Of a stretch of 64,000 nt of DNA, positions 1 to 64,000 are shown piece after piece. The DNA is taken from positions 84,015-148,014 of the forward strand of contig JBNASH010000035.1 of assembly GCA_049720475.1 (NCBI GenBank). Reading direction: 5' to 3'. The notes under the pieces are model-generated. The model was not told where the DNA came from, did no database searches, and was given only the letters and a program-made list of their open reading frames with translations. Source of the stretch: Minisyncoccia bacterium (GTDB lineage Bacteria > Patescibacteriota > Minisyncoccia > UBA6257 > JAAZHW01). Made by a program: the position numbers and the translations under genes. The first letter of the stretch is position 1; each line of letters opens with the position of its first letter.

Positions 1-798
1 ATGGTCCGGTTTTTACTTATGATGAAATCGAAAATAGCCATGACTAAAAAAATAAATAAAAAAATTTCGGTTGGTATTTTTGACTTTACTGACTGTGAAG
101 GTTGCCAAGTAAAATTAGTTTCTTTGCGAGAAAAATTTTTGAAACTTGAGGAAAATTTTGAAATTCTTGCTTGGCGTTTAGGTCAAGAAAAGTTCAACCC
201 CGGCCCATATGATATCGCGATTGTTGAAGGAACACCAATTATGCCAGAAGAAGTGGAATTGCTTAAATCCATTCGGGAAAATTCTAAAATTCTTATTGCT
301 TTTGGAACCTGTGCAGCTTTGGGTGGCATTCCCGCCATTTTATCTGAAAAAGAAAGACAATATTGGTACCAAAAAATTTACGGTCCGAATTACAAACCGC
401 GTGGCATTGAAGCCCAACCTCTTTCCGCTTATGTGCCAGTGGATGTAATTATTAACGGCTGTCCAGTTGATGAGAATGAAATTTTAAAAATTTTTGAAGC
501 CTTCATCGCTGGCAAAAAACCTTATCCCTATGATTATCCAGTTTGCTATGACTGTAAAAAAGCCGGCAATGAATGTCGCCTTCTTAAAGGATTGCCTTGT
601 TTAGGACCGATAACTAAAAATGGTTGTGGTGCGATTTGTATTTCCGGTGGTTCAGCCTGTTATGGTTGCTTTGGTCTTCGCGATGGCGCCAACTTTGAAG
701 CTCTTATCAAAATTTTAGAAAAAATCGCCGATAAAAAAACCGTCGCTTTATATCTCTCAATGTTTCACAAAAAAGATATTAAATATGATAACCAATGA
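1..798 (+). CDS. [NiFe] hydrogenase small (delta/HoxY-MvhG-like) subunit; true start probably an internal ATG at 19-24 or 40-42
   Basis: N-terminal CxxC motif (FDFTDCEGCQ) and multiple C-terminal Cys clusters (CYDCKKAGNEC, CGAICISGGSACYGC), typical of Fe-S-carrying small subunits of cytoplasmic group-3 hydrogenases. Its end overlaps the large-subunit start by 14 nt. Confidence 0.75.
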   Translation: MVRFLLMMKSKIAMTKKINKKISVGIFDFTDCEGCQVKLVSLREKFLKLEENFEILAWRLGQEKFNPGPYDIAIVEGTPIMPEEVELLKSIRENSKILIAFGTCAALGGIPAILSEKERQYWYQKIYGPNYKPRGIEAQPLSAYVPVDVIINGCPVDENEILKIFEAFIAGKKPYPYDYPVCYDCKKAGNECRLLKGLPCLGPITKNGCGAICISGGSACYGCFGLRDGANFEALIKILEKIADKKTVALYLSMFHKKDIKYDNQ

Positions 799-1978
799 AT
801 TTATTGCTAAAATTGAAGGTCATGGCAATTTAAAAGTCGATTGGAAGAATAATAAAGTAATTTTGGAGGTGGCTGAGGGAGAAAGATTGTTTGAAGGATT
901 GTTAGTTGGCCGACCAGCTGAAGAAGCCTATTGGGTCACTCCCCGCATTTGTGGTGTCTGTCCAATTGCTCATAATTTAGCTTCTATTTCAGCTTTAGAA
1001 AATGCCGCCCAAATTAAATTATCCGAACCAATGAAACTTTTAAGAGAACTAATGCAATGCGCCCAAATGATCCAAAGCCACGCCCTGCATCTATTTTTCT
1101 TAGCTCTGCCTGATTATCTAGGTATTGATCGCGGCACAGAATTAAAAAATAAAAATCCGAAAGCCTTCCAAAATGCTTTAGCTTTAAAGGCTTTAGCTGA
1201 TAATTTAGCTTTTGTTTCTGCTGGACGTAATGTCCATCCAACAACTCCAACTCTCGGTGGCTTCAATAAATTGCCAACTCAAAAAGATTTGAAAAGAATG
1301 CTCTCGGAATTAGAAAAAACCGAAGAAATTACTCATTGGCTGGAAAAATTCTGTGAAAATTTAAATTATCCAGATTTAAAAGTTGATTTGGAATTAGTAG
1401 CGATTAAAAACGATTTAATTTATTCTAGCAAAGGTGAAACAGTATCAATAAATGATTACAAAACAGCAATTGAAGAAGAAATTAGAGAGTTTTCAACTGC
1501 CAAGTTTTCTAAATTCCATGGCCGAGAAGTAATGGTTGGCGCTTTGGCGCGTTTATATTTCGAAAAATCCCAAAATAAAAATTTGGATTTTCAAAATCCA
1601 TTTCATAACAACCTTGCTCAAGCCATCGAAATTAAACTCTATCATCAAAAAGCCCAAAAAATTATTAAAAAACTTTTGGAATTTGATCTAAAAAACATTC
1701 CTCATCAAGCTAAGCCAAATTGGCAAAAAAACTCTCAAGGTATTGGTGCAGTAGAAGCACCTCGCGGCGGCCTCTATCATGAAATTCACGTTGATGAAAA
1801 AGGCTTTATTACTTACATAAACATCATTACGCCAACCGTCCAAAATCTTACTTCAATCGAAAAAACCGCTCAATTACTTATTGAACAACACGCCTCTCGA
1901 TCGCAAAAAGAAAAAGAAAAATTGCTTAATATGCTGGTAAGGGCTTATGACCCTTGCATCACTTGTTCAGTGCACTAA
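785..1978 (+). CDS. [NiFe] hydrogenase large (catalytic) subunit
   Basis: N-terminal Ni-Fe ligand motif R-I-C-G-V-C-P-I-A-H (RxCGxCxxxH) and C-terminal DPCITCSVH (DPCxxCxxH). The protein ends exactly at the His with no C-terminal extension. Confidence 0.85.
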   Translation: MITNEFIAKIEGHGNLKVDWKNNKVILEVAEGERLFEGLLVGRPAEEAYWVTPRICGVCPIAHNLASISALENAAQIKLSEPMKLLRELMQCAQMIQSHALHLFFLALPDYLGIDRGTELKNKNPKAFQNALALKALADNLAFVSAGRNVHPTTPTLGGFNKLPTQKDLKRMLSELEKTEEITHWLEKFCENLNYPDLKVDLELVAIKNDLIYSSKGETVSINDYKTAIEEEIREFSTAKFSKFHGREVMVGALARLYFEKSQNKNLDFQNPFHNNLAQAIEIKLYHQKAQKIIKKLLEFDLKNIPHQAKPNWQKNSQGIGAVEAPRGGLYHEIHVDEKGFITYINIITPTVQNLTSIEKTAQLLIEQHASRSQKEKEKLLNMLVRAYDPCITCSVH

Positions 1979-2005
1979 AATTGATATTCTCTAAAAAAAG
2001 AAAAG

Positions 2006-2030
2006 GGCTCGCCTAGCGAGCCTTTTGTTT
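2006..2030. terminator. bidirectional intrinsic terminator (GGCTCGC-cta-GCGAGCC + TTTTGTTT)
   Basis: Perfect 7-bp GC-rich stem followed by a T-run, sitting between convergent genes. The stop codon and C-terminus of the minus-strand ORF lie inside it. Confidence 0.5.
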
Positions 2031-2681
2031 ATTTTTCTTATTGAAATTTCTCAGAGCTTCTTTTGTCAACTGCAATAATTTATCTGCTTCTTTTTGAGAA
2101 ATTTTTTCAATAACTTTGCGGAAATGAACAGTCACCCAATCGCCTTCTTTTAAATCTAAATCTAGCTCATTTTGAACAATCAATTCAACTTTCGGACCCA
2201 AAGTCAATTTGTCCTTTTTTAATGTTTTCGTAATTGGTTGATAAATTACCCACCACTCCCTATTTGAAATTTTGTCGCTAATTTTAGCTGGATGAACAAC
2301 ACAATCATCAACTAACTCTTCAACAATTTGATGCATTTTTATCTGAATGATAGGAATCAAAGTCGAAGCATTATGAATCCACTCCTCTCCTTTTAATTCT
2401 GGATTGCCTTTCCAATAAAAAGAAACGACTTCTTCATCAAATGGTTCTTTGTGATTTAACTGGGCGATTCGGCGATAAAAATCATAACTTAAAAGGTTTT
2501 TTAAAATTTTTTCAATTCTTTCCGCTTCACCTTTGCCATGACGGAAATAATCATACAAATCATTGGAAAATTTAAGCAAACGAGCTTTCTCGCAAACATA
2601 AGAATATTTAGCAGCTAATTTTAATCCTTCCCCTTCCATTTTATCCCTCCTTTTTAAAGAGCTTTTAGTGATGGCTGTCAT
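2013..2681 (-). CDS. hypothetical protein downstream of and overlapping hypC (17-nt overlap)
   Basis: 222-aa ORF co-directional and translationally coupled with hypC. No recognisable motif. Confidence 0.4.
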   Translation of the reverse strand: MTAITKSSLKRRDKMEGEGLKLAAKYSYVCEKARLLKFSNDLYDYFRHGKGEAERIEKILKNLLSYDFYRRIAQLNHKEPFDEEVVSFYWKGNPELKGEEWIHNASTLIPIIQIKMHQIVEELVDDCVVHPAKISDKISNREWWVIYQPITKTLKKDKLTLGPKVELIVQNELDLDLKEGDWVTVHFRKVIEKISQKEADKLLQLTKEALRNFNKKNKQKAR

Positions 2682-2895
2682 GATGACTGGCCTTTATAAA
2701 ATTTAATATTTTTTTCGCTTCTTTCAAGGGTAGTTTGTGAATCGCCAAATCGCCGTGGGCCAAAACAAAATCGCCTTTTTTTGGTTTTTTCTCTTTTATT
2801 AAAGAAATATCGACAATATGAGTGTGACCTTCTCCTTGAACTACTGCCTTATCCTTTTCAATTTTTATAATTCTCATTGGTGTTGCCAAGCACAT
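2665..2895 (-). CDS. hypC: hydrogenase maturation factor HypC/HupF
   Basis: Begins MCLATP (the canonical MC(L/I)A(I/V)P HypC N-terminus with the essential Cys2), and its small size (~76 aa) fits HypC. Confidence 0.8.
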   Translation of the reverse strand: MCLATPMRIIKIEKDKAVVQGEGHTHIVDISLIKEKKPKKGDFVLAHGDLAIHKLPLKEAKKILNFIKASHHDSHH

Positions 2896-2963
2896 AAAAT
2901 TTATTTATTTTCATTATAATATAATTTATGCTATAATAGAATAGTCGAATAAAAAGAGGGTCA

Positions 2964-3263
2964 ATGAAAAAAGTTCTTGGTAAAATAGTTTTAATTTTAG
3001 CGATTGTTGCTTTTTTATTAAGTATTGCCATTATGGTTTTAAATAAAAAAGCTCCTCTACCACAAGAACAAATTGCTTTAAAAAATTGTTTAGAGAGCGG
3101 CGGCCAGGTTGTTTCTGCTTCCTGTTGTCTAAACACTTCTAATTTCCCTGATACTTGCTTAATTGGCGCTTGTGGTTGCGCACCAGACAAAAGCCACATA
3201 GTCCAAATCTGTGATTGCGGTCCTAATAAATGTTTTGATGGTAAAACTTGTGTAAATAGATAA
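2964..3263 (+). CDS. small membrane-anchored/secreted cysteine-rich peptide (10 Cys in a ~55-aa C-terminal domain)
   Basis: Strong SD (AAAGAGGG) 5 nt upstream of the ATG, an N-terminal hydrophobic helix, then a Cys-dense domain (C-x11-CC-x9-C-x4-C-x-C-x12-C-x-C-x4-C-x6-C). The overlapping antisense ORF 2858..3199 has no such support. Confidence 0.55.
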   Translation: MKKVLGKIVLILAIVAFLLSIAIMVLNKKAPLPQEQIALKNCLESGGQVVSASCCLNTSNFPDTCLIGACGCAPDKSHIVQICDCGPNKCFDGKTCVNR

Positions 3264-3265
3264 TT

Positions 3266-3294
3266 TTGACAAAATCATCTTCAAAGATTAAAAT
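3266..3294 (+). promoter_or_regulatory. sigma70-like promoter for tRNA-His (TTGACA-17-TAAAAT)
   Basis: Consensus -35 TTGACA at 3266-3271, a 17-nt spacer, TAAAAT at 3289-3294, and the tRNA starts 12 nt downstream. Confidence 0.4.
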
Positions 3295-3306
3295 TATTTT
3301 AGCAAT

Positions 3307-3383
3307 GGTGGCCTTAGTTCAGCGGCTAGAACGCCTCGTTGTGGCCGAGGAGGTCAGGGGTTCAAATCCCCTAGGCCACCCCA
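3307..3383 (+). tRNA. tRNA-His (anticodon GUG) with encoded G-1 and encoded CCA
   Basis: Cloverleaf folded by hand: acceptor stem GTGGCCT/AGGCCAC, extra 5' G pairing with discriminator C73, anticodon loop TTGTGGC, T-loop TTCAAAT. Confidence 0.9.
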
Positions 3384-3477
3384 AACCTCCTAATCTCAAG
3401 GGGGTTTTTCTTGCTTAATTTTTAAAATTAATTAAACTTAAGGCGGAACTTAAAAATTTCAAAAAAGGAGGAATAGA

Positions 3478-3891
3478 ATGAAAAAACATGATTGTTTTTT
3501 AACTATTCAAATTTTAGGAGAGGAGATCATTGCTCCCGTCATTGAAAAAATATTAAATAGTAGAATTACTAACATTCCCATTGATACTAAAAAAATCAAC
3601 AAAACAAGTAATGGATGCCAGAAAATTTATGAAGTTAGTACCAGTTATAGATATTATTGTCGTTTCAATTTATACCAATTAATTTTCAATATTCATCGGA
3701 GATTTATCCCCGATCATAATGACTTTACTGCTCAATTTATTTTCGAATTTAAACTGGGTAAAAAAGAGCCTGTTTTCCGCAGTTGGGAAGCCTACAGATT
3801 CCAGGAAGAAAAATTAAGTCAAGAAGAATTAAACGCCATTAAAAATTGCCTCTTAGAATTCTTTGGCAATTTTTCAGAAGGAAGCTTTTAA
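3478..3891 (+). CDS. hypothetical small protein (island gene 1)
   Basis: Strong SD AAAGGAGG 8 nt upstream, and an intrinsic terminator follows. Confidence 0.5.
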   Translation: MKKHDCFLTIQILGEEIIAPVIEKILNSRITNIPIDTKKINKTSNGCQKIYEVSTSYRYYCRFNLYQLIFNIHRRFIPDHNDFTAQFIFEFKLGKKEPVFRSWEAYRFQEEKLSQEELNAIKNCLLEFFGNFSEGSF

Positions 3892-3909
3892 AAATTATAA
3901 TTTAATAAA

Positions 3910-3940
3910 GAGGCCCTATAAAAGGGCTTCTTGTTTTTTT
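3910..3940 (+). terminator. intrinsic terminator (GAGGCCCT-ataaa-AGGGCTTC + T8)
   Basis: Hairpin plus a TTGTTTTTTT run. Confidence 0.5.
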
Positions 3941-3996
3941 AAAAAATCATGATAAATTATAGATGGCATTTAAAAAATTAAAGAAGGGGGTTTCGC

Positions 3997-4365
3997 ATGA
4001 AAAGAAAAATATTTATCGCCTTAGTAATTTTAATAATGATTCTTTTGACAATTCTTTTTGTCATCGTCAGGAAAAAATCCGATAATCTTTCAACCACTCA
4101 AGTATCTCTTGATCAAAAAAAGGAAATAATTGATCTAAAAAAGCTCGATCCGGACATACGATTAATTTGGCTTTCTGATGAAAACGGCAAAAATTTAAGA
4201 CCAGTTTTAATCCGTATTGGTATTAGCGATGGCCAATACACAGAAATAAAAGAAATTCTTTATGGCGAAATAAAAGAAGGTGATTTTGTTGTTACGGGCA
4301 AAACAACTCCTCAATCCAGCAGTTCCCAACAGGACATTAATAGAATTTTTAGAAGTTTAAGATGA
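3997..4365 (+). CDS. small membrane-anchored protein whose C-terminal half resembles the beta-barrel domain of HlyD/MFP-family periplasmic adaptor proteins
   Basis: Strong SD (GAAGGGGG). An N-terminal TM helix, then LRPVLIRIGISDGQYTEIKEILYGEIKEGDFVVTG, the characteristic C-terminal motif pattern of membrane fusion proteins. It is far too short for a full MFP. Confidence 0.45.
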   Translation: MKRKIFIALVILIMILLTILFVIVRKKSDNLSTTQVSLDQKKEIIDLKKLDPDIRLIWLSDENGKNLRPVLIRIGISDGQYTEIKEILYGEIKEGDFVVTGKTTPQSSSSQQDINRIFRSLR

Positions 4366-4375
4366 GGAGGCGATC

Positions 4376-4849
4376 ATGATCCATTTTTATAATTTAACCA
4401 ATGGTTTAGAAATAGTTGATATCTCAAAATATCCCCATATCACCCGCATCCAATCTTCTCACATCGAAGGAAAACATTGGAATCATCTTTTTGCTCAATT
4501 AAGCGATGAATTACTGTTCTATCTGGCAATTGGCAAAGAATGTGTTATCGTAGACGCTTCACCAAAACCCATACGCTCCAGTCTTGCTCGCATTGGAATA
4601 CCAGTTATTGTTTATATTTTATCTCGCATCTGGTTTCATAAAAAAATTGAACCCCAGACATTCGATAAACGATATCTTGAAAGTGTTTATCGTTCCTTAA
4701 CAAGAAGCACAAAAAATAAGTTAAAATATTATCGAAAATTTTTGCTGACCGATAGAATCAGATTGAAATGTTTTATCGGTTTTACAAAGAATGACGGCAA
4801 ATATCATATATTTAAAAAGAAAATCCAAAACCAAAAAGATGGCGATTAA
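4376..4849 (+). CDS. hypothetical protein (island gene 3); its last 5 codons and stop are supplied by the repeated terminator-promoter module
   Basis: Strong SD (GAGGAGG). The C-terminus QKDGD-stop is read out of repeat copy 1. Confidence 0.45.
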   Translation: MIHFYNLTNGLEIVDISKYPHITRIQSSHIEGKHWNHLFAQLSDELLFYLAIGKECVIVDASPKPIRSSLARIGIPVIVYILSRIWFHKKIEPQTFDKRYLESVYRSLTRSTKNKLKYYRKFLLTDRIRLKCFIGFTKNDGKYHIFKKKIQNQKDGD

Positions 4850-4900
4850 TCGCCATCTTTTTATTTGACAAAGAATTAAATCGGAATAATCTAAAAATGG
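4833..4900 (+). repeat. terminator-promoter module, copy 1 (hairpin GATGGCGATTAATCGCCATC + T-run, then TTGACA-16-TAATCT)
   Basis: About 60 nt near-identical to 5323..5390. Contains a perfect 8-bp-stem hairpin followed by TTTTTATTT and a consensus -35 hexamer. Confidence 0.8.
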
Positions 4901-4929
4901 CTCTTAAAATTTTAATAAGGAGGTGGCAA

Positions 4930-5310
4930 ATGCATAAAATATTCAATGAGGTCATTTTAAAATTTTGCGAACTTTTTCAATTTTACCCAACGCTTAATTT
5001 GTTTTTTCTTGAGGCCCAAAAAAAGAAATTAAATAACATAACAATTAAGCCGATCATGATTAAAACAGAATTTCCTCTTTCTGGAAATTATATATTAGAA
5101 GGAAGAATTGAACTACAAGCACCAGCAATCAAAGCTTTTTATATAAAACAGTGCTATGAGGCGCTGGTAAAAGCTTATTACGAAAATAAAGAGGCTTTTG
5201 AAAAAGAATGTAGAAATACAATCGAAGAAGAAGCAGAAAAAATTCGAAAAAAAGCAATCCAAAGAGGTCTAAATGTCATCACTTTAAAAATACAAGAAGA
5301 AGAGTGTTAA
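4930..5310 (+). CDS. small hypothetical protein, paralog A (preferred start is the ATG at 4930 with SD AAGGAGGTGG; the ORF track starts at 4897)
   Basis: Shares an N-terminal pattern F-x-Y-P-x-x-x-L-x-x-x-A-x-K-K-K-x(7)-I-x-P with the next gene (5420..5809). Confidence 0.5.
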   Translation: MHKIFNEVILKFCELFQFYPTLNLFFLEAQKKKLNNITIKPIMIKTEFPLSGNYILEGRIELQAPAIKAFYIKQCYEALVKAYYENKEAFEKECRNTIEEEAEKIRKKAIQRGLNVITLKIQEEEC

Positions 5311-5322
5311 AATAAAAATAGA

Positions 5323-5390
5323 AAAAGATGGCGATTAATCGCCATCTTTTTATTTGACAAAAAATTAAATTAGGTTAATCTAAGGGTGGT
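5323..5390 (+). repeat. terminator-promoter module, copy 2
   Basis: Same hairpin, T-run, TTGACA and TAATCT as copy 1. Confidence 0.8.
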
Positions 5391-5419
5391 TTGATTAAAA
5401 ATTTAAAAGGAGGGGTGAA

Positions 5420-5809
5420 ATGAAAAAAATGAAAAATTTAGTTAAAAGAGCATTTTTGACTGTTTCAAAATTTTTTAAAATATACCCGTCCATTCAATTA
5501 TTGATTGATGATGCCAAAAAAAAGAATGTTGAAAAATTGCTGATTATACCATATATCTCCATAAAAGAATCGTTAATGAGTAAAACGATAAAAAGGATTG
5601 ATGGTTTCATTGAAATTACAGCAGAAAATCTTCCAGCTGTTTGCTCCATAGAATGCAGCGATGCTTTCTCTAATTATTTATCATCTGAAGCAGAAGATGA
5701 AATATTTGAAGATTGTAAAGAGTCTTTATTAGAAACGGCAGAAATGTTTAAAAAATACCTGGAAGAGCATAATTTTAAAGTTGAGATTAAAAAAGTAAAA
5801 ATTTTATAA
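5420..5809 (+). CDS. small hypothetical protein, paralog B
   Basis: Strong SD AAAGGAGGGG. N-terminal similarity to paralog A (KFFKIYPSIQLLIDDAKKK vs ELFQFYPTLNLFFLEAQKKK). Confidence 0.5.
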   Translation: MKKMKNLVKRAFLTVSKFFKIYPSIQLLIDDAKKKNVEKLLIIPYISIKESLMSKTIKRIDGFIEITAENLPAVCSIECSDAFSNYLSSEAEDEIFEDCKESLLETAEMFKKYLEEHNFKVEIKKVKIL

Positions 5810-5823
5810 TTTTATACACAATA

Positions 5824-5850
5824 CGGGCCCAAAGGGGCTCGTTTTTTATT
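5824..5850 (+). terminator. intrinsic terminator after island
   Basis: GGGCCC..GGGGCTC imperfect hairpin followed by TTTTTTATT. Confidence 0.4.
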
Positions 5851-5858
5851 CTTCTCTC

Positions 5859-5886
5859 TTGATTTTCTTTAAATTCAAACTATAAT
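5859..5886 (+). promoter_or_regulatory. candidate promoter for rny (TTGATT-16-TATAAT)
   Basis: -35-like hexamer 5859-5864 and a perfect -10 TATAAT at 5881-5886. Confidence 0.4.
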
Positions 5887-6006
5887 AAAAATGTACTTTT
5901 TTAAATCGTATCTAAAGTCATTAAATTCTTTAATTTCGCTATAAAAAATTTGTGAAACCCTTTTTTGTAATTAAATCGCAATTTTTGAAAGGCGAAATCC
6001 ACTCAT

Positions 6007-7530
6007 ATGGAGACGCTTATTTTAGCATCTTTAGCAACCTTAATTTTAGGAATTTTTATCGGCTATCTCGCGCGACAAAATATTATCAAGCGCGAAATTG
6101 CCTCCGCTGAACAAAAAATTAAAAGTCAGTTAGAAGAAGCCAAAACTAAGGCTAAAGAAATTATTTTAGCCGCCAAAGATAAAGCTGCGGCTATTTTGGA
6201 TGAAGCTCAAAAAGAAGAAAAAGAAAGAAAAAAAGAGTTATCTGCTTTTGAACAACGTCTTAATCGACGCGAGGAGTTGCTCAATCAGAAACTCAGCGAA
6301 ACCGAAGCCAAAAATCGTTCTTTAGAAGAAAACATCAAAAAAGTAAAAGAAATAAAAGAAAAAGTTGAGGAAATCCGGCAAGAAGCTCAAAAAGAATTGG
6401 AAAGAATTGCTGGTTTGGGCGAGGAAGAAGCTAAAAAAGAATTGTTTTCAAAAATAGAAAACACCCATCGGCAAGAAATTACTGAATTATTGAAGCGGAT
6501 GGAAAAAGAAAAGCGTGATGAAATAGAAAAACAGGCTTTTAATCTTTTAGAAACTGCCATTCAACGATTGAGTAGATCAGTGAGCAGCGAAGTGACAACT
6601 TCTTCTTTTTCCATTCCAGATGAAGAAACCAAAGGAAAAATCATTGGCCGAGAAGGAAGAAATATTAGAACTTTAGAACGCCTGACTGGAGTAGATATTC
6701 TGATTGATGAATCACCAGATACAATCACTCTCTCCTCTTTTGATCCATTAAGGAGAGAATTGGCGAGAATTGCTTTAGAAAAACTCATTAAAGACGGCCG
6801 TATCCAACCCGCCAAAATCGAAGAAAAAGTTGAAGAAGCCCAAAAAGAATTAAACGAAAAAATCAAAGAAGCCGGAGAAAATGCTGCTTATGAATTAGGG
6901 ATTTTAGATTTACCCAAAGAGATTATTTATCTTTTGGGAAGATTAAATTATCGAACAAGTTACGGCCAAAATGTGCTCCAACACTCAATCGAAGCCGCTC
7001 ATCTAGCAAAAATGCTGGCCGCCGAATTAGGCGCTAATATTGAAGTAGCTAAAAAAGCGGCATTACTTCATGATATTGGCAAGGCTATTGATCATGAAGT
7101 TGAAGGTACTCATGTAGAGCTGGGAAGAAAAATTCTGCAAAAATACGGCGTTTCTGAAGAAATTATTAAAGCCATCGAAGCTCACCACGAGGATTATCCA
7201 TTTGAAACACCTGAGTCATTTATCGTTGCTGCCGCCGAAGCAATCTCTGCTAGCCGTCCTGGAGCAAGACGCGACAGTCTGGAAAATTACCTTAAAAGAT
7301 TGGAAAATCTTGAAAAAATTGCTCTTTCCTTTGACGGCGTTCAAAAAGCTTATGCAATTCAAGCTGGCCGGGAATTAAGAGTTTTTGTTATCCCGGAAAA
7401 AATCGATGATTTAGGGGCTTTAAATCTAGCTAAACAAATAGCCAATCGTATCCATGATGAATTAAATTACCCCGGCGAAATAAAAGTAAATGTGATTCGC
7501 GAAACAAGAGCCGTGGAATATGCTCGTTAA
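6007..7530 (+). CDS. rny: ribonuclease Y
   Basis: N-terminal TM helix, a long coiled-coil, a KH domain (IGREGRNIRTLE), and an HD domain (LHDIGK...H..G). Confidence 0.9.
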   Translation: METLILASLATLILGIFIGYLARQNIIKREIASAEQKIKSQLEEAKTKAKEIILAAKDKAAAILDEAQKEEKERKKELSAFEQRLNRREELLNQKLSETEAKNRSLEENIKKVKEIKEKVEEIRQEAQKELERIAGLGEEEAKKELFSKIENTHRQEITELLKRMEKEKRDEIEKQAFNLLETAIQRLSRSVSSEVTTSSFSIPDEETKGKIIGREGRNIRTLERLTGVDILIDESPDTITLSSFDPLRRELARIALEKLIKDGRIQPAKIEEKVEEAQKELNEKIKEAGENAAYELGILDLPKEIIYLLGRLNYRTSYGQNVLQHSIEAAHLAKMLAAELGANIEVAKKAALLHDIGKAIDHEVEGTHVELGRKILQKYGVSEEIIKAIEAHHEDYPFETPESFIVAAAEAISASRPGARRDSLENYLKRLENLEKIALSFDGVQKAYAIQAGRELRVFVIPEKIDDLGALNLAKQIANRIHDELNYPGEIKVNVIRETRAVEYAR

Positions 7531-7549
7531 AGTTTATCCACACCCCTAT

Positions 7550-7577
7550 TTGGAAACCGCATAAAATGTGTTATAAT
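7550..7577 (+). promoter_or_regulatory. candidate promoter for hup (TTGGAA-16-TGtTATAAT, extended -10), with a perfect DnaA-box 9-mer TTATCCACA just upstream (7534-7542)
   Basis: Hexamers read directly from the sequence. Confidence 0.4.
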
Positions 7578-7625
7578 TCAATTAAATGGGGTTTCCACAA
7601 AAAGGTCGCTTAATTTTTAAAAACA

Positions 7626-7901
7626 ATGACAAAAGAAGGATTAGTCGAGGCTATTTTAAGTAAATTTGAATTAGCCAGCAAAAAACAAGCTCGCGAAATT
7701 GTAGAAACTATTTTTGAAACCATCAAACAAACAATGGCTCGTGGCGAAGAGGTAGCAATTAGCGGATTTGGTACTTTTCGCGTGGCTCGCCGAGCAGCTC
7801 GCGAAGGTATTAATCCCCGCACTGGCGAGAAAATCCAAATTCCTGCTTCTATCAAACCTAAATTCCGCGCCAGTAAAGCTTTGAAAGAAGCTATAAAATA
7901 A
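7626..7901 (+). CDS. hup: DNA-binding protein HU
   Basis: 91 aa, with a conserved HU/IHF arm (GFGTFRVARRAAREGINPRTGEKIQIPA). Confidence 0.9.
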   Translation: MTKEGLVEAILSKFELASKKQAREIVETIFETIKQTMARGEEVAISGFGTFRVARRAAREGINPRTGEKIQIPASIKPKFRASKALKEAIK

Positions 7902-7926
7902 TTGTTTATTATTGCCCCAATAAACC

Positions 7927-7957
7927 AAAAACCCCTCATTTGAGGGGTTTTTGGTTT
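7927..7957. terminator. bidirectional terminator (CCCCTCA-tt-TGAGGGG + T-run)
   Basis: Perfect 7-bp GC stem between convergent hup and sigma-factor genes. Confidence 0.6.
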
Positions 7958-7975
7958 AAATTTTACCGTTCATTA

Positions 7976-8539
7976 TCATTTTTGCTGTTCATTATTATTC
8001 ATTAATTCCTTTAATTTCTTTAAGGCTCGATGTTGCAAAACTCGCAATGTTAGAGGACTTTTTTTCATAATTTTGGCGATTTCCCCATACGAAAGATCAT
8101 CAATAAAACGCAACATCAAAATATCTTTTTGTTCTTCGGGCAATTGATTGATAAGTTTTAATATCTTTTTAAATTCTTCTTTATAATATAAATTTTCATC
8201 TAAATCTAGCGAATCTACGATTTCCACCCTAATTTCATCATTTAAACTCAAAGTCTCCTTTTGTTTTCTATAAAAATCAACCACTAAATTATGGGCGATT
8301 CTATAAACCCAGCTGCTAAATGGATTTTTACGGAATTGAAAATTTTTTAATGATTCCCACGTCCTTATAAAAACTTGCTGAGTTAAATCTTCGGCTTCTT
8401 CTTTATTGCCAACTTTTAAATAGATATAACGAAAAATTCGTTCGGCGAATAATTCATAAATTTCTCCGAAAGCTTCTTTATCTCCTTTTTTGCTTTTTTT
8501 TATCAATTCTTTAATGTCTTTTTCGGAAACTTCAGGCAT
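7976..8539 (-). CDS. RNA polymerase sigma factor, ECF (sigma-70 regions 2 and 4); start trimmed to MPEVSEK (the track's extra 12 N-terminal residues look spurious)
   Basis: Region 2 (FGEIYELFAERIFRYIYLKVGNKEEAEDLTQQVFIRTWE) and a region 4 HTH (LSYGEIAKIMKKSPLTLRVLQHRALKKL). Confidence 0.8.
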   Translation of the reverse strand: MPEVSEKDIKELIKKSKKGDKEAFGEIYELFAERIFRYIYLKVGNKEEAEDLTQQVFIRTWESLKNFQFRKNPFSSWVYRIAHNLVVDFYRKQKETLSLNDEIRVEIVDSLDLDENLYYKEEFKKILKLINQLPEEQKDILMLRFIDDLSYGEIAKIMKKSPLTLRVLQHRALKKLKELMNNNEQQK

Positions 8540-8604
8540 AACTTTATTATAATAAATAATTATTGCGAAAATCAAAATTTTGTGATAGAATGAAAAATAA
8601 AAAT

Positions 8605-8739
8605 ATGTCGACCACTTATCAACCTAAAAAAAGAAAAAGAAAGAAAACGCATGGCTTTCTAGTGAGAATGCGAAAACCCGGCGGAAGAAGAGTTATAAAA
8701 AGAAGAAGACAGAAAGGTCGCTATCGCCTGACTGTTTAA
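8605..8739 (+). CDS. rpmH: 50S ribosomal protein L34 (44 aa; not in the ORF track because it is under 60 aa)
   Basis: Hand translation gives [44 protein letters not shown], the L34 signature. It sits immediately upstream of rnpA, the conserved rpmH-rnpA arrangement. Confidence 0.9.
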
Positions 8740-8744
8740 ATTTA

Positions 8745-9080
8745 ATGAAAAAACGGGAAATAATAAGAAGAACTAAAGATTTTGAATTGATTTTTAATAA
8801 TGGACAGAGAGAAAAAAACAAAGATCTTACAATAATTTATTTCCGCCATCCCCAAAATAAAATTAATCGCTTTGCCTTCTTAATTAGCAAAAAAGTTTCA
8901 AAAAAAGCCCATGAGCGCAATTTATTAAAAAGGCGCCTGAAAGCTATTTGTGACGAGCTTAATTTTAAAGAAAAGGGTTATGATTTAGTGTTTATTCCTC
9001 GGCCGTCTTTATTAAAAAAGAAATTCTCCGAATTAAAAGAGATAACCGAAAAATTATTGCGCCAGGCCAGTTTAATTTAA
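8745..9080 (+). CDS. rnpA: RNase P protein component
   Basis: Basic 111-aa protein with conserved position and an RnpA-like core (FAFLISKKVSKKAHERNLLKRRLK). Confidence 0.85.
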   Translation: MKKREIIRRTKDFELIFNNGQREKNKDLTIIYFRHPQNKINRFAFLISKKVSKKAHERNLLKRRLKAICDELNFKEKGYDLVFIPRPSLLKKKFSELKEITEKLLRQASLI

Positions 9081-9083
9081 TTT

Positions 9084-9305
9084 ATGAAGTATTTTTTCTT
9101 GGGTTTAATAAAAATTTATCGAATTCTATTATCGCCTCAAACAGGCGTATTGAAAAATTTCTATTTTTTACCAGTTCATTGCCGTTTTGAGCACGAAGAA
9201 TCTTGCTCTCTCTTTACTTATAACGCCATCAACAAGTACGGCTTAATTAAAGGTCTAAAAATGGGACTAATCAGGTTTTGTCGATGTAGTGGGTTTATTA
9301 AATAA
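9084..9305 (+). CDS. yidD: membrane protein insertion efficiency factor YidD
   Basis: 73 aa, with Cys-containing motifs (CRFEHEESC ... FCRCSG) and a position between rnpA and yidC. Confidence 0.8.
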   Translation: MKYFFLGLIKIYRILLSPQTGVLKNFYFLPVHCRFEHEESCSLFTYNAINKYGLIKGLKMGLIRFCRCSGFIK

Positions 9306-9307
9306 AT

Positions 9308-10066
9308 ATGGGCAATTTTTTTCATATTGTTTTTATTCAACCAATATTCAATCTTTTAATCGCCATTTATAATTTTTTGCCAATCCACGATATTGGAATA
9401 GCTGCTATTGTTTTGACTATTATTATCAGAATAATCTTAGCTCCAATTTTTTACAAAAGTAGTAAGCAGCAATTATTAATGAACAAACTTCAACCCGAAT
9501 TGCAAAAGATTCAAAAGGAATACAAAGACGATAAAGAAAAATTGGCTAAAGCCCAAATGGAACTTTTTAAAAAACATAGGGTCAATCCTTTTGGTAATTG
9601 TTTTTTAATTTTACTTCAACTTCCTATTATGATTGCTGTTTATCGGGTTTTTTTAATGGGTTTTGCTAGCGAAACGCTAATGAATAATCTTTATTCATTT
9701 ATAAAAATGCCAGAAAACTTCAACCCTCTCTTTTTGGGAATTGTTAATTTAAACAAAGCCAATATTTTCATTACCATTATCAGCGCTGTGTTGCAATTTA
9801 TTTCCACTAAAATGGTCATGCCCCAGACTCGCCCATCAAAACAAACCGATATTTTAGAGAGCCCAGCCCAAAAAATGACTGAAGTTCTCCAAAAACAAAT
9901 GCTTTTTATTGGCCCAATTACCACTTTTATTATTTTAGTTAGCTTGCCATCGATTTTAGGAATTTATTGGTCTACAACAACAGTTATTAGCATCATTCAG
10001 CAAAAAATTCTTAAAAAGAAATTATCGGTCGAAAAAAACATTTCAAACAATGGAGCAAATAATTAA
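9308..10066 (+). CDS. yidC: membrane protein insertase YidC/Oxa1 (short form)
   Basis: Five hydrophobic segments and conserved operon position. Confidence 0.85.
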   Translation: MGNFFHIVFIQPIFNLLIAIYNFLPIHDIGIAAIVLTIIIRIILAPIFYKSSKQQLLMNKLQPELQKIQKEYKDDKEKLAKAQMELFKKHRVNPFGNCFLILLQLPIMIAVYRVFLMGFASETLMNNLYSFIKMPENFNPLFLGIVNLNKANIFITIISAVLQFISTKMVMPQTRPSKQTDILESPAQKMTEVLQKQMLFIGPITTFIILVSLPSILGIYWSTTTVISIIQQKILKKKLSVEKNISNNGANN

Positions 10067-10484
10067 AACTTTATTATCATTTTTTAATATTGATGATGCT
10101 GAAATTGAAATCAATGACATTGATGAAAATTTATTAAATATTAATATCAAAACAGAAAATGGGAAAACCCTGATTGGCCCCCATGGCAATACTTTAAAAG
10201 ATTTGGAATTAATACTGAGATTATTGGCCTCAAAAAATAATATAAATAAGAAAGTAATTCTTGATATCAATGGCTATCGAAAATTCCGCGAAGAACAATT
10301 GAAAAAATTAGCCAAAGAAACCGCTCATAAAGTAATGATTACCAAAAATCCAATTAAATTACCACCAATGAATGCTTATGAAAGAAGAATAATCCATATG
10401 GAATTAGCCATTAATCCTAATGTTACCACTGAAAGTGTTGGAGAAGAGCCCGAACGATGTTTAATAGTAAAACCTTACCCATAA
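10050..10484 (+). CDS. jag: Jag/KhpB-like RNA-binding protein (KH + R3H)
   Basis: C-terminal R3H motif (PMNAYERRIIHMELA), in the position after yidC. Confidence 0.8.
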   Translation: MEQIIKTLLSFFNIDDAEIEINDIDENLLNINIKTENGKTLIGPHGNTLKDLELILRLLASKNNINKKVILDINGYRKFREEQLKKLAKETAHKVMITKNPIKLPPMNAYERRIIHMELAINPNVTTESVGEEPERCLIVKPYP

Positions 10485-10496
10485 TCTCCTAAAATT

Positions 10497-10530
10497 AAAT
10501 ACCCGCTTCTTGCGGGTATTTAATTTTAAA
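10497..10530. terminator. bidirectional intrinsic terminator (ACCCGC-ttctt-GCGGGT + T-run)
   Basis: Seen directly in the sequence. Confidence 0.6.
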
Positions 10531-10567
10531 AGTTTTTCTTAAAATACCTGGTTAATTTGTGTCTTCT

Positions 10568-11869
10568 TTAAGGCGTAACTTTTGGAATGGCTGTCGGTGT
10601 AATCGATGGTGTTGGTGAATTCGTTTGTTCAGAAATTGGTGGATTTAAACTATAAAGCGTTTTTGTTTTTTCATCGTAGAAGAAAAGGGTTTTATCATCT
10701 TTGCTTATTTTTATATCAGTGATTTGGAAAGTATTGTTATTTAATAATTGCGCCTCCATTGTTTCCAAATTAATCTGATAAAGCATTTCGTCAATTGACA
10801 CTACTCCCATATAATAAGCATCGGGCCAAACACCAGAAAAAACCGGATTAACAAAAATACTGCAGTAAAGAATGGGTGAAGAATGGGCAAAAACACATTT
10901 CTCCGGCAGAGTAATATTAGGAAAATCTGCCAAAACATAACCATCTTTATTAATTAATTGTAATTTTGGACTCACTCCATTAGCACTGGTAGTGAAGAGT
11001 AAACCGTATTGTCCCTTATCATCCCACTTTAAAATTAAACCGTAACCACTCACAAAAGGACTAAATATTTTATTTTTTAAATCAAATTTCAAAACAGTTG
11101 TCTCGCTTAAGCCACTGGGTTTTTGCGTAATATAAGCGGTCGTGGTGGTTGGCCAGAGTAAATTAATATCACTTGCCGCTTTAAAATCCATTAAAATTTT
11201 CCGATTGGCTAAATTTTTATCTAACTGGGCTAAATAGTTTGTTTCCTTAAAATTCTCTTGGTAATAAAGTGGGCTATCAGAATAATAGTAAAGTAAGTTT
11301 TCGCCATCAGGGGACCAAGCAGCAGTTTTAATATAAAGGTCCAAATTTTTAACTTCGCGCGTTTGAATATCTAAAATGCTAAAAGATGGTTTAGTTGCAC
11401 CTTCTGCCACATATTTAATTAAAATTTTATCTTTTGCTGATGGTTGAACAGATAAAACGTTGTTAAAATTAACGCCCAAATCTCTTTTTTCTTCTTTAAT
11501 CTGATTCTGGGAAAAATCAATTTCAAATAATCCTTCTTTGGTTAGATATTGCAACGTTGAAGTCCCACTCTGCCAAAAAGCCAAAATTTCTTTATTAATT
11601 AAGTTCCGCAAAATTGGCTGCTGTTTAATATTGGTAGCGGAAGTACCAGAAGTTTGCTCTGGCAAAAATGGGGTGGCAGTAATTGTAGGCAAGCCAACGC
11701 CTCCGCCTTCTTGCTGTATTTCCTCTCCAATTTGACTCGCTGGTTTTAAATAAAACCAGTAAAAAACAAAGGCAATAATACCTAAGATAAGAAGAATTAA
11801 AATTGTAGTTAAAATCATTTTTTTCATATGTTTATTCTGGTAATTTAATCGCCTACTGACTTCTGACAA
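10568..11869 (-). CDS. secreted/anchored beta-propeller (TolB/WD40-like repeat) protein with Pro/Thr-rich C-terminus
   Basis: N-terminal TM/signal. Repeated short beta-strand units (e.g. AAWSPDGENLLYYYSD). C-terminal TNSPTPSITPTAIPKVTP. Confidence 0.5.
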   Translation of the reverse strand: MSEVSRRLNYQNKHMKKMILTTILILLILGIIAFVFYWFYLKPASQIGEEIQQEGGGVGLPTITATPFLPEQTSGTSATNIKQQPILRNLINKEILAFWQSGTSTLQYLTKEGLFEIDFSQNQIKEEKRDLGVNFNNVLSVQPSAKDKILIKYVAEGATKPSFSILDIQTREVKNLDLYIKTAAWSPDGENLLYYYSDSPLYYQENFKETNYLAQLDKNLANRKILMDFKAASDINLLWPTTTTAYITQKPSGLSETTVLKFDLKNKIFSPFVSGYGLILKWDDKGQYGLLFTTSANGVSPKLQLINKDGYVLADFPNITLPEKCVFAHSSPILYCSIFVNPVFSGVWPDAYYMGVVSIDEMLYQINLETMEAQLLNNNTFQITDIKISKDDKTLFFYDEKTKTLYSLNPPISEQTNSPTPSITPTAIPKVTP

Positions 11870-12483
11870 ACTGAATATAATTTATTACATACTTCTATAC
11901 ATTTAGATGATAGATCCGAACTAACTTTGCTACAAGCGTCCCTAATACAACTTTCTCTCAGCTTGGACAGGTTTTCTTGAATTTTTTTATCTTCTTCTTC
12001 CTTTAATTGTTTATCGCTTAATTTTGGTTGAATTCCTGGTAAATTTAATTTTACTAAATCAGGGTTAATGGTTCTTAAAATCAAAACCGATCCGAGCAGT
12101 AAAACCAAACCAATAATCGCATCTTTAATTTGCTCACGCGCTTCTTTTTGTTTTGAAGTATTATCAGCGCTTGTTGCATATTGGATACCCGCAATAGTAA
12201 TTTGAATGATGACCGCAATTACGCCCGCATAAACTGCTAACTTATACAATCCAGAAAGATAGTCAGCCGGAGTTGAAGGACAACTGGGCAAAAATGGTTC
12301 TAGAGAAATTTCCATACAGCGCGAACCACCAAACCAATCTTCCGAAGTAGAAGCACTTGTATTGGTAGAAGCTGCATTACTAACTGTCTGGGGAGCGACT
12401 TGAACAGCCTGTTGAGCTAAAGCCACATTACTTAAAACAATGAACAAGAAAGTAAATAAAATATAGGGGTTTATTTTTTTCAT
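11845..12483 (-). CDS. VirB2/TrbC-like pilin candidate (signal peptide + two hydrophobic helices)
   Basis: Signal peptide ending ALAQQA. Two TM helices (LYKLAVYAGVIAVIIQITIAGIQYA and AIIGLVLLLGSVLIL) separated by a short polar loop, the T4SS pilin topology. It is adjacent to the VirB4-like gene. Confidence 0.35.
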   Translation of the reverse strand: MKKINPYILFTFLFIVLSNVALAQQAVQVAPQTVSNAASTNTSASTSEDWFGGSRCMEISLEPFLPSCPSTPADYLSGLYKLAVYAGVIAVIIQITIAGIQYATSADNTSKQKEAREQIKDAIIGLVLLLGSVLILRTINPDLVKLNLPGIQPKLSDKQLKEEEDKKIQENLSKLRESCIRDACSKVSSDLSSKCIEVCNKLYSVCQKSVGD

Positions 12484-13202
12484 TTTAAATTAATATTTAT
12501 ACTCGCGCTTGCTCTTATAATAATATCTCTTAAATCTTCAATGGTTAATTGAATTGAATAGTTTTTCTCTCCTTGCTCGGCTTTAGGCAGTATCAATATT
12601 CGCTCGTTATCTAAATCTGACACTCTTTCATTATTAATCCGCCACATATAATGCAATTGATTTGGATCATCACCGCCAAAGAAAAATGGCACAGCCTCAA
12701 GTTGTAATAAATCCCCAGTTGTTGAATATTGACCTTGAAGTATTTCTTTCTCTCCTAAAACTCTAAAGAAAATGGCTGGTTGCGCTAAATTAATTGTTAT
12801 TGTTTTTTCAATCGGCTGACTTAAAACTGAAGTTAAAATTGAAACTTTTACAGTATAAGCGGTTTTATCAAAATCTTTTAGACGAAATCTAATTGATTTT
12901 AGACCCTGTCCTTCTCCTATTAAATTATCATTTACATACCATCGATATGTCCATTGATCAGAATTCAAATAACCTCCACTTTTTGAAGAATAGATGAATG
13001 GTTGAACTGATGTTTTAATAATCGCAAAGCGAGCTGGCAACGCCTTTCCTTGATATTCAACCGGAACCATTCCATCACTTTCCCAAGTTAAATAAATAAA
13101 GTTTTCGGGGGTTTTTGAAGATTGCGCAAAAGCAAAACTTCCCCCTATCATTAAGAGTGCCAACGCTAATAAAATTGAATTTTTTTGTTTATTGTTCTTC
13201 AT
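12480..13202 (-). CDS. secreted hypothetical protein (signal peptide)
   Basis: MKNNKQKNSILLALALLMIGGSFAFAQ signal. ATGA start/stop overlap with its neighbour. Confidence 0.5.
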   Translation of the reverse strand: MKNNKQKNSILLALALLMIGGSFAFAQSSKTPENFIYLTWESDGMVPVEYQGKALPARFAIIKTSVQPFIYSSKSGGYLNSDQWTYRWYVNDNLIGEGQGLKSIRFRLKDFDKTAYTVKVSILTSVLSQPIEKTITINLAQPAIFFRVLGEKEILQGQYSTTGDLLQLEAVPFFFGGDDPNQLHYMWRINNERVSDLDNERILILPKAEQGEKNYSIQLTIEDLRDIIIRASASININLK

Positions 13203-13683
13203 TTTTTTGCGAACTAAGATTATTCGCCGTCTCTAATGCCTTGCCCGCTGCCGCTAATTCAGGTTTTATTTTCCCAGCGGCTTGTAATCCTTTTGCCGCC
13301 ATCTTTAATTTTTCCGGATGTTTTTGTTGGAGATATAAAAAGACGATTGCGGCAGTTTTTGTAGGTAAAACTCCAACAAAAGGGATTAAATCAACGGCAC
13401 TAGCCAACAACATAAATTCTCCTCGCAACCCCTTCATAAACAACCATAAAGTCAACGAACCACCACACAAAATATTTACCGCCCAACTAATAATTGTCCC
13501 AAATCCTGTTAACTGGAGCGCATCAACCAAATCTGATAAAACAGCAGCTGGCAATGGCCACATAAAGAATTCAATTGCAGAAATTTTCGGACCTGGAGGC
13601 GATTCATCAATTTCCTCTTCAGCTGACATTGTCCCTTCTTCCTCTTCTTGATTTAATTGTAAATCTTCATCTTCATAGGCCAT
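13189..13683 (-). CDS. polytopic membrane protein with an acidic N-terminus (T4SS-cluster component)
   Basis: Acidic cytoplasmic N-terminus followed by 3-4 hydrophobic helices. Confidence 0.45.
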   Translation of the reverse strand: MAYEDEDLQLNQEEEEGTMSAEEEIDESPPGPKISAIEFFMWPLPAAVLSDLVDALQLTGFGTIISWAVNILCGGSLTLWLFMKGLRGEFMLLASAVDLIPFVGVLPTKTAAIVFLYLQQKHPEKLKMAAKGLQAAGKIKPELAAAGKALETANNLSSQKNEEQ

Positions 13684-13721
13684 ATATATTATAAATAAAT
13701 TTTATTAAAAGTTTAAGGTTA

Positions 13722-15521
13722 TTAGGAAAGGCTTTTATCAAACATTTCCTTGGCTTTTTGGATTTGAAGCATTTGAGCAGGATTGGTGGTAATAATTTGA
13801 TCCTCAGTATAAGAAGCAATTACTTTAATAGCCACGTGTTTTGCCCCAGCGAAAAATATCCCTTCTCCCACATTAGCGCTTAAAAGCAGCTGTTTTTCTG
13901 CTTCGGTTAAATTAAATGTTTCAGCCACTACATCAATGGAGGCGGGCGATTGTTTTAAGAGTAATTGCAAAGCGGAGTTTGTAATAATAGGTTTGCCTTG
14001 GGGAGATTTAATAAAATCCTCCACATCTTGGGTAATAGTTGTAACACCCATATGATACTTGCGACAACGTTTGACTAAGCCAAAAAGAAAATCTGCACCA
14101 GCTGGATATTTCATCATCCACCAAGCTTCATCAACAATTAAAATTCTTTTCTTCATTTGGGAACGGATTAAATTCCAAATAAAGTTTAAAACCATATACA
14201 TAGCAATTGGCCGTAGTTCATCTTCTAAATCGCGAAGGGCAAAAACAACTAAACGATTATCAATATTAACATTGGTTGGATTGTTAAGAAAACCAGCAAA
14301 GGTGCCCCGGGTAAACTTAAATAATCGATCTGCCAATTCAGTACCTCCTTCCATATTTTCTAACACAGCCTGCAGATCTTCCATTAACGGCGGGGTTAAT
14401 TTTGTAAAATCGCTTTCGGGTGTAATATCGCGTGAAGCATAAGTTTCAGCAATTGCTCTATCTAAAATCCCAATCTGCTCTGAAGTTAAATCTCCCAACA
14501 TAATTCTTAATAAGCCGGTAAGATTCAAAATGTTTGATTTTAAAACCTCTTCCGGCGTTTCATCTGGCCGCGGAGGCGGTAAATCAAAAGGATTAATGTG
14601 ATGCTCAGAAGTTAAGGAAATATTTATAAACGAGCCACCAACGGTCTCTGCTAAATGTTGATATTCTTTTTCTGGATCAATAATAATTACGTCTGTTCCC
14701 ATCATCAAAGAACGCAAAACTTCTAATTTGCAGAAATAGGATTTACCACTACCTGATTTCGCGAAAATCACCATATTGCCATTTTCCAAAGAAAATCTAT
14801 CAAAAATAATTAAGCTATTATTATGGCGATTAATACCATAAAAAATTCCTTTGTCCGAAGTTAAATCTAGCGAAATAAAAGGGAAAAAGGTGGAAACCGG
14901 TGAAGAATTTAAAGTAGAATGAACATTTAAATAATCTTTATTCAAAGGAAAACAAGACAACAAACCCTCTGACTGTTGGAAAAGCGCAGGTTTTATATAA
15001 ACCATTCTCCCCTCTAAGAAATTAATGATTTTTTGCTCAATGGCTTCTAATTCTTTAAGATTAGAGGCGTAAATAGTTATATAAACTCCTACCTCAAATA
15101 ATTTCTCACGTGCTTGTTGCAAAGCATCACGTAAATTTTCTAAATCTTGATAAGCAGTTTCTAAAATCGGGTCTCTAACCAATCCTTTTTCTTCTCTTTC
15201 CAAAAGTTGGGCTTCCACTTGAGCGACCTTCCTTCTTAATTGTTTCAAAGCCACTCCAGTATCAACGGGATGGATAAAAATGGAAACATCAACTGTTTGG
15301 TCAATGTTTAAAACTGGCGAAAACCAACCAGAAGTAAGATATCGAGGATAAGAAATAATATAGTGGGTTTTAGTATATAAATCGCCCAATCGGACGTAGG
15401 TTGATTCAATTTCTAAAGCCGGCGGTGTTAAAATTTCTCTAATAGTTTGCAACCCCGTCCGGGACGGTTTGGGAATTTTTATTTCTTCATCTTTTTTTTG
15501 TGAAAATGGTAAAATTGGCAT
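13722..15521 (-). CDS. VirB4/TrbE/CagE-family T4SS ATPase, C-terminal 599-aa portion (conserved domain + Walker A/B)
   Basis: Walker A FAKSGSGKS and a Walker B ILIVDEAWWM (the DEAW motif typical of VirB4). An N-terminal YTKTHYIISYP...W region like the CagE_TrbE_VirB domain. Confidence 0.8.
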   Translation of the reverse strand: MPILPFSQKKDEEIKIPKPSRTGLQTIREILTPPALEIESTYVRLGDLYTKTHYIISYPRYLTSGWFSPVLNIDQTVDVSIFIHPVDTGVALKQLRRKVAQVEAQLLEREEKGLVRDPILETAYQDLENLRDALQQAREKLFEVGVYITIYASNLKELEAIEQKIINFLEGRMVYIKPALFQQSEGLLSCFPLNKDYLNVHSTLNSSPVSTFFPFISLDLTSDKGIFYGINRHNNSLIIFDRFSLENGNMVIFAKSGSGKSYFCKLEVLRSLMMGTDVIIIDPEKEYQHLAETVGGSFINISLTSEHHINPFDLPPPRPDETPEEVLKSNILNLTGLLRIMLGDLTSEQIGILDRAIAETYASRDITPESDFTKLTPPLMEDLQAVLENMEGGTELADRLFKFTRGTFAGFLNNPTNVNIDNRLVVFALRDLEDELRPIAMYMVLNFIWNLIRSQMKKRILIVDEAWWMMKYPAGADFLFGLVKRCRKYHMGVTTITQDVEDFIKSPQGKPIITNSALQLLLKQSPASIDVVAETFNLTEAEKQLLLSANVGEGIFFAGAKHVAIKVIASYTEDQIITTNPAQMLQIQKAKEMFDKSLS

Positions 15522-15524
15522 ATT

Positions 15525-16232
15525 TTATTCTATGGTTGGTTCTTCTAATTGTTCTAGCTCGGCTGTAATAGCCAATCCGACCCTTTCTTGTTTTTCAGGA
15601 TTATAAAAATTGTAATACAACTCAATTAATTCCGGGGTTTTAAGACGAATGGCATTCAACCCCATTGCTTTCAAAGCTGAAATAACAGCAGCCACCCGGT
15701 GGTATAGTTGCATTTTGTTATTAACAAATTGCGTCTCTTTATCAACTTCTTGTTGGGGAACGCTGCTCTTTTGTTTACCAAAAGGCAATGGCAACTTTTG
15801 AAAAATTTGTGTTAATGGATTAGCACTACTTGTTGCAGAAATAAGAGAAGGAGAATAAGGTACAACAACATAAAATCTCTTTGTCATAATATTAGTGCTT
15901 TTGACAAGCTCATCTATAAAATTGTAATATTCCTGAATCTGCAATTTTAGAAGCTCATTTTTTTCATTCTTTTCCAACTCTTTAATTTTGTTTAAATAAT
16001 TATCCAGATTAATTTTTCTAGAATGGACAAGGATTTGCAATGGAAAATCTAAAGAATTTAAAAGGCTTTGGTAGGCATTCAAAACTATCTCCTGCTCGGT
16101 TTCTGATAACAAATCAAAGTTAACACCCGACACCATCAAAACGGCTCTTAACGAACCATCTTTTAAAATAACGCAATCTTCTTTGATGGTTTCAATATCT
16201 ATAAATTTTTCAGTGGAGGCAGTACTAATCAT
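15525..16232 (-). CDS. probable N-terminal segment of the same VirB4-like ATPase, in the same frame and separated by one TAA stop + AAT from the downstream ATG
   Basis: Frame arithmetic: both ORF ends are congruent mod 3, with a 3-nt gap. The VILKDGSLRAVLMVSGVNFDLLSETEQEIVLNAYQSLLNSLDFPLQI pattern resembles VirB4/TraE N-termini. Combined length ~835 codons matches a full VirB4. Confidence 0.5.
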   Translation of the reverse strand: MISTASTEKFIDIETIKEDCVILKDGSLRAVLMVSGVNFDLLSETEQEIVLNAYQSLLNSLDFPLQILVHSRKINLDNYLNKIKELEKNEKNELLKLQIQEYYNFIDELVKSTNIMTKRFYVVVPYSPSLISATSSANPLTQIFQKLPLPFGKQKSSVPQQEVDKETQFVNNKMQLYHRVAAVISALKAMGLNAIRLKTPELIELYYNFYNPEKQERVGLAITAELEQLEEPTIE

Positions 16233-16636
16233 AATTGTTTATCTTTTTCTTCTAATTCTTTAGCAATTTTTTCCAATTCTTCGACCGTTAATCTTTTTTT
16301 CTCTTCTTGTTGAGAAACAACTTTTTTCGTTTCTTTTAATAAAGGTTTTGTTGCTTGGGGTTTTTTCCAAGTATATAAGCGCGGATTAATATAAAATTTT
16401 AAGGCATTAATCAAAACTTTGGAAAGGGGTTGTTCATTAACTTTCACAAACGCTAAAGCAATCGAAAATAAAGCAATGACAATACTAACTAAAATCCACA
16501 AACCCTGAGTGAGCACAGAATTCAAAATAAAAATCAAAACCCCGCCCCCTCCCAAAAATAAAAATTGACGAAGGGTTAATGGCCCAACAATTTTACTTTC
16601 TAAATTAATAAATTGTGGTACTTGAGTAGTAGGCAT
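16229..16636 (-). CDS. small two-TM membrane protein (VirB3/PrgI-like candidate)
   Basis: 135 aa. Two adjacent hydrophobic helices near the N-terminus. Immediately upstream of and overlapping (ATGA) the VirB4 N-terminal segment, the usual VirB3 position. Confidence 0.4.
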   Translation of the reverse strand: MPTTQVPQFINLESKIVGPLTLRQFLFLGGGGVLIFILNSVLTQGLWILVSIVIALFSIALAFVKVNEQPLSKVLINALKFYINPRLYTWKKPQATKPLLKETKKVVSQQEEKKRLTVEELEKIAKELEEKDKQL

Positions 16637-16646
16637 ATTTTAATTC

Positions 16647-17906
16647 CTAAAATTTTAACTTTCTTAAATCAATAACATTTTCCGCCGGAATATCTGCTGT
16701 TGTCTCATTTTTAGATTCAACTTTTTCTTCTTGTTTCGGTTCTTCATCTTTCGGTATGAAAGATTTATTTTCTGGAGAAGGCGTCTGTTTGGCTTGTATC
16801 TCTTCTTGTTTCGATTCTAACTTTTCTTCTGGTGGGATTGGGGTTGTTTCTTTCATTTCTGAAGAAACAGCTTCTTTTGGTAGGAACGCTTCAACAATGG
16901 GGATTGGATTGACATCTTGAGGTGTTTGAAACGTTGAAGGCTCTATTTTTTGCTCTGTTATTGGTGGCGGTGGAGCAATTGGCTCACTTGATAATTTAAT
17001 ATCTGGTTCTTGTTTCTTTTCAACAAATTCTCTTTGTTCAAAAATTGGTTTTTCTATAGTACTAATCGGCTTGATTTCTTCTTCATGCTTTAATTCAATT
17101 TCTGAAACCACTTTTTCTTTCGCGGGTTTTACATCTTCAAAGCTAATCCGCCAAGGGGAAGATTCTTCCAAAACTGGTTTAAATTCCTCTTCTTTGCCAA
17201 TAATCATTGGCTCTGTTGGTTTTTGAGTCTCTTGTGTGGGTTTTTTAAATTTGAAAAACGAAAGAAAAGTTCGCTTTGGTTTTTCTTCTTGTTGAGTTGT
17301 TGAGGTTGATTCTTGGATCGGAGGTTGAACAACAGCATCTAATGGCTTGGGTTCTTCTTTTTTGCTAGTCTCTGATAATGGTTGAATTCCGATATTTAAT
17401 GTGCCAAGTGGTTCTTTTTGAGTTTCAATATTTTCTGGTGTTTTAGCTATTGATTCTTCTGTTTCGGCTATTTCCACTTTTTTTAATTCCGGCTGGCTTT
17501 CTTTTTCTAATTTTTCCATTGCTGAAAAACGATGATAAATTTTTTCTAAATCTTCTTTAAAAGGCGAGATGAATTTAGATTCTATTTTTAAAGCAATCTC
17601 CTTCGCCAATACCGGATGAATACCCAAATCTATTAATTTTCCACTTAAAAAAGCAAGGAAAACACTAGGATTTAATTTACCAATAAAAACATCGTGGGTT
17701 GCTCCGACCATCGCATCAAATTGATCATCGTTTAAATTATTTTGTCTTTCCAACTCTAAAAAATAGTCAGCCAATTCATTGCCTAAAAGTATTTTTTGAA
17801 TTTTATCAGGCAACTTATCTAATCTTTGCTGCATTTCTTCTAATTCATTATCCATCTCTTTGCTTTCGTTATTAGAATTTTTTACTGGAATATTTGTATC
17901 ATTCAT
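16647..17906 (-). CDS. acidic, E/K/P-rich low-complexity (probably disordered) protein
   Basis: Composition read directly; no TM segment. Confidence 0.5.
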   Translation of the reverse strand: MNDTNIPVKNSNNESKEMDNELEEMQQRLDKLPDKIQKILLGNELADYFLELERQNNLNDDQFDAMVGATHDVFIGKLNPSVFLAFLSGKLIDLGIHPVLAKEIALKIESKFISPFKEDLEKIYHRFSAMEKLEKESQPELKKVEIAETEESIAKTPENIETQKEPLGTLNIGIQPLSETSKKEEPKPLDAVVQPPIQESTSTTQQEEKPKRTFLSFFKFKKPTQETQKPTEPMIIGKEEEFKPVLEESSPWRISFEDVKPAKEKVVSEIELKHEEEIKPISTIEKPIFEQREFVEKKQEPDIKLSSEPIAPPPPITEQKIEPSTFQTPQDVNPIPIVEAFLPKEAVSSEMKETTPIPPEEKLESKQEEIQAKQTPSPENKSFIPKDEEPKQEEKVESKNETTADIPAENVIDLRKLKF

Positions 17907-17929
17907 ATTTTTATTTTTATTTGTTCTTT

Positions 17930-19843
17930 TTATGTTATTGGCTTTCCACTCGAACTAACCAAAGTTGGTCCTTCTAAATTTTTCTTAAACCACATTCGAC
18001 CATTAAAACCACTTTTTATTTTCTTTCTAAATTCTTTTTTGGTCTCCTCATCCATTGTTTCATAGGCGCGTTTAATTTCTGAAGTTAATTGGTCTAATTT
18101 AGGTAAATCAAGATTTCTCAGCTCGCTCGCTGCCTGTTCAGGATTTGTTTCAAGCTTTAATTGTATAACGCCCGAAAGAACAATAGGATCTTTAATTTTA
18201 TCCAGTTTGATACTCTCAACTTCTATATCGGCTTTTCTAATAGCTTTAATCACTTCCTCGGACTTACCAGTTTTAACCGCTGATTGAACATCAGGATGCC
18301 ACTCGGGATGATCTTTAATGATTTTCTTATAATCTTCTTTACTATATTTGCTTAACAAAGGCAAGGCTTTATCTTTATTCGAATCATCAATCCCGCCTTT
18401 TTTAGCTAAAACAGCAAACATCGCCGCTCTTTCTTCAGGTATTAAAGCAGAATTGGCCATTTGTTTTAACTGCTCTACACTCACATTTTCATATTTCTTT
18501 ACTCTATTACTCCATTCCTTATTCTTAACCTCCTCGGCTTTGCGAGAAACATAACGACTAGCCATACCCAAACCGGTAAGACTAATAGCCGCTCTTGCTA
18601 ATTCATTCTTACTAGCCGCCTTCTCTAAACCAGTTGCTGGAACATTGGCCGCTCTTAACGCCCATAAGGAAGCCTTTCCTTTAACAGCTCCTGATGCTTT
18701 CCTTCCTGTTTCTTTGGCAAAATCCAAAGTCTTCTTAGCTATTTCTACACCCATTTTTTCTCCAGCTATTAATCCCGCCACAATAAATCCTGCCACTAAA
18801 AACATCTGCATTACGCTCTGTAAATTGTACATTACAGAACTCATACCACCCGCTGTGAGTGTCCCTGGAATATGCAATTGCTTAACATGCGAAGCTGTTT
18901 CAAGAGCCAAATAAACGAAAAATCCCATTACTGGTGCTACAAAACACCACTGCAAAAATTTACTCCACCATTGTTTGGATATACCAGCCGGTGTGCCAGG
19001 AATTGAAATTAATGATATTACCCAGGCCAGCGGTGCAAAAATTAATAAAATCCATAACCAGAAAAGACGCACAAACAAAATACCAACCAAAGCACCAAAA
19101 ATTATAATGACTAAAAAGCTAAAAACAATTGTGAAGGCTAACTTTGCTATACCCATCAGAGCAGTTTTCTCTTCCGCCCCTACCATTTGCGCTTGTATCC
19201 ATGATGTCCATTCCGCCTCAGTCGAACTAGCTGTTGGCGTAGCAACAACCTGACTTTGCATAAATGTTTGCAACGTCAAAGCATCGGCTAAAGCATTGGT
19301 AAATCTTACCCCGCCCAATCCAGTAGGATCTGCCCCTAGGGAGCCAAAAATAAAATATCTGAAAAACATATTTGAAAAATCAATAATAGCCCCGCCTATC
19401 ATTAAACTAAAATTAATCAAAATTGCCATAATAATCATTTTGACTAACAATCCTTTTGTTTGTCTTGATTGCACTCTTAAAATATAAGAAAAGGCGATAT
19501 AAATTAAAATTACGATAAACAAAATATTTGCAAAATCACGAGCAATTCTCCAACCAGTTTGAACTACAGGCAGAGTAGTAAATGCCGAAGCATTAACTAC
19601 TAAAGCCAAAATTTTTGCTTCTAAAATAATAATTTGGGAAGCAAGAAGAGCAATAAGATGGGCTACCCAACTAAAAATAGAATAGATTGCTGTTGAGGTA
19701 AAATCACCAATACTAAAAAGAGAGAAAGCGTGTGTTTTGAAAATTATGAAAAGATTAATAAACAAACCAAAAATCAACCCTTGAATTAAAGAGATTTTTC
19801 TAAATTTTATTTTTTGAATGATGCTTTTTATTCTTTTAAACAT
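17930..19843 (-). CDS. VirB6/TrbL-like polytopic inner-membrane protein with a hydrophilic C-terminal extension
   Basis: At least 7 hydrophobic helices in the N-terminal ~370 aa, then a ~260-aa charged C-terminal domain, the VirB6-family architecture. Located in the T4SS-like cluster. Confidence 0.5.
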   Translation of the reverse strand: MFKRIKSIIQKIKFRKISLIQGLIFGLFINLFIIFKTHAFSLFSIGDFTSTAIYSIFSWVAHLIALLASQIIILEAKILALVVNASAFTTLPVVQTGWRIARDFANILFIVILIYIAFSYILRVQSRQTKGLLVKMIIMAILINFSLMIGGAIIDFSNMFFRYFIFGSLGADPTGLGGVRFTNALADALTLQTFMQSQVVATPTASSTEAEWTSWIQAQMVGAEEKTALMGIAKLAFTIVFSFLVIIIFGALVGILFVRLFWLWILLIFAPLAWVISLISIPGTPAGISKQWWSKFLQWCFVAPVMGFFVYLALETASHVKQLHIPGTLTAGGMSSVMYNLQSVMQMFLVAGFIVAGLIAGEKMGVEIAKKTLDFAKETGRKASGAVKGKASLWALRAANVPATGLEKAASKNELARAAISLTGLGMASRYVSRKAEEVKNKEWSNRVKKYENVSVEQLKQMANSALIPEERAAMFAVLAKKGGIDDSNKDKALPLLSKYSKEDYKKIIKDHPEWHPDVQSAVKTGKSEEVIKAIRKADIEVESIKLDKIKDPIVLSGVIQLKLETNPEQAASELRNLDLPKLDQLTSEIKRAYETMDEETKKEFRKKIKSGFNGRMWFKKNLEGPTLVSSSGKPIT

Positions 19844-19855
19844 AACCGGTTAATT

Positions 19856-21412
19856 TTAGTATTGTGGTGGTGGTGATGGCTCTCTGCCACCACAATATTT
19901 TTGGCAACTTGTTAAACTAGTAAAATCACCATTAGGATCTAATTCACAAAGTCCCTCAACTTCGTTACAACTATAGCGGTTTTCAGATGGTGGAGGTGAA
20001 GGTGTAATCGAAGGATAACAAACTCGACTACATGAATCATAATCACTATAACTGCCATTGGGATCAGCTACACAAATTTGCAATTCTGTATCGCATTTAA
20101 AACGAAGCGTGGATCCAGTACAAACTGCTTCACAGCTTTCTTTAGAAAAATATGGTCCATTAGCATCAATTTCGCAAACTTTTGATCCGCCATAAGTTTT
20201 ACAGGCATACCGCAAATTAAGCGATGGGCCAGAATCACCCTTTTCTGGCAAAGCCAACAATCCCTTACCATACCACTTACCACCAATTAACAATTCCTTA
20301 GCTGATTTTAACAAACGACTTATTAGTGCCTGAGCAATCATTTCTGAATAACCCTTAAGATCAGCTGAAGTTAGAAAATATGAGTCTGATTTCTCTAATT
20401 GATTGGTTAAAACTTTTGAAGTTAAATCTGATTTGGCTTCGCCCGGAATACTCACTACCTTTTCTACACAGATTTCTTGACCGGTAGCAGGATCTTTTTT
20501 GGTTTTAATACACCACTCTGTTGGTTTATAGCCACTCTGGGTTTTTTTCTCGGCTTCTTGCTGGGATTCAGATAATTCATTCTTTAAAGATTCTTGAGTC
20601 ATTAAATATGCTCCGAAGGCATTATTCCAGGGATAAAAGGATTCTTCAAAAGCAAGCCACCCGCCATTAGAAAAATTATCATAAAAAGATTCGATATTGC
20701 TTACTACCCTTGATAAAGTACAAGTTGGAAAAGGAGGTTTACCAGGCAAGGTTGTCCCAACTCTAACTAAATAACGAAACGGCTCGCACAACTCCGAAAA
20801 AGGTGAATTTTCGATAAATCGACCAAAAGCCTCATCCATCACATCGCCGAAAAATTGTCGCCAATTAGTAACAAACTGTGGATCGCCAGTTGTTCTTCCG
20901 CTAATCCAATCAACTGCGTTAGAAACCAAACGATCCATAAATGTTTTCACGGCAATTCTGAGCAATAATTTTGTCATTTCAGCCATTTTTGCTTTTAATG
21001 TTGCTTTCTTTTTAGCTACCCATTCTTTACACTGCTGGGTAGTATCGGCGCCACCAGTATTAATAATACATTCACCCGAAATAGCCGTCCCACCAATGCC
21101 CAAAAAACTCAACGTACGACCTAACATTTGACAAACTGGATTTAAAACTACGGACAAAGCGGTATTAATCCAGCTTGTTATTTTTTGATAAATACCCGTA
21201 GAACAAACCATCACCTCGCCCCAATATTCGGCTATATTCTCATATACCGCTGGCTCCTGTTCCAAAACCGAATCTAGATCTTTTGGCGAGGGCAAAGGAA
21301 CTTCGATTAAGGTTTCTGTTTGGGCTTTAACTTTTAAAGCATTAACTATGCCTTCCAAATTAAGAAGAAGAACAGCAATTAAAGTGATAATGGCAAAAGT
21401 TTTTTTACTCAT
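19856..21412 (-). CDS. secreted protein with three C-terminal Cys-rich ~30-aa repeats (C-x7-9-C-E/A/L-x-D-x-N-G-x-[YF]-x-[SD]-x3-S-C-x3-C) and a PPP tail
   Basis: Signal peptide MSKKTFAIITLIAVLLLNLEG. The repeats CKTYGGSKVCEIDANGPYFSKESCEAVC, CDTELQICVADPNGSYSDYDSCSRVC and CNEVEGLCELDPNGDFTSLTSCQKYC are read directly. Confidence 0.55.
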   Translation of the reverse strand: MSKKTFAIITLIAVLLLNLEGIVNALKVKAQTETLIEVPLPSPKDLDSVLEQEPAVYENIAEYWGEVMVCSTGIYQKITSWINTALSVVLNPVCQMLGRTLSFLGIGGTAISGECIINTGGADTTQQCKEWVAKKKATLKAKMAEMTKLLLRIAVKTFMDRLVSNAVDWISGRTTGDPQFVTNWRQFFGDVMDEAFGRFIENSPFSELCEPFRYLVRVGTTLPGKPPFPTCTLSRVVSNIESFYDNFSNGGWLAFEESFYPWNNAFGAYLMTQESLKNELSESQQEAEKKTQSGYKPTEWCIKTKKDPATGQEICVEKVVSIPGEAKSDLTSKVLTNQLEKSDSYFLTSADLKGYSEMIAQALISRLLKSAKELLIGGKWYGKGLLALPEKGDSGPSLNLRYACKTYGGSKVCEIDANGPYFSKESCEAVCTGSTLRFKCDTELQICVADPNGSYSDYDSCSRVCYPSITPSPPPSENRYSCNEVEGLCELDPNGDFTSLTSCQKYCGGREPSPPPQY

Positions 21413-22234
21413 TTAAAATTTGAAATAATTAATTGAACCATCGCCCTCCATTTTTTTCATCATGGCCACCATCCATTGTTGATAAGCATTATCCAAATCC
21501 TCTAAAAGTTGACTAGCTACCAAACCGCTTATTGGATCTTTTTGATAATTATAAAGCGCTTTTAAAATTGCTTGCTTTGTGTTTAAAAAATTAATCAAAT
21601 CCAGATGTAAATTAGCATAAGATGAAGGAATGGGTAACTTCTTTAAATCATCAATGGCTAAACTTAAATCATTAATCATATCAACCAAAAAAGTCGGATC
21701 TTCATTGTCCAAAAAACTTTGCAACCTTTCCTGAAAAACATCATCGGTTATCTTATGATCAGCCAATACTTTCATTGCTTCTACAAAATATTTTAAAGAA
21801 GTGAAAGGTGGCTCTTCTTGAGAAATAAATTTTAATTCAGCCAAAGTTGTAACTGGTACATTCTCAAGAAAATAATTAGTACATTTCTTTATCATTTCAT
21901 CACTAAACAATTCTTCATTCGGCACTTCTAACTGGCCGGATGATAAATCATTGTTGGCATTTAAAGAAATAATTTGTTGGGCTAATTCATTGGCCACTTT
22001 TGATGTTAAATTATCTTCTTCTTTAACATCCAGGCTTTCAACATTAGCTGATAATTTTTGCTTTGCTTTTTCTAAAGAAAAAGAAGTAGGCGCATTAATT
22101 TTTCCTGTATCAGTCAATGCGGCTTTACTTTCTTTTATATTTACTGGTTTATTGTTATGTTGAAAAATCAAAAACGAAACAAAAATAGCCAAAAAAACGA
22201 TGCCAATACCCAATTTTAGAGATTTTTTTTCCAT
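21413..22234 (-). CDS. membrane-anchored/secreted hypothetical protein (first gene of the cluster)
   Basis: N-terminal hydrophobic segment LGIGIVFLAIFVSFLIF. Confidence 0.5.
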   Translation of the reverse strand: MEKKSLKLGIGIVFLAIFVSFLIFQHNNKPVNIKESKAALTDTGKINAPTSFSLEKAKQKLSANVESLDVKEEDNLTSKVANELAQQIISLNANNDLSSGQLEVPNEELFSDEMIKKCTNYFLENVPVTTLAELKFISQEEPPFTSLKYFVEAMKVLADHKITDDVFQERLQSFLDNEDPTFLVDMINDLSLAIDDLKKLPIPSSYANLHLDLINFLNTKQAILKALYNYQKDPISGLVASQLLEDLDNAYQQWMVAMMKKMEGDGSINYFKF

Positions 22235-22265
22235 AGGAATTCTTTTTAATATTATACTACAAAAA

Positions 22266-23063
22266 TTAACCTTGATTAAGTTTTTTGGCCAAAGTTATCC
22301 ACAATTGAAGCGACAATTCAGAAGCTCTTATTTTTTCAGACAAATTTAATTCTCTCAAAGCATTTCTAATTTTTTCTTTAGCAAATTTTCTTGACAAATT
22401 ATTAAACAGCGTCTTTCTGGGCTGTTTAAAAGCGGTTTTTAGCAAATCAATGATAAATTCTTCGTTTTTTAATCTTTGATTTAAAGATAAAGTCTTAAAT
22501 TTAACCACGGATGATTCCACTTTTGGTGAAGGATAAAAATCTTTTGGTTTCAAATTAAATAACAATTTTGGGGTCGCCCATAAATTAACAATGTTTGATA
22601 ATAAATTAGTCTTGTGTTCTCTGGCTAAAATTTTTTGAGCCACTTCTTTCTGAAGCATTAATACAATTACTACTGGCGGATTTTTTAATTTTTGAAAAAG
22701 ACGTAAAAGTTGGCCTGTTAAATAATATGGGATATTACCAACAACTTTATATTTTTTGTAATTATTTGAGATTTTTTCCAAAAGATCACGAATATCTCCT
22801 TCAATAATCTTTGGCCATTCTTCATTTGAAACACTCAAACGCTTCTTTAGAATCTCAACCCATCCGCTGTCTTTTTCTACCGCTATCACATAAGGAGTTT
22901 TTTTCAAAAGTTCCCGCGTTAGATTTCCACTACCAGCTCCAATTTCAACAATTACATCATTTGGTTCAATTTCCAAAGCCTCAACAATTTTTTTTAAAGC
23001 TGATGTATTAATTAAAAAATTTTGTCCTAATCGTTTTTTATATTTCATATTCTTCATCATCAA
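22266..23063 (-). CDS. rsmA: 16S rRNA (adenine1518/1519-N6)-dimethyltransferase
   Basis: RLGQNFLIN... and a SAM-binding motif (VVEIGAGSGNLTRELL). Confidence 0.85.
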   Translation of the reverse strand: MMMKNMKYKKRLGQNFLINTSALKKIVEALEIEPNDVIVEIGAGSGNLTRELLKKTPYVIAVEKDSGWVEILKKRLSVSNEEWPKIIEGDIRDLLEKISNNYKKYKVVGNIPYYLTGQLLRLFQKLKNPPVVIVLMLQKEVAQKILAREHKTNLLSNIVNLWATPKLLFNLKPKDFYPSPKVESSVVKFKTLSLNQRLKNEEFIIDLLKTAFKQPRKTLFNNLSRKFAKEKIRNALRELNLSEKIRASELSLQLWITLAKKLNQG

Positions 23064-25008
23064 TTAATTCGATCTCCGGATAATCAGGGTCAACCATATC
23101 TTTGTATGGCTCAAGTTCTATTTCTTCTTTTAACTCTGGCGAAATTTCTTCAATAAAGCGCGAGTTTTCATTAATTTTTAATTGCCCAAACATTCTGCGC
23201 CGCGATGACCAAATTAAATAAACCTCTTCTTTAGCCCGCGTCATCCCCACATACATTAATCTTCTTTCTTCTTCTAATTCTTCATCTGAATATTGAGATT
23301 GAATATGCGGCAAAATGCCTTCTTCGGCGCCCACAATAAATACAATATCAAATTCTAATCCTTTAGCACTATGCAGAGTCATTAAAGAAACAAAATTTTT
23401 ATCATCTTTTTTCTCATCCCCTTCTTCAAATAAAGTAATTTTTTCTAAAAATTCCGCCAAAGTACCTTTGTCATAAGCATCAAAATCCTCCGCCAACCTT
23501 ATCAATTCCAAAACATTCTGCCATTTTTCAACTGGGTCTTTGGCGGTTTCTTTTAAATATTGCTCATAATTAATTTTATTTATGAGTTCTCGAATCAATT
23601 GAGCTACTGGTATTTTATCCATCATTTTCTTTAACTCCTCCAAAATTTCCAAAAATTCCTTCGCTTCAGCCAATTTTCTTATATTTTCCCAAGCTTTTTC
23701 ATAATTTTCCTCTTTAAAAATCAAAGATGTTTTCTTATTCCCAATTTGTCGCGGCGGTACATTAATAATTCGCTCCAAACTCACCAGATCTTTAGGATTA
23801 ACCAAAATTCTTAAATAAGCCAGAATGTCTTTGATTTCTTTTCTTTGATAAAATTTAATGCCGGCAAAAATTTGATAAGGTATGCCTGCTTTTAAAAATA
23901 CCTCTTCTAAAACTCGCGATTGAGCATTAATTCGATAAAGCACGGCAAAATTTTTATACTGATAGTGATGCTCATTGATTAAATTCAAAATCATCGAAGC
24001 GACAAATTCAGCTTCTTCAATTTCATCCAGCGCCCTCACCACAAAAATTGGTTTTCCTTCTTCATTAACCGAAACCAATTGTTTTTCTCTTCTTAATTTA
24101 TTGTTTTTGATTATTTCTTGGGCTGCCTTTAAAATATTTTTTGTTAAGCGATAACTAGTTCTTAATACCACCACTTTGGCATCGGGCCAATCCTTTTCAA
24201 AATTCAAAAAATTGCGAAAATCAGCCTGCCGCCAAGTATAAATTGACTGATCTTCATCGCCCACCACACATAAATTGCGATGTTTTGATGATAAAAGTTT
24301 AATTAACTGATATTGGGATGTATTTGTGTCTTGATATTCATCCACTAAAATATATTTCCAGCGATTCTGATATTTTTCTAAAATTTCTGTTTGTTTTTGA
24401 AAAATTTCCACTGGCAATTTAATTAAATCATCAAAGTCGAAAGCATTGTTTTGTATCAATTTATCTTCGTATAAACGATAAATTTTGGCGACTTTTTCTT
24501 GAAAAAAGTTCTCAGCATTTTTTTCATAATCCTCCACATTAATCAACTCGTTCTTTGCTCGTGAAATTTCATTTCGAACAATACTGGGCAAAAATTGATC
24601 TTTGGGTAAATTTAGCTCGGTTAAGCAATCCTTAACGAGTTTCAATGAATCATCTTCATCAAAAATTACAAAATTTTTATTGCGCTGAACAATTTTTAAT
24701 AAATCTTTCAAAATATTTAGGCCTAATTTATGAAAAGTGCCAATAAAAAGTTTTTGGGAAAAATTGTTGTGTCCTAAAATTTTTTTGATTCGCTCGCGCA
24801 TTTCTTCAGCCGCCTTATTAGTAAAAGTAATGGCCAAGATATTCTCGGGTTTAATGCCAGTGGCCAAAAGATAAGCCACTCGATGAGTTAAGGTTTTTGT
24901 CTTCCCTGAACCAGCGCCGGCAACAATTAAAAGCGGCCCTTCTGTAAAAAGCACCGCCTCTTTTTGATCCTCGTTTAGCCCCTCTAAAATTTTCAATTTA
25001 TCAATCAT
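23038..25008 (-). CDS. pcrA: UvrD/PcrA-family ATP-dependent DNA helicase
   Basis: Walker A GAGSGKTKTLTHR and the helicase motifs VDEYQDTN and TLHSAKGLEFD. Confidence 0.85.
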   Translation of the reverse strand: MIDKLKILEGLNEDQKEAVLFTEGPLLIVAGAGSGKTKTLTHRVAYLLATGIKPENILAITFTNKAAEEMRERIKKILGHNNFSQKLFIGTFHKLGLNILKDLLKIVQRNKNFVIFDEDDSLKLVKDCLTELNLPKDQFLPSIVRNEISRAKNELINVEDYEKNAENFFQEKVAKIYRLYEDKLIQNNAFDFDDLIKLPVEIFQKQTEILEKYQNRWKYILVDEYQDTNTSQYQLIKLLSSKHRNLCVVGDEDQSIYTWRQADFRNFLNFEKDWPDAKVVVLRTSYRLTKNILKAAQEIIKNNKLRREKQLVSVNEEGKPIFVVRALDEIEEAEFVASMILNLINEHHYQYKNFAVLYRINAQSRVLEEVFLKAGIPYQIFAGIKFYQRKEIKDILAYLRILVNPKDLVSLERIINVPPRQIGNKKTSLIFKEENYEKAWENIRKLAEAKEFLEILEELKKMMDKIPVAQLIRELINKINYEQYLKETAKDPVEKWQNVLELIRLAEDFDAYDKGTLAEFLEKITLFEEGDEKKDDKNFVSLMTLHSAKGLEFDIVFIVGAEEGILPHIQSQYSDEELEEERRLMYVGMTRAKEEVYLIWSSRRRMFGQLKINENSRFIEEISPELKEEIELEPYKDMVDPDYPEIELIDDEEYEI

Positions 25009-25100
25009 AGAAGTAAGTTTAGCATTTTTTCTTTGTTTTTTCCAGCAAAATTGATGAAAATAATCGCCAAATAGCCAGTTTTTTGTTATTTATTGAAAAC

Positions 25101-25128
25101 TTGACTTCTTTTTATCAACGGCTATAAT
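25101..25128 (+). promoter_or_regulatory. candidate promoter TTGACT-16-TATAAT upstream of the LysM/M23 gene
   Basis: Hexamers read directly. Confidence 0.4.
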
Positions 25129-25213
25129 AAAGAGTAATCCTTTAAAAGACACTGGTCTTTTAAGGAGAAAATAAAATAAGCTTATTTGTACACTTTTTGC
25201 CAATTTTAAGCGA

Positions 25214-26323
25214 TTGTACCGAAAGATTGCGACTGAACTGAAAGTTTTTATTTTCAATTCAAAAAGTCTCTTTTCTTTAAAAGAGCGCTTGTTTTACTTT
25301 AGACAACCTCTTCCCACGGTTGTCTTTTTGCTTATTTTGGGGGCTATTCTAATTATTATTAATTATACTAATGAGAACAAACTTTTATCCTATAAAGAAT
25401 CGGACCGCGGCGTTTTGGGTGGTCCGAATTTGATTATGAAAAATCTGGCTTTAACTAGCAACACTAACCCTGCTGTTTTTAGTCTTGCTGTTAATCAAAA
25501 CATTAATAGAAATGAAGGTCTTGACACTTCTCCTAACCAGCCGGATTCTGAAATTTCTTATCTTATTGACCATAGTAGCTTACAAAATCCCAGCCCAATT
25601 CTCACAAGCATCAGAACAGATAAAAATGGAATTTTAATCTATAGAGTTCAAAAGGGCGATACCCTACTCAGCCTTTCCTCTGAATTTGGAATAAGTTTAG
25701 AAACTATAAAGTGGGCTAATAATTTAAAAAGCGATAGAATTGTTCCAGGCGAAGAACTAATTATTCTTCCTGTATCTGGTGTTTTACATGAAATCAAACC
25801 TGGTGAAACAATAGAACAAATTGCCCAACTTTATTCGGTTTCAACCGATAAAATCGTTGCTTATAATAACTTGACCAATTCTTCTTTAATTCCAGGACAA
25901 AAAATTATTATACCCGATGGTCGAATGCCAAGAACTTATAAAGTTTTCGCTGCTGCTTCTTCTCTTCCCGAATACCCTTATTATTATGTCATTCCTACCA
26001 GTGGATTTAATTGGGGCATTCTTCATAATGTCAACGCTGTTGACATCGCCAACCGCTGCGATACACCAGTTGTAGCCGCCGCCGAAGGATTGGTTGAAAA
26101 AGTAGCCTATGATAGCAGTTATGGCAATTATATAAAAATTCAACATCCCAACAATACTGAAACGCTGTATGCCCACCTTAATTATGTTCAAGTTAAAGAA
26201 GGCGATTATGTTATGCAAGGTCAGTTAATTGGTTTAATGGGCAATACTGGTTATGTTATTGGCTCCCCAGGCTGTCATCTTCATTTCGAAGTCAGAGGCG
26301 CCAAAAATCCTTTTGCCAAATAA
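25214..26323 (+). CDS. LysM-domain peptidoglycan DD-metalloendopeptidase (2x LysM + M23 peptidase); N-terminal start uncertain (TTG in track)
   Basis: Two LysM motifs (YRVQKGDTLLSLSSEFGISLETIKWAN and HEIKPGETIEQIAQLYSVSTDKIVAYN). M23 motifs (HxxxD-like region and GYVIGSPGCHLHFEV). Confidence 0.8.
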   Translation: MYRKIATELKVFIFNSKSLFSLKERLFYFRQPLPTVVFLLILGAILIIINYTNENKLLSYKESDRGVLGGPNLIMKNLALTSNTNPAVFSLAVNQNINRNEGLDTSPNQPDSEISYLIDHSSLQNPSPILTSIRTDKNGILIYRVQKGDTLLSLSSEFGISLETIKWANNLKSDRIVPGEELIILPVSGVLHEIKPGETIEQIAQLYSVSTDKIVAYNNLTNSSLIPGQKIIIPDGRMPRTYKVFAAASSLPEYPYYYVIPTSGFNWGILHNVNAVDIANRCDTPVVAAAEGLVEKVAYDSSYGNYIKIQHPNNTETLYAHLNYVQVKEGDYVMQGQLIGLMGNTGYVIGSPGCHLHFEVRGAKNPFAK

Positions 26324-26340
26324 AAATTTCCCACTTTATA

Positions 26341-26372
26341 AATTAAAAAATCGAGCTTCAGCTCGATTTTTT
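26341..26372. terminator. bidirectional terminator (AAATCGAGCT-tca-AGCTCGATTT + T-run)
   Basis: Perfect palindrome between convergent genes. Confidence 0.6.
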
Positions 26373-27903
26373 AATTTTCATTTTTGATACGATACCGCAA
26401 TGCCTCAGCAATGTGTTCGCTTTTAATAATTTCAGACTCTTCTAAATCAGCAATTGTTCGGGCTACTTTCAAAATACGATAATAACTTCTCGCTGATAAA
26501 TACCAATTTTCGATTGACTTCTTTAATAACTTTTCAGCTGAATCATCTAATTGACAAATTTCTTCAACCTCTCTCGATGTCATTTCGGCATTAGTAAAGA
26601 TATTTTTCTTTAATCGAGAAAATCTGTTTTTTTGTATCTCTCGCGCTTTTTCAATTCTTTTTCTAATTACACTTGAAGATTCACCACTATTTTCTTGTTT
26701 TAATTCCTCATATTTAATCCGCGGCACTTCAATTTGTAAATCAATACGATCAAGTAGAGGACCTGAAATTTTTTTCTGATATCTTAAAATCTCTGAAGGT
26801 GAACAACGACATTCTTTTTCAGGATCGCCATAATAACCGCACGGACAAGGATTCATAGCCGCCACTAAAATAAAACGGGCTGGAAAAGTTAAACTCCCTT
26901 GAACGCGACTTACTGTAATTTCTCCATCTTCCAATGGTTGTCTTAAACTTTCCAAAACATCACGCGCAAATTCAGGAATTTCATCCATAAACAACACTCC
27001 GCGATGAGCCAAGCTAATTTCTCCAGGCTTAGGCCACGATCCTCCTCCCACTAAAGCAATTTTTGAAGCAGTATGATGCGGCGAACGAAATGGTCGGTTA
27101 ATAATAATTGGATTTTCATTAGAGAGTAAACCGCAAATACTATAAATTTGACTCACTTCTAATGCCTCCTCCAATGATAACGTTGGCAGAATCGAAGGCA
27201 AAGCTTTTGCTAGCATGCTTTTCCCTGAGCCTGGCGAACCAACCATTAAAACATTATGACCTCCAGCCGCCGCAATTTCCAAAGCTCTTTTGGCCTGGTA
27301 CTGACCTTTAATATCGGAAAAATCAATCGGATATTCATTAAATTTATTTAAATCAATCTCTCCAGTGCTTAAAAAACCCATTTCTCTTTTGCCCTCCAAA
27401 TATTCAATTACTTCTTGTAAATTATTACATCCGACAATTTTTATGCCCTTGATTAAAGAAGCTTCATTAACATTTTTTATAGGAATAATAATTTCTTCAA
27501 ATTTTTCTTGGGCCAGAAGCGCAATTGGTAAAATACCGGGTACTGGTCTTAAACTGCCATCCAAAGCTAATTCGCCTAAAAATAATTTTTTACTAGCCTC
27601 AAAATTTTTGATTTGTTTTGAAGCTAAAAGATAGCCAACCGCAATCGCTAAATCATAAGCTGATCCCTCCTTTTTTAAATCAGCCGGGGCTAAATTAACG
27701 GTGATTCTTTTGTTTAAACGCTGAGGAGCGACTGCCCCACTATTTTTTATAGCTGAGGAAACCCTATCCTTTGCTTCATTCACCGCCTTATCAGCCAAGC
27801 CAACAATATTAAAAGCATGAAGGCCGGATGATAAATCAACCTCTACTTCAATGACTTGGGCTTTTATTCCAATAACAGCCGAAGAATAAACTTTGGCGGT
27901 CAT
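26371..27903 (-). CDS. comM: YifB/ComM-family Mg-chelatase-like AAA+ ATPase
   Basis: N-terminal ChlI/ComM domain (VIGIKAQVIEVEV), Walker A GSPGSGKS, and a C-terminal Mg-chelatase domain. Confidence 0.85.
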   Translation of the reverse strand: MTAKVYSSAVIGIKAQVIEVEVDLSSGLHAFNIVGLADKAVNEAKDRVSSAIKNSGAVAPQRLNKRITVNLAPADLKKEGSAYDLAIAVGYLLASKQIKNFEASKKLFLGELALDGSLRPVPGILPIALLAQEKFEEIIIPIKNVNEASLIKGIKIVGCNNLQEVIEYLEGKREMGFLSTGEIDLNKFNEYPIDFSDIKGQYQAKRALEIAAAGGHNVLMVGSPGSGKSMLAKALPSILPTLSLEEALEVSQIYSICGLLSNENPIIINRPFRSPHHTASKIALVGGGSWPKPGEISLAHRGVLFMDEIPEFARDVLESLRQPLEDGEITVSRVQGSLTFPARFILVAAMNPCPCGYYGDPEKECRCSPSEILRYQKKISGPLLDRIDLQIEVPRIKYEELKQENSGESSSVIRKRIEKAREIQKNRFSRLKKNIFTNAEMTSREVEEICQLDDSAEKLLKKSIENWYLSARSYYRILKVARTIADLEESEIIKSEHIAEALRYRIKNEN

Positions 27904-27923
27904 GGTAAACGAATTGGCAAAAA

Positions 27924-28316
27924 TTACGATAATTGACGATTTTTCTTTTTAACACAGGCTATACAAATTTGCGCTGTTGGTTCTATCTTTAGGCGTTCAA
28001 GTTCGATTAAATTGCCGCATTCAACACAAATACCATACGTGCCCTTTTCCATTCTTTCCAAGGCTTGATTAATCCTGTCAATTTCATTTTCCCATTCCAT
28101 TTTTAATGAAAGCAGATTATTTAATTCCTCAACTTCGTCAGCTTCAATCGAGGCATCTTCTGATGCCATAAAATCTGGCATTTTAATTGCCATGTCTTTC
28201 TCTTTTAAATTTAATTCTTCAACTTTCTTCTGAAACTCTTCTTTTTCCTTTTCTAGTAACTCTTTTAACTCTTTGAGAGTTTTTTTATCGTATTTTTTTC
28301 TTTTAAAAATAATCAT
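27924..28316 (-). CDS. DksA/TraR-family C4 zinc-finger protein
   Basis: C-terminal CVECGNLIE...CIACVKK four-Cys finger after a coiled-coil N-terminus. Confidence 0.6.
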   Translation of the reverse strand: MIIFKRKKYDKKTLKELKELLEKEKEEFQKKVEELNLKEKDMAIKMPDFMASEDASIEADEVEELNNLLSLKMEWENEIDRINQALERMEKGTYGICVECGNLIELERLKIEPTAQICIACVKKKNRQLS

Positions 28317-28328
28317 GATGTTTTTTTA

Positions 28329-28673
28329 TTATTTGACCTCAGAAACAATTTGATTAAAAATTTCTGGTTTGAATTCCGCTAATTGAGCTAAAATTTTTCT
28401 ATCAATTTTGATATTGTTCTTTTTGAGCAAATGAATAAATTCATTATATTTTAACCCTTGTTGGTTAACCGCGGCTTTAATTTTTGTCTGCCAAAGACGA
28501 CGAAAATCGCGTTTTTTTAATTTTCTTCCTTCAAAAGCATGCGTCCAAGCATGAAGAAGGGCTTCTTTGGCTAAACGTTCCTTTGATTTGCGTCCCCATT
28601 TAAAACCTTTGGTATAACGCAAGATTTTCTCTCTTTTCTTATGGGCAATTTTTCCTCTTTTTACTCTAACCAT
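28329..28673 (-). CDS. rplT: 50S ribosomal protein L20
   Basis: MVRVKRGKIAHKKREKILRYTKGF..., the L20 signature. Confidence 0.9.
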   Translation of the reverse strand: MVRVKRGKIAHKKREKILRYTKGFKWGRKSKERLAKEALLHAWTHAFEGRKLKKRDFRRLWQTKIKAAVNQQGLKYNEFIHLLKKNNIKIDRKILAQLAEFKPEIFNQIVSEVK

Positions 28674-28690
28674 ATTTTTATTGAAAAAAT

Positions 28691-28732
28691 AGTTTCTATT
28701 TAATTTTAATATTTAAAAATTAAATAGAAACT
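28691..28732 (-). promoter_or_regulatory. perfect 17-bp-stem AT-rich hairpin in the rpmI-rplT intergenic spacer (AGTTTCTATTTAATTTT-aatattt-AAAATTAAATAGAAACT)
   Basis: Read directly; possible L20 autoregulatory or processing structure. Confidence 0.4.
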
Positions 28733-28744
28733 TTAGAAAAATTA

Positions 28745-28948
28745 TTATTTATTAGTAGAATGATAAGGCAAAAATTTTTTTATTGCCTTTTCATCGGCAT
28801 TATAAAAAGATTTATAATGTCTCTTTTTTTGATTATCACGACCTGTTAGTTTGGACTTAAAATGATTTTGCTTTATGGGACGATGAAGCAATTTTTTGCT
28901 TTTAGTAATTTTTATTCTTTTGTGTAAGGCTTTTTTTGTTTTTAACAT
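28745..28948 (-). CDS. rpmI: 50S ribosomal protein L35
   Basis: MLKTKKALHKRIKITKSKKLLHR, the L35 signature. Confidence 0.85.
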   Translation of the reverse strand: MLKTKKALHKRIKITKSKKLLHRPIKQNHFKSKLTGRDNQKKRHYKSFYNADEKAIKKFLPYHSTNK

Positions 28949-28952
28949 ATTT

Positions 28953-29474
28953 TTAGGAAGAAATTGTTATAATTAAACCACGAGGAGCGCTTTTTATATC
29001 TTGGATGATTTTATAAGGATGATTAATGAAAGTTAAAAATTCTTTTAATTTTTTCTCAGCTAAATCCTTATGGCTTTTTTCTCGACCTCTAAGTATAAGT
29101 TCAATTTGAATTTTCAAACCATCTTCTAAAAATTCTTCAATTTGTTTTGCCTTCACCTCCATATCGTGTTTGCCTATATTAAAACCCAATCGGACATGTT
29201 TCATTTCATCACTTCTTTCTTTCATCCGCTTTTTTCTTTCTTCCTTCTCTTGCTGATACAAAAATTTGCCGTAATCACAAATTTTTGTCACCACTGGATT
29301 AGTATTGCTTGTAATTTCCACTAAATCTAAATTTTTTGATTGGGCCAAACTCAATGCTTGTTCAAGCGGCATCACTCCCAAATTTTGACCATTCTCATCA
29401 ATTACCCTTACCTCTTTCGCTCTTATTTGATTGTTGATATTATATCTTTTTATTTTAGCGTTAAATAAAAAAAT
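28953..29474 (-). CDS. infC: translation initiation factor IF-3 (probable non-AUG start; the conserved N-terminus extends upstream of the track's TTG start at 29381)
   Basis: The track ORF is a clear IF3 (LDLVEITSNTNPVVTKICDYGKF). The in-frame upstream codons encode NINNQIRAKEVRVIDENGQNLGV, matching the conserved IF3 N-domain. No ATG/GTG/TTG lies upstream, but an in-frame ATT at 29472-29474 does (IF3 uses AUU in E. coli). Confidence 0.75.
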   Translation of the reverse strand: MFLFNAKIKRYNINNQIRAKEVRVIDENGQNLGVMPLEQALSLAQSKNLDLVEITSNTNPVVTKICDYGKFLYQQEKEERKKRMKERSDEMKHVRLGFNIGKHDMEVKAKQIEEFLEDGLKIQIELILRGREKSHKDLAEKKLKEFLTFINHPYKIIQDIKSAPRGLIITISS

Positions 29475-29489
29475 CGACCGAATATTTAG

Positions 29490-29835
29490 TGGAGATGGCG
29501 GGAATCGAACCCGCGTCGGCGAAAAAGTTGATTTTCAAGCTTTCCAGACAATCAGCCGATTTATCTTAAGGGTTAATATTTAAAATCGGCAAAATTATTA
29601 ACCCCCGTCTTTGGTGTTAGGTTGCTTTTCTAGCCAAAGACACCTAGAAAAAGCCGAGCTCGATAATTTGACACCCTTCTGGCCTATCGAGCATCAGCCA
29701 GTCGGATGGGCTTATGCTAAAGCAAAAGCCAAGTTTCTGCTAAAATTGGCAGTTTTTCTTTCTCGCTTTTTTACGAGGTAGCGAACCCTCGGTCTGACTT
29801 GAAAATGCTTTTTCGCCTCGAGGCCAATCATCCCC
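29490..29835 (-). ncRNA. ssrA: tmRNA (ssrA)
   Basis: 5' end GGGGAUGAUUGG... (G3:U70 alanine identity pair) and a 3' tRNA-like end GCGGGUUCGAUUCCCGCCAUCUCCA, near-identical to E. coli ...GCGGGUUCAACUCCCGCCAGCUCCA. A tag-like reading frame ...GCCAAUUUUAGCAGAAACUUGGCUUUUGCUUUAGCAUAA is present. smpB lies immediately downstream. Confidence 0.85.
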
Positions 29836-29847
29836 ATTTTAATAAAT

Positions 29848-30306
29848 TTAATAATTTTTAAGGTTGCGGGCTATTTCTCTTTCTGTTTCGCGTTTTTTAA
29901 TTATCTCTCTTTTATCGATTTTACGTCTGCTTCTACCAAGTCCTAATTCTACTTTAATTTTATTTTTTTTCAAGTAAACCATAAGAGGAATAAGCAATAA
30001 TCGCTCAGTTTTCATTTTACCAATTAATCTGTTAATTTCTTCTTTGTGAAGGAGTAATTTGCGGCTCCGATCAGGCTGGTAATCAAACGGTGCGTTTTTT
30101 GCTTGCCAGGCAGGAATTTGCGCATTAATTAAATAGATTTCATTGCCATAAATCTGAGCAAAAGAACCATCTAAATTAATGTTTCCGTTTTTAACGGACT
30201 TCACTTCGCATCCCAATAACTGAATCCCCGCTTCAATCCTTTCTAAAATTTCATAATTAAATTCCGCTTTTCGATTTTTAGCTAAAATTTTCATAAAATT
30301 ACTCAC
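29848..30306 (-). CDS. smpB: SsrA-binding protein SmpB
   Basis: 152-aa basic protein with the SmpB fold signature (GIQLLGCEVKSVK, C-terminal basic tail), adjacent to tmRNA. Confidence 0.9.
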   Translation of the reverse strand: MSNFMKILAKNRKAEFNYEILERIEAGIQLLGCEVKSVKNGNINLDGSFAQIYGNEIYLINAQIPAWQAKNAPFDYQPDRSRKLLLHKEEINRLIGKMKTERLLLIPLMVYLKKNKIKVELGLGRSRRKIDKREIIKKRETEREIARNLKNY

Positions 30307-31738
30307 CTTTTATTACCGCTAAAGGCAATAGTTTGGCAACTTTTAAGGACAGATTGCTTTGATGAACGACATTGACTACTTCATTAATGTCTTTGTAAGC
30401 CTCTGGCGCCTCTTCGGCCAAACCCTTTAAACTTTCGCATTTTACTAAAATTCCTTTATTTTCTAAATATTTTACAATTTCTTTTGGTGAAAGAGTTTTA
30501 ACAGCAGCCATGCGTGACATTCTTCGCCCAGCGCCATGACAAGTTGAATAAAAACTTTCTAAGCTTTTTTCCGTACCGACCAAAACATAAGAAGCCGTAC
30601 CCATACTCCCTGGAATCAAAACTGGCTGACCAATTGATTGATATTTTAAAGGTATTTCCGGGTGAAAGGGCGGGAAAGCTCTTGTTGAACCTTTGCGATG
30701 AACTAAAACTTTTTGTTTTTTGCCCTCAATTTCATATTCTTCTAATTTAGCAATATTGTGGGCTACATCATATAAAATTCTTAGTTTTTTATCTTTACCC
30801 AAAATTTTTTTCCAAGCCTCTCTGATATAAAAAGTGATCATTTGGCGATTAGCCCAAGCAAAATTTGCCGCTGCACTCATCGCGCTAAAATAGTTTTGTC
30901 CTTCATCGCTTTTAAATGGCGCACAAACTAATTCTCTATCAGGCACGCTAAAATTATATTTTTTCATTAATTTCATCATTTGCTGAATATAATCAGTAGC
31001 TACTTGATGGCCCAACCCCCTCGAACCAGTATGAATCATCACAACTATTTGATTAAGAAAAAGGCCCATTGTTTGACTAATTTTCTCATCAAAAATTTCA
31101 GCTACCCTGAGAATTTCTAAGAAATGGTTGCCACTACCCAAAGTTCCCAGCTGATCTTGACCACGATTTTTAGCTTTGTTTGAAACCATTTTAGCATCAG
31201 CAAATTCTAAACAACCGCCCGCCTCACAAAACTCAATATCCTCTTTCTCACCATAACCATCTTCTACTAATTTTTTTGCTCCACCATTTAAAACTCTATC
31301 TAAACTCGAAAGACTAATTCCCACATCATGTCCTTTTCCCAAACCAGACGGAACTACTTTGGCAATAGCTGTGGCTAATTTATCCAAATATGGCTCTATT
31401 TCTTCTTTAGAATAATCGGACAATAAAATCCGCATGCCACAATTAATATCATATCCAACACCACCCGGCGAAATTACTCCTTCATCTGCTTTGATAGCCG
31501 CTACCCCACCAATAGGAAAACCGTATCCTTCATGGATATCGGGCATTGCTAAACTATAATTAACAATCCCCGGTAAAGTTGCTACATTTATCAACTGATG
31601 CAAAGATCGGTCGCGCATTGATTCCTCAAGCAACTTTTCGCTGGCGTAAACTCTTGCTGAAACCCGCATATCATCTCTCCATCCTTTAGGAATCTCCCAC
31701 AAAAAGTCATTAATTTTAACAAAATCGTTTTTATTCAT
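30299..31738 (-). CDS. rtcB: RNA-splicing ligase RtcB
   Basis: Conserved RtcB motifs (GYDINCGMR, GSRGLGHQV, HNIAKLEEY, STCHGAGR). Confidence 0.85.
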   Translation of the reverse strand: MNKNDFVKINDFLWEIPKGWRDDMRVSARVYASEKLLEESMRDRSLHQLINVATLPGIVNYSLAMPDIHEGYGFPIGGVAAIKADEGVISPGGVGYDINCGMRILLSDYSKEEIEPYLDKLATAIAKVVPSGLGKGHDVGISLSSLDRVLNGGAKKLVEDGYGEKEDIEFCEAGGCLEFADAKMVSNKAKNRGQDQLGTLGSGNHFLEILRVAEIFDEKISQTMGLFLNQIVVMIHTGSRGLGHQVATDYIQQMMKLMKKYNFSVPDRELVCAPFKSDEGQNYFSAMSAAANFAWANRQMITFYIREAWKKILGKDKKLRILYDVAHNIAKLEEYEIEGKKQKVLVHRKGSTRAFPPFHPEIPLKYQSIGQPVLIPGSMGTASYVLVGTEKSLESFYSTCHGAGRRMSRMAAVKTLSPKEIVKYLENKGILVKCESLKGLAEEAPEAYKDINEVVNVVHQSNLSLKVAKLLPLAVIKGE

Positions 31739-31782
31739 AAAACATTTTTATTATAATCGGCTTTTCAAAAATTAAAAATTGA

Positions 31783-33354
31783 TTATTGTTTTTTCCGATA
31801 TTTAGGTGTTACCCAAAAACCTAGATATTTTTTTATCATTAATCTCGTTTGAGCCTCCAATGCCGGCACACTACCAAAAAAAATTAGATTAATCGGAGTT
31901 AAAAACCACTGCAAAACAAAATAAACATAACGCCATTTGCCATAAGATGGCGGGCGAGGGGGCAAAAACCAAAAATTTAAGATCGCACAGGTGATAATAC
32001 CAATATTTGCAACAGTTAAAATATACGAGGTTGTTTTTGGTAAATAAAAGGAAAGGAGGGTAAAATTAAATTTTGGACCACCTAAAACCAACGGCAGCCA
32101 ACCCAAAAAGAAAATTATTAAACTTGTTGTTGCCCACGAATAAAATCCATCAAATAAAAAGAAACCATAAATTAATTTTTTCTTCAGGGGAATTTTTTTA
32201 TTTTTTAAAAAACCAAAAAAGGCATAAGCAATATCAAAAGCGCCATAGGCCCAACGTCTTTGTTGTTTATATTGATTAACTATCGTTTTTGTAAATTTAG
32301 CATCAACATTTGCATCCATTGAAACTGGATAAAATAATGGGACAATTTCCCAATTGCCATCATAATACAAAAAGCACTGCCAAAAAATTCTTGAATCTTC
32401 AGAAACAACATTGGTTTGCCAAAAATCAATATCTACCAAAGCTTTAAATGGCATTGAGTGAGAAGAAAAAGTGGTCATTCGCTCTGGCCGAGCCTGCTGA
32501 ATTAACTGAAAAAAAGTAGAAGAAAAAGAGATAACTCGAGCTAAAGCTGGCGCCTCCCAAATATTATTCGTAAAAAGAGGCACGGGCTGATAACTAGAAT
32601 GCAATGGATTTCTAGCAGTTAAAAAATGATAAGTGAGACAACCAAAATAATCACTTGGGATAACTGTATCAATATCAAAATTCGAAACTAAAATATTTTC
32701 ATAAGGAATATTTAGCAAATCAATAATATTTTTTTTGGCCTCGCGAGCCGCCCAAGCAGCATTAGCGCCCTTCCCCGCAATTTCTCCCTCAATATCTTTA
32801 GGATGAACTGTTATTAGAAAATGTTTAAAAACATTTTTAAATTCATCTTTAATTTTGATGATGGTTTCTTTAACCTCTTCTTGCGCTCTCTCTTCCGTAG
32901 CCAAAACAACAATTAATCGGTCAATTGGGTAATTAACGTTAGAAAGAGATTTTAAAGTAGTTGAGACGATTTCGTATGATTCGTTAACCATTGGCAAAAT
33001 CACCAAATGATAAATTTCACGCCAATCGCTAATATTTAAATTATATTTTTCCTTGGGTAAATTTTTTAATTCCAAAAGCCAATTTTTTGCTAAATTTTTC
33101 CGAACAATTTTAAAACTATAAAAAGCATGGATGCTAAAATAAATCGTTTTGATCAACCAAAAAACATCAAAAACAATAATAAAAATAGCAGCAACCACTG
33201 GCCATTGCCAAGCTACTATAAAGACAGCGATTAGAGTCAACCACGAACACAAACCCGGTAAAATTTCAAAAAAACGAAATATAATTCGCTCTTTTTTTTC
33301 TTGTAATTCATCTGCCTTGCCTATTTTAAGATAATACAAATCAGCGGGAAGCAT
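31783..33354 (-). CDS. integral-membrane family-2 glycosyltransferase (cellulose-synthase-like topology)
   Basis: N- and C-terminal TM bundles flanking a cytoplasmic GT-A-like domain (DxD-like SNFDID; QxxRW-like QQRRWAYG). Confidence 0.6.
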   Translation of the reverse strand: MLPADLYYLKIGKADELQEKKERIIFRFFEILPGLCSWLTLIAVFIVAWQWPVVAAIFIIVFDVFWLIKTIYFSIHAFYSFKIVRKNLAKNWLLELKNLPKEKYNLNISDWREIYHLVILPMVNESYEIVSTTLKSLSNVNYPIDRLIVVLATEERAQEEVKETIIKIKDEFKNVFKHFLITVHPKDIEGEIAGKGANAAWAAREAKKNIIDLLNIPYENILVSNFDIDTVIPSDYFGCLTYHFLTARNPLHSSYQPVPLFTNNIWEAPALARVISFSSTFFQLIQQARPERMTTFSSHSMPFKALVDIDFWQTNVVSEDSRIFWQCFLYYDGNWEIVPLFYPVSMDANVDAKFTKTIVNQYKQQRRWAYGAFDIAYAFFGFLKNKKIPLKKKLIYGFFLFDGFYSWATTSLIIFFLGWLPLVLGGPKFNFTLLSFYLPKTTSYILTVANIGIITCAILNFWFLPPRPPSYGKWRYVYFVLQWFLTPINLIFFGSVPALEAQTRLMIKKYLGFWVTPKYRKKQ

Positions 33355-33359
33355 AGCAG

Positions 33360-33432
33360 TGCGCCTGGCGCGAATCGAACGCGCAGTCTTCGGCTCCGGA
33401 GGCCGACGCTTTATCCGTTAAGCTACAGGCGC
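33360..33432 (-). tRNA. tRNA-Arg (anticodon CCG)
   Basis: Hand-folded: acceptor GCGCCTG/CAGGCGC, anticodon stem TCGGC/GCCGA, loop CTCCGGA, T-loop TTCGATT. Confidence 0.85.
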
Positions 33433-33476
33433 TCCTTTTTTAATTTAATTCAAATTTAAAATTTGCCAAGACGAAA

Positions 33477-34466
33477 TTAACGAACCGCTGGTTCTAATAA
33501 GCGCAAAGTTATTTCTTTTCTTGTTGCATCCAACTCAGCTTCGACACCAATAGGAATAGTCATTGGATAATAAATATCGCCAAAATCAACATTAGTTATA
33601 ACTGGAATTTTGTATGGCTTTAAAATTTCTTTCAGAATAGTGTTCAAGGTAAAATATTTTGGTCGGCCGAATTTCTTTTCTAATTCCCTATCGGCTGAAC
33701 CAACAGTAACATTTACCATTTTTCCAAAAATAATTCCCTTAACTCCTCCCTCCACAAAAAGACCCGCATTAATTAATCGAGTTAAAGCGCCTTCAATATC
33801 TTCGGAATAATCGCCATGCTCCTCAAAAAATAGAATGCTGTTAGAAACATCTGGAAAATAACGGGTGCCTAATAAATTAGCAAAACTAATTAGATTGCCA
33901 CCGACTAATTTACCGCGAGCACGTCCAGGTTTCAAAATCTGCCATTTACTCCGTTTCAAAAAGGTCGTACCTCCTTCAAAACAAATATTTTTAAAAGAAT
34001 TAATAGTATAACTATTAGCCTTCATAAAGAAATGTTCTATATTGAATCCATGAAAAGTAACAATTCTGCTCCGACGATAAATAGCATTTAATAAAGTAGT
34101 GCCATCAGAAAAACCAATTAAAACTTTTGGATTTTTACGGATTAAATTATAGTCCAACAGCGGCAAAACCTGATTGGCCAAATAACCGCCAACACTCATA
34201 AAAATAGCCCGGATATCTTTTCGAGCAAAAGCCTCATTTAAATCTTGAGCCCTCTCCTCTGGCGTCCCTGCCTTATACATTCCATAAACCACATCAACAT
34301 TTTTTGAGGTTTCAACCACAAAACCAAGACTTTCCAAAGTCTTTAAACCACGGCGAAAATGCTTGAGATTGGTTATGGGCTGAGAAGGAGAGACAACAAT
34401 AACCTTATCTCCTCTTCTCAACCTTTTTGGTTTTAACAGCGGTAATTGGCGAATTAATGTGATCAT
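33477..34466 (-). CDS. LD-carboxypeptidase (peptidase S66, LdcA/MccF-like)
   Basis: GDKVIVVSPS... and LIGFSDGTTLLNAIY (Ser nucleophile context), plus a C-terminal E/H region typical of S66. Confidence 0.75.
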   Translation of the reverse strand: MITLIRQLPLLKPKRLRRGDKVIVVSPSQPITNLKHFRRGLKTLESLGFVVETSKNVDVVYGMYKAGTPEERAQDLNEAFARKDIRAIFMSVGGYLANQVLPLLDYNLIRKNPKVLIGFSDGTTLLNAIYRRSRIVTFHGFNIEHFFMKANSYTINSFKNICFEGGTTFLKRSKWQILKPGRARGKLVGGNLISFANLLGTRYFPDVSNSILFFEEHGDYSEDIEGALTRLINAGLFVEGGVKGIIFGKMVNVTVGSADRELEKKFGRPKYFTLNTILKEILKPYKIPVITNVDFGDIYYPMTIPIGVEAELDATRKEITLRLLEPAVR

Positions 34467-34591
34467 ATTCTTATAAAATAAAAAGGACTCCTCGACAATC
34501 CTTTAAGTTTTTAATTATACTAAAATTTAAAAATTTATCAAGTTAGGGCAAATGGGGTTTGCCGCTTCAAAAATTAAGCCTTTTCAAAAAC

Positions 34592-34858
34592 TTATTCCTC
34601 TTCTGATTCGTCCTGAATATTTTGTAAAATTAAATCATCCAGCTCTTTTTCAAAGTCATTATCGTTTTTAATAATTTCCTTTTCTTCTTTTTCAAAATTC
34701 TTTAAAGTCTCATTAATTTCTGCAAGCAATTTTTCGAATCCTTGATGAATTTCATTATATTCCTCATGAATTTTTGCCATTTCTTTTTTCACTCTTGCAA
34801 GAGTTTCCTCAATTTCATCTTTTTTATTTTTAACCTCATTATCTTGTTGGGTAACCAT
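34592..34858 (-). CDS. small acidic coiled-coil protein
   Basis: ORF with E/K-rich heptad-like sequence. Confidence 0.4.
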   Translation of the reverse strand: MVTQQDNEVKNKKDEIEETLARVKKEMAKIHEEYNEIHQGFEKLLAEINETLKNFEKEEKEIIKNDNDFEKELDDLILQNIQDESEEE

Positions 34859-34869
34859 ATTTTTAAATA

Positions 34870-36177
34870 TTATTCGCCTTTTTCTTTGGGTAATTGAACA
34901 ATAAAATCTTCAATAAGCATATTAATTCTTTCCTTTTCTTCTTTGGGTCGTTCTTTATAAAAATTTTTTAACAGCGAAACAAATTTTTTCATATCTATTT
35001 GATCATTTAATGAGGTTTTTGCTTTTTCAACAAATTGACTTTCGACAAATTGGTAATTTTCTTTATCTTTTCGCGAGCTGGCCTCTAAAAATCTAAGCCA
35101 ATATTTCAAAAATTCCCTCACTGACATTTTTTCTTCAGGCATAACTTCTTTCTCTTCGATTTTGTTTTCCTGCTTTTCTTCTTTTTCTTGTTTTTCTTCG
35201 TTAATTGCAAAATCTATTGGCATTCGATTAATTACCGCCACAAATTCATTTCTTTTTTGAATGTAGGGGTAAATGTTGTTATTTAATTTATCCAACTTTT
35301 TATTTACATCCATCATCTGCCGCTCTACAGCTGCTTTTTCAGAAACCAATTCCTTTTTTTCTTGACGAAGCATCTTTTCTATTTCCTTAATTGTCTCATC
35401 GTTTTTAATTTTTCGCTCGGACAACCCTGCTTTTAACAAAACTTGATACAAATCGTTTTTTTGCTTTTCTAATATCATTATCTGTTCCTCATGTTTAGCA
35501 TAAACTTTTTTCCATTTATTTTCTAAATCATTTTTGTGTTGATTTAAAATTTCTTTTCTTTTCTCCAATGGATCAATTTTTAATTGATAATAATCTATCA
35601 ATCGTTGAGCAACAATATTTCTTTTTTCTACATATGCATCTCTTTTATTTTTATTCATTTCAAATTTTGGAGAAATTTTCTCTTTTTCGAGTAAAAGCTT
35701 CTCTCTACTTTCTCTCATTCTCTTCAATTGTTTATCAATACCTTCGACTGGTATATTGTTTTTTAAAGCATTTTCTCTATATTCACTTAACTCTTTTTCT
35801 GATTGATTAAAAATATTGATGCAATAATCAATCCGATCGAGATTGCTCTTAAAATTTGATAGTTTCTTTTCATAAACATCGATTCTTTTTTGATTCAACG
35901 CAATTTCTAATTTAGCAACTAATCTATTAGTGACTGGATTATTATAAAGTCCTTCATAAACTTTTTTCGCAATTTCTTTCCCTTTATCAGATAGTTTTTC
36001 AAATAATGACTTACTATCATCGGTTATGACGCTCATCAAATCAATTTCAACTCTTTTTTTCAATTCTTCCGGCAGAGTTTCCTCTTTGTTTGTCAATTTT
36101 TTTAACATATTTGGATCTAGTTTTTCAAATTTATTGCTCATATATTTAATTATACAACAAAAAGAGAAAAAAATCAA
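34870..36177 (-). CDS. K/E-rich coiled-coil protein (435 aa)
   Basis: Long predicted coiled-coil; no catalytic motif. Confidence 0.5.
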   Translation of the reverse strand: MIFFSFCCIIKYMSNKFEKLDPNMLKKLTNKEETLPEELKKRVEIDLMSVITDDSKSLFEKLSDKGKEIAKKVYEGLYNNPVTNRLVAKLEIALNQKRIDVYEKKLSNFKSNLDRIDYCINIFNQSEKELSEYRENALKNNIPVEGIDKQLKRMRESREKLLLEKEKISPKFEMNKNKRDAYVEKRNIVAQRLIDYYQLKIDPLEKRKEILNQHKNDLENKWKKVYAKHEEQIMILEKQKNDLYQVLLKAGLSERKIKNDETIKEIEKMLRQEKKELVSEKAAVERQMMDVNKKLDKLNNNIYPYIQKRNEFVAVINRMPIDFAINEEKQEKEEKQENKIEEKEVMPEEKMSVREFLKYWLRFLEASSRKDKENYQFVESQFVEKAKTSLNDQIDMKKFVSLLKNFYKERPKEEKERINMLIEDFIVQLPKEKGE

Positions 36178-36334
36178 GAGGGGTCTTTAAGTGGTTAATT
36201 AGCTAGAAATAAAAATCTGGAAAGTTAAAGTGTATAAAATGGCCATTTATAAAAATATACAAAATCTGAGTCTTTTTTACAAGTTTGACTCTGCCAAGCA
36301 TCAAATTCAAAAAATAAATTTAATCATTTATCAG

Positions 36335-36407
36335 TGGGCGCAGATGGATTCGAACCATCGACCCCAGACTTATAAGGTCTGTGCTCTAACCGCTGAGCTA
36401 TGCGCCC
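36335..36407 (-). tRNA. tRNA-Ile with anticodon UAU (AUA-decoding)
   Basis: Hand-folded: acceptor GGGCGCA/TGCGCCC, D-arm GCTC-AGCGGTTA-GAGC, anticodon stem CAGAC/GTCTG, loop CTTATAA (34-36 = TAT), T-arm GATGG-TTCGAAT-CCATC. The body resembles tRNA-Ile. Confidence 0.8.
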
Positions 36408-36466
36408 AAGAGGATTATCAATATCCTCTTTTAGTTTATTAATTTTTTAATTTTTTTCAAACCCTC

Positions 36467-38287
36467 TTATTGGTTATTTTTCATTAATTCCTCAAAATCT
36501 TCTTTTTCTATAATTTCCTTTTCTAACAAAGTTTTAACGAGAGCCTCCATTTGTTTTTTGTGGTTTTTAATTATTTTCTCTGATTGTTTAACCGCCTCAT
36601 TAATCAATCTTTTAACCTCATTATCAATTTCGATTGCGGTTTTTTCTGAATAATTCTTCTCGGCAGTAATTTCGCGGCCTAAAAAGATTAGTTCTTCTGT
36701 TTTGCCAAAAGTAATCGGGCCCAATTTTTCAGACATTCCATATTTAACAATCATTTTCCGGGCTAATTCCGAAGCTTCTTTCAAATCATTAGCCGCTCCT
36801 GTTGAAACATCACCCAAATAAATTTTTTCAGCCACATAACCGCCCATTAATACTGCTAATTCAGCTAAAAATTGTTTTCTGGTTTGCAATCTTCTATCTT
36901 CCAGCGGCATTTTTAAAGTGTAACCACCGGCTTGGCCGCGGGCAATAATAGAAATTTTCTGAACTGGATCGGCCTCAGGCGAATGGTAAGCAACAAGAGC
37001 ATGACCAGCTTCATGATGAGCAATAATTTGTTTTTCCTTTTCAGAAATTATCCGACTGCGACGCTCTGGCCCTAAAACAACTTTTTCAATTGATTCTAAA
37101 AGTTCGCTTTGGGTAATTTCTTTTTTATTTCTTCGAGCAGCCAAGATAGCCGCTTCATTAACTAAATTAGCTAAATCAGCGCCAGAAAAACCAGGAGTTC
37201 TTTCGGCAATTCTTCGCAAAAACACATCTTTGGCCAAAACTTTATCACGACAGTGAATCTTTAAAATTTCTTCTCTTTCTTTCAAATCCGGCAAATCCAA
37301 AACAATTCTTCGATCAAAACGACCAGGTCTTAGAAGAGCTGGGTCTAAAATATCAGGACGATTAGTCGCGGCAATCACAATAACATTCGTCTCACGATCA
37401 AAACCATCCATTTCTACTAAAATTTGGTTTAAGGTTTGTTCTCTTTCATCATGTCCTCCACCCAAACCAGCGCCTCGTTCCCGGCCAACCGCATCAATTT
37501 CATCAATAAACAAAATTGATGGCGCTGCTTTTTTAGCAGTCGCAAAAGCATCTCTAACGCGGCTGGCGCCAACACCAACAAAAAGCTCCACAAATTCAGC
37601 GCCCGAAATGTGGAAAAATGGAACATTAGCCTCACCAGCCACCGCTCGCGCTAAAAGTGTTTTTCCGGAACCCGGTGGCCCCATCAATAAAACGCCACGC
37701 GGTATTTTTGCGCCCAAATCAAGAAACTTTTTTGGATTTTTCAAAAACTCAACCACTTCTTTTAATTCCTGCTTTGCCTCTTCTAAACCTGCCACATCTT
37801 TAAAAGTCACTTTATCTTTTGGCGTAGAAATTTTAAGATTAACCCTGCCAAAAGAAAAGGCCTGTCCAACTCCCTTTTGGGCTTGTTTGTTCATCCAGAG
37901 GAAGAAAAGCAAAATTAAACCCAAGGGTAAAATAGTTTGAAGCAACAAAGCTCCCCAAAATAACCAATCCGAAGAAGTTTTAATATTAATATTTACTTTA
38001 CTCAATTGTTCATTGCTTACGCCAAGATTTTTTAATGTTTCGATAATACTCACTCCATCCTCTTTATTTGTTTTTAAAACTTCATCTTTAGTTGTTTTAG
38101 CAACCACCTCATTACCTTGCGCTGTTATTTCTTTTATTTCTTCTTTTTGAATGAGAGAAACCAATTCATTCAAAGAAATCTTTTTTTCTTTGATTGGCAT
38201 TGCTCCACTAAAAAGATAGGAAAAAATAGAACTTAAAATCAAGAAAATAATAATACCTAGAGCTAGATTTTTTAATAAGTTTCTCAT
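36467..38287 (-). CDS. ftsH: ATP-dependent zinc metalloprotease FtsH
   Basis: Two N-terminal TM helices, AAA Walker [12 protein letters not shown], and a zinc motif HEAGHALV. Confidence 0.9.
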
Positions 38288-38379
38288 ATTATTTTAAAAT
38301 TTTTAATCGCATTTTATTTTCTTATGATTAATCAATTTTAACATATTCAACTGAAAAATCAATAAGCAAAAGTCCTTGG

Positions 38380-39249
38380 CTAAGCCAAGGACTTTATTTT
38401 TTGATCAAAAAAATCCAAAATCTCTCTGAAATTATGCTCATCTAAATGTTTAAAGGTGTTTATTTTTTTCTCTACTTCTTCTCTGCTCATAAAAAAATCC
38501 TTATTGTTTGCTTTCCCATTTTTTATTAATTCTAAAAGCTCTCTAAATTTAGCTTGGATTTGATGAGCTAAAGAAACATCAATACTTTTTTCAGTAATTA
38601 TCCAGCCAATCTCTTCAAAATGGAAAATTCGATTTTCATCAATCCGAAAATTTTGACCATCATAAGCAACTAAAGAATGGGGTGGTATAGAAGCAGATGA
38701 AGATAAACGAACACCAGGCTCAATATATACTTCATTTGCTATTTCACAAGGAGCAACAATTGTTACATTAGCACCAATAAAACACCTGTCTCCAATTTTT
38801 GTTTTTGAATCATTATAACCATTATTAGCAGCAATCACTACATGAGGCTGAAAAACGGTTTTTTCACCAACAAAAGCATCTTCCAAATAACAACCGGCAT
38901 TAATGTTTGTTTCGTCTTCAATAAAACTAGAAAAAACAAAACTATGATGCTTAATTTTGACGCATTTGCCAAACTTACTCAGCAATAATGTTGAATAATA
39001 AACAATCATTTCCTCTTTAGCTTCAATATCGCGCAGTTGGGAATGAATAATCAAACTTTCTGCGCCAATTTTAACGTTTCTCAAATGAGAGAAAAAAATT
39101 CGACAATCGGAAGAAATATTAATATCTTCTTCTAAATGACTTGGTGGCAAAATAACTGAATGAGGACCAATAACACAATTAATCTCTGGCAAACAAAAAG
39201 GAACATTTTTGGTTTGAATAATATCATCCACATAGTAAAATGCACTCAT
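38380..39249 (-). CDS. left-handed beta-helix (hexapeptide-repeat) protein, function unknown
   Basis: Repeated [LIV]-G-x-x-x-x hexapeptide-like units (IGANVTIVAPCEIANEVYIEPGVRL). Confidence 0.45.
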   Translation of the reverse strand: MSAFYYVDDIIQTKNVPFCLPEINCVIGPHSVILPPSHLEEDINISSDCRIFFSHLRNVKIGAESLIIHSQLRDIEAKEEMIVYYSTLLLSKFGKCVKIKHHSFVFSSFIEDETNINAGCYLEDAFVGEKTVFQPHVVIAANNGYNDSKTKIGDRCFIGANVTIVAPCEIANEVYIEPGVRLSSSASIPPHSLVAYDGQNFRIDENRIFHFEEIGWIITEKSIDVSLAHQIQAKFRELLELIKNGKANNKDFFMSREEVEKKINTFKHLDEHNFREILDFFDQKIKSLA

Positions 39250-39355
39250 GCCATCCTCCTTTCATTTTTTAATTTTCTATTAGCAGTTTAGAATTTTAAA
39301 AAAATAAGTCAAGAAAAGAATTCGCTCAGTGTGCAATTTTTATATTTTAACTTTT

Positions 39356-42300
39356 TTATTCGCTTTCTTTTTTATAAACCACCAGATTTAAATCATTGTC
39401 ATTCTTCAATTGCCAACCATTTCCATTCGGCAAATAAATTTTTGAACCCATAATATCCGGATGTACTTTGTAATTAACTGAACAATTAGCAGTATTTGTA
39501 TCAACCTCAGAAAAATCAAGCTTTAAAGCATAATAATGATTTTTCTCCAAATAAACCGGTTGATCAAAGCGCCAACTTAATATACCAAAATAACCATCCC
39601 AACTATAAGTAATTGCTGGGTCAATCGAATTACCTAACAATGGCCCCAGATTTCCATTAACTTGATTGGGTGAAATGGCATAGATCTGCGCTTTGATTGG
39701 AAAAGCGCAATAATGATAGTATGCTGGCAATTCTATTCTATCAACATAACCGCTCTTATTGGCAATAAAACTGGAAAAAATAACTCGCGGACCATACATT
39801 GTTGAAGCCCATTCAACGGCATTTGTCTCAATAACATTTTTTGGATCTAAAGAATACAAAACATTTTCAGGGTAATCACTTTGCTCGGCATCAACATAAA
39901 AATCAGAATTATTCTTATCACCAAAATAATACCACTCAGAAGTATAACCTGCTAAATCAATTGCCCGCGCTCGCCAGTGATAAGCATTGTCTTCTAAATT
40001 AGAAACTAAAACGGTAGCAACATCACCTGAATAAACAAAATTACTTTCAAAAAGATGGGGATCATTTTGAGCAATATTATTATCAAAATCTTCATTTCGC
40101 GGTCTCACTTCAATCTGCAATTTCACCGGCCAATCAGTATAATTAAAAACTCTGGCCGAAAAACTTACCTCAGGATTATAAATCGTCTCACCTTCTAATA
40201 AATCGTCTCCAGTTACTTTCTGAGATAATTCAGCAATTCTATTTTTATATCCCGTAAAAGAAAAAATTGTTTTATCACTTCCCCAAACTTCCCTGCTTTC
40301 TCCTGGGAAATAAGCCCAACAATTTCCATTAGGCGCATTATCAATATAAAATTGCGCTAAATATTGATGGTTTTTTCTTAAAACAATTGCCCCATCTACA
40401 AATTCCCAGCTGAAATAACCTGGTGTCCAATAAGATTTTAACTCAACCGCATTGCGAGAAACCCCTAATTCTTTTTGGTTATCATTTTCCATTTCAAAAA
40501 TTTTAACTTTAACTGACAAAGCACAGTTGAGACTTTTAGCCGCCGCCACCACATTTTTTAAGTATCCGCTTTCATCGGCCGTAAAAATTATTGAAAAGTT
40601 ACCTAGTCCATAATTATTTGCTAATTGAAAATCGGAATAATCTGACGAATTAGTAAATAAATAAAAATTAACTGGCTCAGAAATAACAATTTCTTTGGGT
40701 TGAACAATTTTAATAATAGCTGGCTTTTCTTTTTTCATTCCATCTTTATCTTTTAACACAATACCGACATAATATTCTTCAGCCGAATAAGGATTAAGAG
40801 TGATCTCAAAATTATTATTTTGGAAATCAAAATTTTTATTTAGAATCTCGGCTTTGGTTATATTAGAAACACTAAAATTTTTTAAATCTTCCTCAAGCAA
40901 ACTATAATAAACTTCCAAATCAGAAAAAGTTAGTAATTGTTCTGCTGGCAAAATAGAAAATGATAAGCGAATTTGACCGGCATTATCAAATATATATTTT
41001 AAATTTGATACTTCCAAAGCCTGGCGTGGTTCCGGTAAACTTAATGAGTTTTGCGGTTGAGGATCGCGCACAATAAAATCAGTCATTGAATCGCTATCAT
41101 AACCATTGCCCATAAATTGATCCATACCAATTGTCATTGATTCAACCGTTGAATCTTCTTCTGCTTTTCTTTCTAAACTACTACCTTCTGGACAAGAATT
41201 TTTTGAATAACTAATTTCATCAATGATATTTTTTTCATTATCAATTAAAAAGATATGGTAACTATTATCGAGTGTTGGATTGGGCAATGAATATGATAAC
41301 CTTAAAATATCAGCTTGAACATTGTTGTAATTTAAAGCATCATAACTATTAAAACCAATTAGCAAAAATCCGTGGGCTTTAATAATATTTAAATCATTTT
41401 TGCCAATTTTCAGTAAGGAAGTAGTAGTGGTACTGTTATCTTTTGCTAATTGCAATGACCAATCAATTAAATTAATATCGATATCATTAGGGTTGTATAA
41501 TTCAATGAATTCTTTACCCACATCGGTACCTTTAGCATCATAAAGAATTTCTGAAATCAAAATTTTTGGTTTTTGCGGGTTGGGAGTAGTATCAGGAAGA
41601 GTTAGAACAACAGGGCTATTTTCTGATTTAGGTGTTCCCAAAATGCCATTATTTTCTTCACCAGAATAAGTATGCCAATTTAAATCATCGCCTCTTTCCA
41701 TTGATCTCTTTGTGATTTTATCACCAGCCGGCCAATTTCCGTTTTCATCAGTTTTTGCTTCATCAATTAAATTACAATTGGAATCAAAAAGTTTTAAAGA
41801 CTCGTTGGTATCATTAATTGAACCAGTAAAAATTAAATCAGCTGCAATATTTGGTACGGCTTCATCATTTGTTCTTTCTAAAAGCAACGGTTCATTTGGC
41901 GCTAAAATTTTTTCTGGAAAAATAATTTTGATCTGGCCATCTTGATCTAATAATTGCCAATTTTTTAAATTGATCGTTTCAGTGGAAATATTTTTTAATT
42001 CAATCCACTCGTCAGCAGAAGAATGAGAGGTGCCCATCCAAGCAATTTCATTAATAATAACCTTTGGATTGTCAGAAATAATTGTGGTTGAAGTAGCGCA
42101 ATAAACGATCGGTGTTGGCGTTGGAGTTGGTGCGGGCGTAGAAGAAGTAGAACCGCTATAATAAATTTCTGGCGTTGAAGAGGGTGTTGGAGTAATTAAG
42201 GGTGTCAGATTAGTGGAGGGGGTGGGCGAAAAACTAGGAAGTGGAGAAGGGGTTAAAAATGGCGTTGAAGAAGGAGTTGGCGATGGCGAAAGTGTTGGTG

Positions 42301-43558
42301 TCAAACTCGGACTAGGACTAAAAATTATTTCTTGAGATAATTCTAACAACGGCGTGGCGGAAGGCAAAATAGAAACCTCATGAGATTGTTCAATTGTTTG
42401 GGATTGATTAATTGCTAAAGGCAAAGCTGATGGTGTTGATTCAATGGCAACTTCTTGTTTTTTCTCTTCGTCCATTAAACCCAGCGCTCTTTTAATATTT
42501 TCAATTGTTGTGGCGATTAAAGTTTTTCTCATTCGTGATAAAAAGTTTTGATCATTTTTATATTTTTCCACCTCTTGAAAAAATAAATTCAAAACACCAG
42601 CTCCTGATAAAACTGCTTTTTTAGATAGGTGAGACCAATAATCAGAATAAATAAGTGGATCGTCAATGGTAATATTTTGTGACAATGCTAAAAAAACACT
42701 GCCGGCTCCTGCTTTTTTAACTAAAAAATATTTACCCATATCATCTTCGTTAATTGAATACCAATAAATTTCCTTCTTTTCAACTTCTAAATAATTCCAC
42801 TCGGGCTGTTTATAGCCACTCTGAACACCAATCGTATCCTGACTATAAAAATGCGTATTAGTATAGAAAGCTAAATCATTAAAATAATCATTTAAATTAT
42901 TAAATACCAAGGGTTTTTTATTTTTTAATTGAGAAGCGACATCAATATTTTCTGGTGTAAATTGCGCCGCATATTTTTCATAACCATCACCAGTTAAATG
43001 ATGATCATTTCTAGTATGAGCTGGCACAGCCATATCTTCCAAAAGATGCAAAACATGGCCCAAATCAATAAAAGCTTCTTTTTTATTGCCAAGAATATAA
43101 TTATAAACGGCCTTTTCCCAAGTATGAACGGCTAAAATATCAACAGCACTTTTAGTTAATTGAGCAACAGGATTAAGCGCAGCATTACGATAAGCTTCTC
43201 CTAAAAAAGTTGCCTGAGCATAAGAATTCTGAGCCCAATCTTTAGCGGTTAAAATAAGGGGTTTTAAAATAGTTAAAAATGGTGTTAAAGCACCTGCATT
43301 AATCTCTCCAGATAATCCCCTTTGATAAATTGGATCATAAAAATGATTCAAAGTTCTCGCCAATGGATCATCTTCTTTAATGCTTCCCTCTATTAACCAT
43401 TGTTTTTCTTGTTCATTAATGCGAAATTGGGCGAAGTTATTGTAAAATTTAACAATTTCTGAAGTTAAAGCGGGGTGAGTTGTTAAATTATCGTAAGCCA
43501 ATAATTTAAAAGGCAAAATTAATAAAAATAAAATAATCAAAAATCTCTTTTTAAACAT
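39356..43558 (-). CDS. 1400-aa secreted protein: N-terminal zinc-dependent phospholipase C/P1-nuclease-like domain, Pro/Thr/Ser linker, two lamin-tail-domain-like modules, large C-terminal beta-rich region
   Basis: Signal peptide MFKKRFLIILFLLILPFKLLA. Motifs resembling zinc PLC (LNHFYDP; AQATFLGEAY; GHVLHLLEDMAVPAHTRNDHH). A linker PSPSLTPTLSPSPTPSSTP.... LTD-like KVIINEIAWMG...ADEWIELKNIS and KILISEILYDAKGTDVGKEFIELYNPN. Confidence 0.65.
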   Translation of the reverse strand: MFKKRFLIILFLLILPFKLLAYDNLTTHPALTSEIVKFYNNFAQFRINEQEKQWLIEGSIKEDDPLARTLNHFYDPIYQRGLSGEINAGALTPFLTILKPLILTAKDWAQNSYAQATFLGEAYRNAALNPVAQLTKSAVDILAVHTWEKAVYNYILGNKKEAFIDLGHVLHLLEDMAVPAHTRNDHHLTGDGYEKYAAQFTPENIDVASQLKNKKPLVFNNLNDYFNDLAFYTNTHFYSQDTIGVQSGYKQPEWNYLEVEKKEIYWYSINEDDMGKYFLVKKAGAGSVFLALSQNITIDDPLIYSDYWSHLSKKAVLSGAGVLNLFFQEVEKYKNDQNFLSRMRKTLIATTIENIKRALGLMDEEKKQEVAIESTPSALPLAINQSQTIEQSHEVSILPSATPLLELSQEIIFSPSPSLTPTLSPSPTPSSTPFLTPSPLPSFSPTPSTNLTPLITPTPSSTPEIYYSGSTSSTPAPTPTPTPIVYCATSTTIISDNPKVIINEIAWMGTSHSSADEWIELKNISTETINLKNWQLLDQDGQIKIIFPEKILAPNEPLLLERTNDEAVPNIAADLIFTGSINDTNESLKLFDSNCNLIDEAKTDENGNWPAGDKITKRSMERGDDLNWHTYSGEENNGILGTPKSENSPVVLTLPDTTPNPQKPKILISEILYDAKGTDVGKEFIELYNPNDIDINLIDWSLQLAKDNSTTTTSLLKIGKNDLNIIKAHGFLLIGFNSYDALNYNNVQADILRLSYSLPNPTLDNSYHIFLIDNEKNIIDEISYSKNSCPEGSSLERKAEEDSTVESMTIGMDQFMGNGYDSDSMTDFIVRDPQPQNSLSLPEPRQALEVSNLKYIFDNAGQIRLSFSILPAEQLLTFSDLEVYYSLLEEDLKNFSVSNITKAEILNKNFDFQNNNFEITLNPYSAEEYYVGIVLKDKDGMKKEKPAIIKIVQPKEIVISEPVNFYLFTNSSDYSDFQLANNYGLGNFSIIFTADESGYLKNVVAAAKSLNCALSVKVKIFEMENDNQKELGVSRNAVELKSYWTPGYFSWEFVDGAIVLRKNHQYLAQFYIDNAPNGNCWAYFPGESREVWGSDKTIFSFTGYKNRIAELSQKVTGDDLLEGETIYNPEVSFSARVFNYTDWPVKLQIEVRPRNEDFDNNIAQNDPHLFESNFVYSGDVATVLVSNLEDNAYHWRARAIDLAGYTSEWYYFGDKNNSDFYVDAEQSDYPENVLYSLDPKNVIETNAVEWASTMYGPRVIFSSFIANKSGYVDRIELPAYYHYCAFPIKAQIYAISPNQVNGNLGPLLGNSIDPAITYSWDGYFGILSWRFDQPVYLEKNHYYALKLDFSEVDTNTANCSVNYKVHPDIMGSKIYLPNGNGWQLKNDNDLNLVVYKKESE

Positions 43559-43592
43559 GTTTAAAAAGTTAAAAAACGACTTTGATTATTTT

Positions 43593-44159
43593 TTACATAC
43601 TTTTTATTTTCCAAACACCGGAATATTCATTTAATTCCATTTGCATAATATAATCTGCCATTCCGTCTTTGCCCATAATCACAAATTCATAGGTTGTTGT
43701 TAGTGGAGATTGAATGGGAGAAGGTTTGAATTGCTTAGTTAAATTAATTAATTCTTGTAATTTCCCCTTTTCTACCTGTATTTTTAATGCATCTTCCCAT
43801 TTTTTTCTACTTTGATTCTCATCCATCGCAAAATATTTAGCGGCTAAATCAATGTCGCCTTTTTCTAAAGCTTCAATAAACATATTTAAAGTTTCTTGAG
43901 GTGTTTTGCCACCATAAGTATCTTCGCGAAAAACTTGATAATATTGCTCCAATCCTTTATAAAACTGTTCCGTCGCTTTGCGTACCCGATACATATCAAT
44001 CACCATCTGCACTCTTTCTTTTAAAATAGAAAAGCCGCCGCCAATGCCAAATAAAACAAAAATAACAACCGCCAAAACACTTATTACTATTAACAATAGA
44101 TGTTTTCGTTTTGATTTTTGATTTGGTAAAGGCGGTGTGGTTGGAATTGGTTGATTCAT
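43593..44159 (-). CDS. membrane-anchored hypothetical protein
   Basis: N-terminal TM LLLIVISVLAVVIFVLFGIGGG, then a soluble domain. Confidence 0.5.
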   Translation of the reverse strand: MNQPIPTTPPLPNQKSKRKHLLLIVISVLAVVIFVLFGIGGGFSILKERVQMVIDMYRVRKATEQFYKGLEQYYQVFREDTYGGKTPQETLNMFIEALEKGDIDLAAKYFAMDENQSRKKWEDALKIQVEKGKLQELINLTKQFKPSPIQSPLTTTYEFVIMGKDGMADYIMQMELNEYSGVWKIKSM

Positions 44160-44232
44160 TTTCGTTTAATTTTTTACGCGACTAATGTTTATCTTCAAAT
44201 TAAATTCAATGAACCAACTTTAAAAACAATTT

Positions 44233-46668
44233 TTACACCACAAAATTAATTAAACGATTGGGAACAAAAATAATTTTTTTAATTTTAGAATTCTTTAAAA
44301 GGTCGCCAATTTTAGGATGAGCCAAAACAATTTTTTCTGCTTCTTTTTGAGGGATATTAAAAGGCGCACTAATTTTAATTTTTAATTTTCCATTAATTTG
44401 GACGAGTAATTCAAATTGTTTTTGTTGCAAATATTTCTCTTCAAATTTCGGCCATTTTTCTTCGTGAATAGATTTTTTATGTCCTAATAATTGCCAAATT
44501 TCTTCAGCCAGAAAAGGAGCAAAAGGCGCTAAAAGTTTTGCGTATGTCTCAAGATGCTTTTTCGCAATTTTAATATTTTTCTCTTGCATTTTATTAAGGC
44601 ATTCCATTAAAGCGCTAATGGCTGTGTTATAACGCAAATCCTCAATATCATCGGTCACTTTCTTAATTGTCCGATGTATTATCGCTTCAATCTCACTATC
44701 ATTTTTTTCTTTTTCTTTCCAACGCAACTGATTTTGATAAAAATTCCAAATACGATTAACAAATCGGAAAATACCGTTGATACCATCAGGATTCCACGGC
44801 TTCATATCTTCGAGTGGTCCCATAAACATAATATACATTCTTAAAGTATCAGCGCCATATTGTTTTACAATATCATCAGGATTAACAACATTGCCAAAAG
44901 ATTTTGACATTTTTCTATTATCAGCGCCCAAAATAATACCTTGATTAACAAGTTTTTTAAATGGCTCTGGCGTTGAAACCAAACCTAAATCATAAAGAAA
45001 CTTGTGCCAAAAACGAGCATAAAGCAAATGAAGAACAGCGTGTTCTTTGCCGCCAATATATAAATCAACTGGCATCCATTTTTTCTCTTTCTTCAAATCA
45101 ACAAATTTTTTGGAATTTTTTGGATCAATATACCGCAAATAATACCAACATGAACCCGCCCATTGCGGCATTGTATTAGTTTCTCTTTTTGCCGGCCCGC
45201 CACATTTTGGACATTTTGTATTAATCCAACTTTCAATAGCTGCTAAAGGCGACTCACCAGTACCAGTGGGTTCATATGACTTAACTTTCGGCAAAGTTAA
45301 AGGTAGATCTTTTTCTGAAAGAGGAATAACGCCACATTTTGGACAGTGAACAATTGGGATTGGCTCGCCCCAATATCTCTGACGCGAAAAAATCCAATCA
45401 CGCATTTTATAATTCGTCACCTTTTTGGCACCAACATAATTAGCAATTTTTTCTTGAGCGCTTCGATTATCTAAACCATCAAATGGCCCTGAATTAATAA
45501 GATAGCCATCGCCTGTATAAGCATTTTCCAAATAATGTTCTTTGCCATCAGGACTAATAACTTCTATAATATCGAGTTTAAATTTCTTGGCGAATTCGAA
45601 ATCTCTTTCATCATGCGCCGGCACAGCCATAATTGCTCCCGTGCCATAATGAATTAAAACGTAATCGGAAATCCAAACTGGGATTAATTTTTGATTTGTT
45701 GGATTAACCGCCCAAACACCTTTTAATTGAACACCGGTTTTAGTTTTTGCCAAATCCGTTCGTTCTAATTCTGATTTTTGAATTGCTTCTTCAATATATT
45801 TCTCAACTTCGTAAATATTTTCAATATAATTTTTTAATTCATTAATTATCGAATGTTCAGGGGCTACCACTAAATAAGTTGCGCCAAATAAAGTATCAAT
45901 GCGAGTGGTAAAAACTTCAATTTCTCCAATTTTATAATTATTGTTATCTTTTAAAGTAAATTTAATTTGATGGCCAACGGATTTCCCTATCCAATTTTTT
46001 TGCATTTCTTTAATATCCTCCGGCCAATCAAGCAAAGGCAAATCCTTCAATAATTTCTCGGCATAAGCAGTAATTTTGAGCCACCATTGACGAAGCATTT
46101 TTCTTTGAACAGGCGTGCCACAACGATCACAATTCCCTTCAACTGTCACTTCTTCATTTGCTAAACCCGTCTTACAAGAAGGACAGAAATTAATCGGCGC
46201 TTCTTTTTCATAAGCCAAACCCTTCTCAAAAAGTTTCAAAAATATCCATTGGGTCCATTTGTAATATTTGGGATCAGTTGTATTAATCTCGCGCTTCCAA
46301 TCATAAGCAAATCCCATTCTTAATAATTGTTTTTTAAAAACATTAATATTTTTTGCGACAATTTCTGCCGGATGTTTTTTAACTTTAATTGCATAATTTT
46401 CAGCCGGCAAACCAAAGGCATCCCATCCCATCGGATGAAGCACATCATAACCCTGCATTTTTTTATAACGTGCATAAATATCGCTGGCTGTATAATTTTC
46501 AACATGCCCCAAATGCAATCCCTGACCCGAAGGATATGGGAACATATCTAAAATATAAAATTTCTTTTTGGGTGAGTCGCCAACTTGATATGTTTTAAAA
46601 TTATTTCTCTCCCATTTTTTTAACCATTTATTCTCAATTTTTTGAAAGGGGTATTTAAAAACTTTCAT
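44233..46668 (-). CDS. leuS: leucyl-tRNA synthetase
   Basis: HIGH-region (PYPSGQGLHLGHV), KMSKS, and a long editing domain. Confidence 0.9.
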   Translation of the reverse strand: MKVFKYPFQKIENKWLKKWERNNFKTYQVGDSPKKKFYILDMFPYPSGQGLHLGHVENYTASDIYARYKKMQGYDVLHPMGWDAFGLPAENYAIKVKKHPAEIVAKNINVFKKQLLRMGFAYDWKREINTTDPKYYKWTQWIFLKLFEKGLAYEKEAPINFCPSCKTGLANEEVTVEGNCDRCGTPVQRKMLRQWWLKITAYAEKLLKDLPLLDWPEDIKEMQKNWIGKSVGHQIKFTLKDNNNYKIGEIEVFTTRIDTLFGATYLVVAPEHSIINELKNYIENIYEVEKYIEEAIQKSELERTDLAKTKTGVQLKGVWAVNPTNQKLIPVWISDYVLIHYGTGAIMAVPAHDERDFEFAKKFKLDIIEVISPDGKEHYLENAYTGDGYLINSGPFDGLDNRSAQEKIANYVGAKKVTNYKMRDWIFSRQRYWGEPIPIVHCPKCGVIPLSEKDLPLTLPKVKSYEPTGTGESPLAAIESWINTKCPKCGGPAKRETNTMPQWAGSCWYYLRYIDPKNSKKFVDLKKEKKWMPVDLYIGGKEHAVLHLLYARFWHKFLYDLGLVSTPEPFKKLVNQGIILGADNRKMSKSFGNVVNPDDIVKQYGADTLRMYIMFMGPLEDMKPWNPDGINGIFRFVNRIWNFYQNQLRWKEKEKNDSEIEAIIHRTIKKVTDDIEDLRYNTAISALMECLNKMQEKNIKIAKKHLETYAKLLAPFAPFLAEEIWQLLGHKKSIHEEKWPKFEEKYLQQKQFELLVQINGKLKIKISAPFNIPQKEAEKIVLAHPKIGDLLKNSKIKKIIFVPNRLINFVV

Positions 46669-46719
46669 AATTAAAAATAAAAGTTTGATAAATGTGACTA
46701 TTATAAAAAAGTATAAAAT

Positions 46720-48303
46720 TTATTGGTAAGAAATCAAGTTGGTTAATAAACTGACACCACTCATTTCTATTGGAATTGGCAAACCCATTAATTCCAAAAT
46801 TGTTGGCGCAATATCACACAATGAACCGGTCGTTGTGCCCTCCATTTCCTTAATTTGTTCTTCGGTTCGGGGTATTTTTAACTTAAATCTTTCATCAACC
46901 AAATAAAATGGCACTGGATTACTATCGTGATGTGTTTCTTTTTCGCCAGTTAAAGGATCATATAATCTTTCGGCATTGCCATGATCAGCGGTTACAATTA
47001 ATGTAGCACCAATTTTTTGAGCTACCTCATAAACTTTGGTTAATTGTTGATTAAGAATTTTTATCGCTTCAACAACGGCATTATAATTGCCCGTATGCGC
47101 AATAGTATCTGGATTAGCATAATTAACAGCAATAAAATCATAAACCCCCTCCATCATGGCCGCAATTAATCTTTCTGTAATTTCCGGCGCGCGCATAGCC
47201 GGATATTCGTCTGGATGCGGTGTTTCTTTCGAAGGAATTAAAACTCTAAATTCATCAGGAAAAACTTTATCTGTTAAACCATTAAAAAAGTAAGTTAGAT
47301 GATAATACTTTTCTGTTTCAGCAATTTTTAATTGTTTTAAATTGTGTTTACTTATTTCGGCAGTTAATGATGTCTCAATTTTTTCCGGATAATATGCAAC
47401 ATCAACATTAAAACTTTTATCATACTGAGTCATTGTCGTAATATGAATATTCAATTTTTTTCTAGGGAAATAGCTGAATTCAGGAAGAATAAAAGCGCTG
47501 CTTAATTGACGGATGCTATCTTCTCGAAAATCAAAAAATATCACACCATCGCCATCTTTAATAATTGGTAAATTTTGATCATCTTCAATAATTAATGTTG
47601 GCTCAATATATGGATCGGTTAATTTTTTCTCATTATAGAAATAATCAAAAACTTCTTGATAGTTTTTTACTTTCCGACCCTCTCCATTAACTAGCAAATT
47701 ATAAACTCGGCTAGTTAAATCCCAATTTTTTGAACGATCCAGCGCATAATAGCGACCGGACAAGCTTCCTAATTTTCCTACGCCAATTTTTTTAGCGTCG
47801 TTTAAAAACCGTTCTACTAATTCTTTGCCTGATTTCGGCCTACTATCACGACCATCAGTAAAGAAATGAAAAATTACCTTCTGCAACTGTTTTTTTGCTG
47901 CCAATTGTAATAAGGCCAAAATATGCTCATAAGCGCTGTGGGCGTGCGATTCTGATAATAACCCCAGACAATGAAGTGTAGAACCATTTTTAAGAACAAA
48001 ATCAAATGTTTTATTTAAAGCTTCATTTTTAAAAAAATTACCATTGCGAATCTCCAAACTAATTCGCGGATAATACTGATAAATAATTTTACCAATCCCC
48101 ATCGTTAAATGGCCAACTTCACTATTGCCTGCTTCCCCCCATGGCAAACCAACAGCAATACCACTTGCCTGCAAAGATGTCGCCGGATAATTATATTTAA
48201 AATTTTCAATAATTTCCGGTTTAACTTTGTAAATGGGATTGGAATCATCTCGAGCTCCAATGCCCCATCCATCCAAAATAATCAAAACTACATTTTTTCT
48301 CAT
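46720..48303 (-). CDS. gpmI: 2,3-bisphosphoglycerate-independent phosphoglycerate mutase
   Basis: N-terminal ILDGWG and metal-binding motifs (TADHGN). Confidence 0.9.
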   Translation of the reverse strand: MRKNVVLIILDGWGIGARDDSNPIYKVKPEIIENFKYNYPATSLQASGIAVGLPWGEAGNSEVGHLTMGIGKIIYQYYPRISLEIRNGNFFKNEALNKTFDFVLKNGSTLHCLGLLSESHAHSAYEHILALLQLAAKKQLQKVIFHFFTDGRDSRPKSGKELVERFLNDAKKIGVGKLGSLSGRYYALDRSKNWDLTSRVYNLLVNGEGRKVKNYQEVFDYFYNEKKLTDPYIEPTLIIEDDQNLPIIKDGDGVIFFDFREDSIRQLSSAFILPEFSYFPRKKLNIHITTMTQYDKSFNVDVAYYPEKIETSLTAEISKHNLKQLKIAETEKYYHLTYFFNGLTDKVFPDEFRVLIPSKETPHPDEYPAMRAPEITERLIAAMMEGVYDFIAVNYANPDTIAHTGNYNAVVEAIKILNQQLTKVYEVAQKIGATLIVTADHGNAERLYDPLTGEKETHHDSNPVPFYLVDERFKLKIPRTEEQIKEMEGTTTGSLCDIAPTILELMGLPIPIEMSGVSLLTNLISYQ

Positions 48304-48306
48304 AAA

Positions 48307-48888
48307 TTATAAATCTGCCATTATCTTATCTGCTTCGGTTAAATTTTGTTTTGCTAAAATTAAATTGTTTTCCATCTCTTGGATTAAACCAGAAGGATTA
48401 ATATTCAGATCAATACCCTTTTTGTCCAACTCCGCTTCATACTCAGCGGCAATACCCTGCTTTAATAAATCCGCATAAGTACAATAATCCTTTAAATTGT
48501 TTAAACTGTTAATTTGATATTGAGCCAATTGCAAAATGATCGCTTTCTTTTCACTGGTTAAACTATCATTGTTTGTTAAAAGTTGTTTCACTTGATCCGA
48601 TAACTTTAGCAATTCATCAGAAATTTTTGGAATATCATTGCTAATCACAATAGCAATATCCAAAGATTCTTTTAATTGTCTCTGATTATATTTTTCCTTT
48701 ATAAGTTGAAGGTTTTTTTGGTTCTTTTCTATTAAATTCAGGAGGTCGCTACTGCCAGTTTTAACTTCATTAACAATCGTCGGCGTACTTTTTTCTGGTT
48801 TATTAATTTTAGAAATAAAAATTATCCCACCTACAACCAGAATAATTAAAACTAATATAATAATTAATAATTTTGTGTTTTTACTCAT
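48307..48888 (-). CDS. membrane-anchored coiled-coil hypothetical protein
   Basis: N-terminal TM LLIIILVLIILVVGGIIFI. Confidence 0.5.
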   Translation of the reverse strand: MSKNTKLLIIILVLIILVVGGIIFISKINKPEKSTPTIVNEVKTGSSDLLNLIEKNQKNLQLIKEKYNQRQLKESLDIAIVISNDIPKISDELLKLSDQVKQLLTNNDSLTSEKKAIILQLAQYQINSLNNLKDYCTYADLLKQGIAAEYEAELDKKGIDLNINPSGLIQEMENNLILAKQNLTEADKIMADL

Positions 48889-48937
48889 AATAATTTTATT
48901 CTAACTTATTTTTAAAAAAAATAAAAGGGGCTAGGCA

Positions 48938-49393
48938 AAGATCAGAAAACCCTGCCGGTGGGCAGGATTTTCTGATCTTTGTTTCTTCAATAAGAATAAG
49001 CCGAATTCTGTACCCATAAAGGGCGGCAACCATTTATCTTGACGCGGTATTGCTACCACGTTCAGAGCGATCTACCTGTCGCTTGCGCGACAACTTGATC
49101 TTGCACCAGGAAGGGTTTGCCACCTCTAATTGTCACCAATTAGAGTTGGGAGCTCTTACCTCCACTCTTTTCACCCTTGGTCACCTCAAAAAATACTGAG
49201 GTGGCCGGTATAGTTTCTGTGGCACTTTCCCTAATCACGTTTAAACGTGATCGGTTGCGGTTAGCAACTTCCTTCTTCTGCTATCTTCCTAAGAAAATAG
49301 CAGGGTGTTCGGACTTTCCTCTGTTGATGTTTATTATTGATGATTGCTCATCTCAAAACACCAACAGCAGTTGCCTACTTATTGAAGAAACTG
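48938..49393 (-). ncRNA. rnpB: RNase P RNA (bacterial type, minus strand) including 3' terminator hairpin 48938..48980
   Basis: Reverse complement contains the P4 strands GAGGAAAGTCCGAACACC (cf. E. coli GAGGAAAGUCCGGGCUCC) and GGGTACAGAATTCGGCTTA (cf. ACAGAACCCGGCUUA). Also GGGAAAGTGCCACAGAAA, GGTAAGAGCTCCC, and a P1 pairing AGTTTCTTCAATAAG/CTTATTGAAGAAAC. A long perfect hairpin + T-run sits at the 3' end. Confidence 0.75.
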
Positions 49394-49399
49394 TTTCAG

Positions 49400-49427
49400 A
49401 TTTTACTTTAATTTTACAAAAAATCAA
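49400..49427 (-). promoter_or_regulatory. promoter for rnpB (TTGATT-16-TAAAAT, ~7 nt upstream of the predicted 5' end)
   Basis: Read on the minus strand. Confidence 0.45.
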
Positions 49428-50218
49428 TAGTTTATTAGGGGTAAATTGGAAGTGGTGGTAGTAATTTCTTCAATTGTAGGAGAAGGGGTTGGTGAAAAAA
49501 TTAAATTTGTCGGTTTAAGTGGTGTAGGTGAATTTTTAGTCGGATTTAAAGTAGGCGTTAAAGTGGGTGTGGCTTCGCTTGAAGAATTAAAATAAATTTT
49601 TCTTTCTATTGTTTTCTTTTTACCCGTTCGATTAACGGCTGTAATAACAATTTCATTTAATCCTTCTCGTAAATTAATTTGCTCACTAAATTTACCATCA
49701 TCGCCAATATAAATTTCTTTATTATTGATAGTTATATAACTATGTGCCTGACCCTCTCCTTCAATGAGAAATGGATTTTCTGATGTCTCGATCGTTTCAA
49801 ATGCTGGAGTAATAATTTTTAATTTCGGTTCACCAAAAAGATTTTTACTTTGAAAAATAATAAAACTAATAACAGTAATAATTACTGCTACTACTGGAAT
49901 GTAACGCAAAATTTTTAAAATGTGGTGAGTGACTTCTTTACCCGATTCAAAACGATTCGAAGGCAATAAATCTATCTTGGGCGGCATCTTCAAATTATAT
50001 TCTTCAAGATACATATGCCACAATTCCTCAAAATCAATATCCAACACTTTGGCAATTTTTTGCAAATATCCCTTTACAAAAACATTCGCAGGTAATTCTT
50101 CAAATTTACCTTCTTTCAAAGCAATAATATTTTTTAATGGCACTTTTGTTAGCCGCTCAATATCTTCAGCGGTAAAACCCTTATCATCCATTCTTTGATT
50201 TAAATATTCTTGAAACAT
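49424..50218 (-). CDS. RodZ-like protein (N-terminal XRE-type HTH, TM helix, Pro/Thr-rich C-terminus)
   Basis: HTH region GFTAEDIERLTKVPLKNIIALKEG, a TM helix VVAVIITVISFIIF, and a C-terminus TPTLTPTLNPTKNSPTPLKPT. Confidence 0.6.
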   Translation of the reverse strand: MFQEYLNQRMDDKGFTAEDIERLTKVPLKNIIALKEGKFEELPANVFVKGYLQKIAKVLDIDFEELWHMYLEEYNLKMPPKIDLLPSNRFESGKEVTHHILKILRYIPVVAVIITVISFIIFQSKNLFGEPKLKIITPAFETIETSENPFLIEGEGQAHSYITINNKEIYIGDDGKFSEQINLREGLNEIVITAVNRTGKKKTIERKIYFNSSSEATPTLTPTLNPTKNSPTPLKPTNLIFSPTPSPTIEEITTTTSNLPLINY

Positions 50219-50228
50219 ATATTTTAAT

Positions 50229-52400
50229 TTATTCTTTATCTATTTCGTTTTCAGTTAAAATTGTCTCTTCATCAATATCATCTTCACTCGAATTTTCATT
50301 ATCAATATTTTCTGCTTTAACTAAAACTTCCCGGGGTTTAGCACCATCAGCTGGTCCAATCACTCCTCTTTCTTCCAATAAATCCAGCAATCGCGCCGCC
50401 CGAGCATAACCAACCCTTAATCTCCTTTGCAAGAAAGAAGCCGAGGCCTTTCCGGTTTGAACTACAATCTTATAAGCTTCAGGATACAACTCATCAACCT
50501 CCAAATTATCAAGCGATCCAGTACTATCCAAAGAAATCTCTTGCATTTGTTTTTCCAATTCCTTTTCAAAATCCATTTCTTCCTCTCCAGCAATCTCATA
50601 ATCTTTGTTTTCTTCTATGATGTATTTAATAACTCGCTGAACTTCTGGCTCAGAAATATAAATACCTTGGATTCTTTTAGGTTTAAATGTATCTCCGGCC
50701 AAATAAAGCATATCGCCTCTACCCAACAATCTTTCTGCTCCAGCCATATCCAAAATTGTTCTTGAATCAACTTGACTAGCTACCTGCAATGCAATCCGAG
50801 AAGTAATATTAGCTTTAATTAATCCTGTTACAACTTCCACTGATGGTCGTTGGGTGGAAACAATTAAATGCAAACCAGTTGCTCGAGCCATTTGCGCTAA
50901 ACGAACAATTGCCGCCTCAATCTCTCGACCATAAGCAACCATTAAATCAGCCAATTCATCAATTACAATCACTATAAACGGCATTAATGGTTTGCCTTCT
51001 TTCATCATTTTTTGATTATAACTATTGATATCACGCGCATTAGCCAAGAGCAAGCGATTATATCTTTCATCCATTTCATTAACCGCCCAACGCAAAGCCA
51101 AAATCGTTTTTTTAGGATTAATTATCACTTCTGAAATTAAATGGGGTAAGCGATTATAAGCAGACAATTCAACTCTTTTAGGATCGATCAAAATAAAACG
51201 CAATGTTTCCGGCGTGTTTTTATAAAGCAGACTACATAAAATAGAATGGATAGTAATTGATTTACCCGAACCAGTACTACCAGCAATTAATAAATGGGGC
51301 ATCTTGGCCAAATCAGCAAACACTGGCTCGCCCGCCACATCGCGCCCTAATGGAAAAGTTAATAAATCACTTTCTAGAAACTTGTCATTCTCAATCATGT
51401 TTCTTAAACGAACAATCATTTTTTGCTTGTTTGGCACCTCAATACCAACCAATGACTGCCCCGGAATCGGCGCTTCAATACGAATCGGGTGCGCAGCCAA
51501 AGCTAAAGACAAATCATTTTGCAAAGAAACAATTTTTGACAACTTAACACCTTCAGCTGGTTTTAAAGTGTAACGCGTAACCGTAGGACCAACATACACC
51601 TCTCCCATTTCAACTGGAATTCCAAAGTTCGCCAATGTTCTCTGAATAATGTTTACATTGGCCTTGATATCTCCACTTGTTGGTTTTCCGGATTCTTTTT
51701 CTAATAGATCGAGGGGAGGGAAATTCCAATTAGTAACAATTCTTTCTTTTTGCCATGCCTTCTTTTCTGTTTTTTTCTTTTCAATTTTTTCCAGTTCTTC
51801 TTCAATAGCGTTTTTAATTTTCTCCTTGGGTGCGGCTTCTATCTTTTCACTACCATTAGTTTTGATTTTGACCTCTTTTATTGGTTCAACAACAATTTCT
51901 TTTTTCTCCTCTTCTTTTTCTTCTTTTGGCTTTCTTAAAGACCACTCAAAAATAATCACCAAGCCCACAAGAATTAAAACTAAACAAAAAACTAAACCAC
52001 CCCAAAAACCAAAAACTTTTTCCACTAAACCAACTTTATCACCCAACCAGCCGCCTGAAAACGGTTTTAAAATATCGGAAAAACCAAGTAAACCCAAACT
52101 AAATATAAGAAGACCAACAATAGTAGAAAAATAAATATTTTTTCTCAATGAACCGACAAAAATTGCTCCAGCAACAATAAAAATTACCGGCAAAAAGAAA
52201 TAAATCCAACCAAATAACAAATGAAAAATATCATAAACAAAAATGCCAAATGGGCCGGCCAATTTGAAAAAACTTAAACTAAACAAAATGGCCAAACCAA
52301 AACAAATAATACCAATAATAGTTTGTTTTGTTTCTTCTTTTAAACTTATCTTTAATGATCGCTCCGTTTTTTTATTGTTTTTATTTTCTTTTTTAGCCAT
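50229..52400 (-). CDS. ftsK: DNA translocase FtsK/SpoIIIE
   Basis: N-terminal TMs, Walker A GSTGSGKS, and a C-terminal gamma (winged-helix) domain. Confidence 0.85.
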   Translation of the reverse strand: MAKKENKNNKKTERSLKISLKEETKQTIIGIICFGLAILFSLSFFKLAGPFGIFVYDIFHLLFGWIYFFLPVIFIVAGAIFVGSLRKNIYFSTIVGLLIFSLGLLGFSDILKPFSGGWLGDKVGLVEKVFGFWGGLVFCLVLILVGLVIIFEWSLRKPKEEKEEEKKEIVVEPIKEVKIKTNGSEKIEAAPKEKIKNAIEEELEKIEKKKTEKKAWQKERIVTNWNFPPLDLLEKESGKPTSGDIKANVNIIQRTLANFGIPVEMGEVYVGPTVTRYTLKPAEGVKLSKIVSLQNDLSLALAAHPIRIEAPIPGQSLVGIEVPNKQKMIVRLRNMIENDKFLESDLLTFPLGRDVAGEPVFADLAKMPHLLIAGSTGSGKSITIHSILCSLLYKNTPETLRFILIDPKRVELSAYNRLPHLISEVIINPKKTILALRWAVNEMDERYNRLLLANARDINSYNQKMMKEGKPLMPFIVIVIDELADLMVAYGREIEAAIVRLAQMARATGLHLIVSTQRPSVEVVTGLIKANITSRIALQVASQVDSRTILDMAGAERLLGRGDMLYLAGDTFKPKRIQGIYISEPEVQRVIKYIIEENKDYEIAGEEEMDFEKELEKQMQEISLDSTGSLDNLEVDELYPEAYKIVVQTGKASASFLQRRLRVGYARAARLLDLLEERGVIGPADGAKPREVLVKAENIDNENSSEDDIDEETILTENEIDKE

Positions 52401-52405
52401 ATAAT

Positions 52406-52996
52406 TTAATCCCCTAAAATATGTAATCGCTCAAAAAATTCCCTATAAATCCTTACAAAATATTTTACTTCTTTTGGTTCTAAATTAAAAGTTGGATCGC
52501 CTTTTAACTTATCATATGCATAAACGCCGACTAAAATTTTATTTTTCTCAACATCATTTAATTCAGCAATTTTTAAAGTTTTTATTTTTTCTAACAAATT
52601 TTTCCCTTTTGGATTCAACCGATTAATAACCTCTTCTAATAATTCATTAAGGAGCGAAAAGGCAATTTTATAAGACCTTGGATCGTCTTCTTTTAATAAA
52701 TCCTCAATCTCTCTCCATGCTTTCAACGCTCGTCTTTTTTCATAACGACCGCCGACCCAAATTGTTTTATATTTTTCAATAACATCAGTAATTTTATTTG
52801 TTTTAATAATTAAATAAATCCAGATGAAAAATAAAACAACAGAGAAAATACCACTAATTAAGCGTAATTTTTTTACAATGGGAAAATTAAAAATCAAAAG
52901 AACAATATTGATAATTGAGTGAACAATATTAACGGCAACATGAAAAATATTGTTTATAGTATTAAATAAATCTTCCATAGTTTGAATTTGTCTCAA
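52406..52996 (-). CDS. membrane hypothetical protein (start uncertain; overlaps gatA 3' region in the track)
   Basis: Two hydrophobic helices, then a charged domain. Confidence 0.4.
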   Translation of the reverse strand: MRQIQTMEDLFNTINNIFHVAVNIVHSIINIVLLIFNFPIVKKLRLISGIFSVVLFFIWIYLIIKTNKITDVIEKYKTIWVGGRYEKRRALKAWREIEDLLKEDDPRSYKIAFSLLNELLEEVINRLNPKGKNLLEKIKTLKIAELNDVEKNKILVGVYAYDKLKGDPTFNLEPKEVKYFVRIYREFFERLHILGD

Positions 52997-54413
52997 ATAA
53001 ATGTGCGGCGTTTAACAAAAGCGCTTCCCCAAAGTGTTTTGTTAAAAATTGAAGGCCATAAGGCAGTTTGTTTTGGGAAGACCAAATAGGCAATGAAACA
53101 GATGGAATACCAGCGATATTAGCCGGGACAGTAAAAATATCAGAAAGATACATTTCCAAAGGATTACTAGTTTTTTCACCAAATTTAAAAGCGGGCGTCG
53201 GCGTTGTTGGTAAAACCACCAAATCAACCTCTTTAAAAATATTTTCAAATTCTTTTTTAATCAATGCTTGAATTAATCTTCCTTTTTTATAATAGGCTTC
53301 GTAATAACCACTCGATAAAACAAAAGTGCCCAATAAAATTCTTCTTTTAACTTCTCGGCCAAATAATTTTCCACGTGTTTTAAAATACAAATTTTTCAAA
53401 GAACCGGTTTCTTCAGATGGTGAATAACGCAAACCATCAAAACGCGCCAAATTACTACTTACCTCGGCTGGCATCAAAATATAATAACAAGCTAAACTCA
53501 AATTAATATGAGGAATGGAAATTTCTTTAATTTCCGCCCCCATTTCTTTTAATAAATCTATACTTTTTTGAAAAACTTCTGCCAAATTATTATCAAATTG
53601 TTTTAAATCAATTTCTTTAATAATGCCGATTCTTAAATTTTTTAAATCCTTTCTTTCATAAATGGATTGGGCATTAAAAGTAAAATTTTCTGTTGTATCA
53701 TCAAATTTATCCTTACCGCAAATTGCTTCCAAAAGAAGAGCGGCGTCTTCGACATTTTTGGTAATGGGGCCTATCTGATCCAAAGAGGAGGCCATGGCAA
53801 TCAACCCAAAACGAGACACTGCTCCATAAGTTGGTTTTAAACCAACTAAACCACAAAAACTCGCCGGTTGTCTCACCGAACCGCCTGTGTCTGAACCCAA
53901 TGCCGCCACCGCCTCATGCGCCGCGACTGCTGCCGCTGAGCCACCACTTGAACCACCAGGCACCCTTTCTTCGTCTAATGGATTTTTGGTTAATTTAAAA
54001 GCCGAGGTTTCAGTTGAAGACCCCATCGCAAATTCATCTAGATTGGTTTTACCCAAAAAAATTGCTAATTGTTTTTTTAATTTATTTATTACTGTCGCAT
54101 CATAGGTGGCCTTATAATTTTTCAACATTTTTGATCCTGCAGTGGTAATGGTATCTCTAATTAAAATGTTATCTTTAATTGCCAAAGGAACGCCAGCCAA
54201 AATCGGGATATTTTCGCCGGCAGCGATTTTTTTATCCACCTCATTGGCTTGTTTTAAAGCTTCATCTCTTAAAAGTGTTAGATAAGCGCCAATTTCTTGA
54301 TCGCGCTTTTCAATATAATCAAAAAATTCTTTTGTTAAATCAAAAGCACTAATTTCTTTATTCAAAAGAAGATTGTGTGTTTTTTTTATTGTTAACTCAT
54401 GCAGTGTAATCAT
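52962..54413 (-). CDS. gatA: Glu-tRNA(Gln)/Asp-tRNA(Asn) amidotransferase subunit A
   Basis: Amidase signature GGSSGGSAAAVAA and the Ser-cisSer-Lys context. Confidence 0.9.
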   Translation of the reverse strand: MITLHELTIKKTHNLLLNKEISAFDLTKEFFDYIEKRDQEIGAYLTLLRDEALKQANEVDKKIAAGENIPILAGVPLAIKDNILIRDTITTAGSKMLKNYKATYDATVINKLKKQLAIFLGKTNLDEFAMGSSTETSAFKLTKNPLDEERVPGGSSGGSAAAVAAHEAVAALGSDTGGSVRQPASFCGLVGLKPTYGAVSRFGLIAMASSLDQIGPITKNVEDAALLLEAICGKDKFDDTTENFTFNAQSIYERKDLKNLRIGIIKEIDLKQFDNNLAEVFQKSIDLLKEMGAEIKEISIPHINLSLACYYILMPAEVSSNLARFDGLRYSPSEETGSLKNLYFKTRGKLFGREVKRRILLGTFVLSSGYYEAYYKKGRLIQALIKKEFENIFKEVDLVVLPTTPTPAFKFGEKTSNPLEMYLSDIFTVPANIAGIPSVSLPIWSSQNKLPYGLQFLTKHFGEALLLNAAHLFETNSNYGRFI

Positions 54414-54422
54414 AAGCGAAAA

Positions 54423-54719
54423 TTAAAAAATTGGCGGTATTTCAAGCCAATTATCTTTACGCTGGTAAAAACCATCGATTAAATCATCATTGGCAAATAA
54501 TAAATTCTCTTCTTCAAAACCATCTGAAGTTTTACTTGGAGAAAATGTTTGTTCCAAATCGACGTTTTTAATATCTACTGCTTCTAATTGATTGACATAA
54601 TCAAGGATAAGATTTAAATCTTTTTCAATTTTTTCTTTTTCTTCTTCAGAAATTTCTAATCGACTTAAATCTGACAGATATTCTACCATCTTTGAATTAA
54701 TAAGATTTTCCTTATTCAT
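54423..54719 (-). CDS. gatC: amidotransferase subunit C
   Basis: 98-aa protein with GatC-like motifs (LSRLEISEEEKEK, LNLILDYVNQL), upstream of gatA. Confidence 0.8.
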   Translation of the reverse strand: MNKENLINSKMVEYLSDLSRLEISEEEKEKIEKDLNLILDYVNQLEAVDIKNVDLEQTFSPSKTSDGFEEENLLFANDDLIDGFYQRKDNWLEIPPIF

Positions 54720-54752
54720 GTTTTTTATTTTAGCACAAAAATTGCTTAAATT

Positions 54753-56864
<2,112 letters not shown>

Positions 56865-57203
56865 TTAAAAAGATGCTTCCAACGCTCGATAGTTGTTGCC
56901 GCTTTGACCAATAGATTTAATTTGAGTACCAGTAGGAAGAGTTGAAACAGAAACATCATACGAAGAACCATTAATCATTGTTGGAGATTCGATAATTTCA
57001 TTTTTTATCTTTTCAAATAATTTCCATTCTAAACCACTTTCGGCAGCATACAAAGCTTTAATCGATTCTCCAGTAAAAACCATTGATCGTAATTCATATA
57101 AAACCAAACTGCCCAAAGCCATCGCAATCAAAAAAGCGGCGCTCAAAATTAAAATTGTAATAAGCATTGCTTGACCTTTATTATTGTTAAATTTCTTGTT
57201 CAT
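56865..57203 (-). CDS. minor pilin/pseudopilin-like protein (start trimmed to MNKKF)
   Basis: N-terminal KGQAMLITILILSAAFLIAMALG hydrophobic segment; last gene in a run of prepilin-type genes. Confidence 0.45.
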   Translation of the reverse strand: MNKKFNNNKGQAMLITILILSAAFLIAMALGSLVLYELRSMVFTGESIKALYAAESGLEWKLFEKIKNEIIESPTMINGSSYDVSVSTLPTGTQIKSIGQSGNNYRALEASF

Positions 57204-57204
57204 T

Positions 57205-57714
57205 TTATGTTTCTGGTTGACGACTGCTAATAGTTGTTTGAATATTGCTTTCAATTTGTCTCCGACCAGCATAAGAAGCAACTTTTAATAAAATAGTGAC
57301 TTTAACTTGTTGACCATCATTCCGCTCATTTCCTTTAATAATAAATCGTAAAGATAATACGCGGACATCAGGCGAAGTTAAAGTTTTAAATGGCCCGCCT
57401 CCTATTGACCGCTCAATCTGCTGAGTGTCTGGATTTAAACGATAAACAATAGCGTCATTATTAACGTTTAAAAAATTAATAGTATCTTCTGTGGGCACAA
57501 AAAAACTCTTACCCATCCGAATTTCCCTACCCATAACTTCCAAAGCATAGGCAAGATTAGCTGTGCCATTAATTGAAGCCAAAAGATAACGCTGGGTGCG
57601 CAAACTGGTTAAAAAAGTAGCAGTAGTAATACTAATAATTGTCAAAAATATCGCTGTAGCCACCAATATCTCAATTAAAGTAAAACCTTTTGATTGTAAT
57701 TGTTTTTTTCTCAT
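57205..57714 (-). CDS. prepilin-type N-terminal cleavage/methylation-domain protein (type IV pilus minor pilin / pseudopilin)
   Basis: KGFTLIEILVATAIFLTIISI, the G|FTLIE class III signal with Glu+5. Confidence 0.7.
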   Translation of the reverse strand: MRKKQLQSKGFTLIEILVATAIFLTIISITTATFLTSLRTQRYLLASINGTANLAYALEVMGREIRMGKSFFVPTEDTINFLNVNNDAIVYRLNPDTQQIERSIGGGPFKTLTSPDVRVLSLRFIIKGNERNDGQQVKVTILLKVASYAGRRQIESNIQTTISSRQPET

Positions 57715-58238
57715 TAGTCAGAAAGCCAATTGTATAGATGATCTTCGACCACAATATTAAAAGAACCGCCGCGATTAGTCCAAGTGACAATTGATTGAAC
57801 CCTAATATGATCGGGAGAAATAGGATCAATATTAATTTGCCGAATATAACGAGTAAGTGCGCCGGAATCATAATTATAGATGCCATTAGCAGTGTCCAAT
57901 TTTAATGGTTCGCCCGTATAAGGTCTTAAACTTAAATCATCATATTGGACTTGATAAGTACCAGCTGATAATCCTTCATTCCAATTTTTATTCTGTAAAA
58001 TATTATTGTCGCGAATGTTTCTCACAATTTCAATTCCTTCCTGAGCCAAATATGAAGCGATCAATCGACTATAGGCTAAATCATGAAAAATTAATGAACG
58101 ATTAATTAAAGTTAGCATACCAATAAAACTTACCAAAATCACCCCAATGGCTACCATTACTTCAATAATACTAAACCCATTTTTAATTGTTTTAATCTTC
58201 CCTCTCATTTTAATTTTAATAAGCCCACGTTTGACCAA
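57714..58238 (-). CDS. prepilin-type N-terminal cleavage/methylation-domain protein
   Basis: NGFSIIEVMVAIGVILVSF. Confidence 0.7.
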   Translation of the reverse strand: MVKRGLIKIKMRGKIKTIKNGFSIIEVMVAIGVILVSFIGMLTLINRSLIFHDLAYSRLIASYLAQEGIEIVRNIRDNNILQNKNWNEGLSAGTYQVQYDDLSLRPYTGEPLKLDTANGIYNYDSGALTRYIRQINIDPISPDHIRVQSIVTWTNRGGSFNIVVEDHLYNWLSD

Positions 58239-58749
58239 TAGAATTGATATAAACTTTAAAAGCTGGTTCGGTGTCTGCTAAATAATTAAAAACTACTTCC
58301 ACTTCTTCAATCTCATCTTGTTTTTCAGCGGCTTGGCCATCAAAATAAACAAAGGGTTGCGGTGGCATAAAAAACACCTCTTGAACATTAGTGTTAGACA
58401 AGGTAAACCGCTGAGGAACTTTAATAACTTCAACATCTTGGGTTTGAGCTTGATTGCGTAAATGAGAAGAAATATCACAATTAGATGAAACATCGGTAAA
58501 AATAATGTATTGGTTATTAGTAACATCAAAATAAATGCCATAACCACAAGTTAACTGTCCTTGCCAGGTTGCAGCAGTAATCGCTAAATTTTTTACTCGA
58601 TTAATGTCTGAGACAATCTGTGCTCGAACGCGCATAATTTCACCAATTTTCTCGCCCTGCCGGCTATAAACCAACAAAAGCCCGCTTAATAAAGCGCTTA
58701 CTCCTAAAACAACAAGAATTTCCACCAACGTATAACCTCTATTTTTCAT
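58216..58749 (-). CDS. prepilin-type N-terminal cleavage/methylation-domain protein
   Basis: RGYTLVEILVVLGVSALL. Confidence 0.7.
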   Translation of the reverse strand: MKNRGYTLVEILVVLGVSALLSGLLLVYSRQGEKIGEIMRVRAQIVSDINRVKNLAITAATWQGQLTCGYGIYFDVTNNQYIIFTDVSSNCDISSHLRNQAQTQDVEVIKVPQRFTLSNTNVQEVFFMPPQPFVYFDGQAAEKQDEIEEVEVVFNYLADTEPAFKVYINSIGQTWAY

Positions 58750-58860
58750 TATTTTTATTTTAACCTATTTTTTATCCACAAGCAATTTGTTTGACAATCT
58801 TTTTTGAGTTATAATAAAAATGAATCAAGGTCGATTTTAATTTTGCTTTAAAGCTTTCTA

Positions 58861-58977
58861 TGGACGAACTCAATCAAAATCCAGTGCAAGAAACAAAACC
58901 AAAGAAAAAATTAACCTGGCTTTGGATTGTTCTTGCAATTATTATTATCTTAGCAATTATCTACTTCGTTTTATAAA
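58861..58977 (+). CDS. possible 38-aa single-TM micropeptide (MDELNQNPVQETKPKKKLTWLWIVLAIIIILAIIYFVL), absent from the ORF track
   Basis: Hand-translated. It ends 2 nt before the next ORF's ATG. TTGACA lies ~65 nt upstream. Confidence 0.3.
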
Positions 58978-58979
58978 AT

Positions 58980-59486
58980 ATGGCTGAGATTACTATAACC
59001 AAAAAATCGAATAAAGCTCTTCTCTGGATTGTCATCATAATCGTGATTATTTTGGTTGGTGTGGCTGGCTATTTTTATGGCCGACAAAGCGCAGTTCAAA
59101 ATCAAACAACCGTTAATGCTCCGATTCGAAGTGAAGCGAGTTTAGAAACTTGGGATTATCGCGATGTCCCACCAGAAATCTTTCCAAAAGATTTTCCATT
59201 TGAATCTGGAACGCGCTTGACTGAATCAAGAAAAACCCAAGATAAAGATAGTGGAGATACAACTGCTCACATTGCTTATTATTCCAAAAAACCAATTGGC
59301 GAATTGATTAACACTTTCAAGAATTATCTGAGCAACAATGGTTGGACGATTATTAATGATACTTCTAGTGGCGAAATTTATAATTTATATGCCCGCAAAG
59401 GAAAAGAAGATATGAATATTAGAATGCGCTTTGACCCAACCGGTTTAGGATTAAGAGTGGAAGTAGATTACCTTTTGCATCGCTAG
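58980..59486 (+). CDS. membrane-anchored hypothetical protein
   Basis: N-terminal TM LLWIVIIIVIILVGVAGYFYG; a terminator follows. Confidence 0.5.
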   Translation: MAEITITKKSNKALLWIVIIIVIILVGVAGYFYGRQSAVQNQTTVNAPIRSEASLETWDYRDVPPEIFPKDFPFESGTRLTESRKTQDKDSGDTTAHIAYYSKKPIGELINTFKNYLSNNGWTIINDTSSGEIYNLYARKGKEDMNIRMRFDPTGLGLRVEVDYLLHR

Positions 59487-59512
59487 AAACTAAAGCTTAT
59501 TTGAAAGAAAAA

Positions 59513-59538
59513 AGAGCCGCTCTGGCTCTTTTTTCTTT
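59513..59538 (+). terminator. intrinsic terminator (AGAGCC-gctct-GGCTCT + T-run)
   Basis: Read directly. Confidence 0.55.
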
Positions 59539-59585
59539 ATTGACAATCATTTTATTTTTGCTATATTAATTAAGTATTTATTAGT

Positions 59586-59984
59586 ATGAATTTTAAAAGC
59601 ATAAAAATTTCAAAACAAATTGAATTGGCTCTGCGCTGGTTGATATTTTTAGCCAAAAATAATAAAAGCGGATTTATTAATCTCCGCTCTTTTTGTAATC
59701 AAAATAAAGTTTCTTTCTATCATCTTCAAAAAATTAATCGCCAATTGGTTAAAAACAAAATTATTGAATCACAAAAAGGGAAAACTGGCGGTTATCGCTT
59801 AAAAAAATCACCTGCTAAAATCTCCTTGCGAGAAATTATTGAAATTCTTGAAGGTCCAATTGCTTTAATTTCCTGCCCACCAATTTGCTCAGTAAAAACC
59901 TGCTCCCTTAAAAATTGCTGGCAAAATTTAAATAAAGATTTAGCTAAAAAATTAGGTCAAATTAAATTATCCCAATTTTTATGA
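59586..59984 (+). CDS. Rrf2-family transcriptional regulator (IscR-like, three-Cys cluster ligands)
   Basis: N-terminal wHTH and CPPICSVKTCSLKNC. Confidence 0.8.
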   Translation: MNFKSIKISKQIELALRWLIFLAKNNKSGFINLRSFCNQNKVSFYHLQKINRQLVKNKIIESQKGKTGGYRLKKSPAKISLREIIEILEGPIALISCPPICSVKTCSLKNCWQNLNKDLAKKLGQIKLSQFL

Positions 59985-61180
59985 AACGCTATTATTTTGA
60001 CTATGCCGCTACCACGCCAGTCAAAAAAGAAGTCATAAAAGAAATGGCTGATTTTTGGAGTAAATATTTCGGCAATCCTTCTTCTTTATACTCCGAAGGA
60101 AGAATTGCACGACAGGCTATTCTAAACGCCCGCCAAAAAATAGCAAAAATTTTAAAAGTTAATCCCTCAGAGATCATTTTTACCAATGGCGGAACGGAAT
60201 CGATTAATCTGGCTCTTTTAGGCATCAGTCGTTTTTATCGCCATGAATTAAAAAATCCTCAAATCATTGTTTCTAAAATCGAACATCCTGCCGTTTTGGA
60301 AACAGCTAAATATCTGGAAAGTGAGGGCTTCAAAATTATTTATCTTGATGTTGACAAAAAAGGTCTGGTAAAAATCCCGGAGCTAAAAAAACATCTCAAT
60401 CAAAATACTTTGCTTGTTTCAATAATGTATGCCAACAACGAAATCGGCACTATCCAACCCATTCCCAAAATTGCCAAAATTATAAAAGCTTTCCGTAAAA
60501 AAAACCAAACCATCTTCCCAATTTTTCACACTGACGCCTGCCAAGCCGCTGGTTATTTAAATATTGAGCCAAAAAAACTTGGCGTTGATTTGCTATCGCT
60601 AAATGGCAGCAAAATTTATGGACCCAAAGCCACGGGCCTGCTTTATAAAAAAGAAGATATTCAATTAACACCAATAATTTTTGGCGGCGGTCAAGAAAAA
60701 GGTTATCGTTCTGGTACCGAAAATGTTCCAGGTATTGTTGGTTTTGCCAAGGCCCTGGAATTAGCCCAAAAAGAAAAAGACAAAGAAGCAAAAAGATTAA
60801 AAGTTTTGCGCGATTATTTAATTAAAGAAGTTTTGCAAAAAATTCCTAAAGTTTTAATTAATGGCGATTTAAAAAATCGTTTGCCTAACAATATTAACTT
60901 TTCTATTCTTGATATTGAAGGCGAGGCATTAATTTTAAAATTAGATGAATACGGCATTGCCGCCTCCACTGGCTCAGCTTGCCATTCCGGCAGTTTAAAA
61001 CCATCGCATGTTTTAGAAGCACTCGGCTTGCCTCATGAATTCATTCATGGCAGTTTAAGAATTACGCTGGGGCATCAAACAACCAAAAAGGATATTGATT
61101 ATCTTATTAAAACTTTACAAAAAGTCGTTAATGAATTGCGGGAACTATCTCCTCTCGCTCTAAAAATCAAAAAATGGTAA
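59981..61180 (+). CDS. iscS: cysteine desulfurase (NifS/IscS family)
   Basis: PLP-lysine context SLNGSKIYGPKATG and an active-site Cys region SGSACHSGS. Confidence 0.9.
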   Translation: MKRYYFDYAATTPVKKEVIKEMADFWSKYFGNPSSLYSEGRIARQAILNARQKIAKILKVNPSEIIFTNGGTESINLALLGISRFYRHELKNPQIIVSKIEHPAVLETAKYLESEGFKIIYLDVDKKGLVKIPELKKHLNQNTLLVSIMYANNEIGTIQPIPKIAKIIKAFRKKNQTIFPIFHTDACQAAGYLNIEPKKLGVDLLSLNGSKIYGPKATGLLYKKEDIQLTPIIFGGGQEKGYRSGTENVPGIVGFAKALELAQKEKDKEAKRLKVLRDYLIKEVLQKIPKVLINGDLKNRLPNNINFSILDIEGEALILKLDEYGIAASTGSACHSGSLKPSHVLEALGLPHEFIHGSLRITLGHQTTKKDIDYLIKTLQKVVNELRELSPLALKIKKW

Positions 61181-61830
61181 AAAAGAAAAAAACAAAAGAA
61201 ATTGATATTCTCTCCGGCGCGCCATGGGTTTACAGCAAAAAAGTGCGCGAGCATTTTTTGCACCCCAAAAATTTTATGAAGTTCGGCGAGGAAGAAAAAT
61301 TTAAATATAATGCGGTAGGAATGATTGGCAGTCCGGCTTGCGGCGATGTAATGAAAATTTGGTTATGGATCGATCCTAAAACTGAAAAAATTAAAAAATG
61401 CCGCTGGCGCACCTTTGGCTGCGCTTCAGCCATTGCCTCAACTTCAGTTTTATCAGAGATGATAACTAGAAAAGGTGGAATGAAATTAGAAGACGCTCGA
61501 AAAATTACTCCCGATCAAATTATCAAAGAATTGGGTGGTTTGCCAGCAATTAAATATCACTGTTCTGTTTTGGGTGATAAAGCTTTGCGCGATGCTATTA
61601 ATGATTATTATCGCCGCACAAAACAATATGACAAAATCGAACCAGAAGGCAGCCGCATTATTGATAAAGTTTTAAAAATTACCGAACGCGACATCGAAAA
61701 AGCTGTTATTGAAGGCGCTAAAACATTGGAAGAAGTCCAAGAAAAAACTAAAGTTGGTTTTGGCGATCCTAGTTGTTTGCCATTAGTTGAGGAATTAATT
61801 CGTTTTTATCGCGAAAAATATAATTTATAG
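61174..61830 (+). CDS. NifU/IscU-type Fe-S scaffold with a ~80-aa C-terminal extension
   Basis: GSPACGDVM, FGCASAIAS and HCS motifs of the U-type scaffold. Confidence 0.75.
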   Translation: MVKKKKTKEIDILSGAPWVYSKKVREHFLHPKNFMKFGEEEKFKYNAVGMIGSPACGDVMKIWLWIDPKTEKIKKCRWRTFGCASAIASTSVLSEMITRKGGMKLEDARKITPDQIIKELGGLPAIKYHCSVLGDKALRDAINDYYRRTKQYDKIEPEGSRIIDKVLKITERDIEKAVIEGAKTLEEVQEKTKVGFGDPSCLPLVEELIRFYREKYNL

Positions 61831-61844
61831 GTCGCTTAATTTTT

Positions 61845-62045
61845 TTGATTATGAAAAAAGTTAAAATTAACAAAGAAAAATGTCTTGGTTGCGGTTCTTG
61901 CACTTTTATTTATCCAGAAATGTTTTATTTGGATGATGATGGAAAAGCCAATGTTAAAGAAATAAAAAAAATTAATGAAGAAAAATTACAATCAGCGGTT
62001 GAATCATGCCCGGTTGAAGCCATTGAAATTGAGGAGAAAAAATAA
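61845..62045 (+). CDS. small [4Fe-4S] ferredoxin
   Basis: CLGCGSC...(x)n...CP, a single-cluster ferredoxin pattern; 66 aa. Confidence 0.7.
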   Translation: MIMKKVKINKEKCLGCGSCTFIYPEMFYLDDDGKANVKEIKKINEEKLQSAVESCPVEAIEIEEKK

Positions 62046-62067
62046 TTTAAATTTTTTTGAAAAATAA

Positions 62068-62110
62068 AAAGCCCCTCGACCTTTTAGTCTCGGGGCTTGT
62101 GTTTTTTTCA
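62068..62110. terminator. bidirectional terminator (GCCCC..GGGGC hairpin flanked by T-runs on both strands)
   Basis: Read directly. Separates the AT-rich fdx gene from the GC-richer minus-strand gene. Confidence 0.5.
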
Positions 62111-63532
62111 AAACCTAAGGAGGATTCCCCCTTGGATTCGCCAAGGGGAAATTTCAAGAGGAAGAATATTCGTGTTCGTGTTGCTGAGCAGCCGGCGGCC
62201 CTGAACAAAAAGAGGACCGAGCTCCAAGGAAAGCCCTATGTAAGGGCATGTTGAAGTGGTCCTAAATTTTTCAACCACTTCAACACAATTCTCCTTGGTT
62301 AAAGCCTCCTCTTTGAACGGATACAACTTTGTGTAAGTTGTATCCGTGATCCTGGTTCCCCTGTGGACCCTCCACAAGATTCCACCCTCCGGATCAATAT
62401 TCAAATTCTTCCCCAACTGCAGCTGGTATTTAATCCCAGCTGTGAACTCTTGAATCCGGACATTCTCCCGGATCAAGAGCTCGTTCCAATCTCGATGGAG
62501 TCCCACATAATAAACATATGTGGGAGGACAAGTGGTAGTCGAACTACTGCCATATTCCCCCAACAGCCTCATTTCATCAATTACCATACTCTCTTTCCCT
62601 TCATATTGGGAAAAAGAGTATTTTCCCACTTGGAAATAAGATCCACCAATGAACAGGTTTTTCCATATCTCTAATTCTACCTCCACATAGAAGGGAAAAT
62701 TTTTTCCCTTCTGAAAATTCACGACATTATGCTGCCAGAGTAAAACACTCTGGCCGAGTGCAAAAGGCACGCCATTACTCTGCGTATAGTACCACATGGC
62801 GGTCCCGTCTTCGCAATAGAAGACGGAATCACCTTGAGGAACAAGAGAAAAGAAGTCAAAGCGCTCAGTGGAATAATCAACGGAGTCTGGCAATTTCATC
62901 CCTGCCCAACCGGCCCCCACTTTAATTTTTACCGTGGGAGACCACGTCTTTACTGTCGGAACTGGCTTCGGCGTTAAAACCGGCTGAGGTTGAGGTTGAG
63001 GAGCTGGCGGCTGAACTGGAGGAATTATTACCGGTTGCTCTTTTTGTTCTTTCTTCTCTTCAGCAACTGGTTTCACCGGCGCTTCTCTCATTTCGAGAAG
63101 CGCGATATTACCGCACCGAACAGGAATAATGAAGGTAAATTCCTTCCCTTCCACTTCCAACTTGAACTGGTACGCCTGGAAGGACTCTATTCCTGCCCAG
63201 CGCAAACCTTTAAGCAATCTCCCTTTTGAATACATCATCCAAAACATTTTCTGACCTGGCTGAACTTCAACCAGATCAAGCCGTAACTGATCGAGCTGCT
63301 CATAGAGAGCAGCATAGGTCGCTTCCCCCAAGGCGCCGCCGGGGAAGTAATCCAGGGCCCTACCTACCTCTTCATTCACCTTTTTCAAGAGGTTCTTCAC
63401 CTCTTGGGGTGATTGAAGATAGGGGCTCAACGGGGCCCTTCCTAACTGTCTTAATTCCAACTCCTGTCCAACTGCCGCTGTCACCAGCGACAGCACCAGA
63501 CAAAAAACCAAAAAAATTCCTCGTTTTTTCAT
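62108..63532 (-). CDS. secreted protein with Pro-rich linker and C-terminal beta-rich domain ending ...GGILLRF (outer-membrane beta-barrel-like C-terminal signature); compositionally foreign
   Basis: Signal peptide MKKRGIFLVFCLVLSLVTAAVGQ. A PVIIPPVQPPAPQPQPQPVLTPKPVP linker. Alternating hydrophobic C-terminus with terminal Phe. Codon usage (CTG, CCG, GAG, CTC) and G+C visibly higher than the rest of the window. Strong SD AAGGAGG 7 nt before the ATG. Confidence 0.6.
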   Translation of the reverse strand: MKKRGIFLVFCLVLSLVTAAVGQELELRQLGRAPLSPYLQSPQEVKNLLKKVNEEVGRALDYFPGGALGEATYAALYEQLDQLRLDLVEVQPGQKMFWMMYSKGRLLKGLRWAGIESFQAYQFKLEVEGKEFTFIIPVRCGNIALLEMREAPVKPVAEEKKEQKEQPVIIPPVQPPAPQPQPQPVLTPKPVPTVKTWSPTVKIKVGAGWAGMKLPDSVDYSTERFDFFSLVPQGDSVFYCEDGTAMWYYTQSNGVPFALGQSVLLWQHNVVNFQKGKNFPFYVEVELEIWKNLFIGGSYFQVGKYSFSQYEGKESMVIDEMRLLGEYGSSSTTTCPPTYVYYVGLHRDWNELLIRENVRIQEFTAGIKYQLQLGKNLNIDPEGGILWRVHRGTRITDTTYTKLYPFKEEALTKENCVEVVEKFRTTSTCPYIGLSLELGPLFVQGRRLLSNTNTNILPLEISPWRIQGGILLRF

Positions 63533-63579
63533 CTAAAACCTCCTTAAAAATTTTTTTTATCCTTTTAAAGGACTGCCTA

Positions 63580-63608
63580 AATTCTACTTACTTTTATGAT
63601 TTTGTCAA
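63580..63608 (-). promoter_or_regulatory. near-consensus sigma70 promoter TTGACA-17-TAGAAT driving the high-GC gene
   Basis: Read on the minus strand, ~45 nt upstream of the ATG. Confidence 0.5.
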
Positions 63609-63617
63609 GAAAAAGAA

Positions 63618-63648
63618 AGGCGGGCGAAGCTTTGCTTCGCCCGCCCCA
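63618..63648 (-). terminator. intrinsic terminator for the kamA-like gene (GGCGGGCGAAGC-aaag-GCTTCGCCCGCC + T-rich)
   Basis: Perfect 12-bp GC-rich stem. Confidence 0.6.
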
Positions 63649-63661
63649 TTTCCCTCGCTTT

Positions 63662-64000
63662 TTATATCACCTTATGCCTCTTTCCCAAAAAATCTTTGAA
63701 CGTTTTTTTATTAAACTCCCAAAATTCCAAAGGAACAGGAATTTTACCGCTGCCATTCGGCGTATCAATCACATAAGTCGGCCAAGCCAATCCCGATAAA
63801 TTTTTTCTTAACTTCGTTGCGATTTTAATTTCTTTTTCAAATGGCACACGAAAATGTTCAATGCCTTTCACCGGATCGCAACGATAAAGATAATAAGGTT
63901 TAACTCCAATCTCAATTAAACGCGAAAACAATTCATACAAAACTTCATAAGAATCATTAACGCCTTTTAAAAAAACACTTTGACTATACAAAATTGCTCC
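63662..64000 (-). CDS. lysine 2,3-aminomutase / EpmB-like radical-SAM protein, C-terminal part only (gene continues beyond the window edge)
   Basis: GVKPYYLYRCDPVKGIEHFRVP...GLAWPTYVIDTPNGSGKIPV matches the conserved KamA/EpmB C-terminal region. Confidence 0.7.
   Translation of the reverse strand, partial: GAILYSQSVFLKGVNDSYEVLYELFSRLIEIGVKPYYLYRCDPVKGIEHFRVPFEKEIKIATKLRKNLSGLAWPTYVIDTPNGSGKIPVPLEFWEFNKKTFKDFLGKRHKVI

Follow-up and report, generated by a model that had tools for sequence, protein, structure and literature searches.

Organization of the Cluster and Its Flanking Regions

The ORF listing of the window (the whole 64-kb stretch of DNA that was analysed) revealed exactly eleven co-directional minus-strand ORFs, designated g1 to g11, between positions 10568 and 22234 (Table 1), in agreement with the tightly packed gene cluster proposed in a previous sequence-only reading of this DNA. 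That reading also mentioned "several" ATGA overlaps, which are indeed present at the g5/g6 and g9/g10 junctions, but only at these two. Besides them, g1 and g2 abut through a TAAATG sequence, a 14-nt overlap joins g8 and g9, and the remaining intergenic gaps of the cluster range from 3 to 38 nt. The g11 ORF corresponds to 433 aa when read from a TTG start, but the ATG at 11827 is likely the true start and would give 419 aa.

Table 1. Coordinates and predicted features of the eleven-gene cluster and of neighbouring elements in the window.
Feature	Coordinates	Strand	Length	Description
g1	21413-22234	-	273 aa	N-terminal membrane anchor and helical extracytoplasmic domain; no known family
g2	19856-21412	-	518 aa	Secreted; conserved N-terminal domain (~370 aa), with three 4-Cys repeats at the C-terminus
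g3	17930-19843	-	637 aa	Extended VirB6-like polytopic membrane protein with C-terminal helical domain
g4	16647-17906	-	419 aa	Helical N-domain of ~100 aa and disordered E/K/P-rich tail; no known family
g5	16229-16636	-	135 aa	PrgI/VirB3-like 2-TM protein
g6	15525-16232	-	235 aa	Detached VirB4 N-terminal domain (TrsD-like)
g7	13722-15521	-	599 aa	Body of the VirB4 ATPase, equal to the C-terminal two thirds of a complete VirB4
g8	13189-13683	-	164 aa	Small membrane protein with acidic N-terminus and 2-3 hydrophobic helices; no known family
g9	12480-13202	-	240 aa	Secreted/anchored; repeated beta-rich Ig-like domains
g10	11845-12483	-	212 aa	VirB2-like T4SS pilin
g11	10568-11869	-		TolB-like beta-propeller, anchored at N-terminus
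Palindromic hairpin	10490-10528		17-bp stem	Between converging g11 and jag; pattern match
M23/LysM peptidase	25214-26323	opposite		Two genes upstream of the cluster

The uvrD and ksgA genes were found on the same strand directly upstream of g1, with a 31-nt gap. Since they are packed in this way, the transcription unit may extend beyond the eleven genes previously suggested. At the other end, the hairpin is likely a bidirectional terminator marking the operon 3′ end. The absence of a cell-wall hydrolase, also claimed earlier, was true for the cluster itself, but the M23/LysM peptidase encoded nearby is a candidate for this function. The rest of the window consists of housekeeping genes, and type IV pilus (T4P) minor pilin genes were also found within it.

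A Split VirB4 and the Core of a Type IV Secretion System

The assignment of a VirB4-family ATPase to this cluster was borne out by g7, which reached 374.2 bits against NCBIfam NF045971 (VirB4-like ATPase, CD1110 family; curated cut-off of 325 bits) over profile positions 179-734, matched the Pfam P-loop_TraG family (3e-28), and aligned with residues 241-773 of PrgJ from pCF10 with 28% identity (E 4e-43). The Walker A (AKSGSGKS, residue 254) and Walker B (DEAW, residue 464) motifs are both present in g7 and intact in 78 of 79 orthologues, a count in which neither Walker-motif loss nor pseudogenisation was seen across relatives, and g7 identity ranged from 58 to 85% across 80 species-representative genomes.

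The g6 product was left undescribed in the earlier inventory, which comprised ten proteins only. It showed NCBIfam matches below the full-length cut-offs to VirB4_plasma (positions 102-257, E 1e-14), TrsD/TraD (E 4e-13), and VirB4_CagE (positions 4-176, E 3e-7), and aligned with a fused 790-aa VirB4 from one related locus, L026, over residues 8-221 of the latter (45% identity, E 5e-58). A fused form of the g6 and g7 counterparts occurred in 3 of 79 loci; in all others they were separate. Judging from these sequence comparisons, VirB4 is split into two polypeptides, the TrsD-like N-domain (g6) and the ATPase (g7), and the split is proven by the existence of fused orthologues.

The VirB6-like protein with at least seven TM segments and a long tail was recognized in g3, in which eight TM-like segments are followed by a helical tail of ~250 aa. 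The g3 model superposes on TrwI/VirB6 from the R388 stalk, by which g3 is an extended VirB6. The 2-TM protein in the VirB3 position corresponded to g5, which has two TM segments, passed the PrgI family PF12666 (46 bits, cut-off 27; E 8e-12), and was found in 42/42 loci. Likewise, the signal-peptide, two-helix pilin-like protein proved to be g10, in which a signal peptide, a 2-TM core at residues 72-140, and a Cys-rich C-terminal extension of 72 aa were observed, and which passed PF18895 (T4SS_pilin; 34.6 bits, cut-off 26.6). The g10 and P0075 sequences differed by a 47-aa in-frame indel, with 100% identity elsewhere. Among 41 g10 orthologues, 33 matched PF18895 and six matched TrbC/VirB2; their C-terminal extensions varied from 0 to 1127 aa, some of them being peptidoglycan enzymes, and the many pilins with bulky extensions may not polymerise into a VirB2-type pilus.

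Altogether, homology or fold indicates that the core is composed of VirB6, PrgI/VirB3, a split VirB4, and a VirB2-like pilin. Searches across the whole 64-kb window returned neither a relaxase nor VirD4, VirB8/9/10/11, or an integrase (all but the integrase had already been noted as missing from the cluster), and this absence, together with the VirB4, VirB3, and VirB2 matches, supports the stripped-down, non-classical VirB2/3/4/6-centred apparatus envisaged before.

Six Co-Conserved Proteins Outside Known Families

The remaining genes encode proteins of no known family, whose presence was counted only in loci with enough flank (42 upstream and 50 downstream). The four secreted proteins previously reported were recovered as g1, g2, g9, and g11, all of them with N-terminal anchors or signal peptides. 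The g1 protein has a single TM-like segment (residues 6-24) and gave no match in Pfam, NCBIfam, or PDB searches; it was found in 36/42 related loci, and the TSP3 repeat of bacteria (Ca-binding, PF18884) was present in 13 of 37 orthologues. The Cys-repeat protein is g2 (34/42 loci), with a signal-peptide-like N-terminus and 20 Cys, some of them arranged as three 4-Cys repeats (residues 404-507). The g2 protein of the window had no match in Pfam or NCBIfam, and a Foldseek search with its low-confidence AlphaFold model (pLDDT 45.5) returned nothing significant. In g2 orthologues, the C-terminus is swapped for Ig-like, F5/8 type C (discoidin), CHB_HEX_C, or Fn3_assoc modules. Since a conserved N-domain carries lineage-specific binding modules, g2 is most likely a candidate host-recognition adhesin or tip protein, and it may be speculated that it fills a VirB5-like role atop VirB6.

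A signal or anchor was identified at residues 8-26 of g9 (45/50 loci), whose family consensus contains repeated Y-x-W-x-x-N/D-G motifs and whose profile weakly matched the Ig-like domain of Hoc (E 7e-4). The beta-propeller recognized before is g11 (45/50 loci), which has a TM segment at residues 18-36 and whose family profile matched TolB structures (E 2.8e-7). The disordered E/K/P-rich protein is g4, which has no TM segment and whose tail is 45% E+K+P; among its orthologues, the N-terminal block is conserved and a DPYRE-like motif occurs at the C-terminus, and Pfam and PDB searches gave no match. An iterated HMM placed a positional homologue of g4 in 40/42 loci, with low-complexity drift possible in this count; the iterated HMMs for g1 and g8 may also over-call low-complexity matches. 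Finally, g8 (37/50 loci) has nearly invariant D51, P101, and P107 in its family alignment, no Pfam match above noise, and no relation by hhalign to PrgI or pilin families.

From predicted topology, g4 would be cytoplasmic and partly disordered, g8 a small polytopic membrane protein, and g1, g2, g9, and g11 envelope or surface proteins. Their conserved position and predicted topology suggest that all six belong to the apparatus.

Conservation and Vertical Inheritance

The 80 species-representative loci were all found in Patescibacteria, mostly in Paceibacteria lineages. The block uvrD-ksgA-g1...g11|jag-yidC-rnpA was collinear in dozens of species genomes from Paceibacteria (Parcubacteria), the outcome expected by the sequence-only reading if its interpretation were right, with individual upstream genes present in 34-42 of 42 loci with enough flank and downstream genes in 37-47 of 50. 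None of the refuting outcomes named in that reading was observed. Since related genomes repeat the full order of the eleven genes, their clustering is more than chance. Against the assignment of the six further proteins to the machine, which comes from conserved synteny, stands the fact that in such compact genomes uvrD, ksgA, yidC, and rnpA are equally syntenic, yet outside the machine.

The best VirB4 model belongs to the CD1110 family of Firmicute conjugative transposons, and plasmids of the pCF10 and pGO1 types have PrgI and TrsD among their components, which could point to a Gram-positive MPF_FATA-type integrated conjugative element (ICE), remnant or active. However, relaxase, T4CP, integrase, excisionase, and replication gene are all absent within the 64 kb, no compositional island is visible in the GC content of the window, and its tRNA genes lie far from the cluster. 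Moreover, the housekeeping genes on either side stay the same in dozens of species in which VirB4 is ~60% identical, which argues for long vertical descent and makes an ICE highly improbable. The lack of a relaxase and of a coupling protein in the window, and the fixation of the locus among housekeeping genes, likewise argue against a conjugation system, although a relaxase or a VirD4-like coupling protein may be encoded in the genome outside these 64 kb.

Proposed Function

A Patescibacteria T4SS clade was described as nested in MPF_FATA and derived from monoderm conjugation machinery, with relaxase absent, TrsD, PrgI, VirB6, and VirB2 near virB4, the locus near rnpA/ksgA/rpmH, and homologues of VirD4 distant from virB4 in most of the genomes (Quinonero-Coronel 2025, PMC12102498). 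In the Saccharibacterium Southlakia epibionticum, the T4SS encoded by SEML1_0006-0019, with the core order VirB6-like/PrgI/TrsD-like/VirB4 given in the supplement, was essential for epibiotic growth (Wang 2023, PMC10633639); the same Patescibacteria T4SS was also treated in PMC12857230. We consider it very likely that the cluster is the chromosomal, vertically inherited, relaxase-less T4SS of Patescibacteria in its Paceibacteria arrangement, probably serving an epibiotic lifestyle. In the mechanism proposed here, VirB4 would power the extraction of the Sec-exported g10 pilin from the membrane, so that a short pilus or conduit could assemble on the VirB6 base, cross the monoderm wall, and contact the host cell. 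Solely on the basis of homology and of a single cultivated Saccharibacterium that belongs to another class, contact-dependent protein export to the host, or uptake from it, would probably support the epibiotic lifestyle.

DNA uptake was already raised as a possibility in the earlier reading; the cluster would then be a competence-type T4SS importing host or environmental DNA, like Helicobacter ComB or archaeal Ced, and would provide the organism with nucleotides or genes that it is unable to make. Such import needs neither relaxase nor T4CP, in class ABY1 the T4SS genes are found together with comF, recG, and radA (PMC12102498), and g7 showed weak partial matches to CedB (E 2.6e-11) and CedD, the ATPases of archaeal DNA import. 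However, the CedB match covered the P-loop region only, with 42.9 bits where the cut-off is 700, and no com or rec genes were found adjoining the locus. In S. epibionticum, competence needs ComEC, and comEC deletion is viable whereas the T4SS is essential (PMC12857230), so that the essential role of the T4SS in that species is not DNA uptake through ComEC. DNA uptake is regarded as quite unlikely.

It is also conceivable, if unlikely, that VirB4, VirB6, and VirB3 assemble an adhesin-decorated pilin fibre serving only for adhesion to the host, with no passage of substrate. The pilin gene lies beside genes for surface proteins with binding-type folds (Ig-like, propeller, and the lectin-like modules of g2 orthologues), pilin orthologues bear large external C-terminal extensions, and the coupling ATPase for substrate recruitment is absent. 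On the other hand, Patescibacteria already adhere by type IV pili (PMC12102498), whose minor pilin genes occur in the window, and the VirB6/DotA-type proteins matched by g3 form the channel base in solved systems, both of which would be compatible with such a fibre.

Comparison with Known Systems

The diderm systems R388 Trw and Agrobacterium VirB have VirB2-, VirB3-, VirB4-, and VirB6-type components in common with the cluster, whereas VirB1, VirB5, VirB7, VirB8, VirB9, VirB10, VirB11, and VirD4 were undetectable here by Pfam and NCBIfam, VirB4 is split, and the pilin is C-terminally extended. The Mycoplasma ICE T4SS shares a small-genome, wall-less or monoderm setting, and g10 weakly matched its Mbov_0395 pilin-like family (E 1e-5, below the curated cut-off), while g5, g6, and g7 mapped in succession, also below curated cut-offs, to positions 36-122, 102-257, and 292-893 of the single Mbov_0397 model (VirB3-VirB4 ATPase). 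However, that system has a fused protein on a mobile ICE, with TraG/VirD4 and a DDE transposase, whereas three genes at a fixed chromosomal locus are found here.

The Prg/Pcf system of pCF10 from Enterococcus faecalis (PrgH/VirB6, PrgI/VirB3, PrgJ/VirB4, PrgK/VirB1, PrgL/VirB8, and PcfC/VirD4) resembles the cluster in its monoderm architecture, with no VirB7/9/10 outer-membrane core, and in the order of PrgI followed by VirB4. It differs in its single-chain 796-aa VirB4, in the lack of a pilin, and in the presence of VirD4, a relaxase with MobC, the PrgK hydrolase, the VirB8-like PrgL, and LPXTG adhesins, none of which occurs at the locus; comparison of the accessory families with PrgC-PcfA single sequences by hhalign gave nothing.

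The closest likeness is to the Patescibacteria T4SS, with which the cluster shares the MPF_FATA affinity of VirB4, a separate TrsD-like protein and PrgI directly upstream, an extended VirB6 whose C-domain is helical (ARM-like), PF18895 VirB2-like pilin(s), and the adjoining ksgA and rnpA. Both this locus and that of S. epibionticum are chromosomal and without relaxase, and the core order equals SEML1_0011-0008, although S. epibionticum has a six-gene pilin array instead of one pilin gene, and here neither does a lysozyme or peptidase follow directly downstream of virB4 nor is there an NTF2/VirB8-like gene. The locus is a typical member of the clade published in 2023-2025, and the machine is not new in kind. 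What is added in detail are the variable C-terminal extensions on pilin orthologues and the six co-conserved, Paceibacteria-specific proteins of no known family (g1, g2, g4, g8, g9, and g11), not described in the papers cited here, which include a TolB-like propeller, an Ig-like repeat protein, and a module-swapping adhesin-like protein.

Organization of the Cluster and Its Surroundings

The window has about 33% G+C and a dense housekeeping gene content. ORF listing of the cluster returned exactly eleven ORFs, all co-directional on the minus strand (g1 being the most upstream and g11 the last) and tightly joined, which confirmed that the cluster described in the sequence-only reading is real. 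ATGA overlaps were found at the g5/g6 and g9/g10 junctions, g1 and g2 abut as TAAATG, g8 and g9 overlap by 14 nt, and the other intergenic gaps in the cluster measure 3–38 nt. The end of ksgA lies 31 nt upstream of g1, and ksgA itself overlaps uvrD, so the co-directional run starts at 25008. Directly downstream, rnpA-yidC-jag occupy the opposite strand, and a hairpin with a 17-bp stem lies between g11 and the convergent jag. This hairpin aside, promoter and terminator pattern scans gave counts at or below the shuffle expectation, and the limits of the operon were therefore set from spacing alone. The individual features that had been noticed in the sequence were all recovered, namely Walker motifs A and B, a long polytopic protein with eight TM-like segments, a small 2-TM protein, a pilin-like protein with a signal peptide and two TM segments, one protein rich in E/K/P, another with 20 Cys, and four that carry N-terminal anchors.

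Several other features of the window were recorded. The genes around rnpA face a run of about 48 kb composed almost only of minus-strand genes, cumulative GC skew declines steadily from about 8 kb on, and no dnaA was found in the window; for Paceibacteria T4SS loci, a place in the replication origin region has been proposed. The tRNA-Ile with anticodon TAT (UAU) represents an uncommon bacterial way of reading AUA. Two Lamin Tail Domains were the only recognisable family in a protein of 1400 aa, which is probably a giant protein of the cell surface. The window that contains the T4SS also has a minor-pilin cluster of type IV pili, a run of four small genes, two of them with the type IV pilin N-methylation motif. 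At the window edge, NiFe-hydrogenase genes were found, which are notable for an organism of otherwise minimal metabolism.

Coordinates of the cluster and of other features in the window
Feature	Position	Strand
NiFe-hydrogenase small-subunit-like (Oxidored_q6) and large-subunit genes	1-1978	+
rpmH?-rnpA-yidC-jag	8563-10484	+
Hairpin between g11 and jag	10490-10528	
Eleven-gene cluster (g1-g11)	10568-22234	-
Run of almost only minus-strand genes	10568-58749	-
g10, VirB2-like pilin	11845-12483 (47-aa in-frame difference at ~11866)	-
LysM + peptidase M23 protein	25214-26323	+
Housekeeping RNAs (tmRNA beside smpB; class A RNase P RNA)	29487-29835; 29848-30306; 48982-49386	-
tRNA-Ile	36334-36407	-
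Lamin Tail Domain protein	39356-43558	-
FtsK	50229-52400	
Type IV pilus minor-pilin cluster	56865-58749	-

Identity of the Core Components

The ATPase g7 scored 374.2 bits against NCBIfam NF045971 (VirB4-like ATPase, CD1110 family; cut-off 325) over profile positions 179–734 and matched Pfam P-loop_TraG PF19044 at 3e-28. Its Walker A and Walker B motifs, at residues 254 and 464, are kept in 78 of 79 orthologues, and g7 therefore provides what marks a T4SS of any class, a VirB4-family ATPase with intact nucleotide-binding motifs. Ranked by profile scores, the models matching g7 were CD1110, mycoplasma VirB4, TraC-F and VirB4_CagE, in descending order, the best being MPF_FATA prototypes. Alignment to PrgJ of pCF10 (28% identity) covered only PrgJ residues 241–773, which means that g7 is devoid of the first ~200 residues of a normal VirB4. 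These residues are supplied by g6, a gene that the sequence-only reading had not described, whose product matched the TrsD family as well as three VirB4 models in their N-terminal portions, with E-values from 1e-14 to 3e-7 (for TrsD NF041427, 4e-13 and 49.7 bits, below the 200-bit cut-off). In 3 of 79 related loci, g6 and g7 form a single ORF of 786–790 aa, and g6 aligned to residues 8–221 of one such fused ORF with 45% identity. Thus, VirB4 is a split gene here, and in the lineage the split is the rule. All statements on g6 come from NCBIfam, tblastn and BLASTP, since the iterated g6 alignment drifted onto VirB4.

The small protein g5 passed Pfam PrgI (VirB3-like) PF12666 with 46 bits (cut-off 27), and the pilin g10 passed T4SS_pilin PF18895 with 34.6 bits (cut-off 26.6); among 41 pilin orthologues, PF18895 was matched by 33 and TrbC by 6. 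For the polytopic protein g3, neither a direct family match nor any hit in a profile search against PDB sequences was obtained. However, TrbL/VirB6 was matched by 4 of 46 g3 orthologues, database relatives carry PF04610 or PF19590, and Foldseek with the AlphaFold model of g3 (pLDDT 70.8) gave TrwI/VirB6 chains as the sole high-probability matches, so that in the PDB the VirB6 identity was recovered only via structure comparison and not by profile search. Family matches among orthologues and relatives, together with the predicted model, support a VirB6-like g3. One VirB6-like homologue, P0013, which is 68% identical, is assigned by NCBI to a Candidatus Aenigmatarchaeota MAG, probably a binning artefact. 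Some Paceibacteria have been reported to live on archaea.

In the text of Quinonero-Coronel et al. 2025 (PMC12102498), VirB4 is reported in 2,417 of 3,035 Patescibacteria genomes, forming a clade nested within MPF_FATA, a monoderm class; virB4 has TrsD, PrgI/VirB3, VirB6 and VirB2-like pilins in its vicinity, a relaxase is hardly ever present, and the Paceibacteria locus lies close to dnaA/dnaN, rnpA, ksgA and rpmH. In the window, likewise, a TrsD-like protein (g6) and PrgI/VirB3 (g5) were found beside virB4, a VirB6-like polytopic protein (g3) and a VirB2-like pilin (marked by PF18895 or PF04956, in g10 by PF18895) near it, and the locus is chromosomal, near rnpA and ksgA, with no relaxase in the 64 kb searched. 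It is very probable, indeed close to certain, that the cluster is a member of the Patescibacteria T4SS. The stripped-down VirB2/3/4/6-centred apparatus that had been proposed was correct, given the identities of g10, g5, g6/g7 and g3 and the published Patescibacteria systems. The explanation as a whole is held with high confidence, which reflects mainly this identity.

Conservation of the Locus and Alternative Readings

A scan with g7, taking one genome per species, returned 80 loci, all from Patescibacteria, with 58–85% identity in the g7-like VirB4 and with record titles pointing mostly to Paceibacteria/Parcubacteria (e.g. Azam-, Wolfe-, Kaiser-, Nomura-, Taylor- and Jorgensenbacteria). By tblastn and iterated HMMs, the order uvrD-ksgA-g1-...-g11, followed by jag-yidC-rnpA on the other strand, was observed in nearly every locus with enough flank. 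Counting only loci with enough flank on the relevant side, g5 and g6 were present in all 42 upstream loci, g3 in 41, g4 in 40, g1 in 36 and g2 in 34, and among the 50 downstream loci g10 was present in 47, g9 and g11 in 45 each, and g8 in 37; the values for g1, g4 and g8 are upper estimates, as they come from iterated profiles of fast-evolving or low-complexity proteins. Four loci displayed a rearranged variant without g9 and g11.

Neither a relaxase (MOB) nor a coupling protein (VirD4 or TcpA) was found in the 64-kb window, where, VirB4 apart, a canonical FtsK that has the alpha and gamma domains is the sole ATPase of the FtsK/HerA type. An integrase was likewise absent from the window, and the insertion site is constant, with housekeeping flanks common to dozens of species. 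Since these flanks recur at about 60% VirB4 identity and the window lacks integrase, relaxase and coupling protein, the locus is vertically inherited and not mobile. On the same evidence, drawn from the 64-kb window and the related loci, a conjugative system (plasmid or ICE) was rejected, and an ICE in particular is effectively excluded. A diderm VirB/D4 (MPF_T) system was also rejected, because none of the eleven proteins matched the VirB7/VirB9/VirB10 outer-membrane core or VirB11 ATPase families in Pfam/NCBIfam at E <= 1.

Import of DNA through such an apparatus was judged improbable: no partner genes (CedA, ComB2-10) were recognised, the locus lacks com genes, the ComEC result in Saccharibacteria speaks against it, and the cluster ATPase scored 42.9 bits against CedB NF041017 (cut-off 700) and 24 against CedD (cut-off 600). 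The reading with the most support, which has about an even chance of being right, is that the cluster encodes a non-conjugative, pilus- or conduit-forming T4SS for host-cell contact. In such a machine, PrgI and the separate N-domain would dock VirB4, which would power the assembly of pilin on a VirB6 base; the likely adhesin in host contact would be g2.

Accessory Proteins and Pilin Extensions

Synteny and topology suggest that the six remaining proteins belong to the machine. An N-terminal anchor and a TolB-like beta-propeller characterise g11 (PDB profile search, E 2.8e-7), and g9 is secreted and carries repeated Ig-like domains, recognised by a weak Hoc-like match and repeated motifs. An anchored helical protein is encoded by g1, with bacterial TSP3 calcium-binding repeats in 13 of 37 orthologues. 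The g8 product, a small membrane protein, shows conservation of Asp and Pro residues; it had no relatives and, by hhalign, is not a paralogue of PrgI or the pilin. In g4, for which no relatives were found, about 100 aa form a conserved helical N-domain, and the tail is disordered. Profile searches against PDB sequences returned nothing for g1, g2 or g4, and all-versus-all hhalign revealed no hidden paralogy among ten family alignments; against single pCF10 proteins (PrgC-PcfA) hhalign was insensitive, even PrgI versus PrgI reaching only 6.6% probability.

About 370 aa at the N-terminus of g2 form a conserved domain for which no relatives could be detected. In the window the protein ends in three 4-Cys repeats, in place of which orthologues carry Ig-like, discoidin (F5/8 type C), CHB_HEX_C or Fn3-associated modules. 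AlphaFold with 24 homologues reached a pLDDT of 45.5, and Foldseek with that model gave only non-significant Kunitz-like matches, to the Cys repeats. Such module swapping is the pattern expected of a host-binding adhesin, and g2 is a likely candidate for one. That the whole locus serves adhesion only was considered unlikely.

Behind the 2-TM pilin core, a C-terminal extension of 0–1127 aa was observed across 63 loci, typically 100–300 aa and 72 aa in g10; examples of the pilin ORFs in related loci are L046:156-3527, L063:1542-4010 and L075:615-4217. Among 41 family members scanned, the pilin ORF contained, as peptidoglycan-active domains, NlpC/P60 in three, YkuD and VanY in two each, and SLT and Amidase_5 in one each, besides one CBM_10; these counts give no frequency of pilin-hydrolase fusions, the pilin-profile homologue search having returned 20 close relatives only. 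In such orthologues, pilin and cell-wall enzyme are fused in one ORF, which suggests how cells may manage without a separate VirB1. PDB phmmer searches gave no identification for the extensions in two long pilin orthologues. A candidate to stand in functionally for the absent VirB1 hydrolase is a LysM and peptidase M23 protein, whose gene is transcribed divergently from uvrD and lies two genes upstream from the cluster; in the flanks covered, homologues of M23 neighboured the cluster in only 4 of the 80 loci.

Compared with NCBI ACP5IX_00355 (259 aa), g10 is 100% identical outside an in-frame 47-aa deletion in the Cys-rich tail. The segment lacking in g10 (TIADPEGCF...RECAAY) is present in ACP5IX_00355 and in relatives that are 63–73% identical. 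This difference in the extracellular tail has two possible origins, an indel at the strain level or a collapse in the assembly; if it is strain-level, the pilin tail varies even between strains. Extended pilins may either polymerise as pili or serve as membrane-anchored carriers.

A broader proposal is offered tentatively, its joint truth being rather doubtful: g1, g2, g4, g8, g9 and g11 would be true machine parts forming a Paceibacteria-specific envelope-spanning and host-recognition module in place of the VirB1, VirB5 and VirB8 that other monoderm systems have, g2 would sit at the tip as an adhesin whose C-terminal binding domains can be exchanged, and the VirB2-like pilin would act as a carrier showing C-terminal cargo on the cell or pilus surface (the Cys-rich tail here; the peptidoglycan hydrolases NlpC/P60, SLT, VanY and YkuD in relatives). 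If true, the host cell wall would be breached by an architecture that has not been described before.

Comparison with Known Systems

A large part of the uncultured diversity of bacteria belongs to the Patescibacteria, which appear to live on other cells. The T4SS is one of the few envelope machines that nearly all of them have, and it is essential in the single species tested. That species was Southlakia epibionticum, in which, according to the text of Wang et al. 2023 (PMC10633639), Tn-seq found the homologous locus essential for epibiotic growth. A 2025 review (PMC12857230) lists these systems, in its text, as a new superfamily branch. As the system had already been published (PMC12102498, PMC10633639, PMC12857230), the sequence-only reading described it correctly and not for the first time. 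TolB-like, Ig-like and g2-type proteins and pilin-enzyme fusions are unmentioned in these three papers, figures and full supplementary tables aside. The kind of system being known, the residual novelty lies in the conserved uncharacterised accessory proteins and the pilin extensions. From the locus comes a list of the unannotated genes that accompany the VirB3/4/6/2 core in dozens of species, which provides a starting point for structural or pull-down work. As far as the S. epibionticum tables (PMC10633639) present it, the core order there (VirB6-like, PrgI, TrsD-position protein, VirB4) is the same as in the window locus, which is no new kind of system and shows the Paceibacteria version in a clean and compact form of eleven genes.

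Follow-up and report, generated by a model that had tools for sequence, protein, structure and literature searches.

The stretch of DNA analysed here (the window, 64,000 nt of contig JBNASH010000035.1 from a Minisyncoccia bacterium) carries on its minus strand two adjacent open reading frames related to VirB4. The upstream frame, ORF-N (16232..15525, 235 aa), ends with a TAA at 15527-15525, and the downstream frame, ORF-C (15521..13722, 599 aa), begins with an ATG at 15521-15519, leaving an AAT spacer at 15524-15522. Direct reading of the minus strand across this junction (15519..15527) gives ACC ATA GAA TAA AAT ATG CCA ATT. Together the two ORFs form one frame of 837 codons with 1 stop, the 3-nt spacer itself holding none, and both the sequence read and its translation bear out the first-pass annotation of this DNA, which had described two minus-strand ORFs sharing a frame with TAA-AAT ahead of the second ATG.

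Directly upstream lies a gene for a PrgI/VirB3-like small membrane protein of 135 aa (16229..16636, minus strand; Pfam PrgI, E 8e-12; positions 36-122 of NF045975), and its TGA stop and the start of ORF-N overlap in an ATGA. A T4SS pilin-like protein of 212 aa (Pfam T4SS_pilin, E 2e-8) is encoded at 11845..12483, also on the minus strand, in a gene order that is repeated in relatives. According to the ORF list, the pair sits within a same-strand gene cluster at 10568..21412 (minus strand), which also holds unannotated ORFs of 518, 637, 419, 164, 240 and 433 aa; these returned no Pfam or NCBIfam match and are probably further T4SS parts. The order of the cluster is partly repeated in the close relatives described below (L081-L088), as judged from the ORFs falling within those loci. 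Promoter-like and terminator-like sites in the cluster numbered at or below the shuffled expectation, a result that speaks neither way on signals inside it. The cluster is chromosomal, being flanked by yidC, RNase Y, rsmA, pcrA, rtcB, ftsH, leuS, ftsK, gatA and ligA, and no relaxase was seen near it.

Judged from its profile matches, ORF-C is a short VirB4-type ATPase of the CD1110 family, comprising the rest of the VirB4 N-terminal domain and the ATPase domain with its Walker A and B motifs. With NCBIfam NF045971 (CD1110 family) it reaches 374.2 bits, exceeding the curated cut-off of 325, over positions 179-734 of 752; it also aligns with positions 241-726 of TIGR00929 VirB4_CagE and matches the Pfam families P-loop_TraG, AAA_10 and DUF87. 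ORF-C does not span the whole NF045971 model as a single polypeptide, positions 3-121 of the model being found on ORF-N. The protein carries GSGKS (Walker A) and ILIVDEAW (Walker B), positions that are invariant in an alignment of fused homologues and C-only sequences, and the ATPase domain proper begins near ORF-C residue 224. A sequence search of solved structures, which covers the ATPase domain only (the N-terminal part was compared by fold), matched the solved VirB4 C-terminal domain 4AG5 with an E value of 9e-46. The identical protein at NCBI is named 'VirB4-like conjugal transfer ATPase, CD1110 family' (Minisyncoccia bacterium), the nearest distinct homologue is 96% identical, and the best 120 homologues measure 569-619 aa, save 3 truncated records. 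The ATG of ORF-C is a start of its own, in the A-rich context typical of the window.

ORF-N is a predicted TrsD/TraC-like protein, i.e., the N-terminal module of VirB4 detached from the rest. The first-pass annotation had likened the 235-aa product to a VirB4 N-terminus, and profile searches agree with it: ORF-N matches positions 4-176 of 792 in TIGR00929 VirB4_CagE, positions 3-121 of 752 in the CD1110 model and positions 102-257 of VirB4_plasma, although the sequence similarity to these VirB4 models is weak. Against NCBIfam NF041427 (TrsD/TraD) it gives an E value of 3.9e-13 at 49.7 bits, far under the curated cut-off of 200 bits, and Pfam PF26593 (TraC-like) is on record for a protein identical to ORF-N (P0001). 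Its setting is that of a free-standing protein of ~200-250 aa with a VirB3-like gene upstream and a VirB4-type ATPase gene downstream. We found 1557 homologues of ORF-N in the database; the best 120 of these 1557 are all 164-247 aa long, with 0 full-length proteins among them, and reach down to 44% identity across many Patescibacterial lineages. When an AlphaFold2 model of ORF-N alone was compared with the PDB using Foldseek, the top 14 matches were all TrwK/VirB4 chains and the next one had an E value >0.1, so that profiles and fold comparison both support the homology of ORF-N to the front part of VirB4. The annotation had allowed that the 235-aa product might prove to be an unrelated standalone family; it does belong to a free-standing family (TrsD/TraC-like), yet one homologous to the N-terminus of VirB4.

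On the NCBIfam VirB4 models, the matches of ORF-N and ORF-C succeed one another with no overlap, and PrgI, ORF-N and ORF-C follow each other on the mycoplasma VirB3-VirB4 fusion model NF045975 (36-122, 102-257 and 292-893, respectively). We searched the ORF-N+ORF-C concatenate against 1.84 billion representative proteins and found full-length proteins of 780-900 aa that align unbroken across the junction (e.g., over query residues 11-820 or 4-828) at 29-35% identity, as well as a fused Patescibacterial protein of 797 aa at 54% identity. When the concatenate was aligned together with homologues of the N-only and C-only kinds, MAFFT spread the N-only sequences over the full length; this alignment was dropped, and one of fused homologues and C-only sequences was used instead. 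Aligned with fused proteins, the concatenate has its junction in a variable-length stretch between the conserved blocks ELYYNxYNP and (D/E)(L/I)(I/L)(A/T)P.

AlphaFold2 modelling of the concatenate (67 aligned sequences, mean pLDDT 73) yielded folded modules at residues 7-214, 260-450 and 485-800, and a pTM of 0.52, too moderate a confidence to establish the packing of the modules. Residues 215-259, which correspond to ORF-N 215-235 plus ORF-C 1-24, have pLDDT <50 and are predicted to be disordered. In the PDB, this model is matched best by full-length R388 TrwK/VirB4 chains (E 1.7e-27 over 851 columns). The N-terminal domain of TrwK comprises residues 15-400 (PMC9259494) and the ATPase domain begins near ORF-C residue 224, which places the cut within the N-terminal domain as classically defined. 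The break is predicted to lie in a flexible linker between two sub-modules of that domain. The first-pass annotation had put the stop exactly at a domain junction; this holds insofar as the break is in a variable-length, predicted disordered linker, but its place is within the VirB4 N-terminal domain and away from the border of the ATPase domain.

We then took 80 loci from GTDB species genomes for a comparison of the gene pair. A VirB4 gene directly follows the ORF-N homologue in 78 of the 80, and in two loci (L005 and L034) the ORFs are fused, giving proteins of 786 and 790 aa. Across the 78 loci the relative frame of the pair is 0, 1 or 2 in 21, 30 and 27 cases (chi-square p = 0.45), the upstream gene ends in TAA, TAG or TGA, and the spacing ranges from overlaps to spacers of 509 nt. 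Overlaps or spacers of ≤10 nt are found in 43 of these relatives and spacers >50 nt in 27, while 13 have a single in-frame stop as in the window. Variation is already visible at close range. The independent Logan assembly of SRR29396569 (L081, ORF-N 100% identical) has the 3-nt spacer of the window, TAA AAT ATG; the relative with 88% identity in ORF-N (L082) has one A more, TAA AAAT ATG, and hence a spacer of 4 nt; and the spacer measures 4 nt at 80% identity (L083, L084), 1 nt at 70% (L085, L086) and 12 nt at 67% (L087, L088).

These comparisons indicate that the split is old and is common to >1000 homologues. Because frame and spacing drift freely among relatives, the shared frame in the window is an accident of the 3-nt spacer, and the picture of a gene 'interrupted' by an in-frame stop was a misleading one for a split that is old, widespread and published. 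The stop is kept and the frame is not, which rules out a recent nonsense mutation, an assembly error and selected readthrough. The first-pass annotation had named these three readings beside a genuine split into two polypeptides and had chosen none of the four; the split is the correct one. It had also proposed an alignment of orthologues, which we ran: the split is kept in close relatives and fused forms appear in one Patescibacterial subclade.

A different reading would make ORF-N an independent accessory protein outside VirB4, with ancient ancestry in common with the VirB4 N-terminus and a separate role. As far as the consulted parts of a recent survey go, TrsD figures there as a component in its own right, to which no function is assigned and which has only 'remote homology', and TrsD homologues of Gracilibacteria are reported as unlinked to virB4 (PMC12102498); the weakness of the similarity between ORF-N and the VirB4 models points the same way. 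However, ORF-C is without exactly the portion that ORF-N supplies, fused forms occur among close relatives of split forms, and full-length proteins align unbroken through the junction, and an independent ORF-N is very improbable.

Programmed stop-codon readthrough would yield some putative fused 837-aa VirB4 beside the two separate products. The in-frame arrangement without a second stop in the spacer would permit it, 13 of the 78 relatives being alike in this respect, and the fused homologues suggest that a covalent link is tolerated. Yet the frame is not conserved (21/30/27), the relative at 88% identity is shifted by +1, and TAA is the main stop of the window (41 of 55 genes), with TAA-A as its commonest terminator context (26 of 55), in line with the first-pass annotation, which rated TAA with a following A as a strong termination context. 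A search for a suppressor tRNA within the window and one for an Rfam element at the junction site found none. We consider readthrough highly improbable.

A full-length virB4 recently pseudogenised by a point mutation to TAA deserves hardly any credence, even though the ORFs share one frame with a single stop between them and fused versions of ~790 aa exist in another Patescibacterial subclade. The stop is present in all close relatives, from 88% to 67% identity, with spacers that give other frames. The best 120 homologues of each half have the sizes of split proteins, truncated records aside, and both halves are well conserved, ORF-C having a distinct homologue that is 96% identical. ORF-C also starts from an ATG of its own, in an A-rich context of the usual kind. 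Where an intact single ORF would have marked the close relatives of a pseudogene, the relatives among the best listed are split, from 100% to 44% identity. That a sequencing or assembly error made a false stop has practically no chance of being true: the junction does lie in a run rich in A (TAAAAT), a setting prone to indel errors, but the independent Logan assembly has identical bases, an indel here would shift the frame and leave the stop in place, and relatives from other samples all retain a stop at the junction.

The closest known system is that of Patescibacteria themselves. In the portions of the 2025 survey drawn on here, 2,272 TrsD homologues are counted, 1,664 of them adjoining virB4, and TrsD is presented as outnumbering every other T4SS component in Patescibacteria and as a remote homologue of the VirB4 N-terminus (Quinonero-Coronel et al. 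2025, PMC12102498). With reference to Wang et al. 2023, the same portions list TrsD as an essential component in Ca. Southlakia epibionticum. The window agrees with the pairs described there in phylum, gene pair, nearby PrgI/VirB3 and VirB2-like pilin genes, chromosomal location and the lack of a relaxase seen nearby, and by that account differs in nothing essential, the 3-nt in-frame spacer being particular to the window genome. Within the searched text of PMC12102498, neither a split VirB4 nor a fusion of TrsD with VirB4 is mentioned.

More distant systems place the split in a wider frame. The staphylococcal plasmids pSK41/pGO1 (MPF-FATA class) have the same gene order in TrsC-TrsD-TrsE (TraC-TraD-TraE), with 135, 227 and 672 aa in pSK41 against 135, 235 and 599 aa in the window. 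ORF-N is homologous to pSK41 TrsD (BLASTP E 3e-8; hhalign probability 80%, E 1.4e-5, 176 columns), and the split point is the same as that of pSK41 TrsD/TrsE, because residue 3 of ORF-C is aligned with residue 2 of TrsE. In contrast to the window, the conjugative plasmid pSK41 encodes a relaxase together with a VirD4 coupling protein, its spacer measures 14 nt, and its proteins are 23-33% identical to those of the window. Full-length VirB4 proteins (R388 TrwK, the CD1110 type and the fused TrsD-VirB4 of Harrison/Colwellbacteria-type Patescibacteria) are colinear with ORF-N+ORF-C in sequence and predicted fold, but consist of one polypeptide of ~780-830 aa instead of two. At the opposite extreme stand the VirB3-VirB4 fusions of the Mbov_0397 family of mycoplasma ICEs and of Campylobacter plasmids, in which everything is fused that forms three genes in the window; these fusions show that prgI/virB3, N-module and ATPase, in this order, form a unit whose gene borders allow both joining and cutting.

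Altogether, we consider it very probable that the window, from a Patescibacterium (candidate phyla radiation), holds a chromosomal T4SS locus in which VirB4 is made as two polypeptides, ORF-N as the TrsD/TraC-like module and ORF-C as the short VirB4, with the break in a disordered linker. The sequence comparisons show two genes that are kept as neighbours and, read together, are colinear with full-length VirB4 proteins. The genes prgI, ORF-N and ORF-C would be co-transcribed, and their spacing, an ATGA overlap followed by TAA-AAT-ATG, suggests that they may be translationally coupled, which would favour a 1:1 yield of the products. Such coupling is not obligatory for the family, since 27 of the 78 relatives have spacers >50 nt, and a Shine-Dalgarno analysis says nothing on it, because 45 of the 55 window genes are without a recognisable site. 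From the fused homologues and the conserved neighbourhood we infer a physical association of the ORF-N and ORF-C products. This would be non-covalent and would restore an N-terminal domain of VirB4, with PrgI/VirB3 as its anchor. In R388, VirB3 wraps the VirB4 N-terminal domain, and the same domain mediates VirB4 dimerisation at the membrane (PMC9259494).

The split VirB4 pair is an ordinary and already published property of Patescibacterial T4SS loci, and for annotation the locus is to be recorded as two genes, neither a pseudogene nor a frameshifted virB4; beyond annotation this has little significance. TrsD is best understood as the VirB4 N-terminal module in detached form, which would give a concrete and testable role to what the consulted parts of the survey call the most abundant T4SS component of Patescibacteria (PMC12102498). 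What the present comparison adds to the known picture is a Patescibacterial subclade with the fused form of ~790 aa. A search with the L005 protein returned >115 clusters of fused forms, 775-809 aa in length, from Harrisonbacteria, Colwellbacteria and Parcubacteria-type genomes.

We further built a neighbour-joining tree of the ATPase part, which is without support values and serves as a hint on the order of fission and fusion. In this tree the fused Patescibacterial forms are nested among split forms, and 3 split loci (L017, L044 and L090) fall within the fused group, a pattern that suggests repeated fission and re-fusion at the VirB4 linker and that is, given the lack of support values, a lead only. 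A further protein of 596 aa (P0434), taken at first as a split form within the fused clade, was rejected as a start-site mis-call on a fully open ORF of 790 aa. As a tentative scenario, to which we give somewhat less than even chances, VirB4 would have undergone repeated cutting and rejoining at a single disordered linker during the evolution of Patescibacteria. The ancestral fission may be common with the pGO1/pSK41 lineage; one subclade would have re-fused and a few of its members re-split, and in-frame junctions with a single stop would represent intermediates one mutation away. Such repeated cutting and rejoining is not described in the consulted parts of the 2025 survey, where TrsD figures as a separate component (PMC12102498). 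The occurrence of fused as well as split forms in nature points out a linker at which VirB4 can be cut or joined, and could aid structural and genetic work on monoderm-type T4SSs.

The split arrangement in the window, in which a PrgI (VirB3-like) gene is followed by the detached N-terminal module of VirB4 (ORF-N) and the short VirB4-type ATPase (ORF-C), was compared with TrsC-TrsD-TrsE of plasmid pSK41 (NC_005024; 25492-28602 in locus L091). The two trios are alike in gene order, sizes and split point, which hints that the fission may be common to the Patescibacteria and the pGO1/pSK41 lineage.

Both parts are joined in one TrsD-VirB4 polypeptide of 786-790 aa in loci L005 (746-3106), L034 (788-3160) and L089 (1919-4291), and these fused proteins are members of a Harrison/Colwellbacteria-type clade comprising more than 115 protein clusters. 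A rough neighbour-joining tree of the ATPase part, which carries no support values, places this clade within the split forms, with three split members (L017, L044 and L090) inside the clade itself. The public record of L089 (MHJN01000006.1) lists a VirB4 of 596 aa at 2501-4291, but the open reading frame already begins at 1919 and encodes 790 aa, TrsD-like part and all; the recorded start site is a mis-call. Many comparison loci (e.g., L004, L011, L013, L015) belong to bins whose record titles read 'uncultured Gammaproteobacteria bacterium' or 'Bdellovibrionales'. Their T4SS genes are clearly of Patescibacteria type, and the taxon labels on these bulk-submitted genomes look unreliable.

Elsewhere in the window, two plus-strand ORFs at 1-1978 resemble the small and large subunits of NiFe-hydrogenase (Oxidored_q6, NiFeSe_Hases), here in a small-genome Patescibacterium. 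A 1400-aa ORF (39356-43558, minus strand), whose sole Pfam match is a lamin-tail domain in two stretches, probably encodes a large surface protein. RNA genes on the minus strand include RNase P class A (48982-49386) and a tmRNA (29487-29835), the latter matched by Rfam at 146 bits despite the lack of an ARAGORN call on the same sequence. They also include a tRNA-Ile with anticodon TAT (UAU; 36334-36407), an isoacceptor that is uncommon in bacteria, since most decode AUA with a lysidine-modified CAU tRNA.

Follow-up and report, generated by a model that had tools for sequence, protein, structure and literature searches.

A predicted secreted multidomain protein with a phospholipase C-like head in a Patescibacteria bacterium

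Genes and features of the locus

In the window (the whole 64,000-nucleotide stretch of DNA analysed here), a reading frame starting with ATG encodes a protein of 1400 amino acids on the minus strand, exactly where an earlier note on this DNA had placed it, and a small gene ends 34 nt before its start. The features are as follows, with residue numbers of the 1400-aa protein.

43593-44159, minus strand: conserved partner gene, 188-aa protein (homologue in 80/80 family loci)
39356-43558, minus strand: reading frame of the 1400-aa protein
43496-43558, minus strand: signal peptide, residues 1-21, MFKKRFLIILFLLILPFKLLA (sole hydrophobic segment, family cleavage pattern)
42449-43495, minus strand: zinc phospholipase-C-like head, residues 22-370 (AF2 model, Foldseek, family profile, invariance)
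42074-42448, minus strand: Pro/Ser/Thr-rich linker or stalk, residues 371-495 (composition)
41639-42073, minus strand: lamin-tail domain (LTD) 1, residues about 496-640 (Pfam PF00932, 54.1 bits, E=2.3e-14, segment alone)
41159-41599, minus strand: LTD2, residues about 654-800 (Pfam PF00932, 51.9 bits, E=1.1e-13, segment alone)
41036-41158, minus strand: conserved segment after LTD2, residues 801-841, ...MTIGMDQFMGNGYDSDSMTDFIVRDPQPQNSLS (kept in relatives P0074 and P0080)
40691-41035, minus strand: first FN3/Ig-like beta-sandwich, residues 842-956, approximate boundaries (AF2 model, seven strands)
40238-40690, minus strand: jelly-roll-like module A, residues 957-1107 (duplicate of A', ten-copy alignment)
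39884-40237, minus strand: FN3-like module, residues 1108-1225, ...YHWRARAIDLAGYTSEW... (phmmer, sub-threshold Pfam)
39359-39883, minus strand: jelly-roll-like module A', residues 1226-1400 (blastp duplicate of A, AF2 model, ten-copy alignment)

The motifs that the earlier note had quoted (LNHFYDP, ATFLGEAY, HVLHLLEDMAVPAHTRNDHH, INEIAWMG...DEWIELKN and ISEILYD...EFIELYNPN) are all present. Because the head has homologues in the database (73) and in species-representative genomes (at least 396 loci), and because full-length homologues also exist for the C-terminal region, namely P0074 (48% identity over 550 aa) and P0080, sequence comparison indicates that 39356-43558 is a real gene and not a chance reading frame. 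The modules follow one another in the order head, P/S/T stalk, two LTDs, FN3-like, jelly-roll A, FN3-like and jelly-roll A', so that six candidate binding-type modules stand behind the head and a flexible stalk. When the whole protein was scanned for hydrophobic segments, only the N-terminal signal peptide was found; neither an LPXTG motif nor a C-terminal anchor was found in it, and the protein itself carries no anchor to membrane or wall. Cleavage by signal peptidase I is predicted between A21 and Y22: 78 of 80 relatives have A, G or S at position -1, position -3 is occupied by V, A, S, I, L or T, and Tyr stands at position +1 in all 80. This family-wide pattern, together with the sole hydrophobic segment, supports the earlier view that the protein is secreted.

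Fold and invariant residues of the head

The head (about 350 aa) is modelled by AF2 as an all-alpha domain (pLDDT 86.7, pTM 0.88) into which a three-stranded sheet is inserted and which has a long helical hairpin at its C-terminal end. Foldseek against the PDB retrieves alpha-toxin (1olp), B. cereus PLC (1ah7) and Listeria PlcB (8cqm) with probability 1.0 and a target-normalised TM of about 0.6; each of the best 17 PDB matches, at probability 1.0, is an alpha-toxin, PC-PLC or PlcB, and identity to the characterised PLCs is about 12-16%. The family profile (A1) matches only PLCs in the PDB (E 1.7e-6 to 4.5e-6), as does a profile of 80 sequences (A6, E about 2e-4). PF00882 gives weak matches in 22 of 36 homologues, but the 1400-aa protein itself, for which the earlier note had put forward this Zn_dep_PLPC family, lies below Pfam detection even at E<=10. 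Model and profiles together indicate that the head folds as a divergent member of the zinc-dependent phospholipase C family. Like the PF00882 enzymes (B. cereus PC-PLC 1ah7, PlcB 8cqm, the alpha-toxin N-domain 1ca1, and 1olp), it is predicted to be all-alpha and secreted, with a catalytic N-terminal aromatic residue exposed by processing, and it has the HxxxDxxxPxH and HFYDP motifs (in profile alignments the latter is common to the head and B. cereus PLC, and reads HFYNP in PlcB). It differs from them in being about 100 residues longer, owing to the inserted sheet and the hairpin, and from alpha-toxin in that the stalk, LTDs and beta-sandwich modules stand in place of a PLAT/C2-like domain.

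The earlier note had called the head phospholipase-C/P1-nuclease-like, and of these two branches only the first is borne out by profile and Foldseek searches. It is established that PLCs and S1/P1 nucleases (PF02265; P1, S1, plant bifunctional enzymes such as 3w52, and the Leishmania surface 3'-nucleotidase/nuclease) belong to one superfamily with a common fold and zinc site and trinuclear-zinc chemistry. The head might then be a surface nuclease or 3'-nucleotidase with trinuclear zinc, degrading extracellular or host DNA and RNA for nucleotides, with LTDs that bind nucleic acid or a surface; purine-auxotrophic parasites offer a functional parallel for such salvage in their surface 3'-nucleotidases. 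We consider this somewhat unlikely, as S1/P1 nucleases are absent from the PDB profile searches of the head family even at E<=10, S1-P1_nuclease never matched in the Pfam scan of homologues whereas PF00882 did, and the head motifs, HFYDP included, are those of PLCs. Foldseek lists a single nuclease for the head, 3w52, as a marginal fold match (E=4.5, probability 0.08) against 17 PLC chains at probability 1.0, and the head was assigned to the PLC branch and not to the nuclease branch. In one respect the head is nearer to P1 nuclease: the step from the N-terminal aromatic residue to the first His (Y22...H28, +6) is closer to that of P1 nuclease, which we take to be Trp1...His6 (+5), than to Trp1...His14 of PLC.

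When the head is aligned by HMMER with PlcB of Listeria (8cqm) and PLC of B. cereus (1ah7/2fgn), seven PLC ligand side chains (H14, D55, H69, H118, D122, H128 and E146) fall, residue for residue, on residues that are invariant in the family; counting the N-terminal residue, alignment succeeds at eight of the nine ligand positions of PLC, all eight of them invariant in 80-81 relatives, whose overall identity is only 35-65%. Zinc-ligand alignment, on which the earlier note had made its proposal depend, fails only at PLC His142, which falls on a Gly; an invariant His187, 7 residues upstream of the ligand Glu (E194) and new with respect to PLC, probably replaces it. The candidate metal ligands are Y22 (through its main chain), H28, D63, H72, H171, D175, H181, H187 and E194, and all of them are invariant in the 80-81 sequences, as are the further head residues E62, R68, Y74, D75 and R183 (E62, R68 and R183 being additional to those of PLC). 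Tyr22, at the predicted mature N-terminus, takes the position of PLC Trp1; to our knowledge, Trp is the N-terminal residue of all characterised PLC and P1 enzymes. Signal peptidase cleavage would expose Tyr22 and make its free amino and carbonyl groups available as zinc ligands, and these, with H28, D63, H72, H171, D175, H181, H187 and E194, could build a trinuclear zinc site in the style of B. cereus PLC and alpha-toxin. Invariant candidate ligands combined with an invariant N-terminus made by cleavage form the pattern expected of an active site, not of a scaffold. The two invariant arginines without PLC counterpart, R68 and R183, might indicate a more anionic substrate; they could bind backbone phosphates, which would suit a nuclease.

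Stalk, lamin-tail domains and C-terminal modules

Behind the head, the PTS-rich stalk described earlier is recovered as residues 371-495 (P 20%, S 21%, T 18%); no DNA tandem repeat was found in this region, and homologues have comparable low-complexity linkers at the same place. The two LTD-like modules of the earlier note are LTDs by profile, since each independently exceeds the Pfam gathering score of PF00932 (34.3 bits), and the whole 1400-aa protein gives E=7e-27. LTD1 is of the family-typical subtype (INEIAWMGT...DEWIELKN...LER), which comes after the head in most family members. LTDs are best documented beside extracellular nucleases (Shewanella ExeM, PMC6085458; the DNase I family, PMC4486849), which counts against a phospholipase and in favour of a nuclease, as does the relative P0028, in which the head is fused to a staphylococcal-nuclease (SNase) domain. 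ExeM (LTD, OB-fold region and EEP nuclease) resembles the 1400-aa protein in being secreted and in joining a phosphoesterase domain to a lamin-tail domain; its LTD is thought to aid substrate or surface binding, and LTD deletion slows DNA degradation in vitro (PMC6085458). We think that the LTDs here may act likewise, although the catalytic domain is PLC-like instead of EEP, the order differs, with the enzyme N-terminal and two LTDs behind it, and the C-terminal hydrophobic anchor of ExeM has no equivalent.

The C-terminal region had been described as about 700 aa of beta-rich sequence of unknown fold. It is beta-rich, but it measures about 560-600 aa, and the AF2 model of it (mc6d22ac60040, pLDDT 81.1), a step that the earlier note had proposed, resolves four FN3-like or jelly-roll-like beta-sandwich modules. 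The first FN3/Ig-like sandwich has equivalent segments in P0074, P0080 and P0101. Modules A and A' are internal duplicates (blastp E=1e-7, 33% identity), each with a conserved Cys pair (C1012 and C1080 in A, C1284 and C1359 in A'), and the alignment of ten copies shows invariant W, F, L, Y and C columns. Both occur in the closest relatives only (A' shares 56-60% identity with its counterpart in P0074 and P0078), and module A has no Pfam relative and no PDB sequence relative that we could find. An exhaustive phmmer search gave 604 matches, mostly to the FN3-like stretch 1108-1225, with up to 29 copies per protein; modules of this type form long tandem arrays in giant proteins elsewhere, and such repeats have sub-threshold Pfam matches to fn3, Ig_Rha78A_N and Pur_ac_phosph_N. 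The C-terminal model finds its fold matches among binding proteins with several beta-sandwiches (SGBP-B, PrgB, phage tail or baseplate proteins). These matches to adhesins and phage fibres, the many beta-sandwich modules, the long stalk and the variable C-terminus, in a group where giant surface proteins are typical of epibiotic members (PMC8080830), could point to a protein that is mainly an adhesin or surface fibre, its head a structural or ligand-binding cap without catalysis; we regard this as very improbable, given that all candidate metal ligands and the N-terminal residue made by cleavage are invariant among such divergent sequences.

The family, its partner gene and a proposed role

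On homology, the head defines a Patescibacteria-wide family, which is a new finding. LTDs occur in 31 of 36 full-length relatives, whose C-termini vary (Beta_helix, PKD, NosD, beta-propeller, fn3); the plan of this phylum-wide family is head, LTD and variable C-terminus. Unlike PF00882 PLCs, the proteins of this family have 1000-1800 aa and come with an obligatory small partner gene, a homologue of which immediately precedes the head gene, in the same orientation, in each of the 80 family loci that hold upstream DNA; the gap between the two has a median of -5 nt, and the reading frames often overlap. The 188-aa partner consists of a KSKRKH motif, one transmembrane helix (about residues 20-44, by hydropathy) and an extracytoplasmic domain of about 110 aa, so it should be membrane-anchored with this domain facing outwards. 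Its Pfam matches (DUF4878 and MecA_N) are sub-threshold, and weak profile matches in the PDB are to NTF2-type proteins, so the domain is possibly NTF2-like. The partner could serve as an anchor, as an acceptor of the lipid product or as a self-protection (immunity) factor.

The locus might encode a toxin-immunity pair, in which the head damages membranes of competitors or of the host, the C-terminal modules set the target range and the partner protects the producer; among immunity proteins, those with NTF2-like domains form a known class. The strict co-location of a small outward-facing membrane protein and the different C-termini of different lineages fit this idea, and self-protection would be needed if, as it seems, signal-peptide cleavage alone, with no propeptide, yields the catalytic N-terminus. 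It overlaps our preferred explanation in chemistry and differs in purpose, and we find it decidedly unlikely: the head is conserved and the C-terminus is not, the reverse of typical polymorphic toxins with their varying toxin domain; the inspected loci each have a single copy and show no arrays of orphan immunity genes; and the NTF2-like assignment is sub-threshold.

Our preferred explanation, to which as a whole we give about an even chance, is that an ultrasmall bacterium of the Patescibacteria (Paceibacteria-type) exports this multidomain protein by the Sec route and uses it as an extracellular enzyme. Its head would act on a phosphodiester, most likely by hydrolysing the glycerol-phosphate bond of phospholipids in the envelope of a host or neighbour cell, so that diacylglycerol and a phospho-head group are set free, and the LTDs and lineage-variable C-terminal modules would bind a surface, the host's or the cell's own. 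We favour phospholipid over nucleic acid or another phosphoester as the substrate; the lipid- or nucleic-acid-degrading surface factor of the earlier note is a plausible candidate role, and the protein could let the bacterium draw lipids or other phosphate esters out of host cells. Such a mechanism fits organisms that live on other cells and are unable to produce lipids or nucleotides themselves. In Patescibacteria the synthesis of lipids, nucleotides and amino acids is missing, and a mechanism by which they take up or break down lipids has yet to be identified (PMC11665869); a nucleotide uptake route besides competence is also expected (PMC11665869), which would suit a nuclease. The lipids of CPR bacteria seem to come from bacteria in their neighbourhood (PMC7242380), and it has been proposed that Vampirococcus attacks its host and gains lipids with a secreted phospholipase (PMC8080830). 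The giant surface proteins of the epibiotic Vampirococcus lugosii (PMC8080830) are, like the 1400-aa protein, large and secreted, assembled from modules of the Ig, FN3 or jelly-roll type and presumably in contact with the host; what sets the present protein apart is its conserved, predicted catalytic head and the fixed two-gene organisation.

A secreted protein with a phospholipase C-type head

The open reading frame that the earlier note placed at 39356..43558 is present exactly there (minus strand, ATG start, 1400 amino acids), and the motifs quoted from it were all found in its product. This protein is composed of a signal peptide [amino acids (AA) 1–21], a head (AA 22–370), a P/S/T-rich linker (AA 371–495), two lamin-tail domains (LTDs) and a large C-terminal region. 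The signal peptide is its sole hydrophobic segment, and it has neither an LPXTG motif nor a C-terminal transmembrane helix. The surrounding genes, apart from one for a 188-amino-acid membrane protein directly upstream (called the partner here), are housekeeping genes, all on the same strand:

36467..38287, minus strand, FtsH
38380..39249, minus strand, hexapeptide-repeat protein
39356..43558, minus strand, the 1400-amino-acid protein
43593..44159, minus strand, the partner
44233..46668, minus strand, LeuRS
46720..48303, minus strand, iPGM

The GC content of the window is about 30–37%, and a scan of this AT-rich DNA for promoters and terminators was uninformative because the counts were no higher than in shuffled sequences.

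The head had been described as resembling zinc-dependent phospholipase C (PLC) or P1 nuclease, and it is the first half of this description that stood. Residues 1–370 gave no match in Pfam or NCBIfam, the isolated head remaining without a Pfam match even at E ≤ 10; the gathering score of Zn_dep_PLPC (PF00882) is thus reached neither by the whole protein nor by its head, and with phmmer the whole protein gave only chance matches in the PDB. Homologues of the head number 73, nearly all from Patescibacteria metagenome-assembled genomes, and some of them carry precomputed PF00882 matches; among 36 that were aligned, 22 match this family weakly (best E = 7.9e-6). Searched against the PDB, a profile of these 36 sequences found no proteins other than phospholipases C (Listeria PlcB, 8cqm, E = 1.7e-6; Bacillus cereus PC-PLC, 1ah7 and 2fgn, about 4e-6), as did a profile of 80 sequences. 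The AlphaFold2 model of residues 22–370 is confident (pLDDT 86.7, pTM 0.88), and the first 17 PDB matches by Foldseek, each at probability 1.0, are chains of alpha-toxin, PC-PLC or PlcB, with TM-scores normalised to the target of 0.57–0.61 for single-domain PLCs; as modelled, the head is of the all-alpha PLC fold. Membership of the S1/P1 nuclease family was rejected: PF02265 gave no match on the window protein, the head or the 36 homologues, no such nuclease appears among the PDB matches of either head profile at E ≤ 10, and the only one in the Foldseek list is 3w52 (E = 4.5, probability 0.08).

The zinc ligands of known PLCs were located in the head by reading the HMMER alignments to 8cqm_A and 2fgn_A.

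Zinc-ligand residues of PLC and the corresponding residues of the window protein
PLC H14, window H28
PLC D55, window D63
PLC H69, window H72 (common HFYDP motif)
PLC H118, window H171
PLC D122, window D175
PLC H128, window H181
PLC E146, window E194

These seven residues are invariant in 80–81 sequences; conservation of the catalytic His and Asp had been proposed in the earlier note as a check on the head. Y22, H28, E62, D63, R68, H72, Y74, D75, H171, D175, H181, R183, H187 and E194 are all invariant when the window protein is aligned with 80 relatives (35–65% identity). A degenerate, non-catalytic head was rejected because all the ligand residues are invariant. The ligand equivalent to PLC His142, four residues before the Glu, is not in place, a Gly being aligned with it (family consensus GSPYE). 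Its role may have passed to His187, which is invariant and lies in the family motif HTRNDxH, seven residues before E194. The N-terminus differs as well. In PLC and P1 nuclease, Trp1 binds zinc through its main chain, and the residue that follows the conserved signal-peptidase site is here an invariant Tyr22 instead of the Trp of PLC. Since this Tyr directly follows a conserved cleavage pattern (A, G or S at position −1 in 78 of the 80 sequences, a small or aliphatic residue at position −3), the mature N-terminus would be an invariant aromatic residue at the place of Trp1, and it is possible that, after the predicted cleavage, the main chain of Tyr22 ligates zinc in the stead of Trp. We therefore read the trinuclear site as probably intact, with one His relocated and Tyr for Trp. 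Because the protein falls short of the Pfam threshold and lacks the ligand equivalent to His142, the head is filed as a divergent, hitherto undescribed branch of the PLC/P1 superfamily and not as a member of PF00882; this branch would be marked by its Tyr N-terminus and a probably relocated His ligand. In the mechanism that we propose, export and signal-peptide cleavage would allow the head to assemble its trinuclear zinc site, with which it would hydrolyse a phosphodiester, most probably that of a phospholipid.

Lamin-tail domains, C-termini and distribution of the family

The proline-, threonine- and serine-rich stalk described in the earlier note corresponds to residues 371–495 (Pro 20%, Ser 21%, Thr 18%), and a tandem repeat search found no DNA repeat underlying it. 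On the whole protein Pfam recognizes the LTD family PF00932 alone (E = 7e-27, two stretches, 94.4 bits together), and scans of the head and the C-terminal region with Pfam and NCBIfam added no further family. The assignment of two LTDs is solid, since the copies scanned separately score 54.1 and 51.9 bits against a gathering score of 34.3. LTDs follow the head in most members of the family and are detected by Pfam in 31 of 36 full-length proteins. One homologue, P0028, has a staphylococcal-nuclease domain fused to the head, with a long charged linker between the two. This fusion, the known association of LTDs with nucleases (PMC6085458, PMC4486849) and two extra invariant arginines in the head all speak for the main rival reading, in which the head is a nuclease or a 3'-nucleotidase. 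We nevertheless favour a phospholipid substrate, because every sequence and fold comparison indicates the PLC branch and not the nuclease branch.

A scan by pattern and tblastn, with one genome taken for each species, found relatives of the head gene at no fewer than 396 loci. The best 80 of these loci bear Patescibacteria-type labels (Paceibacterota, Lloyd-, Yanofsky-, Harrison-, Brenner-, Nomura-, Niyogi-, Campbell-, Colwell- and Azambacteria, among others); the labels "uncultured Saccharibacteria" and "Gammaproteobacteria" given to some loci by an automated binning project were deemed unreliable. Complete genes usually encode 1000–1800 amino acids, and the C-termini differ between lineages: the 36 full-length proteins include Beta_helix (6), PKD (5), NosD (4) and beta-propeller (2) domains, in addition to fn3 and Big domains. 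Relatives are named only "hypothetical protein" or "lamin tail domain-containing protein" in the databases, and we found no description of the head family in the literature on LTDs or PLC in Patescibacteria, CPR or Parcubacteria. An exact search of public assemblies for the window protein itself gave no record. Most of the head homologues in databases are fragments cut off by a contig end, within or shortly behind the P/S/T linker or the first LTD (P0002, for one, stops 82 nt before its contig does). Genes of the family would thus seem often to break metagenome assemblies, so that public protein sets under-represent the full architecture.

The C-terminal region of the window protein gave no match in a word-indexed homologue search, nor did a profile of its jelly-roll-like modules A and A'; an exhaustive phmmer search with the region gave 604 matches. 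Among these, P0074 (1239 amino acids) shares the head and the C-terminal region (48% identity over the whole of the latter) and has a single LTD, P0080 (1398 amino acids) has the full head–linker–LTD1–LTD2–C-terminus architecture, and P0101 carries the same C-terminal triplet after an unrelated N-terminus. The AlphaFold2 model of this region, of the kind that the earlier note had suggested for the C-terminal half, is all-beta (pLDDT 81.1, from six sequences), and together with the alignment it divides the region into four modules:

AA 842–956, FN3/Ig-like
AA 957–1107, jelly-roll-like module A
AA 1108–1225 (39884..40237), FN3-like
AA 1226–1400, jelly-roll-like module A'

In most other phmmer matches, residues ~1119–1231 are the sole matched stretch. 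The FN3-like module at 1108–1225, with the motif YxWRxRAxDxxGxxSxW, is a very widespread repeat (P0075–P0223), which recurs in tandem, up to 29 times, in giant proteins of 4000–6000 amino acids. Pfam gave no match on residues 842–956 and 1108–1225 of the window protein; homologous repeats in P0075 and P0091 have sub-threshold matches to fn3, Ig_Rha78A_N and Pur_ac_phosph_N, and beta-sandwiches are seen in the model. Modules A and A' are internal duplicates of one another (blastp E = 1e-7), each with a conserved Cys pair, and among the family loci they occur only in the closest relative, L002. Module A has no relative in Pfam, and it is without a solved sequence relative, as the PDB profile search with A/A' gave only chance ferritin matches (E ~0.1). 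Fold matches of the C-terminal model are generic beta-sandwich chains with low TM-scores, in which FN3/Ig-chain proteins dominate (surface glycan-binding protein B, PrgB Ig-like domains, phage phi812 baseplate protein, phage FN3 or tail proteins). These matches suggest that the region serves in binding or as a spacer, and they indicate no specific ligand. The LTDs and variable modules would hold the enzyme on a surface. That the window protein is purely adhesive, a reading that would take in these modules and leave aside the metal site of the head, is less likely.

The partner gene and the possible role of the cassette

The big gene is only one part of a conserved two-gene cassette, which the earlier note, correct as to that gene, had not mentioned. 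In all 80 family loci with upstream DNA, the gene immediately upstream codes, on the same strand, for a partner homologue; the sole exception starts at a contig end. The two reading frames often overlap, the median distance between the genes being −5 nt. Neighbours other than the partner are not conserved across family loci; family-wide synteny with LeuRS and iPGM was rejected, this linkage being kept only in the closest relatives. The partner contains the basic stretch KSKRKH, a single transmembrane helix and a domain of ~110 amino acids, predicted to face outward, with invariant residues D80, G83, P87, T90, A106 and Y109. Its Pfam matches are below cut-off (DUF4878, E = 0.008; MecA_N, E = 0.006), DUF4878 being matched in 12 of 61 partner-family members (best E = 4e-4), and its PDB profile matches are weak (de novo NTF2 proteins, 4qan and PBP5 N-domain, E = 0.01 to 0.5). 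For these reasons an NTF2-like fold, which is used by lipid carriers such as MlaC, is plausible for the partner and not established. The partner might anchor the enzyme, inhibit it or receive its product. An inhibiting partner would suit a toxin–immunity pair, which the constant pairing of the two genes would also allow; we consider this reading less likely.

A mechanism that targets phospholipids fits the biology of Patescibacteria. These bacteria lack lipid, nucleotide and amino-acid synthesis, and according to a 2024 review no mechanism of lipid uptake or breakdown has been identified for them (PMC11665869); their lipids are thought to come from neighbouring cells (PMC7242380), and a secreted phospholipase has been proposed for such a role in Vampirococcus (PMC8080830). 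It is tempting to speculate, though we rate the idea as improbable, that the cassette is the missing device for acquisition of host lipids, in which the surface-displayed head would clip head groups from host phospholipids, the partner would capture diacylglycerol or another lipid product and feed it to the epibiont membrane, and the variable C-termini would set host specificity. The chemistry and the domain types (a zinc phosphoesterase, LTDs, modules of FN3 and jelly-roll type) are already known, and the novelty lies in the altered active site, in an architecture that spans the phylum and in a partner gene that always accompanies the enzyme. Much of bacterial diversity belongs to Patescibacteria, and in this widespread, unannotated family the invariant PLC-type metal site, the predicted export without a propeptide before the catalytic N-terminus and the constant membrane partner make a concrete, testable candidate for attack on, or harvest of, the host envelope.

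Other features of the window

Several large ORFs without a Pfam match adjoin the gene for a TraG/VirB4-like P-loop ATPase (Pfam P-loop_TraG, E = 3e-28), with which they might form a type IV secretion-like or conjugation-like cluster. Structured RNAs reach the Rfam gathering score at five places.

13722..15521 and 16647..21412, minus strand, TraG-like ATPase and adjoining ORFs
17930..19843, minus strand, 637-amino-acid ORF, no Pfam match
19856..21412, minus strand, 518-amino-acid ORF, no Pfam match
48982..49386, minus strand, RNase P RNA (class A)
29487..29835, minus strand, tmRNA
36335..36407, minus strand, tRNA gene
33360..33432, minus strand, tRNA gene
3308..3380, plus strand, tRNA gene
34870..36177, minus strand, 435-amino-acid ORF, TTG start, no Pfam match

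The 435-amino-acid ORF is placed between an LD-carboxypeptidase gene (33477..34466) and the tRNA gene at 36335..36407, beyond which lies FtsH.

Follow-up and report, generated by a model that had tools for sequence, protein, structure and literature searches.

Why does a Paceibacteria (CPR) bacterium carry a gene that looks foreign in composition and encodes a protein built like the outer-membrane β-barrel proteins (OMPs) of diderms? CPR bacteria are reported to lack an outer membrane (PMC6744442; 10.1101/2021.05.31.446380) together with its machinery and markers (PMC6744442; 10.1101/2025.01.22.634366), so there is no known place in the cell for such a barrel and no known insertase. Within the 64-kb stretch of DNA analyzed here (the window), we saw no outer-membrane biogenesis genes. 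The original prediction suggested that the segment is a recent horizontal acquisition from a diderm or an assembly chimera. Here, we compare the composition, expression signals, protein architecture, genomic context and nucleic-acid folding of the gene, whose features are collected in Table 1.

Table 1. Features of the gene and its flanks (window coordinates)
Feature	Coordinates	Strand	Description
CDS, 474 aa	62108..63532	(-)	From the ORF list; GC and GC3 outlier of the window
Sec-type signal peptide	63467..63532	(-)	Residues 1-22, MKKRGIFLVFCLVLSLVTAAVG followed by QE; from sequence and alignment, putative cleavage site
N-terminal domain	63077..63466	(-)	Residues 23-152; three helices, then a six-stranded sheet; RCGN motif invariant
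Disordered linker	62945..63076	(-)	Residues 153-196; rich in Pro/Gln/Lys/Glu; length and sequence vary
C-terminal β domain	62111..62944	(-)	Residues 197-474; predicted OmpA-like barrel with long hairpin extensions, ending ...SPWRIQGGILLRF
Mosaic tract	62700..63244	(-)	Gene nt 289-833; from comparison with the closest relative, L021
Sigma-70-type promoter	63581..63608	(-)	-35 TTGACA 63608-63603, 16-nt spacer, -10 TAGAAT 63586-63581
Putative 5' UTR	63533..63574	(-)	Contains the Shine-Dalgarno sequence; predicted transcription start
Intrinsic terminator of upstream radical-SAM gene	63617..63647	(-)	14-bp GC-rich stem, then a T run
Bidirectional intrinsic terminator	62069..62098	both	GCCCC..GAC/GTC..GGGGC, internal 2x2 loop, T runs on both strands
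In-CDS hairpin (helix 25)	62124..62152	(-)	Gene nt 1381-1409; 12 bp, loop 5; over codons S-P-W-R-I-Q-G-G; best-supported conserved helix
In-CDS hairpin (helix 14)	62586..62621	(-)	Gene nt 912-947; 14 bp, loop 8; over a predicted β-hairpin turn, residues 309-311
In-CDS hairpin (helix 21)	62317..62347	(-)	Gene nt 1186-1216; perfect, 13 bp, loop 5; over codons T-D-T-T-Y-T-K-L-Y-P
Three adjacent in-CDS hairpins (helices 17, 18, 19)	62420..62525	(-)	Gene nt 1008-1032, 1051-1089, 1091-1113

The compositional anomaly is genuine. GC content is 0.463 in the segment 62068-63660 and 0.470 in the ORF, compared to 0.337 in the remainder of the window, which places the segment ~5.5 sd from the 1593-nt sliding windows found elsewhere (mean 0.337, sd 0.022, maximum 0.389). 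At third codon positions, the ORF has a GC content (GC3) of 0.503 versus 0.263±0.027 (maximum 0.32) in the 58 other ORFs, a distance of ~8.8 sd. A quantitative check of composition had been named beforehand as a possible refutation; the segment passed it as a true outlier with unusual codons, which is how a recently acquired genomic island would look. The enriched codons are CTG, CTC, CCG, GAG, CAG, AAG, GGG, AGG and CGG, some of which, such as AGG, CGG, GGG and CTC, are rare in this genome. Two ordinary causes can be set aside. Amino-acid composition accounts for just ~0.05 of the 0.13 excess: encoded with background codon usage, the same protein would have a predicted GC of 0.387, and ~0.08 of the GC excess is codon choice. 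General expression-linked codon bias was judged insufficient because rare codons (AGG, CGG, GGG) are among those enriched, and because ribosomal protein L20, the pilin genes and the small ORFs bearing a Shine-Dalgarno sequence have ordinary GC3 and an ordinary folding z-score.

The expression signals around the gene suggest a monocistronic unit bounded by two terminators. GC-rich terminator hairpins had been proposed on both flanks, and their folding energies agree: the hairpin at 63617-63647, with which the GC-rich unit begins on its 5' side, has a folding energy of -28.9 kcal/mol (z -5.2), and that at 62069-62098, common to the convergent ferredoxin gene, at -18.7/-18.1 kcal/mol (z -4.6/-4.1). 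An equivalent of the former is found in orthologous loci, where the latter is also kept. The promoter is near-consensus, as predicted, matching sigma-70 at 11 of 12 positions, with a measured spacer one nucleotide shorter than the 17 nt first given. Upstream of the orthologues, including those of 35-40% identity, the pattern TTGACAaaa...TA(g/t)AAT followed by (G)GCAG is kept, and elsewhere in the window TTGACAAAATCAT...TAnAAT occurs at one site only, ahead of tRNA-His. The gene would be driven by this near-consensus promoter, of a kind otherwise seen in the window only before a tRNA gene, and its translation would start from one of the genome's rare Shine-Dalgarno sites, TAAGGAGG at 63546-63539, 6 nt ahead of the ATG. 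A Shine-Dalgarno match of at least 6 nt is found in 5 of the 58 ORFs of the window, and the site is as atypical for this genome as had been claimed. These signals point to high expression. A small 6-bp stem-loop near the presumed mRNA 5' end was considered as a 5'-terminal stabilizer and rejected, as it is weak, not significant and not conserved.

The sequence, the family alignment and the AF2 model all agree with the protein layout first described, a signal peptide, an N-terminal domain, a P/Q-rich linker and a β-rich C-terminal domain ending ILLRF. An equivalent of the signal peptide, of the Sec type that OMPs carry, is present in all full-length family members, and no conserved lipobox is seen in it, either in the sequence or in the family alignment. 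The linker has a pLDDT <50 at residues 155-195 and is gap-rich in the alignment. The model has a pLDDT of 81 overall and 85-95 in the C-domain, where the prediction is a closed antiparallel β-barrel superposable on solved OMPs; the best 50 Foldseek matches are exclusively outer-membrane barrels, with OmpA at a TMt of 0.52-0.58. The protein ends W-R-I-Q-G-G-I-L-L-R-F. Of 28 family members, 21 end in F and 7 in I; Q467 and G468 do not vary, and a hydrophobic-x-hydrophobic-x-F/I motif is kept, giving a β-signal-like C-terminus whose conserved Gly sits one position off the published β-signal consensus. In the strands of the C-domain, one face is hydrophobic and variable and the other consists of conserved polar residues or glycine, a pattern that resembles lipid-facing strands. 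Hydrophobic columns vary more than polar ones (1.41 vs 1.14 bits), and near-invariant columns make up 5/60 of the hydrophobic and 29/102 of the polar strand positions, an asymmetry of marginal significance (p ~0.1); the N-domain shows the opposite.

Family profiles, in turn, are silent. No curated OMP family matches above threshold: the best Pfam entry, DUF6268, lies below the cut-off (E 0.16/0.069), NCBIfam returns nothing, and a PDB sequence search gives only chance nanobody matches. None of the three provides a family for the protein or its N-domain, which has neither a Pfam family nor a solved structural relative; PF13505 matches weakly, and only in relatives P0037 and P0035. The OMP-type reading is supported by the conserved C-terminal motif and by the architecture common to the relatives. 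A second candidate OMP-like gene in the window, ORF 21413-22234 (ending YFKF), was rejected, as its composition looks non-barrel. Alternatively, the C-domain could resemble the 8-stranded barrels of lipocalins, YceI, hemophilin or TbpB, being soluble or attached to the wall, without embedding in a membrane, and binding a hydrophobic or host-derived ligand, for instance to scavenge lipids that CPR cannot make. We find this reading doubtful.

We compared the protein with two kinds of known envelope proteins. The closest in fold are the OmpA-like 8-stranded outer-membrane β-barrels, such as the E. coli OmpA transmembrane domain, P. aeruginosa OprF-N, Thermus thermophilus TtoA, NspA and PagL. Unlike these, the protein has no sequence-profile match to any OMP family, its domain order is reversed (soluble domain N-terminal, barrel C-terminal), its soluble domain is not the OmpA_C peptidoglycan-binding domain, and neither an outer membrane nor BAM is reported for its host lineage. 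The overall plan, in which a wall-side domain at the N-terminus is joined through an extended linker to a barrel at the C-terminus, resembles the OmpM/SlpA-type tethers of Terrabacteria diderms, which consist of an N-terminal SLH domain, a stalk and a barrel and are abundant envelope proteins in lineages near CPR (10.1101/2021.05.31.446380; PMC10628300). The protein is not a member of this type: an SLH domain is absent by Pfam, a coiled-coil stalk is absent, the linker being disordered and Pro-rich, not helical, and the barrel is small and OmpA-like, not a 16- to 30-stranded porin. Both porins and SLH domains have been reported lost in the Chloroflexi/CPR/Dormibacteraeota clade (10.1101/2021.05.31.446380).

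The protein has relatives in an unnamed superfamily characterized by a signal peptide, the N-domain, a Pro-rich hinge, in some cases with PKD/Ig domains, and a small barrel at the C-terminus that ends GxGLRFxF. A family-profile HMM search yielded 382 matches at E<=1e-3 (144 at E<=1e-10), most of which share the N-domain only and end ...GR[FY]GxG[LF]R[FL]xF. The N-domain is homologous (E 1e-10 to 1e-22 versus the family profile), with the pattern LG..P... WM.Y ... W.G ... F.F ... P..CGN.SL, and the architecture and the C-terminal aromatic residue are shared as well. Members were traced to two diderm MAGs, L015 5992-7446 (Aminicenantaceae) and L016 4-954 (Thermodesulfobacteriota), with tblastn E-values for the N-domain of 2e-12 and 5e-11. 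At ~280 aa, the Paceibacteria C-domain is twice as long as the 130-150 aa of the diderm-type relatives. Against 36 short-type (diderm-like) C-domains, hhalign gives a probability of 8% and an E of 0.0043, co-linear over the last 105 columns, a match too weak to establish that the two kinds of barrel are homologous. The diderm-type genes also lack both the GC3 excess and the hairpin excess of the Paceibacteria genes. No conserved neighborhood, and no functional hint, was found around the diderm-type relatives P0051 and P0070, and our literature searches returned no description of the family or of barrel proteins in Paceibacteria.

Did the gene, then, arrive recently as an island from a diderm donor whose composition it mirrors, or is it an artifact of chimeric assembly? 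The strong GC and GC3 outliers, the enrichment of genome-rare codons (AGG, CGG, GGG, CTC), the diderm-type architecture and the distant relatives in diderm MAGs speak for a foreign origin. The context of the locus speaks against it. The same slot (radical-SAM / gene / ferredoxin-NifU-IscS-Rrf2) is found in more than 10 independent Paceibacteria assemblies from JGI, ENA, Logan and NCBI, being occupied in L001-L012, L017, L018 and L021, with deeply diverged orthologues whose protein identity falls as low as 26%. The protein diverges in step with its neighbors: it is 62% identical where LigA is 85% and GatA 90%, 46% at a LigA identity of 76% and a GatA identity of 75%, and 26-29% at an IscS identity of 65%. 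Four-fold sites match at just 0.22-0.33 in the distant pairs (L005, L007, L017, L018), which is near saturation, yet GC3 is high in every lineage, the gene being a GC3 outlier in all nine Paceibacteria loci tested (z 2.1-7.6), whereas the four loci examined from short N-domain (diderm-type) relatives have z between -0.8 and +0.3. The promoter, too, is kept across the family. We saw no mobility gene (integrase, transposase), no tRNA insertion site and no direct repeats at the flanks, where only low-complexity A/T repeats occur. We found no patchy presence, variable location or incongruent divergence: the slot is the same in all loci examined, and identity ranks parallel those of the neighbors.

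The compositional anomaly is kept in the Paceibacteria orthologues and is absent from the diderm relatives. We regard a recent island or a chimera as extremely improbable. An ancient transfer into the ancestor of the clade may have taken place, but would not explain the present composition. On this comparative sequence evidence, the gene most likely belongs to the core of a Paceibacteria (CPR) clade and has been inherited vertically, not imported recently.

Vertical descent of the locus is accompanied by local exchange. The mosaic tract is only 79% identical to L021, whereas identity reaches 99.5-100% in the rest of the gene and across 817 nt of flanking sequence, suggesting that the surface-related middle of the gene recombines between strains. 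The tract contains substitutions of all types as well as linker indels, on which grounds mutagenesis by a DGR was rejected as its source.

What, then, maintains the composition? The full-length CDS folds at an MFE of -579 kcal/mol, compared to -453±10 kcal/mol in synonymous-codon shuffles (z about -12). Similar scores are seen in the orthologues L002 (-13.8), L007 (-13.3) and L017 (-8.2), with weak excess in others (L005 -2.2, L018 -1.2, L026 -0.6); controls score -1.0 and -1.4, the diderm relatives +0.5 and -1.7, and 37 other window genes average -0.57 (sd 1.15, minimum -2.8). The CDS holds 24 local helices. In a comparison of six sequences, 79% of helix cells are paired versus 40-48% with the partners slid, and pairs changed on both sides number 28 versus 10-14 when slid; none of 500 shuffles attains the value observed. 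In helix 25, 97% of cells are paired and three pairs have both sides changed, as where Ser TCC/TCT/TCA pairs with Gly GGG/GGA/GGT. Helix 14 has 87% of cells paired and four such pairs. Helix 21 (91% paired) tolerates a Leu-to-Trp change (TTG to TGG) in L002 that is offset by Thr ACA-to-ACC. In helices 17, 18 and 19, the paired share of cells is 83%, 93% and 100%, and both sides have changed in 3, 1 and 0 pairs, respectively. No Rfam family overlaps the region 61800-63800, where the best matches score 15-26 bits and the cut-offs lie at 45-175.

That bacterial coding regions are generally under selection for local secondary structure of the mRNA was reportedly described by Katz and Burge in 2003. 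The present gene resembles this general phenomenon, reviewed in PMC3575835 and PMC3763529, in that its CDS folds better than codon-shuffled controls and its structure is evolutionarily conserved. It differs in magnitude and specificity, with z about -9 to -14 in one gene family versus -0.6±1.1 for the 37 window genes, and in its near-perfect helices of 9-16 bp, one every 60-80 nt along the whole CDS. Synonymous sites may be tuned for the formation of some two dozen local hairpins of 7-16 bp in the transcript or in either strand of the DNA, and many of these are kept by compensatory synonymous changes. We infer that the hairpins act on the mRNA, stabilizing it and/or pacing translation of an export-dependent barrel protein. 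A DNA-level or mutational cause competes with such a sense-strand RNA role, since the antisense strand folds nearly as well (z -11.8) and G·U cells exceed A·C cells in the helices only modestly (98 vs 68).

Those same observations would fit a different origin, in which the hairpins and the high GC are by-products. Amphipathic β-strands would yield quasi-palindromic codon patterns, perfected by template-switching or gene conversion within the quasi-palindromes and/or by GC-biased gene conversion at a recombination hotspot. Besides the near-equal excess on the two strands and the small G·U surplus, the majority of stems consist entirely of Watson-Crick pairs, roughly half the loops fall on predicted β-turns, and the locus shows recombination. 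However, the excess is missing in diderm relatives, whose strands have the same chemistry, hairpins also occur in the signal peptide and in the helical part of the N-domain, and GC is equally high within and outside the recombined tract. Multiple independent compensatory pairs are present, and clades that are just 26-40% identical have helices over the same codons. L007, in turn, is AT-rich (GC 0.365) and just as structured (z -13 to -14), so GC enrichment alone is not the driver of structure. We consider a by-product origin rather unlikely. Most likely, the GC-rich composition is a maintained, gene-specific property that goes with conserved intragenic hairpins.

Taken as a whole, the gene would encode a vertically inherited, highly expressed envelope barrel protein with an unusually structured mRNA, an explanation that we think reasonably probable. 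Counting against it, ribosomal protein L20 and the pilins are presumably well expressed and show no GC3 or structure excess. We propose an abundant, Sec-exported envelope protein built like a diderm outer-membrane protein, whose signal peptide would be cleaved. The 130-aa N-terminal domain may stay near the wall or the cytoplasmic membrane as an anchor, the disordered Pro/Gln-rich hinge may span the wall, and the OmpA-like β-barrel with its β-signal-like C-terminus may sit in a hydrophobic outer layer or on the surface.

A secreted effector that inserts into a host-cell membrane, where it would serve nutrient uptake or attachment by forming a pore or an anchor, could also be built in this way, and the strain-level mosaicism would then mirror the host adaptation of an episymbiont. 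Small OmpA-like barrels, the fold predicted here, are able to insert into bilayers in vitro in the absence of BAM. Diversifying pressure is suggested by the mosaic middle of the gene, and its expression signals are strong. Paceibacteria are reported as attached parasites (PMC10936435). The hosts known from that study, however, are archaea, which have no outer membranes (PMC10936435), the N-domain and hinge are common to free-living diderms, where they are presumably periplasmic, and the neighbors of the gene are Fe-S cluster genes, with no secretion-system linkage. We regard the effector reading as quite improbable.

Several implications follow. For island detection, the locus is a caution: foreign-looking GC, codon usage and signals may mark an old resident gene under selection for nucleic-acid structure. 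Excess structure at z about -12, with synonymous-synonymous covariation, is an extreme case of synonymous-site use and a tractable model for intra-CDS mRNA hairpins, and the N-terminal domain defines a sizeable unannotated superfamily. The boldest form of our proposal, to which we give a low probability, is that at least this Paceibacteria clade keeps both a functional outer-membrane-type barrel and a CDS whose synonymous sites are devoted to an mRNA-controlling hairpin array. If true, the gene would be a so-far undescribed kind of coding sequence, in which dense conserved hairpins control mRNA life, and the barrel would imply either that a presumed monoderm has a cryptic, barrel-bearing outer layer, such as a toga or a vestigial outer membrane, or that the protein enters the membrane of another cell independently of BAM. 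CPR/Patescibacteria are regarded as monoderms, with porins and tethers lost; a conserved OMP-type protein is a molecule with which to probe their outer layer, and it bears on the course of the diderm-to-monoderm transition.

The minus strand of the GC-rich segment near the end of the window carries a 474-codon ORF (the target gene) whose protein has no match in any curated library searched. Among 5.8 billion proteins, 28 full-length relatives were recovered (~470 aa, 35-90% identity), several labelled Candidatus Paceibacterota, and all 28 consist of a signal peptide, a conserved ~130-aa domain (N-domain), a variable Pro/Gln-rich linker and a ~280-aa C-domain ending in hydrophobic-x-hydrophobic-x-F/I. 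In the AlphaFold2 model of the target (pLDDT 81) the C-domain lies mostly at 85-95 and the linker is disordered, and the top 50 Foldseek matches to this model are outer-membrane barrels only. The alignment and the AlphaFold2 model agree with the original prediction of a signal peptide, an N-terminal domain, a PQ-rich linker and a beta-rich C-domain. The predicted C-domain strands carry variable hydrophobic residues on one face and invariant Lys, Glu, Arg and Gly residues (K202, K204, G206, E286, E320, R322, R347, E362 and E437) on the other. Hydrophobic columns of the C-domain are less conserved than polar ones (1.41 vs 1.14 bits, of marginal significance only), and the N-domain shows the usual reverse (0.76 vs 1.03 bits); judged from the alignment, this asymmetry, marginal as its significance is, is what a barrel with a polar lumen and a lipid-facing exterior would be expected to show.

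Searching 1.84 billion representatives with a profile returned 382 matches, of which 11 are full-length and of Paceibacteria type, while the remainder, 250-500 aa long, have the N-domain alone in common with the target. These short-type relatives combine a signal peptide, the N-domain, a proline-rich hinge (with PKD/Ig domains in some) and a C-terminal region of ~130-150 aa terminating in ...GR[FY]GxG[LF]R[FL]xF, which reads as a textbook OMP beta-signal; two of them are encoded by GTDB genomes from the diderm lineages Aminicenantaceae and Thermodesulfobacteriota. In view of the common N-domain and the OMP-type architecture of these relatives, the target protein represents a divergent branch, with an enlarged barrel, of an OMP-type superfamily that has had no name so far, although homology of the two C-domains is not demonstrated (hhalign probability 8%). 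Neither the family nor its new N-domain is described in the libraries or literature searched.

The deviant composition reported originally holds up quantitatively: GC is 0.463 in the segment and 0.470 in the ORF vs 0.337 in the remaining window, placing the segment ~5.5 sd outside 1593-nt sliding windows elsewhere (mean 0.337, sd 0.022, maximum 0.389), and GC3 is 0.503 vs 0.263±0.027 (maximum 0.32) in the 58 other ORFs. Over-used codons generally end in G or C (GAG, CAG, AAG, CTG, CTC, GGG, AGG, CGG, TTC, TCC). Recoded with host preferences, the protein would give a GC of 0.387, so that amino-acid content accounts for ~0.05 of the excess and codon choice for ~0.08. The window also encodes tRNA-Ile(TAT) and tRNA-Arg(CCG), the latter reading CGG, a "rare" codon enriched in the target gene.

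The proposed source of this composition, recent horizontal acquisition or an assembly chimera, is contradicted by the recurrence of the gene in the same slot of independent assemblies, by identities that track those of its neighbours, and by the failure to find any mobility genes or flanking repeats at the locus. The Paceibacteria loci recovered come from JGI, ENA, Logan and NCBI assemblies, the longest contig reaching 242 kb, and all of them place the gene tail-to-tail with a ferredoxin-NifU-IscS-Rrf2 cluster, usually with DUF192 and radical-SAM genes upstream, and this order holds down to relatives of 26-29% protein identity. Target identity is 62% where LigA is at 85% and GatA at 90%, 46% where these are at 76% and 75%, and 26-29% against an IscS identity of 65%; this parallel fall marks the gene as vertically inherited, encoding an envelope protein that evolves fast. 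At conserved residues, four-fold sites agree between the window and four distant orthologous loci (L005, L007, L017, L018) in a fraction of only 0.22-0.33, and synonymous sites are therefore saturated; yet the gene is the GC3 outlier in 9/9 Paceibacteria loci tested (z 2.1-7.6), vs ordinary GC3 (z -0.8 to +0.3) for N-domain relatives in four diderm-type loci. The anomaly is thus maintained rather than inherited from a donor.

Alongside the anomaly, the coding sequence is densely packed with hairpins. Because repeat searches found perfect 12-13-bp inverted repeats inside it, we compared its folding energy with shuffles that permute synonymous codons and leave protein and codon counts unchanged: it folds at -579 kcal/mol vs -453±10 (z ~-12, 0/40). 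The same test gave z -1.4 and -1.0 for the neighbours IscS and GatA; 37 other window genes average z -0.57 (sd 1.15, minimum -2.8). Among orthologues, z was -13.8 (L002), -13.3 (L007, GC only 0.365), -8.2 (L017), -3.3 (L005) and -2.1 (L018), with +0.5 and -1.7 for two diderm relatives; a local 120-nt measure ranged from -0.6 to -14.3 among 18 orthologues. The structure comprises 24 helices of at least 7 bp (longest 16 bp), mostly short-loop hairpins spread along the entire gene, signal-peptide and helical regions included, with loops at predicted beta-turns in about half. Hairpin sites recur across deep clades at residues ~17, 94, 115, 147, 276, 382, 401 and 465. Within the window's subclade, an alignment of six sequences has 79% of cells paired, vs 40-48% after partners are shifted by 1-3 columns; 28 pairs have changed on both sides, vs 10-14 after the shift, and the observed value was reached in 0/500 shuffles. 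Some compensations join synonymous changes at Ser462 (TCC/TCT/TCA) and Gly (GGG/GGA/GGT) and at Pro (CCT/CCC) and Gln (CAA/CAG), and in one case a synonymous Thr change compensates for a replacement between Leu and Trp. The antisense strand is nearly as over-structured (z -11.8) and G·U cells only modestly outnumber A·C cells (98 vs 68), so the sense RNA is not proven to be the selected molecule; with these observations beside the covariation, we regard it as unlikely that the hairpins arose by mutation or biased conversion. Rfam families gave no match to the region, and no comparably extreme structured coding sequence is described in the libraries or literature searched.

The expression signals, too, match the original description apart from two minor corrections. 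The near-consensus sigma-70 promoter stands (TTGACA-TAGAAT, 11/12 positions), with a spacer of 16 nt rather than 17, as does the canonical Shine-Dalgarno TAAGGAGG, 6 rather than 7 nt upstream of the ATG and indeed atypical, since matches of at least 6 nt occur in only 5/58 window ORFs. The predicted boundary terminators are likewise present as stable hairpins with T runs at both ends, and orthologous loci keep both the bidirectional terminator and the promoter (TTGACAaaa ... TAgAAT ... GGCAG). TTGACAAAATCAT...TAnAAT recurs at one further window site only, upstream of tRNA-His, and this extended -35 motif may be the organism's strong-promoter consensus. In 46/58 window ORFs no Shine-Dalgarno is recognisable and leaders are A/T-rich; most genes of this genome therefore start translation without an SD.

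The closest relative (L021, from a different sequencing run) is 99.5-100% identical to the window in gene nt 1-288 and 834-1425 as well as in 817 nt of flanking sequence, but only 79% over nt 289-833, with indels in the linker and substitutions of all types. This mosaic indicates strain-level recombination in the stretch that runs from the second N-domain half through the hinge to the first barrel loops, behaviour that is common among exposed envelope proteins.

Coordinates of the target unit and of other features in the window and in two orthologous loci (L001, L002)
Feature	Sequence	Position	Strand	Remarks
GC-rich segment	window	62068-63660
Target ORF	window	62108-63532	-
Bidirectional terminator	window	62069-62098		internal 2x2 G·A/A·G mismatch (GCCCC-GA-GAC / GTC-GA-GGGGC) kept in several orthologous loci
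Mosaic tract	window	62700-63244
NiFe-hydrogenase small and large subunit genes, DUF6390 protein	window	1-1978; 2013-2681	+; -	sub-threshold HupF/HypC match in DUF6390 protein
tRNA-His	window	3308-3383 (region 3266-3383)	+	TTGACAAAATCAT...TAAAAT upstream, extended -35 motif as in target promoter
Five consecutive small ORFs (122-157 aa)	window	3478-5809	+	no Pfam matches; 3/5 with strong AAGGAGG-type SD, otherwise rare in genome; GC3 ordinary; just downstream of tRNA, may be accessory or mobile module
RNase Y	window	6007-7530
CPR-type type IV secretion cluster	window	10568-21412	-	pilin and ATPase genes amid large secreted or membrane ORFs that lack Pfam matches
T4SS pilin	window	11845-12483		cluster member
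VirB4/TraG-like ATPase	window	13722-15521		cluster member
tRNA-Arg(CCG)	window	33359-33432	-
tRNA-Ile(TAT)	window	36334-36407	-
1400-aa ORF	window	39356-43558	-	N-terminal signal or anchor MFKKRFLIILFLLILPFKLLA...; may be giant surface protein
Restriction-modification module (HTH, N6/N4 methyltransferase, HinfI-like endonuclease)	L001	4608-6584		inserted between the genes for the CCA-adding enzyme and Sua5; not present in L002; GC3 also raised (0.46) in one ORF of the locus
DGR-like set (FGE-sulfatase/C-type-lectin-fold target gene, bAvd, reverse transcriptase)	L002; L001	2028-5496; 1-821		~5-8 kb upstream of orthologue; equivalent region falls outside window

The gene forms a monocistronic unit whose expression signals are strong and conserved; its product has a Sec signal and an OMP-type architecture and fold, its inheritance is vertical, and its hairpin excess is conserved, with covariation. 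In these cells the product would rank among the most abundant proteins of the envelope. The N-domain would stay close to wall or membrane and the hinge would span the wall; the barrel, on the model of OmpA, OmpM and the Thermotoga toga, would lie in an outer layer, hydrophobic or proteinaceous, or help to form it. Most plausibly, the hairpins would shield an mRNA in heavy use against endonucleases (the window encodes RNase Y), and they may also set the pace at which a protein that needs export competence is translated. What chiefly stands against a membrane reading is the literature, which reports CPR to have neither an outer membrane nor its machinery (PMC6744442; 10.1101/2025.01.22.634366; 10.1101/2021.05.31.446380). 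We find a soluble ligand-binding barrel improbable, and a barrel delivered into a host membrane less probable still. The original observation was real and the protein correctly read, but the evolutionary explanation was wrong: a lineage supposed to be monoderm carries here an old and conserved envelope gene of OMP type, whose "foreign" composition belongs to an array of intragenic hairpins that is itself conserved and specific to this gene, a combination more unusual than the import first proposed.
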